A stretch of 49,622 nucleotides of DNA, the filler included, from Jimgerdemannia flammicorona (lineage: Eukaryota), in assembly GCA_003990765.1 (NCBI GenBank). It is 2 parts of 2 records of this genome, joined end to end, with 100 filler letters (N's around TTAATTAATTAA, not from the genome) between each part and the next. Parts side by side here need not be neighbours in the genome. Positions count along the whole stretch, not along the records: positions 1 to 24,762 come from RBNJ01000928.1; 1 more part is not named here. The stretch is one strand, 5' to 3'. The notes under the pieces were generated by a model. That model saw only the letters and a program-made list of their open reading frames with translations, made no database searches and was not told the DNA's origin. Positions 1 to 49,622 of the stretch are shown here, piece after piece. The position numbers and the translations under genes are program-made. Each line of letters begins with the position of its first letter. Within the stretch, counting starts at the first letter, position 1.

Positions 1-598
1 GCACCACCCCACCCCCCACCAGCCAATCGAAAGGCCCTACCGAAATATTATCCGCCCCAACCCCAATGACCACCCCCAGCCTGGCACCCCACTGGTTCAC
101 CGTAATCGCCCTTCCTCCTATCTGTGATGGCCATCTCCCCTCCCATCCCGACATCACCCGAAAAGCAGTCACCTACGCCAGAACCGCGCTCGCCGGGAAG
201 CTCGCCAAAGCCAGAGGGCCCCACCACAGGCACCGAGGACCTGCAGGTAACCTACACTGAGCACTTGACGCCCAAGGTCGGCCGACTCCCTACATAGCCC
301 GAGATATACCGAGACAGCACCTTGTTGACGACGGCAAAAGGAAGAAGGCGCCGCACTAAAACGGATGCACTCCAGATGTAGCTGAAGACACCAGAAACCG
401 CGAAAAAGTGGAGAAGACACCGATCTGACACCAATAAAGGGGCAACTCATCACCATTGCCCTCCTCCCACCATGCCCATGTAGGTACAGCAAATCAACCC
501 GAGGTAGAGGGGGTAATAATAGGGGAAAGGGGACTCAGAAGGTCGCCTACCAAACCTTGTGACCGGTAAGGTAGCGGAGAAAGGGGCGATGCTGCAGC
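1..598. repeat. Unclassified interspersed repeat (copy 1), abutting the broken end of LINE A
   Basis: About 75-270 aligns with about 25485-25683, differing largely by CpG>TpG/CpA changes. LINE ORF2 homology stops at about 599 (after ...KVAKGWI). No domain recognised. Confidence 0.65.
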
Positions 599-2900
599 TC
601 AAATCCATCCCTTGGCCACCTTCACCAATTGCTTCACCACCTAGGCTGGAAAGTCCAGATGATAAGCCAAATACCATAGTTTCAGCAGTCAGTATACATT
701 CAAAATTGAGATCCTTCCTGCCAGAGAGAAGTATCTTCCCCCCCAACCCCGCAGGTCCTCTTCCCAAATTCCAATTCTCTGCTCCCACCACAGCCTGGGC
801 AGAACAGATCTATAGACTGACAAATATATGCCCAAGTACCGCACTACCTCTCTGGTGGGGACAATTGTTCCAATAACCTCTCCACCTATCAGTCCATTGC
901 CTAACACCATTGTTTCACACTTGTGCCAATTCAGCTTCACCCCAGAGTTCTCCTCATACCACTCCACTATCTCCTTGAGCTCCTCAACATCTGCAGTTAC
1001 TCCCAAACCAACCACCATGTTATCTGCAAAGACTCCAACTTTCCAGCCAATTCTATAGATAGAAAGCCCCACAATCCTCCACCAAATTCGGTCCATTAGA
1101 GGCTCCAAGGAAAGTGTATACAAAATGGGGGACAGTGGGTCCCCCTGGGGCACTCCCCTACCCAGAGGGAATGCTACCCCTCTATGCCCATTACACACGA
1201 GTGCAGCCCTACTCCTTTCCAGTAGGCTGACCATCGCCACCTGAAATGGGACTGGAACCCCAATTCTATCCAATACTTTCATCAGCCAGACTCACTACAC
1301 CCAGTCATAAGCCTCTTCTGGTCCAAGAAGACAAGACACCCATCCAGTCTACAGGCTCGAGCACCCTCAATAACTCTGTGCACCCAGGCCATGCCATCTC
1401 AAATAAGCCGACCCCCTATGAAGCCCCTCTGCTTAACTCCCACAATTTGCTAGGCCACCTTTTGCAGCCTTGCAACCACCACCTTAGTCACCAACTTTCT
1501 GTCCATATCTAGCAACATTATCGGCTGCCAGTTCTTCCAATCCTCTCGCCTTCCTTTGTTCTTATAAAGCAGTATCACCAGCCCAAGGTCCTGCTCCCCC
1601 ACCCATCTCCCTGACTGCAATATGGAGTCACACAGTGCTGTCAACTCTCCCAATATGCCCGGGACTCCAACCATTCGCTTCCAGAAGTCCCAGGGGAGGC
1701 CATCCTCTCCAGGCGCCATACCTGAGGCTGTCGCAACAAGAACCTGGTGGATCTTGTCCTCCTTTACAGGCATCACCAGGTCACCTAATCCCTCAGCTCA
1801 CGGAGGGTGCCAATCTTCTAATGTTTGTTCAATGGCTGTAGTATCTGCCCCACCCTCCTCCTCACTCTACAATCCACTCCATCATGCCTTCAGCATTCCA
1901 AGGATATTCTGTACACCATGCACTAGTCTACCATCTGAGTCAAGTACCCCTTCCCACTACTGCTGTACCCTTCTTGCTCGAAGCATCCTCATAAGAAACT
2001 TTGAAGGCCTCTCCCCTTCCTCCAGCCCCTGCCAACAAAGCTGCACCACCAGGCCTTGTATCCTTGACTCTTCCTCTTCCTGCAGCACCTGTTGTAGTTC
2101 CCCAACCTCCATCTTCACCCTTGTTATTCTCCAATCCTCTTCTCCCTCCACTACTGCCAGACTCGCCCACTCCTCCAGAAGTCTAGCCAATCTAGTAGAA
2201 GTCCAATGCACTCTCTGCCTTCACTGCCTCCCAGCCACTCTGCCAGCCTCGCTCTAATACATCCTGGCCATCTCCTTCATCCTCCTCTACTGAACCCCAA
2301 TTGTGGCCTCTTCCTGCTACCAATTTGCCACCTTCATCTGAATGTCATTTGCCCACTCCTCCCACCGGGACTCATCATCCAACAAGGAGGAATTCAGGCG
2401 CCAATGTCCAGGCCCATCACCACTTCCCCCAAAACACCCCGTCCTCTATCAGTTCTATCCAGCCGTATGTCCTGAACCATATTGAAATTGCCTCCAAGTA
2501 TATTCAACCCAGCTTCAGCAAGAATCCCACTCTCCAGAAGCCCTTTTACCCAATCCACATGCTCCCCCCGCACAGCAGAGCAGTAACAGGAGCCAACTGT
2601 AACTGGCTCCCAACCTGCATGAATCCACTCACCCCAGACCAGTCTCTCCCCCCAGCTCCTCACATTCTGTATCTCCCCTCTGCCTTTCCAAACCAGAATC
2701 CTGACCTTGCTGTTCCAAATCGCCGTGCCACCCCATTCCTTAGTCCATTTTATCCTATCAGAATCATCCTCGCACCTGACATCCTGCAAGAGGAAGAGAT
2801 CGGCCTCCAATCTCTTCAACTAAATAAAAATGTTCCTACATCTAACTACGCCCCTTAGCCTATTCACATTCAAAGAAAAAATGTTGGTTGTACTGTTCAT
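599..2900 (-). pseudogene. LINE ORF2 (APE endonuclease + reverse transcriptase), disrupted
   Basis: Starts MNSTTNIFSLNVN. Motifs DLFLLQD, GGNFN, APGEDGLP, NWQPIMLLDMDRK, LDQKRLMTG (frameshifted DQEKAYD), GRGVPQGDPLSP, FADN (YADD-like), RYLG, SLAGR. Multiple stops and frameshifts. Confidence 0.93.
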
Positions 2901-2930
2901 AATGAAATATGGTTTGTTTGCAATCAATCC

Positions 2931-4961
2931 CTACTGCTCCATGCCCATCTCCTTCTGTGCCATGTCCAGATTGTGTTCAGCCATCACCTCCTCCTCTGCA
3001 GCCCTTTGAGCCTTCAGTCCAGCTAACAGCTCATTCATCTCCTCATTAGCCTTCTCCTCAAACTCCTCTCTGTACTCGATGCAAGCCTCCTGCCAAAGCT
3101 GCAGCCCATGACACCTATTCCAACAATACTCAGCCTTCTCCCCAGCAATAACTGCCAACTCTGCCTCCCTCTCCTTGTCCACCTTATACCCTTTCTTCTC
3201 CAGATACACTGCAAGAATTTCCGCCTTCAGTGCCATTGCCACTCCTTCCCCCTGCAAAATTCTCGTCCAGTGCTCATCACCCATCCCATGCAAGTCCACC
3301 TCCCCCAGCTCTTCTGCCGCCAGGTTGTTCATCATCTGGCACATCCAAAGTAGGTTCCCCACCTCCTTCCCACCAGGGGTCACCAGCCTCCCACCATCCA
3401 GCATCGTGGTGTCAGCTCCAGCACTCGTGTCCTCATCCCATACCTCCGGGACATCCACCAGTTTCTCCTCCCTAGCCGCCACTACCTGGTCCCCATCCAT
3501 TACCTCCGGAATGCTGAATTTCACCTTCTGGGTCCCCAGCATCATCACATCCTCCCCAGATTTGTTCCTGGAAGCTGGGCCACACCTGATAAGAGGAGAA
3601 GGGGTGAGGGAGTTCTCCCAGACTTCCTCCCAAACCTCCAAGGTGCCATCCACATATGGGTCACTAATCATCACCTCCTTTGCCTTCTCTGTCTTTGCCC
3701 CCTCATTCCCACTCCTCTCACCAGCCCAGACACTCACTCCAGCCCCTTCTGCACCTGTCTTCATGCTCGCATCCTTTGGTGGTCCACCCCCCAGTTTAGC
3801 CAGCAGATTCTTCTGCCTCTTCCGCCCCTGAGCCCTTTCCCACTGCACCTTGTCTACTCAAATCCTCTTTCCATCCACTATCTCCAGATACATCGACTCC
3901 TCGAAAGTCTTCCAGGCCTTGGCACACTGTTCCACAGCCCCATCCAGCTCCTCCAGCACTTCCAACAAATCCTCCTCCTCTTCTTCACTTCCTTTCACCT
4001 GCGTCACCTTGCACAGGAATGCACCCCAAACCATTGCCGAAGGCCAGTCCCTCATCTTCCCAGTAGCCTCTTTTCCGGCCAGCCAAATCCTCACATCCAT
4101 GTCTCCAGTCCTGAGTGTGGTCCCTTTCCAGACCCTGAATCTGATATCCACCACCTTGCTGTACTCTGCCATGACATCCTCCACTCTCTTTCTCATCTCC
4201 ATCACTGTCACCATGGGGACTCCTTTCACCAGCAGTTGGACCACCCTCAGATCCTATTTCAAACACCTTGCCATCGGAACACACATCTCTCCAACCATCA
4301 GCCCAACCCTTATTGCCTCCTCTAGTGGTTTGACCTCCTCAAAACCCACTTCCACCCCCTCCAGTCCCTTCAGGAACTTCACTGAAGCCGCTCCAGCCAC
4401 CTGCTTAGTGATAAGCCCCAACACCATTTTCACCATCACCACTAAGCCCCGGAAACACAGTGTGACTGCGAACGCCAAGATTGACTTCTTGAGTAACGGA
4501 GCCACTGCCAGTCCCATTACACCATCCGCCAGATCCCCTGGCCTCATGCCCTTCCCACCATTCGGCTCACCATCAGCAGTCCCATCTAGATTTTTTTCCA
4601 GATCGCCCATCACACCCCCATTAGCAGTCCCTGCCCCAGCTGCTACCCCCCCAGCTCTACCCCTATGGCCCTCCAGAGAGGTACCCCCAAGAGGTTGCTG
4701 CCTGGCAGCCTTCACCAGTACCTTCCCCCCTCACAGCCAGCTCTCCAGTCCAGCCCCTTGCTGACCCCCCTTCATCTTCTCTGCAAAGCTCACTCTGCCA
4801 GACCCTTGACCTCCAGCTCCGCCCCCTCCTCCACTATGGCCTCCTGCTAGCAGGCCTCTCATACTTCCCCCCAAGCCGGGGCCCCTCCCCACCTGCTGCC
4901 ATTCAAATGCTCCAGGGCCACCCTGCCCAGTACATACCTCCAGATGCTCATTGGTCACCAT
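2931..4961 (-). pseudogene. LINE ORF1 (gag-like/RRM-like plus acidic coiled region), disrupted
   Basis: Collinear ORFs 4731-4961, 4254-4715, 3858-4244 and 2931-3848 lie in one frame separated by single stops. Homologous to ORF1 in the other LINE copies and lies 30 nt upstream of the ORF2 ATG. Confidence 0.88.
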
Positions 4962-5152
4962 AATACTAGTAGCTTTTCTCCAGAAACTTGTGTTGAAAGT
5001 GTTGCCAAAGATTGTGTAACCTGAATGTTACCAGAGAAAGGTGGTGTGATAAATCAGCTCTTAGTTAAGTACAAAATACAAGAAGTCCCCTCTCTATATA
5101 TATTCTCTCTGAGTTCTTAGTAATAATACCTAAGTTACTCTAGTATTCTAAC

Positions 5153-5763
5153 TAGTACTCTGAATAAGTTAATTCGGATCAGATTTGAATTCCATCCAGA
5201 TCAACTCAGATGAAATTTGAATCCCATCTGGATGGATTCAAATCTCATCTGGATGGATTTGTTTGGATTTCCAAATTAGACAATTAAAGTTTTACATCAA
5301 TAACTTAATGAATAATTATCTAATTTTAATGATCTTGATGTCATTTGAAAGCTCTTAATAAGGCCTTTCTAATGATATCAAGAATATTGAAATCAGATCA
5401 TACATTGCCAAATTATCAAGGAAACCATCTAACTCACTGATTTTGGAAATTATTTGACTTGCTGATTTTGGAAATTTTATCAAAAGAACATTTTTCTTAA
5501 TAGCTCAGCAATGTATAATCCAATGTTAATATTCTTGATATCATTAGAAAGACCTTAATAAGGGTTTTTCAATGACACTAAGATCATCAAAATTGGATGA
5601 TTATTTGTTGAGTTATTGATGTAAACATTTAATTGTCTAATTTGGAAATTAGATTCAAATTAATCTGGATGAGATTCAAATCTCATCCAAGTTAATTCAG
5701 ATGAAATTCAATCCAAATCAATCTGAATCTAATCCAGATTAAATTGACTTGTTTAGAGTACTA
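5153..5763. mobile_element. hAT-type MITE / foldback element 1
   Basis: Termini TAGTACTC...GAGTACTA, long imperfect internal palindrome, flanked by 8-mers ATTCTAAC (5145-5152) and ATTCTGAC (5764-5771). Confidence 0.85.
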
Positions 5764-5771
5764 ATTCTGAC

Positions 5772-6299
5772 TAATGCTCCTAATGAGTCAATTTAATCTA
5801 GATGAATCCCATCTGGATGGATTTGAATCAACCATTGTTTTAATTTCCAAATTAGACAATTAAATGTTTACATCAATAACTCAATGAATAATGATCCAAA
5901 TTTGATAATCTTGGTGTCATTTGAAAGCCCTTAATAAGGTCTATCTAATGATATTAAAAATATTGAAATCAGATCATGTGTTGCTGAGTTATGAAGGAAA
6001 ACATCTGAATTGCTAATTTTGGAAATTATTTGATTTGCTGATTTTGAAAATTTTGTCAAATAGAATGGTTTCCTTAATATCTCAGCAGCATGTAATCCAA
6101 TTTTAATGTTCTTGGTATTATTAGAAAGGCTTTACTAAGGGCTTTCAAATAACACTAATATCATTAAATTTGGATTACTATTCATTGAATTATTGATATA
6201 AATATTTAATTGTCTAATTTGGAAATAAAAACAATAGTTGATTTGAATCCATCCAGATGGGATTTGAATTCCATCTGGATTGACTTATTCAGAGCACTA
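5772..6299. mobile_element. hAT-type MITE / foldback element 2 (same family, tandem with element 1)
   Basis: Termini TAATGCTC...GAGCACTA, palindromic, similar to element 1, flanked by ATTCTGAC at 5764-5771 and 6300-6307. Confidence 0.85.
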
Positions 6300-8737
6300 A
6301 TTCTGACTAAACTTCAGAAGTCTAGCTAACTTCTACCAAACTAAGAACTAGTATATAAATCTAAAAAGGAAATCTCTTTGAATCTGAATTATAAGAGATT
6401 TAGTCTATATATAGAAAGAACAAGTCTCTTAGTAACTATGGTTATTGAAAAAGAATAGTACTATTATTTCTACTATAAAAAAACTGTACTTTCTCTATCT
6501 TAATATATATAATTAAGTAAAAGAATAATTAAAAGACTTCTTAATATATATATATATCAAGTTTCTAGATATTATCTTATTATCTAAGTTATTCAAAAAT
6601 AAGCTTAGAGTGGTTATAAGTATTATATATTACAACTTGGTAGTAGTAGAATTCTAAGCTAAAATAGTATTATAACTCTCTATAAGTTAGAATTAAGACT
6701 CAATCTCAGATAGAAAAAATTTCATAAATAAGAATCTATTTAGCAGTAGTCATTAGAATCAGGTAGAGCTAGAAAACTACTAATCAAAATCTCAATCAAT
6801 AGTTAGTAGATCAAACTTACTAGAATCTATATAAAATATTTAAAAATTACTACTCAGATCTTAGAAATATCTATATATCATAGATTCAATATCTTTATCT
6901 GAAATTACATTAATATTATTAAGATATCAGAATTAACTACTACAGCTACTCAGGTATTCTTAAATCATATCTTTAAAATCTCTACTATAGTATAAATAGC
7001 TATCAAAGAGTAGATTAAATCCAGATATGATCAATATTCAGATTATATAAACTTCTGACAATATGAGAACCAAGAACTAAAAGAGTGAGCTTTGTAGATA
7101 AGATAAAGAGAGATCATCCAATAACTGGACTGAAGGGCTGGCTGAAGAAGGGCAAGGAGATGGTAAGGGCTGTAGGGTCTGGTGAAGTGACCCATAGTAG
7201 TGAGAGAAGTAGGGCTGGGGGAGTAGTAGCTGGAGAGAGTAGGACTGCTAATGACAAGGAGACTACTAATCTGGAAAAAAATTCAGATATGATAGTTAAT
7301 AGTGGATCTGGACAGAGGGTAGGCACAAGGTCCAGGAATCTGGCAGATAGTATGATGGGTCTGGTGACAACACTGTTACTCAAGAAATTAAGGTCAGAAT
7401 TTACTATCACATTGTGTTTCTGAGGCTTAGCAGTAATGGTGAGGATAATTCTAGAGCTTCTGATCCAGAAGATGAAGGAAGCAGTATCAGTAAAGTTTTT
7501 GAAGGATCTGGAAGAGGTGGAGATAGACTTTGAGAAGAAGAAGATACTGTTAAAAGTGATGATAAAGAGAATAATAGTGGAGGAAGTAGTGATCTCTATA
7601 GCCTAGTACTTATATTGAGACCCCTGAGTAGTATAGCTAACAATACTGGATATTTCTATAGTATCAAAGAAAATGGCCAAGGAGTTGATTATAAAGGCCA
7701 TCAAGGACTATGAGGATATTATAGATATTAGATTTTGGGTCTGAGAAGATACAGAATTCAGGATAAGAGATATAGATATCAGGATATAGCTAGTAGGTAA
7801 GGAGAATATAGAGAAGGTAAGAGACTGGCTAGTAGTTCTCAAGTTGGGACCTGTGAAGTACAAGATCTCAAGAGTGGAAGAGATACTAGAGAAAGAAGAG
7901 GACTTGTTGGAGATATTGGAGAATTTGGCTGGAGATATAGAGAGAAGGAGATTGATCTAGAAGAAGTATGAGACCAAGACAGTTATAGAGATTGTGAATG
8001 GTAAGAAGGTGTAACTAGATTGAGCAGTCTGAGAGAGGGCATAGAAGAGATACATTCAGAAGGACCTGCTGGCTAGGAGGGGGGATAGCCAGGGAGACTA
8101 CTATTGGAAAAGCTAGATCAAAGGTGAGTGTCTGGGCAGGAGAGAAGAAAGCAGCACCAGAGGAGACCTCAGGAGGGAGAGAAGGTGCAGGGCTGAGTGT
8201 TATTGTGGAAGATACTGAGATGGTGGAGGGGGAGTGCCCTCAGTATGAGGTGCCAGATGAGGCTAAAGGTGATGATGAATTGTAAGATATACTGAAAAAG
8301 AATTGGAATGAGTTAGTGAGGAGAAATGCAGAGAGTAGATAGGCAGAAAGAGAGAAGAGAGTGGTCTAGAAAGTAGCAGTGTAAGAGGGTTGCTTTTTAG
8401 GATAACCATTACATAGTTCTGGAAAGGTTTTCTGGATATTCTGGATATTCTGGAAGACCGTTTTCTTATGGTCAAGATCAATTTCATATGGAGTACGTCC
8501 TCTATGCTTATTGATTTCAAGATCAGGTTAACGTCTCAACCAAAGTCCTTTTTTGGACTAGTTCTGGATGTTCAGAATTTTCCATATTTCAGGAAGTTCA
8601 AGAAACTAAGACTAGCTTAGTTGAATTAGTGTATTGCTGCAGACAATACCCAATTAGGAAATTTTGTGATGGGGTTAGGAGTGGGACCTAACAGGGAGTA
8701 GATTTACTTAAGAGTGGTTTGTGGGTTATTAAATAGG

Positions 8738-8993
8738 TTTATTTGCTATTCATAATATTGCTATACTAGGAGTAGTTGTGTAAAGGGATATTTGTGGGGA
8801 AGTATTCAGAGATGTTCTTGTGTATTTTTGTCTGAGATTCTGAGATCTGGAGGAGGGAGTATTTATACTAGTGAGGGGCTATCTGGACTATGCTAGATAT
8901 GGATGTAGCACTAAGTGCCTTGCTGAGTCAGAATATAGTCACGTAGTACAAGTGTGATCTGACATATCAAGAGATCATCTGACTGCTGAGTCA
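8738..8993 (-). promoter_or_regulatory. Putative canonical LTR promoter and poly(A) signal
   Basis: Two TGACTCA sites (8924-8930, 8987-8993), TATAAAT at about 8861-8867 and AATAAA at 8738-8743, all on the minus strand in U3-R order. Confidence 0.5.
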
Positions 8994-9056
8994 GTTCACA
9001 GTCACATCATATAAGGCTAATCTAACTATACTATGACTACTAGGCTATTTATGGGT

Positions 9057-10154
9057 TTAAGCGCTGTCTGGGTAGTTCTCGATGACATTACCATCAATTG
9101 CATCATCTCTGATGAAGTAGTCATCTAGGAATAATGGTTCATAGATTACTTCTCCTTATTCGCTGAGGTAATAATACATTGGAACTTCATCTCTGTCCCA
9201 CAGAATAGCATTGTCTATTTTATATGCTGGATAAAGTGTTGGTGGGTGAAGGATGGGTGTATTGTCTTTGCTTTCATTGGATTTGCTATCTGTGTACCTT
9301 CTATAGGTTATAGCACTATGAGTTGCAGGATTGTAGTAAGCTGGCAGCTGTGGTTCATGTTGCTCATACTCAGGTGGTAGAGTGATTGGTTCGATCTTGA
9401 GGGTTGTCTGAAGATACAAGTTGTGTTCTCCAGTCTCTTCATTGTAGTTGAAGTAATTGGGGGTGAACACGGGTTGGTATTCGTACCAGTAGTCATTGTC
9501 CCAATAAGTCTCATATGTAGTTATGAACTGTTGTAAGTTCATCAGCAAGGTTGGTGGTGTGACCAGGGTTGGCAGAGATCCTTGGCTAGAGGTCATGTCG
9601 GCGTCAGAGGGATCATTGTCTTCTGCTTCATCTTCATCGAAGTGGATTATATCGTAGATATCCTTCATGACGTATCCAACTTAGGGCATTTATAGGATAT
9701 GGTCATTGGGGTGTGGGAAGGTTCTATCTGTAGTTTTGACATACTCGAGATACTTCTGGTTGAGTTCTTGTATCATGTCATCGATTTAGCTATAGGACAG
9801 GGTAGTAACCATTTCGCTGATAGTAACTTGGAGGCGGGGAATAAAGGTACTATACTTATAGAAAAGTTCTCGATATTTGTAGGTGATCAGCTTCTGGTAT
9901 TGAGACATCTGGGTAATATCTGTATCATGGTGGTGTTCGACCATGTCTTCTAGGAGGCGGCTGATCTGGTAGTAGCTTGAGATTTGTCCAATTTGGTAGG
10001 CCTCACTAAGTATGTTCAGAGCATTCCATCGGGCTTTCACAAAGTAGAGGGGTACCAGGCTATGGATATTCATGAGGGGCAGAGGGGGTGTGGCTCGGTT
10101 GACAATGGCATTTCAAATGTCAGTGCGAATATAGTTGTAGATCTCGGTGGTCAT
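9057..10154 (-). pseudogene. Unknown 365-codon accessory protein inside the solo LTR
   Basis: One unbroken frame from ATG 10154 to TAA 9057 that includes ORFs 9786-10073 and 9156-9668. Five internal stops (1 TGA, 4 TAA), all explicable by C>T, and no frameshifts. Acidic, Tyr/Pro-rich C-terminal half. Confidence 0.8.
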
Positions 10155-10224
10155 GTTTGTGTATTTGGAAGTTTGTGTTTGTTGTTTGTTTTGGTTCTCT
10201 GATTCGACGTGTCTTAGTGCTCGG

Positions 10225-10330
10225 TATATATGCATTTGGTCCTGATTGGTAAGATTCTGTTTGTGTAAACCTTGTGTTCTGTAACTTCATATTGACTCAG
10301 CTTTGTGCGCTGTGACTTCGGTTTGACTCA
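10225..10330 (-). promoter_or_regulatory. Putative Pol II promoter of the LTR-borne ORF
   Basis: TATATA 10225-10230, CCAAT 10245-10249, two TGACTCA (AP-1/Gcn4-type) sites at 10293 and 10324 in a duplicated TGACTCAGCTTTGTG block, and a CAA-rich leader to the ATG. Confidence 0.55.
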
Positions 10331-13300
10331 GCTTTGTGATCAAGCAGGTGATTTCCAGATTTGTTCAGAGGTCATGTGTGTTTTCTGTGGCTTTTTCAGA
10401 GGGTGACGTGTAATTCCGGCAGCTTGGAGGTTGTACACTTACAAGCAGAGACTGAAGTCAAGGAGAAATGGCTGTGGAAAATACTTGAGAATATGGTGGC
10501 TGAGGAGCTGGGGGGAGAGAACTTCTGAGTACTAAGTAAGAGATACTGGGGTAAAATCTTATATAGTGAGGAGATGCTATAAAAACTTCAGGATGAGATA
10601 ATGGTGATATTGCTAAAGGCTGAGGTATATCAGGTCAACAATAACAGAGAGGCAGCACTTCTGACAATTGTAAATAACAGAGCTGCTTATATGTGAGACC
10701 TGAGAAAAGAGCTGATAAAGTGGCAGATAGTATACAAGGAGTATCATATAGAGATGGAGGCTATGAATAGTGTAGATTATCAAGAGATCTTGGAGGCATT
10801 GGAGACTTAGTAGGGAGAGGTAGATGAACTGGAGGTATAGAGGAATCTGGATGTTGCTGGTGATACAGTGAGCATGAAATTGTAGAATAGACAGCTATTC
10901 TTTAAATACCATTATTCAATATAAACAGTATAATCAGAATCTTATCTTTGAATGTCAATGGGCTATAAGGAGTAGTGAGGTAGTGAAATATCTTTAGATA
11001 GCTAAAGAGGACAGAAGTAGATTTATTCCTACTGTAGAATATTGGGTATAATAGAGACTTAGATAGTCTGGACTAGATAATAGAATAGGGGGATATGGCT
11101 GTTTAGTGAGGATATATAGATATTCTGATTAGGAAGGGCAAGGGAGATATTGAGGATATTAGATATTGGAGGAGCAGAGTAGTATAGAGAGTTTAGAAGA
11201 GGTCAGGCTGGAGGCCCTTAACAGTTGGATCATATTATTATCTGGTAGAAAGAGAGGAGAGAGTAGAATAGATTCAAGAGCTATAAGAGTCCAGAGCATT
11301 GATGGAGATGGGGATTGATTATCTAGGGGGAGACTTTAATATAATATATAATAGAAGATTAGACAGAACTAATGGTGGAAGGAGAATAGTAGGTAAGAGT
11401 GGTAGTATAGAAGCCTGAGAGGAAGTTGAACATTTGAGCTCTTTGGTAGATACCAGGAGGCTTGAATGGGGGGATTGTAGGATCTTTACCTACTAAGTGA
11501 TAGGGCTGGGCTTAAGAATTAACTAGATATTGACTGCTGACTGCTAGAGAGTTGATATCTGAAGAACTTTGGAAACAGTTTAATGTCTATGATCAGATTA
11601 CTGGGGTCTTCTTGGAGAGAGGTATTTTGTGAGAAGTGGGGAGGGGCCTAGACATTGGTGACTGAATATCTCTTTACTAGAAGAGGTCTCCCTATGAGAG
11701 GTATGGGTGGTGGATATTAGCTCAAGGATTCTTGATTAGAGGGCTGAGGGGCTGGAGATTGGAGATCACTAGATATGATTGAAATCTGAGACACAAAAGT
11801 ACTGATGAGAAATAGGCAGGATGTGGAGTATTCAGAGGAAGAAGTAAATAAGGTGGGTCTCTCAGAAGTTAGCAAGGTTGTTAGTGACTTGGGCAGAGCT
11901 GTTAAATGATAGTACTGTTGTCCAAAGGGAGGAGATTTGGCAGATTCTGATGATGATAAGCTCTGAGACTACACCAGGAGAGGATAGCTTATAGTGGGAT
12001 TTCTGGAAGAAGATGGCAGAAGTTGAGTTGGTTCTGGAGAAAATGACAGTAATATGTAATGAAGTAATTGGCTCTAGAGTATAGATTGGAGGGCAGAGCT
12101 TAGACCTTATGACTCTACTGTTTAAGAATAAGAGAAAGAGGAAGGAGTGGAAGAACTGGAGGCTAATCATACTTCTGGATATAAATCACAAACTAGTTAT
12201 AAAGGTACTGATAACTAGGCTGCAAGGAGTGACTCAATAGGTTCTGGGGTCTGAGTAGAGAGAATTTGTAGGGGAATAACTAATCAAAGATAAGATAGCT
12301 TGAATATATAGTATTATTGAGAGTGCTTACACTGCTGGAGTGAATGGATGGTTGATTTTCTTGAACCAGGAGAAGGCCTATGACAAAGTCTGGTGAGTGT
12401 AGTTAAAAGGAGTACTAAAGTACATTGGGGTCCCCTCTGGGGTCTAGAGGGTCTTAGTCAGTCTGCTGGAAGGGAATTGGATGGCAATTATAGTAAATAG
12501 ACATAGAGGGGTTTCTTTCTCTCTAGGTAGAGGAGTGCTGTAGGGGGATTCACTATTACCAATTCTGTATGCATTATCCCTAGAGCCTCTTTAGATAGGA
12601 TATGGTAAAAGATAGGAGGGTTGAATATTCTGGGGGTTAATTGGAAGGTAGGGGTCTTTGCTGACAATATAGTGGTTAAGCTGGGGTCAGCTGAGGATAT
12701 TGCAATGCTGAAAGATACTATAGAGTAGTATGAGGGGTACTCAGGTGCTAAGCTCAACTGGTATAAGTATGAGACTTTGGTATTAGAAGAAAAGATAGCT
12801 AGTAGAGATATGATTAGAATAATTATCTCTATAGGAGAGGCTGTTCACTATCTGGAGATTTACTTTTCAGTATATGGCTCTTTACTACTATATAGGTGGT
12901 AGGAGCAGCAGTTGACAGAGTGGGGAGGTACTCTCTTGAGGTGGAGTGGTCACTATATCTCTGATAGAGAGGATAATAGTGTTGAATATCTACTAGATGC
13001 CTAAGCTGTAATATCTAGAGTACTACTTGGACTTCCCAGCATAGGTAGTCAAGTGATTGCTGAAGATGACCAAGATCTAAATATGGGTGGAGTAATGGAG
13101 TCAGATTGGTTGAGAGATATTGACCTAGCCAATAGACTAGAGTGGCCTGGGCCTGGTGGATTTTTCTAAGTATCTTTACTACTTGAGAGTATAGTAGATG
13201 AAGCAAGTGAGCAAGTTGAGAGACAGAGTGTGGGTTTCCCTCATGCAGAGAGTGTGGGGGGTCCAGTTCTTCTCCCATAGTACAACTGGGGATCTTCTAT

Positions 13301-15109
13301 CTCTAGTGATATTGGAGGCAAGTCAGAGGATATACTATAGGAGATTTTAGTGAAGAGTAGTTGATAAGGTACACCATATTGATCTCTGATAGTGGGGTAA
13401 TGAGAGAGAAGAGAAATGAGGACCCCAGATATAGAAGTAGAACTACCTTCTATTGGGCAGAGCACTAGTGGATGACTTCTATTTAGAAGATAGCATAGAG
13501 TACCTTTGGGAATATAGAAGAGATCTGTGGTCTGAGATGTGATAGAGAGTAAAGATTAGAGAGAAGTAGGACTAAAATAGTATTTAGCAGTAAGGCAAGC
13601 AGGTAGTGAGATAGATCTCTCTCAAGTTCTGGGTAGTATAGTGGAGAATTCTATAGTATAATATAATATTGAACTACTAAATAGATTACTTAGTAGAAGA
13701 AAGAACCCAGAAGTATAAGGAGTGTCTGAATATCAGGCAGGAGAGAGGAGTGGTACAGATGCCTAAATATTGATTGAGAGAGTGTGAGATGATGGATAAC
13801 TTTTAGAGAGAGATTGAGATATAGCTAAGAGTCTATCCATCAGGGTTGGCAGCTGGAGGGAGGTGAGATAACCTCTGAAGGAGGCTGGTGGGGGGGTTGG
13901 GAGTTAAGTGGTTAATATTAAGATAGGTGCTGGCAATTTGAATCAGTCTTATAGATCATTGGCTTTCTGTATTTGAGAAGAATCAATGGTTGAAATTGGG
14001 GATGAAGGTGACTAGATAGAAATGGCTAATGATAGATATGTTTAATAAATAGTAGAGGAGTAGGAGTGCTAGTGAAAGGTATCAGAGGCAATTAGTGAAG
14101 ACTATCTGTAAGAAGAGTGGGGGGAGGATTGGGGTAGTAGGGAGATTGATAGTATTTTGAAGAAATAGTGAGAGGAAAAGAGAGTTTCTGAGTGGAATTA
14201 GGTGAGAAGCTCATTTATATCAATAGTATATTATAGACAGTTTGGTAATAAAGTAGAAGTCTATATGATTATAAAAAAAAAAGGTAGATTAAATCAGATC
14301 AATACTATACCACTTTAATTTAAATATATCTCTATTCTTAAGTAATAATCTACTATATAAATTTAATAACTAGATATCAATAAGAACAATTAGACTTATT
14401 AGAATAGTAACTCGATATATAGATATATGACTTTATGCTATATATCATTCTATCAGTTTTATATTATTTATTAGTAATATATATATAAAATATATAATAT
14501 ATATATATTGAATAAATTACTTCTTCTATTTATTACAACAGATTATGAGCCCTGGTTAGTAGCTAGAACTTCTCTAGTTTATATACTATACCAATGAATA
14601 TGGATATAAGCTAGAGTACTAAGATGGGTGTCTCTACAATGGTCTCCTAATAATAGAAAATATAGTTCTGTTATAAGAAAAATCTGTAGCAATAATGAAG
14701 TTCTCTCTGGTAGCAGAAGGCAATTATAACAAAAGTGTCTACCTAGGTATTTGAGGTAATTACAAGTTCTCTCAGATAGCAGGTAAAATTCTCTCTAGTA
14801 TTAAGGTAATTATAAAGTCCTCTCAAGTGATCAAGGCAATTATAACAATAAGTTAGTAATATAGTCAGCAAAAATATAGCAAATGAGATCAGTAATATAG
14901 TCAGCTGATGAGACTACAGAAAAGATTAATAAGACTGATAATATTAGGAAGAGACTAATAAGCCCAGATGAAACAATTATAAACAAGACAAGAAATGTAG
15001 CCAATAAGGTCCAAAGTGTAAATAAGGTAAGAAATACTATATATTACAAAGTCAAAAGTATAGATGCTGCAAATAAAGTCAGTATAGATAATAAGATCAA
15101 AATAACATT

Positions 15110-16478
15110 CATATTATACAAACTTTAAAACACACTTTTGAATTATTTATTAGAGAAAGATACTAAGAATATAGCAACAAACAAGTGAGCTGACATATAT
15201 ACTGAGTTGAGTGAACCTGGGGCCTTTAACTGGCAATAGTCAGAAGAGAGTATAGATTGGAGATAGAGACTTTGAGAGGTTCTAGAGGCCAGGGTAAGCT
15301 GAGCAGTAGTGGCTAGTCTGGTATAGAAATAAGAGGGCAGGTGGAGCTAAGTTTTGTAGACAAGGTAAAGTTAGGAGGATAGTCTATTAGAGCTGTTGAG
15401 GGAAGGGAGAGTAGCAAGAAAAAGTCAAAAGAGATAAGGGCTAGTGGGTCAGCATCTTAGGTGGTAGATAGAAGGGCTGATAGAGCAGTGACTGAGAGAA
15501 GTAGTAGAACTGCTGATTAGAGAGTAACTGAGGATCTGGAAAAAAATTCAGATATGACTACTGATAGTGAGACTGGATTACAGAGGCTGGAGAGAATCAA
15601 TAGTATGATAGAACTGGTGATTACTCTATTGCTCAAGAAATTGATTTCAGAGTTTATAGTCATACTGTGCTTCAGGAGATTAGTAGTCATAATAAAGATG
15701 ATTTTGAATCTGATTTTGAAGCAGATGGCTGAGGCAGCTTCAGTGAAGTTTCTGAAAGGGTTGGAGGGGGTCAAGGTGGGCTTTGAGGAGACTGGACCCT
15801 TGGAGGAAGCAATGAAGATAGAGTTGACTATAGGGGAGATAGTGGTTTCTATAGTATGCTGTTTGAGGTGGGACCCAAGGGTGGTTTAGCTCCTGGTAAA
15901 AGGAGTGCCCATAGTGACAGTGGTTGAGATAAAGAGGAGAGTTGAGAAGGTTATGGCTGAGTATAGTGAGGTAGTGAATATTGGGTTTCAGGTCTGGGAG
16001 AGGACCTTGTTTAGGACAGAGAATGTGGATATTCATCTCAGGCTAGCAGGAAAGAAGACTACTGAGAAGCCACAGGATTGGCCAGTAGTGATGATGTGGG
16101 GAGCCTTTATCTGCAAGGTAATGAGAGTAAAGAGAAGTATGGAGAAGGAGAAGGACCTAGTGAAGATATTGAAGGAGCTCAGCAGGGTGGTAGAGCAGTG
16201 AGCCAAGGTATGGCAGAATTATGTGGAATCAACACACTTGGAGATAGTGGATGGAAAGCACATTTGAGTGGACAAAGGTATATGGGAGAGGGCTCAGGGG
16301 CATAAGAGGCAGAAGGAGCTGTTGGTGAGTCTGAAGTAGAAGGAGAAGGAGAAGACAAGCTTAGAAGAGGAGGCTGGGAGAGCTAAGGAGAGCATCTGGG
16401 CAGGGGTGGAGGTTGGGAGGGTACCAAAGCATATAAGGATCAGGCTCTCTATGATGATGGCATGCTGGAGGTGTACTG
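15110..16478 (+). mobile_element. LINE copy C, 5' UTR plus partial ORF1 only
   Basis: ORFs 15554-15889 and 15905-16201 are homologous to ORF1 (AASVKFLKGLEGVKVGFEE, MAEYSEVVNIGFQVWE). Homology ends at about 16478. Confidence 0.88.
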
Positions 16479-16499
16479 AGAAGCAAATGTTGCATTCTA

Positions 16500-16900
16500 T
16501 TCCCCCACGTATATCAGCAAATTGCATAATCATCAAATACTCTTTGGTTTCAGTGTGTCGTGACAAACCGCAACTCACCTCTTCAGCCATCGACAATATC
16601 AATTCTTTGGCAGCCACCTAGGGCCATGCTGAATTCTTGCCTGGTAAACTTTGGCAAATCCGCCATCGGCAAGTTGTTCAAATCGTCGAGTTCTTCGGGA
16701 GGAATCCAGACAAGGTATGGTTCGAGCTGCGGCACGGCCAAGGTGTGGAGGCAGGTATGGAGGCAGGCATGGAGGCAGGCATGGAGTTCTTGGTCGTATA
16801 CGGAATATTCGTTCTTCCAGGCCAGGATTTCAGTTTGGTAAGCTCTGTGCAAGTGTTCGAAGGGCTTGAGTGGGCTGGGGTTGTAGTAGTTCTTCGTCAT
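16500..16900 (-). pseudogene. Tyrosine-kinase-like (TKL) protein kinase N-lobe pseudogene fragment
   Basis: Across two frameshifts: LVWIPPEELDDL / QLADGGFAKVYQARI (Gly loop) / VAAKEL (VAIK lysine) ... GLSRHTETKEYLMIMQFAD (subdomains IV-V). Catalytic lobe absent, with LINE C adjoining. Contains a 12-bp tandem repeat (LHAC x3). Confidence 0.8.
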
Positions 16901-18331
16901 ATGTCGGGACTGAGTCATATAATACATATATCACATATCACCGCTCAGATCTTACCGAATACCCCGATAATATAGTTTTAACCGAGGCCTCGATATTCAA
17001 GCCTGCCAACTAATCATATATTGAGCATGCCCTTGTTCACCATCATTGTTGTGACGTCTTATATTCCAAACTCGATCCGGGCTTTTGGTGACGCCTCACA
17101 GATTTTGTTACTACTGCGCGCACCGATGGGTTGAAGCTGTCATTGTTGTCGGATAGCATGCACCAGAATGGACGGTCTGGTCGATTTATCTTCGTCAGTG
17201 TCAGTTGCACAGAAGGAACACCTTTCCGAGGATAGGATGAAAGATAATGATTATGTATCGAATAGTTAACCTACTCATAAGCTCTAGCCGTAGAGCGCCC
17301 ACCCTTTTTGGCTGGCTGCACTACACCCCGCCTTCTGACTACCAAATACTAGTGTCGTTCTGCGACATCTTGTGATATAAAAACATAAGCCAATAAACAT
17401 CTCATTATAGAATGGCATCAAAATGGTAATCCTACCTAGGAGCATAACACTAATTGACTTCAACGACAATGGTAATGGTATCGTGTCCGATTCTCCCAAA
17501 TTTTTTTGCAAATCCCACAAAACTTGTTCAATAATATAAAGCACAGTCAAACCCTCTATGACAGATTTTACACCAGAATTAGACCGCGTTAAGAATGGGC
17601 ATTGGAGGGGATTACCAATATTTTGAGGTAGCTGATCAAGTAATCGCTCATTTTCTATTTCAATACAATTTGGTCAAATTGCGTCCGTCCCCGCCATGTC
17701 TTGTACGCAAATACGCCAGCGAAGGGAAGCCTTCACTATTTACAACAACGCGAAATAATTGAGGATTGGATTTTGTGGCATTGACGTTGGACAAAATAAC
17801 TTCGACTAATACGCAAACTCATGAAGCAACGGCACACCGCAATATCGATGTTCCAAATCCTTTTTGCCTTTACTATCGGGATAGTTTTATGTATTTTGAA
17901 TTGCAGAGGCATTTCTTCAACAACGTGGGATAATCGCAAGGAAGACGGAACTATTCGCTGTCGCTTTCCAAGTCGTAAAAGGAATATGCCTAGCTTTCGA
18001 GTATGTCGGGCCATATCTCTCTCTAGCTTAAGGCGCCCATAGAAAATCCCAAAATCATAGGATCGGTCACCAGCCATAGCGCATCCTATCTATATCAACA
18101 ATTAATTTCTCGATCTTGAAACCCGGTTACTATTGTTTATTCAATTCGATCGATCATTAAAACTAAACTTTGGGGGAAGGGGTGAGAACCCGTCAAACTC
18201 ACACATCAATGTACCGGCAGCTGCATACTTCTTTGTCTCATTATTTTATTTATAAAAAATTAACCGTACATGCAGATTTACATGCCCATTACTAATCCGA
18301 AATTTACATTGACAAGCGATTGTCCCGTGAA

Positions 18332-19572
18332 TTACAAACCGGCCAGCGGTGCAATCTGGACATTGGGAACCTCCTGGTTGAAGATAACGTAGTTGTTCTT
18401 TATGAATACATCACCGAGGATAGCGAAGCTAAGGAAGTTGTATCCGAAACCGGCAATGCATGGACCGTCGGTGTTCTTGTCGAAGCCTTGGAAACCTTAA
18501 ATTTACCGGTCCCGATGGAGAAGGAGAAATCAGCGAGGGCGGAGATATAGTTGATGTTATAGGTATATACCGTCGCCATTGTCGGTGACCTTGAGCTGCG
18601 TGGCCAAGGCGGAGGCGAGGCTGTCCGGAAGGAGGAGAAGGTGTCGATAATGCCCTGGAAGGAGCGGCCGACGGCCTTCCCGCCGAAGGTAATGCCGCCC
18701 ACGATCACGACCCGAAAGCCCTGGCTGTTGTCGACGGGGATTGTGGTCAGGGTGCCACCGATCTTGGTCTGGTCGTAGTCGCCGAAGATGTATGCGCCGC
18801 CGCCTCCGTTTGATGCCTTGCCCAAGAAAACATCGAGGATGGGGTTACCAATGAGGTCCTGGCTGATGAGGTTGTCGACGGGATTTTGACGCCGGAAACA
18901 GTGGCAATGCTATTGAAGCCAAGGCCAAGGAGACCGTCAATCGGATCATTCTGGAACGAGGAAGAGATCTTGGATGCCGTGTCGATGATCTGGCTTTTGA
19001 TTTTTAGCCCGCCGAGGTTGAAGGGATCGACGACAAGGATTCCGGAGGAAGTTGATCCATCGCCGTATTGGATGGACCACGGGCGACCATCCTTTTTGTA
19101 GGTGCTGCTCTTGGTAGGATCTACATGTTATTGCCCTTGTAGGTTGTCTTGCAGCTGGCGTACGGGAACTAGATATCAGAGGAACCCGTATCGAAGTCCA
19201 ACTTGAAGGTTTTGCTGGGCATACCGATGGTAACGGTGGCGTAGTATTCAATGTCATTGCCAACCTGTCATATATGAGAAATATGTATTAGAATACAAGA
19301 GTATTTTGTGGAACATGGCAGGCATTGCCCGAAATGGTCCGTTCGCCCAGGCCCACTTACATCAATGACCAGGAGGGTGGCGACCGATCCTGTTACTCGT
19401 AGCATGGACCTGGTACTTGCGCTTGACGACTGACGGGTGGCGTTAGCTTGGAAGGCCGGGTTTTAATGGACGGGAACGGACCATCCGGTGTGCTTGTTGC
19501 TGTAATTGACGGGGCCAGCTTGAACAGTGGCGGCCACCCAAGGCGGCGATACATACAGATAGCGATCTTCAT
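18332..19572 (-). pseudogene. Secreted aspartic protease (rhizopuspepsin-like, peptidase A1) pseudogene
   Basis: Signal-peptide-like start MKIAIC. GT-AG intron 19265-19360. GNDIEYYATVTIG, LDFDTGSSDI*, WSIQYGDGS, DGLLGLGF, GKASNGGGGAYIFG, GIIDT (truncated second DTG), AILGDVFIKNNYVIFNQEVPNVQIAP. Premature stop, frameshifts and deletions. Confidence 0.93.
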
Positions 19573-22186
19573 TATTGAGGGGGGAATCCCAACTAAATTA
19601 GCTGCACATGCTCGGTCGCTGGTCAGGGTCGAGATGCCAGCAGCTCCGGGTAATATTGTTGAATGCTGTTGGCGCACCCGGGATCAACTCCTCGCGAAGG
19701 CCATCTGGTTTTCTGGCGAGGGCCACGGAATGGAGGATAATAAAGGCAAAGCTTTATAATACATATAGCGCGTACTGATTGGTGACGTAGACAATTGCGT
19801 GTAAGCCACAAATTCTAGATATATTAGAGACGGCCACTTTTAAAAAGTTACTTTCCACCGGCACCAGAGGTAACATTTCTAAAGTGGCCAACAACAAGCA
19901 ATATCCTCTTTCGCCATTAAAGGTCCATCACCTGGCAATAGGAAGGCACAAAGTTCGGATACTGTAAGTACCCCCAAAAAAGACATCCGATGGCTACAAT
20001 CCAGCTGAATTTGGGGCGGGTAGTCTAAGATGTAGAATTTTAATTTTGTGCCGTTCCATAAACGCGGAAACGTGTGAGCAGCGGCCCGTTTTACTTGAAA
20101 GGGCAGCAGAGACAACAATGAATAGTAGATACATAATTTCGATCACCTTTATCTGGTGTTTCTTTGAACTTGCACAGGCAACAATAATAATAATACGTAT
20201 GAAACAGGGGAACAATCCGGTACACAGAAATCATCACCCTTTGTTTGCCCACGTGCCGGTATTTATATTGTTGACTTAGGGTTTTGACCCCTGCTATGCA
20301 AATTCGGCAACATGGCGTGGGATCCACGAGATGCAGATGATCTTTTCGACAGTAATCGGTTCCGTAGTTGCCGTCACGTAATGTGGGTATATACGAATTT
20401 CGCCACGTTGAGATTACCAAACATGTCAGAGGGTGAATCTGGCGATGAAGAGCTGTTGTCCGTTCAATAGCACACCGGTACAAATTACAGACACAAAATT
20501 CACGCGGTTTGGATCGACAAACTGTAACGTAAATGCGGACGCTGCCCACGCCGTGGCATGTCAGCCGCTTGTCTTCGTCAATGCTGCGCATGGTCCGTTG
20601 GCAGGAGGCGATGAGTATAGCATATAACATTGCCCCTCACAGGAAAACCGATCCAATCCCATAAGGCGGTTCTCCCGTTCGTGAATATTCTTGATATGAC
20701 TATATAATTAGATAGTGTCCGTAACATCACGCAATTCAATTTTTATTTATTGGAACCCGACGTAGTGAACCACTCTCTTCTTGGTGCGCGCAAAGAAATT
20801 TGGTGCGTTCCATAATTTCAACCTCCACGCGCGAATTCTCGCTATTCGGGGTTTACGATACTGTTGGCGCATAGGTTTGCTTGAAGTGAGTTTTGTTTTT
20901 GTATCCTCTGGGTAATTGTCAACGTTGATGTCTCACTCCTTTGTTTGTTGTTTGGTGTTGTGAAATGGTCTTTTTGCTTGTTAGGTCTTCGCAATGCTCC
21001 TTTGTGTTTGACATTGTAATCTCCCATGCCCTGTAATAATATAGAACCCATGTGCTCTTGCCACTAGATAGCTTTTGAAATAATGTATTAATGCCCTTCG
21101 AATTATTCAGGGACCAGTCCTTACAAAAGGATTGAGCTCAATACATCTCAGAAGCTCTTCACGACCTCACAAATTGATGACAAACAATGCACTCGGGGGA
21201 TTTTTCTCCGGATATTTCTTGATGGGCCTTTGGTTTTCCAATTAGTCTTGATTATTGTTGTATAGTGTTAGCCGATTCAATTTATTCGTGATACATGTCA
21301 AATTCCTCAATGTTACATATAGTAGACACCAAAGGCGAAAACCAATGTCATACCTGACACCTACACTCCTTTTAGCACGAGAGTCGTCTTGCACATTCTG
21401 TTTTTGTTATACCTAAATTTCAATATCAATCGTTTCACATAAATCTGGACTTTTGTTCCGATCATCTAACGTATTGATACTGATCTCATCAAATCCAAGG
21501 TCTGGGTGATGGAGCTCATAAATAAAAAAAGGGAAGAATATGGCTATGGCTGCCGCTACAATATGGGATAGGATCATATATACTGAGATTATCAAGTCTT
21601 TATCCCGAATTAATAAATTTGCATTGAGGGTAACATACCTCTCCAGCACGGATGCTGGAAGTGGAGATATAGGCCTGTGAAACAGAGGAGAACGGGGTTT
21701 GAAATTTTGGACAATGTATAAATGCGTCGAGACTCGCGATTATCAGTTGGAGATGGGCCCCATCTTGTAGGCAAGGCTGGATATGAGAATTGGCACGACA
21801 AAATATTAATTTGGCGGCGACCACCATGTAGGAGATGGGGACGTTGGTATGACATGTGAAGGAGGAGTCGATGGAATGTGTAAATCCATGGAATTGAAAA
21901 AGAAGCGGCTGACGAGGTTGGTGAAATGCTTGCTATCCCAAACCCCAACTCTAAGTAGAGCGACCCGCAGAATCCCGAGCCGGGCAATATCCAAAAAAGG
22001 GACACTGTTTGGCATCGGCGCCTATTCTGTAAATTGGCGATAGTGCGGCCACGGGATGCTTATGCAAAGGTAAGACCCATGCATAGAGGCCATCTGCCTC
22101 GACGATGTGGTATATTGGATAACGTAAGCACCCTTCATAAAAAATCAACCAAGTCACGCGCCATACAGCACTTCTTCCACGAAGCA

Positions 22187-23020
22187 ATGCCTTCATTCGC
22201 GAAGCGATCCTTCGCCAAAAGCTTCAGACGCCTCTTCCAATATTTTTTATCGACAAAAAAACGCGTAAACATACCCTACCTCCCTCCGGAGGTCGTCCGC
22301 GAGATACTATCTCACCTGTGGTCCAGAAGAGCCCCAAATAGCCAAAACGCGCTTCTCGACCTCGTTGCCTGCTCCCTTGTCAGCACCGCCTGGCGTCACG
22401 AGGCTCTCGCTTTTATCCCCATCGATTTCCTGCGCCAAGTAAGTTTTTTCCAGGCTCACACCGGGACCGATACACAAACGCACATCCGCCTCGCCTCCCT
22501 CCTCTCCGAGTCGTCCCAACTTCCGGGTCTCGACTACTGCTCGCGCATCGAACGCGTGCAATTCGACATGGCTGTCCTTTGCACCCCGACGGGCGCCCGC
22601 GGCAGGGGTAAGATGCACTGGCGGTACCGGACGGAGCAGGAGGACGCCATCGTAGCCGTTTTGCGGCTGGCCCGACCGAATCTGCGTACGCTGCACGTCC
22701 GCATCCGGTACGTCGACCCTGCGCTCGACCGCCAGGTGGCAAGGTTCTGGGCTCGTGTCAGGCCGCTGTGCGGAACTGTCACGCGCGTGCAACTATGTGG
22801 ATACTTTGCATTTGCGGAGTCTGAGGCCGGATTCACGCGCCTTGCGGGGTTCGTGGAGAGTTTGGCGGGGCAGGTCGAAAGGGTCGAAGTGCATCAGATT
22901 GGGTTCAGCAAGCAGCTTGAGAACGCGGTTAGGAGGTGTGTGAAGGCGGGAACCGAGGAAGGGAGGGGGGAGGTTTGTTGCGCGCGGAACCAGTCGGAGC
23001 TGGAGTTAGAATTGGTGTGA
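22187..23020 (+). CDS. F-box-like domain protein (277 aa from ATG 22187), apparently intact and intronless
   Basis: YLPPEVVREILSHL...DLVACSLVSTAWRHEA F-box signature, LRR-like segments (PNLRTLHV), GC/CpG-rich coding bias, open frame. Confidence 0.82.
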   Translation: MPSFAKRSFAKSFRRLFQYFLSTKKRVNIPYLPPEVVREILSHLWSRRAPNSQNALLDLVACSLVSTAWRHEALAFIPIDFLRQVSFFQAHTGTDTQTHIRLASLLSESSQLPGLDYCSRIERVQFDMAVLCTPTGARGRGKMHWRYRTEQEDAIVAVLRLARPNLRTLHVRIRYVDPALDRQVARFWARVRPLCGTVTRVQLCGYFAFAESEAGFTRLAGFVESLAGQVERVEVHQIGFSKQLENAVRRCVKAGTEEGRGEVCCARNQSELELELV

Positions 23021-23196
23021 GGGTGTGTTAGTAGATGGTTTACTTTGGCTTTGCCACGGTTTTCAAGCAGGCTTGATACTTCGTGCAACTGTTTCACACA
23101 AAATCCGCATACACCACTCAGTGAATCTCGAACCGCGCAGTGTAATGAAAAAGAGTAAAAAGAAAACTGCCAATGGATAATCAAATAAAATATGCC

Positions 23197-23245
23197 AAAA
23201 AAAAAAAAAAAAAAAAAAAGCAAAAAAAAAAAAAAAAAAAAAAAA
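23197..23245 (+). repeat. Interrupted poly(A) tract
   Basis: A23-GC-A24, preceded by AATAAA at 23184-23189. Confidence 0.9.
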
Positions 23246-24762
23246 CCGTTTCTTTTAAACGACACCACAATGTATGCACACGCATGATGGCATGTATTAG
23301 GAAGCTGTGTTGGAGGAATTTGATAATTCCATATACCATTAGTAATCATACATCATCGTCATCGCAGCTCTTCAACAAGGGTACAATTAGACGCACCTTT
23401 CCACGAATTCCCAGATGTCTCGATCTCGTTCATTTCAGCACCCTTACAACTGAGAGGGTACTCTTTTCTGGAACGGTTTGTTCACATATATCTAAACCGT
23501 CGGCCGGGAAAATGAGCCTAAAGGGCTAAAGGGTTCGGTGGAATTCCGCCAAATCCGAGATCGATGATGATATGCTATGTGATCAATAATGGAAAACGAA
23601 CACAAAAATCTTCCTGATGTGGTAGATACAATTTGAATTTGTCCACGGATGAGTCCCCAGGATTATCGGAGTTCATCCGTCCTCCTTTAAGAAATAGCAC
23701 TAAATCCACTTTAGTCTCTTTCACCCATAATCATGCGACAGATTCTGCATTCTTTAACCATATCGTCATCGTGAATACAGTTTTGCACGTATACCACCGC
23801 TGGTATTCATGGAATAGGTCAGTCGCCGAAATAATGCTAAATTTGATGTTCGGTTTACCATCCTAGAAGGTTCACCTTTACAGTTCGTCTCCCGTGTATG
23901 AACAATATATGTATTCATATCATTATCATAGACAATCAACATTGCAGTATAGTTTTTTTTTCCAAACATGCTTAGAACCCTCTGGTGGGATCCGCCGATC
24001 CTCTCTGCCCTTTGTTCGACCTTGTGGGACAATTTAATTTCCTGAAATCGGATATACGATCGATCACTGTGTCTTGGATACAGGCGAGCAGCGTGTTAGA
24101 AATCCTGGTTGTTTGTCTAGACATATTTGTGTTATGGAGTGTCGATCCGGTAAGGAGCACCTTAACCCTGGCATCCGCAATTGGCCCAATGACTCGTTAA
24201 CCAATGAATTTAAAGCGATGAAGCACGATAACTCGAAATACCTTGGTTACACGGCCAAACCTAGAGAACAGAAGCACAGGAGCAAACGCCACAGACGCAC
24301 ACGGGAAAGGCGACTTCGTCATGTTGTACCGCGATCGCACGCAACAGAAATACAGAGGTAACGACTGTTCGCCAAGCCACCTTTAAATAACTGCTCTTAT
24401 AATCAAAATAAAATATTTAGATAAGAAAAATATAAGATTACTTATATTTTATAAATAATTAATATATAGCTGTAAAAATCCTGATCATAACTCAGCAGTT
24501 GGTCTTTCTATTAGTAATCCTCTGAGGATCTGTAAGAACTGCTCATGCTACTGCTATTATTGTCAAGAATGATGAAGCTGCACAGCTAATAGTTACAAAA
24601 ACTTGGCTATAAGACATCTACTATACTGAAAACACTGAAAGATCAACTCAACCCTATGTTATGAGTCTGGCCATTCTGCTTGCTGATATGAAAATGACAG
24701 ACTTCTCCCCGCATTCAAACATCCACCACTCCAAAACAAACGATCAAAAAAAAAAAAAAACC

Positions 24763-24862
24763 NNNNNNNNNNNNNNNNNNNNNNNNNNNNNNNNNNNNNN
24801 NNNNNNTTAATTAATTAANNNNNNNNNNNNNNNNNNNNNNNNNNNNNNNNNNNNNNNNNNNN
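24763..24862. other. Artificial assembly gap/linker
   Basis: N44-TTAATTAATTAA-N44, exactly 100 nt. The core gives stop codons in all six frames, as used for contig joining. Confidence 0.95.
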
Positions 24863-25683
24863 GAAGGGAACCTAGACTATATAGGCCAAAATCCTCCCCC
24901 ATCCCCCATCAAGCACTGCCCCCCCATTAACCTAGGCTAGCTATTGTCCAGCAGCTCAACCATGCCAGGTGCAGCAGGGTCTATGGTGGCCTGCACCTCA
25001 TTCTGCACACCATGCTCTTCCTACCATCAGGGGAAACCCAACCATATGCCAACGACCAAAAGTGCATCCCAAGAACCCAATGTATGTACAAGGCCATGCC
25101 TGAGCTGAATAGAATAGCCCCTACCACTCCAAAGAGAATGACAGGCAAAGAAAAACCCTCATCAAAGCACAACATGGTAGGTAGGGCCTGGTTCTCCCAG
25201 TTGAGGTGAGTAAAGAACTTACACATGAGGCAGGAGGAGACCCCCAATACTCCACTACTCAAGCCTATAAGCCTCAATCATATTGCTATGTCAGCTCCTA
25301 GTTCCAGTTAAGTGTAGCCAAGATGCTTGAAATGGATAGCCTCAGGCCCCCTGACCCCCCCTGAAGACCAGGGTCTAACCTGCCAACCCACCAAAAGAAG
25401 CCGAGAGTGTCACCTACTACCTAATGCACTGCACCAATCAAACGGCCCCACTGAAGTAGCACCCATCCAGCCCTAACAACTGCCCCAAGCCTGGCACCCT
25501 ACTGGTTCACCATTATTGCTCTTCCTTCTATCTGTGATGGCCATCTCTCCTTCCATCCTGACAACACCTGAAAAGCAGTCACCTATACCAGAACTGTACT
25601 TGCCGAGAAGCTCACCAAATCCAGAGAGCCCCACTACAGACACCAAGGACCTGCAGGTAACCTACACTGAGCACTTGATGACC
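24863..25683. repeat. Unclassified interspersed repeat (copy 2), CpG-decayed
   Basis: The right-hand ~200 bp match 75-270. The left part has similar composition and is assumed to be the same element. Confidence 0.6.
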
Positions 25684-28600
25684 CTTGCAGCCTCTTTCAA
25701 TCTCATTCAACAGATACCAACAGACAAACCCTCCTGCCTATAGGCAAAAACTTTTGCCTGAATGTCCTCTACCCATGTGTCCCACAATCTCTTCTCAGCC
25801 AGTAGAGAGGAGTTAAGACACTAATGTCTGGGTCTATCTCCACTCCCCCCCAAACTGCCCCTGCCCCAAAAGTCTCCAGTGATCAGACCATGGACACCAC
25901 TCTCTTTCAGACATCTGAACCCTAACACTTGGCCATCAAAATCCAATCAATCCTTGTACCCAAGCCATTCACCCAATGTGTGTAGACCCTAGTATCACCC
26001 CACCTTATTCTGGCCATATCCCCTAAGGAGCTCAAATTCTCCACCTCCTCCCGAGTATCCAGACCTCCACTTCTCCCCCCTGCATTCCTCCCTCCATCAG
26101 TTCAGTCTAAATACTGATTCCAAACCATATTAAAGTCCCCACCAAGAACATTGACCCCTTCTTCCAAGAAAATACTCTCCTCCAGCAGCTCCTTAATCTA
26201 TACAGTCCTCTCACCCCTAACTGCTGGACAGTAGCAAGAGCCAACCCTCACTAACTCCCATCCTTGCTAGTGCCAATCTCCCCAGACCAAGTGATCCCCC
26301 CAGCTCCTGATTCCTCCTAAGTCTCCCCTATCCTTCCTTACCAGAATCACCACTTTTCCAAACCAAGCAGTAGCCCCACCCCATTCCTGAGTCCACTCTA
26401 CCCAATCATCCTCATCCTTACACTATACATCCTGTAGTAAAAAGAGATCAGCCTCCAATCCCTTGAGCCAAGTAAAAATGTTCTTATACCACCCAGCTCC
26501 CCATAGTCCATTCATATTCAAAGAGAAAATGTTGGTTGTACTGTTCATAAGAAAAGTGTTATATAGTGATCCCAACCTCTACAAGTCCACATTCAGCTCC
26601 TCCTGCACTAAGTCCAAGTTATGTTCAGCAGTTAACTCCCTTTCGCCAGCCTCCCGCACCTCCAACCCTCTCAGAAGTTCTACCATCCTCATCCTCCCTC
26701 TCTTCAAAGTCCTCATGATACTCCAGACAGGTCTTCTGCCAGAGCTGCAAACCATGATGCTCTGCCCAACAGTAGGCAGCCCACTCACTAGTGACAGCCC
26801 CCAGCTCCACCTTCCTTACCTCATCAATCTCATATCCCTCCTCCTCCAGGAAGATCACAAGTATCTCCACCTTCAGTACCTCCAACACTCCATCTCTATG
26901 CAGAATCCTTGCCCAATGCTCCTCAGATATGACCCATAGATCCACTTCACCCAATGCCTCTGCTGTAATATTATCTATTACCTTGCTCATCTACAGCAAG
27001 TTGCCCACCTCCTTCCCTCCCGGAGTCCCTGGCCTCTGTGTATCCAACATTGTGGTATCAGCTCCTATACTAGCTGCCTCATCCCACTCCTCCTCTGGGA
27101 CATCCACCAGCTCATCCTCCCTAACTGCCACCACCTGACCCCCTTTTGCTATGTTGGGGACTCCAAAGTGTACCTGCTGGGCCCCCTTCATCAATACATC
27201 ATCCACTGCCCTTCTATTTACCACTGGGCCCTTCCTAACAAGAGAAGGGGGGGTGGCATCCAACTCTTGCTCCCAGACTTCAAATGTACCATCTGTATAG
27301 GGGTCCTTGTTCAGTACCTTCTCAGCCCCTTCCTCATTCACCTCCACCTCTCTTCCTCCTTTACTAGCCCAGATACTGGCTTTGATGCCCCCAGCCTCTC
27401 CAGTGCTATCCACCTTCTTCTCAGCCCCTCCACTTATACTTGCCAACAGCTCTTTCTGCCACCTGCACCCCTAGGCCCACTCCCACTGCCCTTTGTCAGT
27501 TTGAATCCTCTTACCATCAATAATCTCCAGATATGTTGACTTCTCATATAATTTCCAAGCCTTTGCCCTCCTCTCAACAGCACCACTCAACTCTTCCAGT
27601 GCCTCCAATAAGTTCTCTTCCTCCTCTTCATACCCTCTCACCCTTGACATCTTACAGACAAAGGGCCCCCACATCAACACTGAGGGCCAGTCACTCATCT
27701 TCTCTGTGGCCTCCCTTCCTGCCAGTCTAATCCTCACATCCATGTCATCAGTCCTAATAGAGGTCCCCTCCCACACCTGGAACCTGATATCCACCACATC
27801 ACTATAATCTGCCATTACCTCCTCTACCCTCCTCCTAGTCTCCTCCTTCATCACAGTAGGCACCCCCTTCACTAGCAACTGTACAACTCTGGAGTCCCAC
27901 CTCAGGCAGCACATCATGGGGACTACCACCTCACCAACTACCACTCCAGACTTCAGTGCCTCTTCCAGTGGTCCCACCTCCTCAAAGCCCACCTTGACTC
28001 TCTCCAGGCCCTTTAAGAACTTCACTGAGGCAGCCCCAGTCACCTGCTTTGATACTAGCCCCAAGACCATCCTCGCCATTACTGCCAAACCTCAGAAGCA
28101 CAGTGTCACTACAAACTCTGAGATTGACTTCCTGAGTAACAGTGCCACCATCAGCCCTGTCACACCATTGGCCAGATCTCCCTTCCACTTTGGGAACCCC
28201 TGACCCTCACCTCCATCAGCTATCACATCTCTCTTTTTTTCCTGATTGCCCATTACACTGCCATCAGCAGTCCCATCTCTAGCCACTGCACCACCAGCAC
28301 CTATACTCACATCCCCCCCCTGGGTACCTCTCCCCTTCTCTAGGTTTGCCTTGTCCTTTCCTATCACAGCACCAGCTGGAGACCCAGCCAGCCATCCACT
28401 CTCCTTCACCTTATCAGCAAAGCTGGAGGGGTCAGCCCTTCCCCCAATACCACCTAACACTAGTCCTCCTCCAGAGTCTTCACCACCTTTTGATCCTCCA
28501 AAGGCCCCCATCTCCAGGCCATAACCCCTCCCTACCTTCTGCCAGCCAAATACTCCAGATCCCCCCAATTCAGTACACCCATCAGAACTCTTGCTTGAAG

Positions 28601-28690
28601 ATATTTTGCTAGTACTTTTTCTTTGAGTTGTATGGAAAACTATTGCTTGAAGTTTGTATTATGTGAATTATATGGGAGAAAGGGTGTGTA
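25684..28690 (-). mobile_element. LINE copy D (5' UTR, ORF1, APE domain; RT missing)
   Basis: ORF1 pieces 28092-28568, 27471-28088, 26991-27446 and 26579-26990. ORF2 ATG at 26548 (MNSTTNIFSLNMNG) with APE motifs. Ends at 25684. Confidence 0.9.
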
Positions 28691-29163
28691 GACTTTTGTT
28701 TACACAAATGTCATTGCCATAGGGCTAAATACTAATGTACATTTTGCCATCATCTTTGCTGTCATCTTTAAGTTATTTTGCCATTATCTGCCTTGTCTGT
28801 CATTACCTGATGAATGACCTATACCTTATTGACAAATGACCTATACCTCATTGCAAATGGAAAGCTTATATGGGCAGCCTTGTTTTATAAACTTTTCGAC
28901 GTCAATGTACTCCACTATTCATATATGTTTCATGGTTACCATACCAACTCCTATGTATTTGTAATGTAATTTGTTGGTTTTTTTTGCCAGACTTCAACTC
29001 ACTGATGATATGGTTTCAGATATCAGTAAACAACTTTTTCATTATTTAAAAGAAGTTAAAATGGTATGGAGAGGTAGAGAATATCAAAATAAATATATGA
29101 AAAAATTTTTAAATATTTAGCTTTATTATAAAATAAATTATGGCATAAAGAATGTTAAGATAA

Positions 29164-29380
29164 GGATGAGGGACAAAAATGGGCCAATGATTAATTTAAC
29201 TTTAAATAGTAATAACTATGTAATTAATTAACCAAATATAGATAAATTTTATATTTTCCAAAAGATATATAATTATTTTATTATTTGTTAAAATATCAAT
29301 TTAATAAAATTTATATTTAAATTATAATAAATTTATAAAGTAATAATTATATAACATTGGCCCATTTTTGTTTCTCACTA
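29164..29380. mobile_element. Small MITE, probably Tc1/mariner-like
   Basis: Inverted repeats TGAGGGACAAAAATGGGCCAATG (29167-29189) and CATTGGCCCATTTTTGTTTCTCA (29355-29377) around an AT-rich core. TA dinucleotides at the flanks. Confidence 0.65.
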
Positions 29381-29479
29381 TATCTATATGTTAATCATAA
29401 ATGAAATTTTGCCTGCTGAATTCTGCTTATTGAATGTGAGATTAAATTAGTGTGCTCTTTAAAAATATATATATAATTC

Positions 29480-30619
29480 AGCTTATAAAGTTCATGGTAC
29501 TGCTTTTATTTTATCTGAAGTATCTAGCAGAGATTGTCATGCACCTTCCTATAGGCCTCCAGAATATCTTTATTAATAGTGTCAGTACTTGGAAAATATA
29601 AAATCATTCTTGAGGACGTTAAAGATACTATGCAATTGATCACTCTTAATGATTGTAAATAGCTGGTCTATATACAATCTAGCAAATAAGCTAATTTCAA
29701 AATTCTGCTGAAGTGTATAATTAAATATTTTTGATTAAATGGGGTTGTTTGTACAGAAATGGTCAGGCAATTGGATAAACATACCCACCATAGCTTAGAT
29801 ATCGATTTTATTTATCTCCATATTCTTTTAGATTTTGTCAGAGTTCTTGTCTTTTATATATCAATATATATTTGAAGTCAAACTAATAAGCATTTTGAAC
29901 TTCTGGCTGTACAGTTTATTGGAGTGGATGAAATAAATCATATATATATCAAATCAAAGTCTCAGTTATATCATAGGTGTGTCTTCTTTTTTTTAATTTT
30001 TTATCTGTAATAGTTATAAACAATATCGTCTCCCATCTTAGTATAATATTGTCAGATTTTAGAGCAAGGAATGCATAGAAGGTGTGGAATTATCAGAGAT
30101 GTTTAACTTGAAGCATCATCAGTACTGGGAACTGTTGAAGACTGATCTATTGATATATTGTTTGTATATTTATATATATATACATATGTTTACATGTATA
30201 TATATTGTGTATATAGACATATCTAATATATAAGTTATATGAAGGATTTGGATTAGAGGATTTGGATTAGAGGATTTGGATTGAAGGATTTGATTGAAGG
30301 ATTCAGATAAGGATTTGGATTGAAGAATTTAAATTAGAGGATTTGGATTAAAGAATTCGAATTAGAGGATTCAAATTGAAGGATTTAAATTGGATAATTT
30401 GGATTGAGTAATTCAGATTGAGTGATTCAGACTGAGTAAATTAGATTATATGGTTTGGATTAAGTAGTTCAGATGGGGTAATTCAGATGGGGTAATTTGG
30501 ATAGATGATTTGGATTAATCTGAATTAATTCAGATTGCTTTAGATTTAAGATTAAGATCAAACCATTATATGATGAATTGAATCTAGATTTGATTCAAAT
30601 TGACTCATTTTGAGCACTA
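29480..30619 (-). mobile_element. Decayed 5' half of an autonomous-type hAT transposon
   Basis: Terminus TAGTGCTC at 30619 matching the MITEs and subterminal GAGGATTTGGATTA-type repeats 30240-30600. Mutated BED-finger-like KLYSQKFKMLISLTSNIY*YIKDKN (about 29845-29920), then FTIIKS...FPSTDTINKDILEAYRKVHDNL (about 29530-29660). Confidence 0.65.
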
Positions 30620-30830
30620 GTCTATGGTGACAAGTACTGAAATTAGGTGGAGGATAGAGGAGGTGATAATAGAGTATAGTGATATAGTAGATATTGATTT
30701 CCAAGTATGGAAGCAGATATCTTTCAGAACTTATTTGGCTTTAACTTGCAGGGAATGAAGCTACAGGAAAGATGGAGGAGATGAATCTATTAAAGGTGTT
30801 AGAGAACTTGAGTGTAACAGTAGAATATTA
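30620..30830 (+). mobile_element. Short LINE ORF1 fragment
   Basis: Translates to ...EEVIIEYSDIVDIDFQVWK..., matching ORF1 of the other copies. Confidence 0.7.
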
Positions 30831-30837
30831 TTTATAC

Positions 30838-32480
30838 TGTAATAAACTAAGATGTACCACCCAAATTATACCTTAGCTAGATGATATGAACAATTAGCCA
30901 GATGATGTGAACATACAGTGAGTACTCCCAATAAATCAAATCGTATTGAATTTGGCCCAAACTTGATTTGATTCGATCAAATCGAGGGTCTAATTCGATT
31001 CAATTTGAATCGAATCAAAGGTCCAATTCGATTCGAAGTTCGATTCGAACCTTAATTTTCAAAATGTAATAACTCGACGAAATCTCATCCAAATTTAACT
31101 TATTTTAGCTTGTTAGATTCACCATATTAATGTGATTCTAACAAGCTAAAACCCGTTAGATTTGGATGAGTTTACGCTGAGGTATTGCATTTTGAAAATT
31201 AGGGTTTGAATCAGACCCTCAATTCGATTCAACTCATTTAACCCTCAATTTGATTTGATTCAAATTGATTTGACTTATTTGGGAGCACTACACACAGCAT
31301 AGTAACCAGCAACCATTGCTGTGGAAACTACATAAATAGCCAGACTACCGGATAAGATACAGTAGCAAATCTATAGTTAGCCACATAGCAACTATATAGC
31401 AACCAACTTGTATAAATTACCCTAGAGACAAAAGTGAATAAACCTCAGTTTGAAAATTGAATCCAAAAAGCAAAAGACAAGTCTGCCTACTATACTTTGA
31501 GGGATATGCCTGCCAAATAACACTTGATTCAGGAAGGATTGTAGCACTTAGAAGAAACACCTGCTCTAAAGCCACTACTAGGAGATTGTGAGCATTGGTT
31601 CTCTTTTTCCACTCCAGTCTACTTTCCAATATAAAGAATGAGTCCATTTTTGGTTCACTTGCCAGATAAGCCTAAAGATTTGCTACTCAAGTTCAAGGAA
31701 GAACTTTGCCACCATTTCTAAGTTATCTGCCATATTTCTAGTAAAAGCCACCAATTCAGGAAGAATCCATGCCATCATATTATGCCACCAATTCAGGAAG
31801 AATCTGTACCATCCAAGTTATTTCCCAGAAGTCTGCCAATTCAGGAAGAATCAGCACCATCCGAGTTATTTTCCAGAAACCTGCTGATTCAGGAGAATCT
31901 GTATCATCTGCTGTTTTCTAGTTATCCATATTCCCAGAAGAGTCATCTGAGTTATTCATTGTTCTCAGTGAGCCTGGTATAGAAGAAACTACGCTAGTAT
32001 AATTCCCAGTGAGCCAAATCAAGTTGTCTGCCAAATCCACATAAGGAAATCACCAAGATCATCCTGCATAAGGAATCCACTTGTGCTACACAAGATCATA
32101 ATGCAGAAATTGTATAAGGAGAACTGCTAAATTACCAGACCATTATGTATAAGGTAATCATCATGCTATACAAAGAAATCACCTGCTACTTAAGAAGAAA
32201 ACCACTTGTGCTATATACAAATTCTGCCAATTCCCAGTTGATCCAAGAAGGAAACCCATCCACACAAATCGCCACTACATCCAGAGAACCATCCCAATTA
32301 GGAAATCAACATACAAATCACTCACAGATATCCAGCTTTGACTATTATACTACTAAATACCAAGGACCTCAGGAATCTTAGAACATTTTGTTACTTTTTG
32401 ACAAAGTAACTGGGGGCTCAAGCCAAACTACATCAATCCCCAACCTTGTAATTTGCCTCCATTGAGCCAGGAAGGTTACA
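30838..32480 (+). repeat. 5' LTR of gypsy element 1 (contains a MITE)
   Basis: TGTAAT...GTTACA. Direct repeat of 40012-41419. Confidence 0.93.
30920..31290. mobile_element. hAT-type MITE 3 inserted in the 5' LTR
   Basis: Termini GAGTACTCCC...GGGAGCACTA, palindromic body, 8-bp TSD CATACAGT/CACACAGC. Absent from the 3' LTR. Confidence 0.85.
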
Positions 32481-32482
32481 TC

Positions 32483-32499
32483 TTGGGGCTCAACTGGGA
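32483..32499 (+). promoter_or_regulatory. Primer-binding site, probably tRNA-Pro
   Basis: TTGGGGCTCAACTGGGA just after the LTR. Resembles the tRNA-Pro PBS TGGGGGCTCGTCCGGGAT. Confidence 0.7.
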
Positions 32500-32519
32500 A
32501 GATTTCAAAAATCAAAATG

Positions 32520-35500
32520 ACTTTTCAGCTTATAGGAACTCACAGTCAAACTGGATACATTTGACACAATACCAACCTCTGCTACTACAAGAGAACCAGT
32601 TATCACCAGTATCTGGACAGGAAGAGAAGTAATCACCTTAAGACTTGCCAACTACCCAGTATCAGAAGGTTTCCAACCAGAAGGCAGTACAGCCCAAAAT
32701 CCCCAACCAGATCAACCAGACCATATAGACAGCCCTGCTAGAGATTTTGGAGAACTTGCACAAGAACTAGAAGATCTTATTATATGAACCCAAGACCTTA
32801 CTGCCAGATACCCCATACTAGTCTCATCAATCTCACCAATAGAACCTTTACCACAACCCCTCACAGAGTTAAAAGTAACTTCTACAAGAATACCTAGGCT
32901 TATTCTACTTTGTCTAAGGCCCAGAACACTATCCTCAAGATACTCAAGTACCTGTATTTCCAGTGGCAGTTCAGAAAGCAAATCAGAATCAGAATCCTAA
33001 CCTGAACCAGAATCAGAAGAAAGTGATAATGAAATGGCCACCTCATTGCCAATCTTTGCAGGATACCTGGAAGAAGACCCTAGAGAATTTCTTGATAGAA
33101 TTGAAAGAATCGCAGTCTTGAGAAATCTCCATCTACAAGGCTCAGCTTAGAAAACCAGACAGGGGAATTTTCCATCAAACAGCAAATAACCCAGATTCAG
33201 AACTGGTGAGACAGATACAACCAGCAATGTCTTATGAGCTAGAATATGAGGCCATGGTCCACTGGCTTATTGAAAAGTATGCAGGAAATGAAACCTGCCA
33301 CAATGCTCAGAAATCCATCATGGGGGTGAAAATGAATCTTGGAGAATTACCCAGAGCCTTCTTCACAAGAATCCAGAAGAGAATGCATGCTACTACATTC
33401 AATGCTACCAACAGGACATTATAGGTCTAATGACCTTTATGAATGGAATTCCTCCAAACATTGCCCAGCATGTCTGTACCCTAGACATCAGAAGATCAGA
33501 AGAGCAAGTAGATGCAGCCCAAGGATTCTTTGATGTCAGACAAGGAACTACCTGGAGTGATCATGATAAGAAAGAAGATAAAGAAGATATCCTGGTCAAA
33601 GCCCTACAAGAACTCCTTCAAGGACAAGAAAGATCCGAAGAAAGAAGACCAGCTAAGGAAGAAAAGAAGGACAGAAGTAAAATCCAAGACCTCACCTCCA
33701 AATTGGACCAATTGGTTGGACAGATTAAAAAACTTACCATATGTGAAAATCGGAGCTATCAAGACAACAGAGGATATCCACCACAGAGGAGCCAAGGTTA
33801 TTCACCAAGAGATAACAGGAATTACCAGCAAGAAGAAAGAAGGTACTCTGTCTGAGACAGAGCCCAAGTCCAATGCTTTTACTGTGGACAATTCAGACAC
33901 TATGCCACCAAATGTGACAATAAAAGAAGTGACCTAAGGGACTCAGAACTACCAAACTGAATGAATGACACTCAGTACAAGAAGACTGAAGCCCATCCTG
34001 TCAAAGATTTCGAGAAAGCAAGCAACAGTGAAGACTACAGTGATCTAGACTTATATCCTACCAAGGTTACCACCTGAAAAACAGTCTACCCAGCAGAGAA
34101 ACGGAAGAGACCTGTAGGAAGGCCATCCAGAAATGTCAGCAGAAGAACTATCCAAGAGAAAGATTAAGAACATGAAGAAGAACAAGTAGAAATACCTCCC
34201 TGAACCCCCTCAACTTTTGTCCTAGAAGCAAATGAGCTGCTACCAGAAGATGAAGAAATAGAACAAGAAGAATGGGAACCTGCTGCTCCAAAGCCCAAGA
34301 AGAAGTACACCCCAAAGACCATGCCTAGAGACATCTACAATAAAGCCTGGCAGAAGATGCAAGAGGCTAAGATAGAAGTTCCCCTCCTGCAGTTCTTGCA
34401 ATTGACACCAGCTGGAGTCTGAAACAAATTACTGAGAACTACCAGGTCTAGCACTGGCTGAGTCCCAATCCCACAGCAGGAACCAGTTCCCATCCCTGTT
34501 CAGGCAGCTGAAAGACATGTCAGCACCTACCTACATAGAGATATTGGAGGACAAAAGGTGAAGATCTTCATAGACACAGGAGCAGCTGTCCATGTCATTG
34601 CCAAATGGTTCCTAGACACCCTCCAATTGTCCATTGATGGACCTTCCAACCTTAGCATCATAGTAGCAGATGGAGCCCGAACTCAACCCCTTGGAGAAGT
34701 ACAAAATATCACCATCTCTCTTGGATACATTCAGTTCTCCATCCCCAAAGCTATTGTTAATGAAGCTGTCACCTATAACATAATCTTGGTACCAACTGGA
34801 TGAATGCAGTTGTTGATATTGGCCAACAAGTACTCAAGATTGACTACCAAGGCAAGAAGTACACAGTCAAGGTGACCAGCTATGAGCAATTGAAGAAGAA
34901 GAAAAAGGTAACTATTCAGGAAGAATATGCCAGCAGTAAGGAGTCTACTATAGAAGAGGAAGAAGAATCTGAAGATGGAAATGATCCCAGAATCAATCTC
35001 TGAATTAACCAGGTAGATGACAGACCAGAAGACATTGTGTGGGCTAAGAACACCATCCCCATCACTATTGGAGCCATTGCAGGAGAAGCCAAAGGATGCC
35101 CTATCTGCCTCAAGAGACACAAGTGTCCTGAGCAATCCTCCAAGATCATGGGAATAAGGAAATCGCCTGGCACAGCCTGCCCAGAGTGCAGAAGGAAGAA
35201 GAAGAAATGCAGACATATTCCAGAAATACCTGCAACCGAAGCCACAGAAGTACAAGCTATTTGGGGTCAAAAATCATCCAAGGAAGAAGAAACTTCTGAT
35301 CAAGAAGTCTCTGAACAAGAAGCACCTGAAGAAGAAGAGATCTCTGAACTCATTCCCTTGGATGATCCTCGTTGGACACCACCTGAAGACAATGACCCTT
35401 GGAATACAGAAGAAGGCCCTAGTATAATCACCATTATCAGGAAAGAAACTCACCAAGAAAAAGCTTTTTGGCTAGAAAGATGTCCACACCAAATAGTCTT

Positions 35501-38500
35501 CCACTCTCCCCAAGACTACTGCTATCAGTGCTATTTACTAGACCAAGAGGAGAGACAGAGACCCCAGAGACCAGAACCTCTGAATATACTTACACAGTCA
35601 ACTGCCTTTCAAGAAGTCACCACCAAATTGCAAAGCTGATTCAGGGGGCAAGGCTTCTTCACTCAGACAGAAATATATCCCTTGTCTACTCTTCTACTCA
35701 CTTATGACCAAGATGGGTACCAATTCCCAAGGCAACCAGAGATCAACAGCCAGGAATACCATTTCCAAGCAATGGGATATTGCAATCATGGGAGACACTC
35801 TGACTGCTGAGACTGCAGACATCAGAAGATTCACCTCAGTCATGATGTTGCAATCCATACTTTAAAGAGAGAAAACAACAGAGGCCAGATCTGAAAAAGT
35901 CAAACCAAGAAGCCAGGAAGAAGAATCCTCAAGATCTATGATTTAGTAGAAGACATCCTAGCTCTCATCAGATATGCAACCTACAAAGGATGGGCAGAGG
36001 ATACCACCAACTTCATGAAAGCCCTAGACCCTACAAGAAGAAGGGGAATCAACTATCTCTGAGACCCCTCTACTGGAGCCAGATGGCCACACCTCAACCT
36101 CAGAGCCTGGAGACTCTCCACTAGTAGAGCTTCAGCCTTAAGAAGGCCTGAACTCAGCAAGGATATTGCCCAGTATGTCCTGCTGCACCCCAAGGCCAAA
36201 CCCCCGACCAAAGCCCCCCCAGAGGATGTAGGGTATGATCTTCACAGTCTGGAGGATGAATCTATCAAGTCTGGAAAAACCTTCATGAATAGAACTAGAT
36301 TGGCCATGCAGCCACCCCAAGGAGCTTACATCTAATTGACCTCAAGGTCTGGACTTGCCAGACAAGGAATAACTGTAGAAGGAGGAACCATTGACCCAGG
36401 ATATATAGGCAAAATCAAGGTCATCCTACACAATAGCAGTGCAGAATGGCACCAAATTATTAGAGGACAGAAGATTGCCCAAGCAGTCTTCATGAAAGTC
36501 AACACCCCACAGTTACAAGAAGTCCCTGAACTAACTGAAGAAACAAGACAAGCTAAGGGATTTGGAAGTTTAGATAGAAAGGAAGTACACCTTCTTCAAG
36601 TCAACCACCTCAAGAGAAATATTCCCCAGCAAGTATATTGGCAACCAGTCAGACTGCACAAGAATCTTATCCTGGAGCCCAGAGAACAAACAACCTTCGA
36701 AATCTTTGTACCACCAGATCCCAGAAACCTTTTCTTTGAACCCAAGGAAGATATTTCCCACCTGGATATAGAGGGACACACATTCCCTGACAAGATGAAC
36801 CCAGTACACTCCCGAGCAACCAACCAAAGTTGAGAGACCATCATCTTGCCAAAAGGAACCATCATAGGACATCTGGTGCCTTTTCACAACTGAACTCTTA
36901 GGGAAGTTTATGAACTAAACCTATTGGGAAACAGCAAAAGGTCCTAGAAGAAAGGAGAGGCCCCTCTGCGACTGAGGAGACAGCAAAGCCTTCCACCAAT
37001 ATTGGAGAAGAATTAACACTTCAACAACAATAACAACTAGTAGAACTTCTCAACAAACATCAAGATATCTTCACCACTGATTATGGCAATCTGGCATACA
37101 ATCCATCATATTACCACAGCATAAATACAGAAAATGTAACACCCATCTGGTGGAAACCCTATAGAATACCCCATCACTTGAAAACATTCGAAAAGGAGCA
37201 CATCCAAGAACTCTTAGACAATAGAGTCATCCGACCCTCTACCAGCCCTTGGGCTAGCCCTATACTTATTATACCAAAGAAAGGTAGATGGAGACTTTGT
37301 GTAGAATATAAGAAACTCAATTCAGTTACTGAGAAAGATGCTTATCCTTTGCCAAGAATCAATGACCTTTTGGACCAGTTACAAGATGCCAGATACTTCA
37401 GCAGTATGGACCTCTTCACAGGATTCCATGAGATCCCCATGGACCCCAAAGACATTTAAAAGACAGCATTTCTTGCCCTAGAAAAACTGTTTGAATACCT
37501 TTGAATGCCATTTGGACTTTGCAATATATCCCCCACCTTCCAGAGGATGATGAATTCAGTCTATGCTCCTCTGATCCACTACTGCCTGATTTTATACATG
37601 GATGATTCCAACATCTATTCAGCAAATTTTGAAGAACACCTGCACCACCTAGAGGAATTCTTCAAGCTCACCCACAAGAATCACTAGAGATTGAATGTAA
37701 AGAAATGCTACTTTTGGAAACAGAAACTTGAATTCCTGGGATTTATGGTTTCAAAAGATAGAACTTATGCAGACCCAAAGAAAACCAAGAAGATCAACAA
37801 TTGGCCAGTACCCAAGACCCCAAAAGAAACACTATTATTCCTGATGCTAGTATCCTACCACAGAAGGTTTATCAAGGATTTTGCCCAAATCACTGCCTCA
37901 ATATGAATCCTTCTCAAGAAAGGAGTACTATTCAAATGGACAGAATCACAAGAAAAAGCCTTTAAAAAACTCAAGAACTGCATGACTGCAGCACTAATCC
38001 TTGTATGCCCAAATCTATAGAAGACATTCATCTTGTATACAGATGCTTCCAAAGATGGCCTAGGAGCAGTTCTAGCCCAAGAAGGACCTAACCAATAGTA
38101 CCATATAATAGCTTATGCAAGCAGAGCTACCAATCAGCAGCAGATGAACTATGGTAGTACCAAACTGGAATGTCTTGCAGTCATATGGGCAGTCACTCTG
38201 TTCAAGCATTACCTTATTGGAAAAAGATTCACCCTGATCACAGACTATGCAGCCCTCAAATGATTATTCAACTATAAGGAACCAACTGGAATTCTAGCCC
38301 AATGGATCCTTATTCTTCAAGATTACAAAATCACTATCATCCTCAAAGCAGGGAAAGCCCACAACAATGTTGATGTACTTTCCTGCTAACCTCAATGAAT
38401 CAGAAGAAGTATGTCCTAAGGAACTACACCCTAAAGGAAGCTCCTCATACTGAAGGCACAAGAAGATCCTATCTGAAAAGAACATCAGAAAGCCCACCAA

Positions 38501-39472
38501 GGACAGGTGAATGTAGAAGAGAAGCTGCAAACAACATACCAACATTGGTCCAACCTTAGAACACAAGTCTGGGACATACTCAAGAGATGTGACACCTGCC
38601 AGAAGTACTAAGGAAGGAAGAACTATCAAGCACCACTATAACCAATCACACCACCAGACAACATCTTTCAGAGATGGGGAATAGATGTAATTAGACCTCT
38701 ACCAGTTACACCAAGAAAAAAAAAATATATCCTTGTATTTGTGGAATATCTGACCAAGTGGCCTGAGGCTTTCCCAATGGATATTGTGGATGCCCTAACC
38801 ATTGTAGACCTTCTCCATAGACTCACACTCAGATATGGACCCCCAGAAGAACTCATCTTGGACTAAGGTACAGAATTCATCAACAATATAATCACAAGTT
38901 ATACTTGAATTTACAAGATACATCTCAAATAGACTACATCATACCATCCCCAGACCAATTATATGACAGAAAGGATGAACCAGACCATCAAGAAAAGACT
39001 TGCCTGAGTCAATTTTATCAATTGGGACCTCTGCTTAACTGAGATCCTATGGGAAATTCAGAACACCCCTGCTGTCTCAACCAAATAAAAGCCATTTCAA
39101 ATGATGTTTGCCAAGAAAACAAGAACTGCTGACAATGAGAACCTCAGAGATCTCCTCAAGAAGGCAGAATAGTTATGTAATTAGGCCCAAGGTCAGATTA
39201 TCAAAGCTCAAGAAAGATACAAGAAGTACTATAACCAAAGACAGAAGGATCAGGAGATCAAGATTGGAGATCAAGTACTTATTTGGAGAAGTATGATGGA
39301 AATGAATTTTGCTGCCAAACTGGAACCAAAATGGAAAGGACCTTATCTTACACATAACATCAGAGGAACCAGCATCTATTTAAGAAGCATGGATGGATGA
39401 ACTCTCAGAACACCAGTAAACATCAATCACCTCAAGATATATCTTTCTCCACATCATGAATCAAAAAGTTGA
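32520..39472 (+). pseudogene. gag-pol polyprotein, disrupted
   Basis: Capsid-like LPIFAGY..EDPREFLD, zinc knuckle CFYCGQFRHYATKC (about 33874), protease FIDTGAA (34564). RT: SPWASP, WRLCVEYKKLN, YPLPRI, MPFGL, YMDD. RNase H: LYTDASKDGLGAVL. Integrase: RWGIDVI, YHPQTN, PKWKGPY. Confidence 0.93.
36171..36572 (+). pseudogene. dUTPase domain within pol
   Basis: All five trimeric dUTPase motifs: VGYDL, SRSGLA, GTIDPGYIGKIKVIL, GQKIAQ, RQAKGFGS. One in-frame stop at about 36333. Confidence 0.93.
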
Positions 39473-39971
39473 CAACTGCCTTCAAACTCTTATTCTCAGC
39501 TCATTTCAATCACTGCCAGTTCCCCTACCCCAATTTTGAGAAGTCAATGGAAATACTCTCCAAAAGATCCAGATTCACAAAGAGAATCTTGTCCTGGCCA
39601 GACAGTTGCAACAGGTCCACCAACTCCAGGCCCATTATGCCATTGGAGAACAATTGCAGAACCTCCCAGTCCCAGAACAAACATATATCAGAAATACCAT
39701 AGGACTATCAAGAAGAAATACCACTGCTGCAGACAGACTGTACACCCTTTATAAGTAAAACCCTGCAGCCCTGATACAAGCACAATTCTCCTGGCATAAT
39801 GTATAAGGAATGAATCTAGCCACCTACCTGAGCATCATCAATGCTGTCAAAATCCTATTCCCAGAGGAAGAAGAAGAATCCTTGGAATGGAGCAACCATG
39901 GTATAGACAATGAAGATGATGGAACAGGTATTGATGCAGAAGATACTTATCCACACTGGGATGATGCCTAA
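39456..39971 (+). pseudogene. Extra 3' ORF (ORF3, 171 codons) of gypsy element 1, unknown function
   Basis: ATG overlaps the integrase end by 17 nt. Single frame to TAA 39971 with three internal stops (TGA, TAA, TAA), no frameshift, and an acidic tail. Ends about 40 nt before the 3' LTR. Confidence 0.75.
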
Positions 39972-40011
39972 AGGACAGTCTGAGGACAGATCATCTTTTA
40001 GTTGGGGCTGA

Positions 40012-41419
40012 TGTGACAAATCAAGACATATCACCCAAATTATACCTTAGCTAGATGATGTGAACAATTAGCCAGATGACACGAATACACAGTATAGTAA
40101 CCAGCAACCATTGCTGCAGAAATTGCATAAATAGCTGGACTACCAGATAAGATACATCTTTACAGAACCTATACACCTGTACCAGACCTATACACCTGTA
40201 CAGGTCCTGTACAACCTGCCATAAGTAGCAAATCTATAGTTAGCCACATAGCAACCAGATAGCAACCAATCTGTATAAATTACCCCAGAGACAAGAGTGA
40301 ATAAACCTCAGTCTGAAAATTGAATCCAAAAAGCAAAAGACAAGTCTGCCTACTACACTTCAAGAGATATGTCTGCCAAAAGCCACTTGATCCTGGAAGG
40401 ATTGCAACACTTAGGAGAAACACCTGCTCTAAAGCCACTTGTGAGCATTGGTTCCCTTTTTCCACTCTGGTCCACTTTCTGATACAAAGAATGAGTCCAT
40501 TTTTGGTTTGCTTGCCAGATAAGCCTGAAGATTTGCCACCTAAGTTCAAGAAAGAACTTTACTGCCATTTCTAAGTTATCTGCCATATTTCCAATTAAAG
40601 CTGCTGATTTAGGAAGAATCGGTGCCATCGTATTATGCTGCTGATTCAGGAATAATCCATGCCATCCAAGTTAATTCCCAGAAGCCTGCCAATTTAGGAA
40701 GAATCTGTGCCATCGTATTATACTGCTGATTCAGGAAGAATCCATGCCATCTGAGTTATTTCCCAGAAGCCCGCCAATTCAGGAAGAATCTGCACCATCC
40801 AAGTTATTTCCCAGAAGCCCACTGATTCAGGAGAATCTGCATCATCTGCCATTTTCTAGTCATCTGTATTCCCAGAAGAGCCATCTGAGTTATCTGTTGT
40901 TCCCAGTGAGCCCGGTACAGAAGAAACTGTGTCAGTATAATTCCCAGTGAGCCAAATTGAGTTGTCTACCAAATCTGCATAAGGAATATTGCCAAGATCG
41001 TCCTGCATAAGGAATCTACTCATGCTACATAAGATCATTATGCAGAAATTGCATAAGGAGAACTGCTAAATTGCCAGATCATTACATATAAGGAGATCGT
41101 TGTGCTACACAAAGAAATCACCCACTACTCAAGAAGGAAACCGCTCATGCTACACATAAATTCTGCTAATTCCCAGTTGACCCAAGAAGGAAACCCATCT
41201 ACACAAATCGCCGCTACACCTAGAGAACCATCCCAATTAGGAAATCGACATACAAATCTCTTGAAGATATCCAGCTTTGACTATTATACTGCTAAACACC
41301 AAGGACCTCAGGAATCTTAGAACATTTTATTGCTTTTTGACAAAGTAACTAGAGGCTCAAGCCAAACTACATCAACCCCCAATCTTGTAATTTGCCTCCA
41401 TTGAGCCAGGCATGTTACA
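40012..41419 (+). repeat. 3' LTR of gypsy element 1
   Basis: TGTGAC...GTTACA, preceded by a weak PPT-like AGTTGGGGCTGA. Internal repeats built on TTCAGGAAGAATC. Confidence 0.93.
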
Positions 41420-44400
41420 ATACCTTTCTCTAGTAACATTCAAGTTATACAAACTTCTAGCAATACTTACAATATTGTTTTTAGAGAATAAGTATTAGTA
41501 ACATAGTGACTAATGAGTATTCTGATTTCTATACTGAGCAAGGAGACTCTAGTACATTTGACTAACAGTATGTAAGGAGGAGTTACAGCTTAGGGGGGAG
41601 TCTGTTGAACTCTCTTATAGGTAGAAAAGAAGGTAGCAAAAATGGAGCTGGAGCTAGTAGATAGGGGCCTGAGAGGATGAGCTTTGCTGACAAGATAAAG
41701 GTGAGATATCTATCAACTAGATTGGAGAATTGGCTGATGAAGTGCAAGGAAACAGTGAGGGCTAAAGAGCCTAGTGGAGTAGCCTATAGCAGTAAGAGCA
41801 GTGGGGCTGGGGGAGCAGTAGCTGGGGAGAGAGGGACTGCTGATGGCAAAGAGACTACCAATCTGAAAAAAATCTAGATATAATAGTTGATGATAGATCT
41901 AGACAAGAGGTGGACAGGAGGTCCAGAGACCTGGTAGATAGTGTAATAGATCTGGTGGTAGCACTATTACTCAAGAAATCAAGATCAGATTTTGAAATCA
42001 CATTGTGTTTCTGAGGTTTAGTAGTAACAGTAAGGATAATTCTGAGGCTTATGGTCTAGAAGGTGAAAGAGGCAGCCTTGGGGAAATTTTTGAAGAGTTT
42101 GGATAAAGTGAAGGTAGGCTTTGAGATAGAGGATGTACTGCTCAGAGTGATGGAGAAGAGATTGATAGTGTTGGGGGGTAGTAATCTCCATGGCTTGGTG
42201 TTTGTGCTGAGACCTCAGAGTGGTGGAGTTGATAGTGATGGATATATCTACAGTATTGAAGGAGATAGCCAGAGGGTTAATTATAGAGGCTGTTAAGGAT
42301 TATAGGAATATCATAGATATTAGATTTCAGGTCTAAGATGGCACAGAGTTCAGGACAGACAATATAGATGTTAGAGTATAACTGACAGGTAAGGAGAATA
42401 TGGAGAAAGCAAGGAACTGACCAGTGGTCCTCAAATGGAGACCTGTGGAGTATAAAATCTTAAGAGTAAAAGAGATACTGAAGGAAGAAGAGGACTTGCT
42501 AGAGACATTGAAGGATCTGACTAGAGCTATTGAGAGAAGTAGATTGGCCTAGAAAGAGTTTGTGGCTGAGATAATAGTAGAGATCATAAATGGCTAGAAG
42601 GTGTAGCTGGATCAGATAGCCTGAGAGAGGGCACAGAGAAGGCAAATTCAGAAGGATCTGTTGGCAAAGTTGGGAGAGGGGGCAGAGGGGGGGACTCTTA
42701 CTGCAGATGTTTGGTTGAGGGTAAGTATCTGGACAGAAGAGAAGAGAGTGGCACCAAAGGAGACTATGGGAGAGAGTGGAGGCTCAGAACAGAGTGCAGT
42801 AGTAAAATATGAGAAAATGGTTAAGGAGGAGTACCCTCAGTATAGAGTGCCAGCAGGGGCTAGAGAGGATGACAAACTGCAGAATATACTAGAAGAGGAA
42901 TGAGATGAGTTGGCAAGGATGAATGCAGAGAGAGGGCAGGTGGAAGGGGGGAAGGGGGTGGTCCAGAGAGTAGAGGAGGCTGTTGATGAGGAGAAATGCT
43001 GTGGAAAGTTCTAGTGAATGTGGTAGCTGAGGAGCTAGGGGGGGAGAACTTTTGGGAACTTATTGAGAGATACTGAGGAGAAATACTGCAAGGTGAGGGG
43101 GTGCTGTGAAAACACTGAGATGAGATAATGATAATAGCATCTTTACTAGAAGCTGAAGTATACCAAGTAGATGATAAAAGGGAGGCAGTACTTCTAGTAA
43201 TTACAAATAACTGAGCTGCATATCTGTGGGGTCTGAGGAAGGGGCTGGCAAAGTGGCAGATAGTATGTAAGGAGAACTAGATAAATATTGAAGCTATGGA
43301 TGGTGTGGATTCTCAAGAGATCTTGGAGGCATTGGAGGCTTGGCAGAGAGAAGCAGATGAGCTTAAGACAGAGAAGAACCTGGATATTGCTGGTGATGAG
43401 TGAGTTTGAAATTGTAGAGTAGGCAGCTGTTCTTCAAAAAATATTATTTAATATGAATAGTATAACTAGAATCTTCTCTTTGAATATCAATAGACTATAA
43501 GGAGTAGTGAGGTATAGAAATATCTTATACTGACTAAAGAGACTAGATGTGGATTTATTTCTACTATAGGATATTAGATGTAATAGGAACTTTGATATTC
43601 TGGACTGGATGAAGGAATGGGGTAGTGTGGCTATTTGGCATAGGCTGTGAGCATTCTGGTTAGAAAGGGCAAGAGAGACATTGGGGATGTTAGACATTGT
43701 GGGAGCAGGGTAGTATGGGAAGTTTGAAAGTGACCAAGCTAGAGACTATTGACTGTTGAGTTATGTTATTGTCCAGTAGAAAGGAGGGAGAGAGTGGAAT
43801 AAATTTGAGGGCTATAAGAGTTTAGAGTATTGGTAGAGCTAGGTATTGACTGTTTAGATGGGAACTTTAAAATAATATAAAAGGGAAGGGACAGAACTGA
43901 TACAGAAAAGAAGATAGCTGGTAAGAGTAGTGGTATGGAAGCATGGGAGGAAGTTGAACATCTGAGTTCATTAGTGGATGCCAGGAGGCTTGGATGTGGG
44001 GATCATAGGGTCTATACTCACTGGGTAACAGGGTTGGGCTCAAGGATTTACTGGATATTGACTGCAGAATGCTGGAGAGTTGAATTCTGGAGAACTTTGG
44101 AAACTGTTTGGTACCTATAATCAGATCACTAGGACCTTCTAAGAGGGGGGTGTTTTGGGAGAAGTAGAGAGGGGCCTGGACATTTGTGCCTAAATATCTC
44201 ATTGCTAGAGAAGGTCTCCTTATGAGATACATGAGTGATAGACATTAGCTCCAGAATACTTGGCTGAAGATTAAAGGGACTGGTGATTGGAGATCACTGG
44301 AGGAGATTGAAATCAGATATACTACAGTTCTGAGGAGAGGCAGGAAGGATGTATGGTGCTCAGAGAAAGAAATGAGTGAGGGGGGCCTTCCAGAGGTTGG

Positions 44401-45775
44401 TGAGATTGGTGGTGTTATAGACAGATCTGTTGAATAATAGTGAGGAGAGAGATTGGAGGATCCAGCAGATCAGGCTATAGGTAGCAAAGTTGAAGAGATT
44501 GCTGAGACAAGAGGAAGACCCACAGATAAAGAACATAGTGGCATGGCTAAGGTAGTAGAGATTGGAGAAGAGAGAGAGGCCCACAAAGTTTTTGTCTCAA
44601 CTTCTGCAGGTGAGGAGAGTATGATAGAGATGAGAGAGAGTGTTGGATATGGTAGAGAAGTTGGTTGTTGATATACTGGAGATTTTGGACCAGTTAAGAA
44701 AATGGTTGGAGTAATTGTAGAGTGAGGAGAAAGGGGGGGTAGGGGTACTAGACATTGAAAGGCACCTGGAGGACTGATATCCTGATCTAGCAGAGGGCTT
44801 AAGTAACCTTGGTGCTTCTGTCTGAGGGGAGGAGATTTAGCAGGTACTAATGATGATGAGCTCAGAGACAGTACTAGGAAAAGATGGCTTACTGTGGGAT
44901 TTTTGGAAGAAGATGCAGGAGTCAAGTTAATTCTAAAGGATATGACAGAGATATGCAATGAGGTCATTGCCTCAGAAAAGTGGATCATGGAGCAGTGCTT
45001 AGGTCTTATAGCTCTGCTGTTTAAGAATAAGGGGAGAAGAGAGAAATGGAAAAACTGGAGACAGATTATGCCTCTGAATATGGATTACAAGCTGGTTATA
45101 AAGATACTAGTGACTAGGCTATAAGGAGTATCTCAGCAAGTACTAGGGGTTGAGCAGAGAGAATTTATAGTGAGATGTTTGATTCAAGATAGAACAGCCT
45201 GGATGCATGGTATCATTGAAGAAGTTTATATTACTGAAGTAAATAGATGTCTGGGTTTTCTGGACCAGAAGAAGACCTATGATAGGGTTCAGTGAGTATT
45301 TGGAAGGGGTGCTAAAGTGTATAGGAGTCTCTTTAGGGGTTTGGTAGTCCTTAGTTGGTCTGCTGGAAGGAAGTCAGATAGTAATTCTGGTAAATGATTA
45401 TTGAGGGATTTTGTTCCCTCTAGGCAGGAGCATACTATAGGGAGACCCACTGTTACTAATCCTGTATATGTTATCCCTGGAGTCTCTTTTAGATAGAATT
45501 CAGTAGAAGGTAGAGAGGTTGGATATTCTAGGGGTAAATTGGAAGTTGAGGGTATTTGCTGACAATATGGTGGTTAGGTTAGGGTCAGCTGAGAATATAG
45601 TGGTGCTGAAAGATATAGTAGAGTGGTATAAAGGGTATTCAGATACTAAGCTCAACTGGCATAAGTACATATGAGACCTTGGTGTTTAGAGGAGAGATAG
45701 TAGGTGGGGATGTGATTGAAACAATTGTCTCTATAAGAGAGACTGTTTGTTATCTGGGAATTTACTTCTTAGTAT
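41420..45775 (+). mobile_element. LINE copy E (5' end, ORF1, ORF2 to RT), interrupted by gypsy element 2
   Basis: 5' motif ACCTTTCTCTAGTAACATTC, ORF1 homology, ORF2 ATG 43453, NWRQIMPLNMDYK, DQKKTYDRV, GDPL, FADN, YLGIYF, then LTR. Confidence 0.9.
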
Positions 45776-47363
45776 TGTAATGAACCAAAATGTACTACCT
45801 GAATTATAACTTAGCCAGATGATGTGAACAATTGACATACTTACTCAGCATGATGTGACTTCCAGTGTATCATAGTTACTCATGCCTGCCACACTTATAA
45901 TTAGCCAAGACACCAGATCAGGATTGTTTATCTGTGTCCTGAGGACACACTCATGTCCAGCAGACACACTCATGTCCTGCGGACACACTCATGTCCTGCG
46001 GACACACTCATGTCCTGTGGACACACCTGTACCCAGAGAATACACCCAAACATTACCAAAGATAGCAAATCTATAGTTAGTCACATAGTAACCAGATAGC
46101 AACCAACTTGTATAAATTACCCCAGAGGCAAGAGTGAATAAAACCTCAGTCCGAATTGAAGTGCAAACTAAAGAAGCCTCTAAAGATTGAGCAATTGGTC
46201 CCCTTATTCCCACTCCAGTCCACTTTCCGATACAAAGAAGAGTTTGTTACATTTTTGGTTCACTTGCCAGATAAGCCTGAAGATTTGCCACCTAAGTTCA
46301 AGAAGAACTTCGCCACCTTTTGAAGAACTTGCTGCTTAAGGAATAAGCCATGCTATTGATATGCTTGCCAGATAAGCCTGAAGATTTGCTGCCCAAGTTC
46401 AAGGAAGAACTTCATCACCATTTCCTAGAAGACCATCATTTCCAAGTTATCCTCCGCCTTCCCAAGAAAGCCGCCTTGCTCAAGCCAGTTTCTGATGCAA
46501 CTTCACAGTGATCTGTTTGCACAAACGAAGCCAGTCTTTTATGCAACTTTGCCAAGAGACCCTTTCCAAGAACACCACCAGTAGTTCGTATTCCCAGTTG
46601 AAGCTGCCGATTTAGAAGAATCTGCACCACCCGAGTTATTTCCCAGAAGCCTGCCGATTCAGGAAGAATCCACGCCATCCTGTTTCCCAGTTAAGAGCCT
46701 GCCAATTCAGGAAGAATCCATGTCACCTGCCATTTCTAAGCTATCCGCCGCATTCCCAGAAGAACCCCACCAATTCAGGAAGAATCCGCGCCATCTGAGT
46801 TAATTCCCAGTTAAGCCGTCATTTTCAAGAAACCGCTGATTCAGGAAGAATCTGCATCATCTGCCATTTTCGAGTTATCTGCTGCATTCCCAGAAGAGCC
46901 ATCTGAGTTCTTCATTATTCCCAGTGAGCCTAGGAAGAATCCACACCATATGATTCCCAGTGAGCCAAATCAAGTTATCCGCCGAATTATCAGAACATCC
47001 CGCATAAGGAACTCATCACGCTACACAAGATTGTCATGCAGAAATCACCCGCCACCCAAGAAGGAGAACTGCTAAATTGCTAGACCATCACGCATAAGGA
47101 GATCATTGCGCTACACAGAAATTGTGCCATTCCCAGTTGACCCAAGAAGGAAAAGTCATACAAATTGCTGCTACACTCAGAGAACCATCCCAATAAGGAA
47201 ATTGCTCGCAGATATCCAGCTTTGACTATTATACTACTAAACACCAAGGACCTCAGGAATCTTAGAACATTTTGTTGCTTTTTGACAAAGTAACTGGGGG
47301 CTCAAGCCAAACTACATCAACCTCCAACCTTGTAATTTGCCTCCATTGAGCCAGCATGTTACA
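45776..47363 (+). repeat. 5' LTR of gypsy element 2
   Basis: TGTAAT...GTTACA. Homologous to the element 1 LTRs, with its own 19-bp tandem array (GACACACTCATGTCCTGCG, about 45935-46030). Confidence 0.92.
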
Positions 47364-47365
47364 TT

Positions 47366-47382
47366 TGGGGGCTCAACTGGGA
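47366..47382 (+). promoter_or_regulatory. Primer-binding site, probably tRNA-Pro
   Basis: TGGGGGCTCAACTGGGA two nt after the LTR end. Confidence 0.75.
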
Positions 47383-47396
47383 AGATTTCAAAATCG

Positions 47397-49622
47397 ATGT
47401 GACTTTTTATCTCACAGGAACCCACAGTCAAACTGGATACATTTGATACAATACCAACCTCTGCCACTACAGGAGAACCAGTCATCATAAGCATTTGGAC
47501 AGAAAGAGAAGTAATCACCTCAAGACTTGCCAACTACCCAGCATCAGAAGGATCTCAATCAGAAGCAGGAGTCAGTACAGCCCAAAATCCCCAACCACAT
47601 CAACCAGATCAAGCAGACAATACAGACAGCCCTGCTAGAGTTTTTGGAGAACTTGCACAAGAATTAGAAGACCTTATTACCTGGACCCAACATCTTACAG
47701 CCAGAGATCCCACACTAATCTCACCAATAGAACCCCTACCACAACCCCTTGCAGAACCAGAAGTAGTTCCTATAAGAATACCTAGGCCTACTCCACCCCA
47801 CCCAAGGACCAGAACACCATCTTCAAGATACCCAAGCACCCTGGTCTCTAGTGACAGTTCAGAAAGTGAACCAGAATCAGAATCTGAATTTGAACCAGAA
47901 TCAGAAGAAAGTGACAAAGAAATGGCCACCTCATTGCCAATCTTTGCAGGATACCCGAAGGAAGACCCCAGAGAATTCCTTGATGGAATCGAAGGAATCG
48001 CAGCCTTGAGGAATCTCTCAGATGAAAGGAAAATCACTATCTACAAAGCTCAGCTCAGAGAACCAGTCAGAGGGATTTTCCATCGAACAGCAAATAACCC
48101 AGATTCGGAACTAGCAAGACAGATATAAGCAGCAGTTTCCTACGAGCTAGAATATCAGGCCATGGTCTACTGACTCATAGAAAAATATGCAGGAAATGAA
48201 ACCCACCACAAGGCTCAGGAATCTATCATGGGAATGAAGATAAATCTTGGAGAATTACCCAGAGCCTTCTTCACAAGAATCCAGAAGAGAATGCATTCTG
48301 CTGGGTTCAATGCCACCAACCAAGACATCATAGGTCCAATGACCTTCATGAATGGAATTCCTCCAAATATTGCCCAGCATGTCTGCACCCTAGATATCAG
48401 AAGGTCTGAAGAGCAAGTAGATGCAGCCCAAGGATTCTTTGATGTCAGGCAAGGAACTACCTGGAGTGACCATGACAAGAAGGAAGATAAAGAAGATATC
48501 CTGGTCAAAGCCCTACAAGGACTCCTCCAAGGACAAGAAAGGTCTGAAAAAAGAAGGCCAGCCAAGGAAGGAAAGAAGGACAGAAGTGAAATTCAAGACC
48601 TCAGCTCCAAGTTAGACCGATTGGTTGGGCAGATTGAAAAACTCACCACACGTGAAAATTGGGACTACCAAAACAACAGAGGATACCCACCACAGAGGAG
48701 CCAAGGTTATCCACCAAGAGATAACAGGAATTACCAGCAAGAAGAAAGAAGGTACCCTGCCTGAAACAGAGCCCAAGTCCAATGCTTCTACTGTGGACAA
48801 TTTCGATACTATACCACTGAATGTGACAACAAAAGAAGTGACTGAAGGGACTCAGAGCCACCAAACCGAAGGAATGACACCCAGTACAAGAAGACTGAAG
48901 CCCATCCTATTGAAGATTTCGAGGAAGCAAGCAACAGTGAAGACTACAGTGACCTAGACTTATACCCTACCAAGGTTACCACCCGAAAGACAGTCTACCC
49001 AGCTGAAAAAAGAAAGAGACCTGTGGAAAGACCATCCAGGAACATCAGCAGAAGAATTATTCAAGAAGAAGATGAAGAACATGAGGAGGAACAAGTTGAA
49101 ACACCTCTCCGAACCCCCTCACCTTTTGTGCCCGAGACGAATGAGTTGCCACCAGAAGATGAAGAAATGGAACAAGAAGAACAGGAACCTGCTGCTTCAA
49201 AGTCTAAGAAGAAGTACACCCCGAAGACCATGCCTAGAGACATTTACAATGAAGCCTGGCAGAAGATTCAAGAAGCCAAGATGGAAGTTCCTCTTCTGTA
49301 GTTCTTGCAATTGACACCAGCTGGAGTCCGAAACAAATTGCTAAGAACCACCAGGTCTAGCACTGGCCAAGTTCTAATCACACAGCAAGAACCAGCTTCC
49401 ATCCCAGTCCAAGCAGCTGAAAGACATGTCAGCACCTACTTACATGGAGATATTGGAGGACAAAAAGCAAAAATCTGCATAGATACAGGAGCAGCTGTCT
49501 GTGTCATTGCCAAACGGTTTCTAGACACCCTCCAATGGCCCATTGATGGACCATCCAACCTCAGCATCATAGTAGCAGATGGAGCCCAAACTCAACCCCT
49601 TGGAGAAGTACGAAATATCACC
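47397..49622 (+). pseudogene. gag-protease (single frame, point-mutation stops)
   Basis: One frame from ATG 47397 through ORFs 47922, 48228 and 49023 to CIDTGAA. Zinc knuckle CFYCGQFRYYTTEC. Confidence 0.9.

What the first reader, a model, noticed from the sequence alone, without database searches (positions are those of the whole stretch)
8380..10443. A solo LTR whose U3 region carries a complete gene with its own promoter
Seen: a 2064-bp TGTAAG...CTTACA insertion with a perfect 5-bp TSD. On the minus strand it reads promoter block 1 (2x TGACTCA, CCAAT, TATA), a 365-codon frame broken only by five C>T-type stops, promoter block 2 (2x TGACTCA, TATAAAT), then AATAAA. The ORF track splits this gene into two small ORFs. 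Established: ORFs in U3 are known from vertebrate retroviruses (MMTV sag, lentiviral nef). Inference: a fungal LTR element carries an accessory gene in the LTR, so it would survive LTR-LTR recombination and each solo LTR would remain an expression cassette.
Basis: partly seen in the sequence, partly recalled or inferred. Interest (0 to 1): 0.8.

Follow-up and report, generated by a model that had tools for sequence, protein, structure and literature searches.

The report
Dead solo LTR carrying a gene
This is a decayed, stand-alone terminal repeat of a fungal jumping gene that holds the remains of a real protein-coding gene of unknown function, a layout known from a few retroviruses but apparently not described for retrotransposons.

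Summary
Window 8380-10443 is a discrete 2064-bp insertion (TGTAAG...CTTACA) with a perfect 5-bp duplication (AGCAG). A paralogous copy of the repeat it landed in shows the empty site. On the minus strand it carries a 365-codon frame with five stops and no frameshift.

The frame is a real gene that decayed here. Two intact relatives exist among 1.84 billion representative proteins. One has the same start, the other the same end. They read W or Q at four of the five stops.

The unit is high-copy in soil metagenome runs, and its cover starts and stops at these borders. Single contigs show a purine tract before its 5' end and a tRNA-primer-like site (TGGTAGCAGCAG) 3 nt after its 3' end. This fits an LTR in the orientation of the gene.

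I could not fetch a full-length element because no genome is held. The promoters, the U3 assignment and any expression are motif-level inference. The protein has no Pfam family, no solved relative and no confident fold.

Best reading: a dead solo LTR of a Mucoromycota-like fungal retrotransposon with an accessory gene inside the LTR. Earlier notes of this scan report the same layout elsewhere in this genome. Five literature searches found no published case.

The parts
8375..8379 (.). Left copy of the 5-bp target-site duplication, AGCAG
   Evidence: single copy at the empty site of the paralogue
8380..10443 (-). Solo LTR, 2064 bp, sense strand = minus; 5'-TGTAAG...CTTACA-3'
   Evidence: no second copy in the window; cover by many contigs of four runs begins and ends at these borders
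10444..10448 (.). Right copy of the target-site duplication, AGCAG
10271..10332 (-). Motif block 1: two units GCTGAGTCA-N6-AGT(C/T)AC, forward on the minus strand (TGACTCA on + at 10293-10299 and 10324-10330)
10225..10249 (-). CCAAT (10245-10249) and TATATA (10225-10230), 71 nt upstream of the ATG; putative promoter of the gene (inferred)
   Evidence: function not tested
9057..10154 (-). Decayed 365-codon gene plus stop. In-frame stops at 10113-10115 (TGA), 9786-9788, 9690-9692, 9681-9683 and 9156-9158 (TAA). No frameshift.
   Evidence: relatives P0002 (62% identity over aa 115-364) and P0003 (82% over aa 1-128); shuffle test
8921..9026 (+). Motif block 2: two units GCTGAGTCA-N6-AGTCAC, forward on the plus strand and so inverted relative to block 1 (TGAGTCA on + at 8924-8930 and 8987-8993)
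8861..8867 (-). TATAAAT; putative LTR (genomic RNA) promoter, so U3 would end about 30 nt downstream (inferred)
   Evidence: function not tested
8738..8743 (-). The only AATAAA on the minus strand of the element; putative poly(A) signal in R (inferred)
8380..8737 (-). Putative U5 down to the terminal CA (inferred from the signal positions)
   Evidence: in one X5 contig the end is followed by ACT + TGGTAGCAGCAG
7274..8379 (+). Older host repeat, left of the insertion: strongly G-rich plus strand, CpG observed/expected 0.0
10449..11661 (+). Older host repeat, right of the insertion (continues further)
42960..42990 (+). Empty site in the paralogous copy of the host repeat

Best explanation
Window 8380-10443 is a dead solo LTR of an LTR retrotransposon family of a Mucoromycota-like soil fungus, inserted antisense into an older repeat. 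It was probably left behind by LTR-LTR recombination. Read on the minus strand, the LTR runs: terminal TG; an enhancer-like pair of AP-1/Gcn4-type units with CCAAT and TATA; a 365-codon accessory gene; a second, inverted pair of the same units with TATAAAT (the likely genomic-RNA promoter, so the gene lies in U3); the only AATAAA (R); about 360 nt of U5; and terminal CA. In a live element the gene would be present twice. It would sit at the 3' end of the genomic RNA, and could also be made from every LTR, solo ones included, as a roughly 1.5-kb mRNA that starts after block 1 and ends at the LTR's own poly(A) site. The protein has a near-neutral helical N-terminal part of about 145 aa followed by a very acidic, aromatic- and proline-rich, cysteine-free part of about 220 aa. 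My best guess for its job is a trans-acting helper of the family, such as a transcriptional activator or anti-silencing factor acting at the repeated units. Shown: the insertion, its borders, its repetitiveness, the reality and decay of the gene. Inferred: LTR identity beyond the termini, the U3/R/U5 borders, both promoters, expression, function.
For: Insertion anatomy: TG..CA termini, 6-bp inverted repeat, perfect 5-bp duplication, empty site in a paralogue and in one X1 contig. Solo status: both flanks continue the same host repeat, and there is no second copy in 49.6 kb. Repeat family: 2995, 392, 332 and 407 contig pieces of runs X1, X5, X6 and X3 lie on it. The flanking bins 8180-8345 and 10504-10643 have summed depth of 4.2 or less, against 355 or more in every full inner bin from 8429 to 10420 in X1; the two bins that straddle the borders read 445 and 17. 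LTR orientation: an X3 contig reads, on the minus strand, GAAGGGGAGAGT directly before TGTAAG (PPT-like). An X5 contig reads the LTR end + ACT + TGGTAGCAGCAG (PBS-like). The same TTACA-ACT-TGGTAG(T)AG(T)AG junction occurs in another element of the window at 6630-6649. A full-length element in the window (30838-41418) likewise has TGG three nt after its LTR's ...GTTACA. Gene: 5 stops where 0 of 2000 shuffles reach 5 or fewer. P0003 starts at the same MTTEIYN and matches 105 of 128 residues without a gap. P0002 matches 156 of 250, has only two in-frame 2-residue gaps, and ends at the same ...YPDS(I/A). The relatives read W at stop 14 and Q at stops 123, 155 and 158. The read majority restores CAA at codon 123 and the residues of P0003 at codons 86, 92, 100, 109, 112, 117 and 122. 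Decay: 93% of the differing places in X1 are transitions (237 of 255). CpG observed/expected is 0.41 in the element, 0.0 in the host repeat and 1.04 in the gene region. Fungal host: the pepsin-like ORF at 18400-18909 is 43-57% identical to rhizopuspepsins of Mucorales and Endogonales. Protein make-up: pI 4.4, D+E 55 against K+R 22, 51 aromatic residues, no Cys.
Against: I saw no copy as one of two terminal repeats around gag-pol. No genome is held. Two scans each of metagenome and genome contigs and six of viral contigs returned no locus. The PBS-like and PPT-like junctions are one contig each among 24 loose ends shown, with 112 more not shown. Purine-rich flanks are common in this genome, so the PPT-like one could be chance. 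The PBS-to-tRNA match is recalled and untested (no tRNA gene in the window). The promoter, U3 and poly(A) assignments rest on short motifs only. TGASTCA is not enriched in the window as a whole (11 found, 10.4 expected). No dN/dS could be computed, because the relatives are available as protein only. Gene callers report only open frames, which biases the sample of relatives. The function is a guess: 0 Pfam families, 0 PDB sequence matches, AlphaFold2 mean pLDDT 31, no usable Atlas hit.
Confidence: 0.68

Rival explanations
1. It is an LTR, but the gene lies in R (a leader) and not in U3. Block 1 would be the genomic promoter. The genomic RNA would begin with this ORF as a first cistron upstream of gag, as with the ORF0/ORF1 of plant Retrosat2 or Ogre-type elements, but placed inside a very long R.
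For: Block 1 has the fuller promoter-like set (two units, CCAAT, TATA) 71 nt before the ATG. The only AATAAA lies after both blocks. No transcript data distinguish the two starts.
Against: R would be about 1.5 kb. A strong TATAAAT preceded by its own pair of units sits about 120 nt before the AATAAA, which is the canonical U3-R spacing. In the passages I read, Retrosat2 ORF0 lies in the internal region upstream of gag-pol, not in the LTR (PMC3485330).
Confidence: 0.14
2. It is not an LTR but a complete small mobile element with short terminal inverted repeats (a non-autonomous or integrase-mobilised DNA element). The 365-codon gene would be its only cargo.
For: TG..CA ends with a 5-bp duplication show the type of integrase but not the presence of an internal retroelement part. 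No paired copy was seen here.
Against: There are PPT-like and PBS-like sequences at the correct ends and in the correct orientation in other copies. The same LTR-end/PBS junction occurs in another element of the window. The unit has no terminal direct repeats or transposase-like domain. Earlier notes of this scan report 2-kb LTR pairs with a 365-codon gene in this genome (not checked by me).
Confidence: 0.08
3. The gene is a transduced host gene or a short-lived passenger without a role for the element. It is visible only because the LTR family amplified after capture.
For: The family is tiny in public protein space: 2 true relatives among 1,835,955,588 representatives. That fits a young, lineage-restricted sequence. 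The review of additional ORFs says that transduced genes occur in one or a few copies (PMC7264820).
Against: No host homologue was found. A relative at only 62% identity keeps the frame, the end and in-frame indels, which implies long persistence under protein-level constraint. The gene region is present in many contigs of four runs from four studies.
Confidence: 0.08
4. The frame is a chance or artefactual open frame and there is no gene.
For: The codon-aligned antisense frame is also unusually open, with 7 stops. So base composition and codon bias can produce long frames here.
Against: 0 of 2000 shuffles reach 5 stops or fewer. Two database proteins match at E = 2.4e-97 and 3.2e-61 with the same start and end. 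The antisense product is a V/I/F/L-rich mirror of an acidic protein.
Confidence: 0.02

Closest known systems
MMTV sag, the 'LTR ORF' in the U3 of the mouse mammary tumour virus LTR (recalled; not read here)
   Same: A complete sense-strand protein gene inside the LTR upstream of the LTR promoter. It is therefore duplicated in every provirus and kept on solo LTRs. Promoters within the LTR are thought to serve it.
   Different: No sequence relation: 0 Pfam families at E up to 10. The host is a fungus and the element is a retrotransposon without a known infectious cycle. The protein is acidic, cysteine-free and without a predicted membrane segment, so a superantigen-like role is not expected.
Foamy-virus Tas/Bel1 with its internal promoter, and HTLV Tax (recalled)
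   Same: An accessory gene at the 3' end of the genome that overlaps or adjoins U3, has its own promoter in addition to the LTR promoter, and has repeated response elements in both. Here the same 21-nt unit occurs twice at each TATA.
   Different: Activation and DNA binding are untested. No homology was detected. Here the gene lies wholly inside the LTR.
Additional ORFs (aORFs) of LTR retrotransposons: plant env-like and antisense aORFs, Retrosat2/RIRE ORF0, Botrytis Boty brtn, bdelloid ORF3, C. elegans Cer1 CERV
   Same: Family-specific extra genes of unknown or regulatory function carried by Ty3/gypsy-type elements, often orphans.
   Different: In the passages read, these lie in the internal region: mostly between pol and the 3' LTR (PMC7264820, abstract and passages) or upstream of gag-pol (PMC3485330, passages). 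The rotifer paper has none of the phrases 'into/within/inside the LTR' (PMC5408684). Such a gene is lost when a solo LTR forms. This one is not.
Podospora 'crapaud' LTR subfamilies with a variable U3 half (PMC10787394, passages read)
   Same: A fungal LTR whose 5' (U3) part is the evolving, modular part upstream of the TATA box.
   Different: crapaud LTRs are 339-443 bp, and no ORF in them is mentioned in the passages read.

Membership tests
LTR of an LTR retrotransposon (solo LTR) | 5'-TG...CA-3' termini forming a short inverted repeat | tested here: met
   TGTAAG...CTTACA
LTR of an LTR retrotransposon (solo LTR) | 4-6-bp target-site duplication directly flanking the unit, with a demonstrable empty site | tested here: met
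   AGCAG on both sides; paralogue and one X1 contig lack the insert
LTR of an LTR retrotransposon (solo LTR) | Other copies occur as two direct repeats flanking PBS, gag-pol and PPT | tested here: inconclusive
   One contig with a PBS-like and one with a PPT-like junction at the correct ends. No full-length copy could be fetched. Earlier scan notes claim such pairs but I did not check them.
LTR of an LTR retrotransposon (solo LTR) | Dispersed repeat with constant borders | tested here: met
   Cover by hundreds to thousands of contig pieces in four runs starts and stops at 8380 and 10443
LTR of an LTR retrotransposon (solo LTR) | U3-R-U5 function: promoter, transcript start, poly(A) site | not testable with these tools
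   Only motifs: TATAAAT 8861-8867 and AATAAA 8738-8743. No RNA holder is on record.
Ty3/gypsy (Metaviridae) element | RT/RNase H/integrase order and RT phylogeny of the internal region | not testable with these tools
   A solo LTR has no internal region. The superfamily is known only from unchecked earlier notes.
Retroviral U3 genes (MMTV Sag, lentiviral Nef, spumaviral Tas/Bet) | Sequence or fold homology to one of these proteins | tested here: not met
   0 Pfam families at E up to 10, 0 PDB sequences at E up to 1, model pLDDT 31 so no fold search was made
Retroviral U3 genes (layout only) | Sense ORF wholly or partly inside U3 of the LTR | tested here: inconclusive
   The ORF 9057-10154 lies wholly inside the unit and upstream of TATAAAT and AATAAA. 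The U3/R border is not mapped.
aORFs of LTR retrotransposons (as reviewed in PMC7264820) | Located in the internal region between the LTRs | tested here: not met
   The gene lies between the terminal TG and CA of the repeat itself

The most novel reading that the evidence does not exclude
The LTR-borne gene encodes a trans-acting regulator of its own family, either a transcriptional activator or an anti-silencing factor. It would act through the four GCTGAGTCA-N6-AGTCAC units that bracket it in inverted orientation. Because the gene, its promoter and the poly(A) site all lie inside the LTR, every solo LTR would remain a working helper-gene cassette. The genome's many solo LTRs would then form a dispersed reservoir that feeds the remaining full-length elements. 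That would be a 'complex retrotransposon' with a foamy-virus-like two-promoter circuit in an early-diverging fungus.
Probability: 0.15. Interest if true: 0.85.

Novelty: new variant of a known kind. Interest (0 to 1): 0.6.

Why it matters
LTRs are treated as non-coding control regions, and solo LTRs as inert scars or stray promoters. A retrotransposon family whose LTR holds a complete, selected gene changes three things. The gene is duplicated at every insertion. It survives the recombination that deletes gag-pol. Solo LTRs could therefore go on supplying a protein in trans. This would extend a layout known from complex retroviruses (sag, nef, tas/bet) to retrotransposons of early-diverging fungi. 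It would also give a testable case of how accessory genes arise at the 3' end of retroelements. In practice, gene and repeat annotation pipelines that mask LTRs would miss such genes.

Tried and rejected
(1) Whole-genome search: no genome is held.

(2) Fetching other copies with flanks gave no locus:
- Metagenome contigs with A2 and P0003: 532 and 92 pattern matches, none confirmed.
- Genome contigs with a 22-nt stretch and with P0003: 0 matches, and 56 matches none confirmed.
- Viral contigs with A3, P0002, P0003, a 24-nt stretch, a degenerate peptide motif and A4. One search reported one tblastn-confirmed stretch but returned 0 loci.

(3) Function by homology or fold:
- Pfam: 0 families. PDB sequences: 0.
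- AlphaFold2 on a 3-sequence alignment: mean pLDDT 31, pTM 0.20, so no fold search was run.
- ESM Atlas: for P0002, its own model has pLDDT 0.39 and all TM scores are 0.30 or less. For P0003, the best feature hits score 0.93 but share 155 or fewer features and recognition is below the bar.
- P0004 and P0005 from the representatives search are internally repetitive proteins that match one short stretch many times. I rejected them as relatives.

(4) Expression: no RNA holder is listed. Run X6 is only guessed to be RNA. Its contigs lie on 8429-9092 and 10006-10420 but hardly on the ORF. I draw nothing from this.

(5) Is the AT-rich stretch before the PBS-like site at 6638 a decayed copy of this LTR? 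A transition-tolerant local alignment scored 112.5, against 116.5-122 for the reversed and reverse-complement controls. Rejected (the script stopped on its last control region because of a non-ACGT letter).

(6) ORF remnants in the LTRs of the window's full-length element (30838-41418): no frame stood out.

(7) Rfam on 8000-10800: nothing. tRNA genes in the window: none.

(8) Earlier-findings look-ups by sequence or place found no look-alike stretch.

(9) dN/dS: not computable, because the relatives are protein only.

(10) My first translation was in the wrong frame.

Full report
1. THE OBSERVATION

On the + strand the window reads ...GAAAGTAGCAG|TGTAAGAGGG... at 8379|8380 and ...TGTACACTTACA|AGCAGAGACTG... 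at 10443|10444. This gives a 2064-bp unit with TGTAAG...CTTACA termini between two copies of AGCAG.

It is a true insertion:
- The left flank matches 42720-42973 and the right flank 42989-43274 of a paralogous repeat in the same window.
- The spacing between the two repeat copies is 34591-34592 before the unit and 32532-33 after it. The difference is 2059 = 2064 - 5.
- The paralogue carries one copy of the target site.
- One contig of a soil-metagenome run (X1) joins 8374 to 10447.

On the minus strand an ATG at 10154 opens a frame of 365 codons that ends at TAA 9057-9059. It has five in-frame stops: codon 14 TGA, and codons 123, 155, 158 and 333 TAA. The other two sense frames of the same stretch have 17 and 33 stops. 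None of 2000 composition-preserving shuffles has a frame with five or fewer.

- TGASTCA at 8924, 8987, 10293 and 10324. These are 4 of the window's 11 matches in 4% of its length, although the window total equals the shuffle expectation.
- On the minus strand, CCAAT at 10245-10249, TATATA at 10225-10230, TATAAAT at 8861-8867, and the unit's single AATAAA at 8738-8743.

An ATG-based ORF list does split the gene into 170-aa and 95-aa ORFs.

Two refinements:
- The repeated unit is 21 nt (GCTGAGTCA-N6-AGTCAC). It occurs four times, and the two pairs are inverted relative to each other.
- The second TATAAAT, at 9688-9694, is a by-product of one of the stop mutations.

2. THE GENE IS REAL, AND THIS COPY IS DEAD

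Read through with X at the stops (P0001), the frame finds one relative of similar length (P0002, 347 candidates scored) and one shorter relative (P0003, 21 candidates scored).

An exhaustive HMMER pass over 1,835,955,588 representative proteins of all lengths finds the same two and nothing else credible. The two further hits are internally repetitive proteins that match one short stretch many times.

- P0003 (128 aa, cut by the end of a 1180-nt contig) starts with the same MTTEIYN. It matches 105 of 128 residues without a gap.
- P0002 (247 aa, on a 998-nt contig) matches 156 of 250 residues (81% positives). It has only two gaps, each of two residues, and ends at the same ...YPDS(I/A).

Start, end and frame are thus conserved down to 62% identity.

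At the stops:
- The relatives read W at codon 14 and Q at codons 123, 155 and 158. At codon 333 P0002 has N, so that ancestor is undetermined.
- Three stops are therefore CAA>TAA and one is TGG>TGA. All four are C:G>T:A transitions.

Public contigs agree. At 9788 all contigs read the base that gives CAA. The majority letters restore the residues of P0003 at codons 86, 92, 100, 109, 112, 117 and 122. In run X1, 237 of the 255 differing places are transitions, several of them at former CpG pairs.

CpG observed/expected is 0.41 in the unit, 0.0 in the older repeat around it and 1.04 in the gene-bearing region 17-24 kb. This fits repeat-directed CpG decay and a nested, younger insertion.

I could not compute dN/dS because the relatives are available only as proteins.

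3. IS IT AN LTR?

Points in favour:
- The termini and the 5-bp duplication are the signature of a retroviral-type integrase.
- The unit is a discrete repeat. 2995, 392, 332 and 407 contig pieces of four runs from four studies lie on it. Cover is almost nil in the flanking bins and begins and ends at 8380 and 10443.
- It is solo, because both flanks continue the same host repeat, and neither the DNA nor the protein has a second copy in the window.

I could not retrieve a paired copy. No genome is held, and ten collection scans returned no locus.

Indirect evidence comes from the loose ends of laid contigs:
- One X3 contig reads, in minus-strand orientation, GAAGGGGAGAGT immediately before the TGTAAG start. 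This looks like a polypurine tract.
- One X5 contig reads the end of the unit followed by ACT and TGGTAGCAGCAG. This looks like a primer-binding site.
- In the opposite orientation neither junction makes sense.

The window supports the PBS reading in two ways:
- The same junction, TTACA-ACT-TGGTAGTAGTAG, occurs at 6630-6649 in an unrelated, more decayed element. A transition-tolerant alignment shows that the sequence before it is not a copy of this LTR.
- The window's full-length element (30838-41418; 1.64-kb LTRs TGTRAY...GTTACA, dUTPase domain at 36336-36833) also has TGG three nt after its 5' LTR.

From memory, TGGTAGCAG is complementary to the 3' end of eukaryotic initiator tRNA-Met. I could not test this, because the window holds no tRNA gene.

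These are single contigs out of 24 loose ends shown, with 112 not shown, so I rate LTR identity as likely but not shown.

Earlier notes of this scan describe 2-kb LTR pairs of gypsy-type elements with a 365-codon gene elsewhere in this genome. I could not link them to my sequence. I treat them as leads.

4. HOST

The ORF at 18400-18909 (minus strand) is a pepsin-type protease fragment (Pfam Asp). It is 43-57% identical to rhizopuspepsins of Apophysomyces, Jimgerdemannia, Endogone, Rhizopus and other Mucoromycota (15 hits).

Of the 17 sequencing runs that hold parts of the unit, 13 are soil metagenomes. A soil fungus of or near Mucoromycota is the likely source.

5. HOW IT PROBABLY WORKS

The order along the minus strand is:
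- TG;
- block 1 (two units, CCAAT, TATATA);
- an A/C-rich leader ending in ACAAAC before the ATG;
- the gene;
- block 2 (two inverted units, TATAAAT);
- about 120 nt;
- AATAAA;
- about 360 nt;
- CA.

The most economical reading is U3 = 10443 to about 8835, R = about 8835 to about 8720, and U5 = the rest.

The genomic RNA would then carry the gene at its 3' end. A separate mRNA of about 1.5 kb could start after block 1 in either LTR, or in a solo LTR, and use the LTR's own poly(A) signal.

All of this is inferred from motifs. An alternative with block 1 as the genomic promoter, and the gene in a very long R, is not excluded.

The protein:
- The first 128 residues are near-neutral (P0003, pI 6.3), and the model's helices span residues 3-141. 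The model has low confidence.
- The rest is very acidic (pI 4.05 for P0002), rich in aromatic residues and proline, and free of cysteine. It includes the run DEDEAEDNDPSDAD and a DDYFIRDDAID tail.
- This make-up resembles acidic/hydrophobic activation regions.

Together with the shared units at both TATA boxes, this makes a trans-acting regulator of the family my preferred guess, with low confidence.

6. COMPARISON WITH WHAT IS KNOWN

The layout works like the retroviral U3 genes: MMTV sag, and partly nef and tas/bet (recalled). It is not a member of any of those protein families.

Known additional ORFs of LTR retrotransposons lie in the internal region:
- PMC7264820, abstract and passages.
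- PMC3485330, passages: ORF0 lies upstream of gag-pol.
- Botrytis preprint 10.1101/2021.04.13.439636, one methods passage that gives no position for brtn.
- PMC5408684, abstract in listing; none of the phrases searched occurs.

Fungal LTRs with a variable U3 are described for crapaud, but those LTRs are under 450 bp, and no ORF is mentioned in the passages read (PMC10787394).

Five full-text searches turned up no report of a gene wholly inside a retrotransposon LTR. The library lacks most subscription journals, so this is not proof of absence.

7. VERDICT

The kind (gene in an LTR) is known from retroviruses, so I rate this a new variant of a known kind. This particular copy is a dead example of something this scan has already flagged several times in the same genome. 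Its added value is independent evidence: intact relatives, the read majority, and PBS/PPT-like junctions. It also shows that the gene does persist on a solo LTR.

Noticed in passing
window 30838-41418: Full-length LTR retrotransposon on the + strand. Its 1.64-kb LTRs (30838-32474 and 40011-41418) have TGTRAY...GTTACA ends. There is a 4-bp ATAC (possibly 5-bp) duplication, TGGGGCTCAAC three nt after the 5' LTR, and a dUTPase domain at 36336-36833. A further partial copy lies at about 46060-49622. No clear ORF remnant in its LTRs.
   Followed up: partly
window 7000-8379 and 10444-14000 versus 17000-24000: The old repeats have no CpG at all (observed/expected 0.0), while the gene-bearing region has 1.04 and the solo LTR 0.41. 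This points to repeat-targeted CpG decay: methylation-driven deamination or a RIP-like process aimed at CpG.
   Followed up: partly
window 1-5000, 7000-16000, 25000-29000, 42000-46000: Extreme strand asymmetry of related repeats: GC skew about +0.27 to +0.54 or -0.27 to -0.52 over kilobases. In 1-5000 an RVT_1 hit (689-1291) lies on the G-rich strand, so the sense strand of this family seems to be strongly G-rich and C-poor. Cause unknown.
   Followed up: no
window 6630-6649: TTACA-ACT-TGGTAGTAGTAG is an LTR-end plus PBS-like junction of another, heavily AT-enriched element. It is identical, apart from two C>T changes, to the junction seen after this LTR family in an X5 contig. The two families probably use the same tRNA primer.
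   Followed up: partly
window 5150-6300: AT-rich (24-29% GC) block of nested direct and inverted repeats of about 200 bp units (arms 70-85% alike). Weaker copies lie at 30385-30619 and 30992-31277.
   Followed up: no
window 9060-10154, + strand: The codon-aligned antisense frame of the LTR gene has only 7 stops in 365 codons, meaning few TTA, CTA and TCA codons in the gene. Its product is a V/I/F/L-rich mirror sequence, most likely a by-product of codon usage, but the depletion is marked.
   Followed up: partly
window 17000-24000: An island of normal composition holds a pepsin-like protease fragment (18400-18909, minus strand, Mucoromycota-like) and an ORF with a weak F-box-like match below Pfam's cutoff (21959-23020, + strand).
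   Followed up: partly
IMG/VR scan: A scan of viral contigs with P0003 reported one tblastn-confirmed stretch but returned no locus. Three further patterns found nothing. Unexplained.
   Followed up: partly
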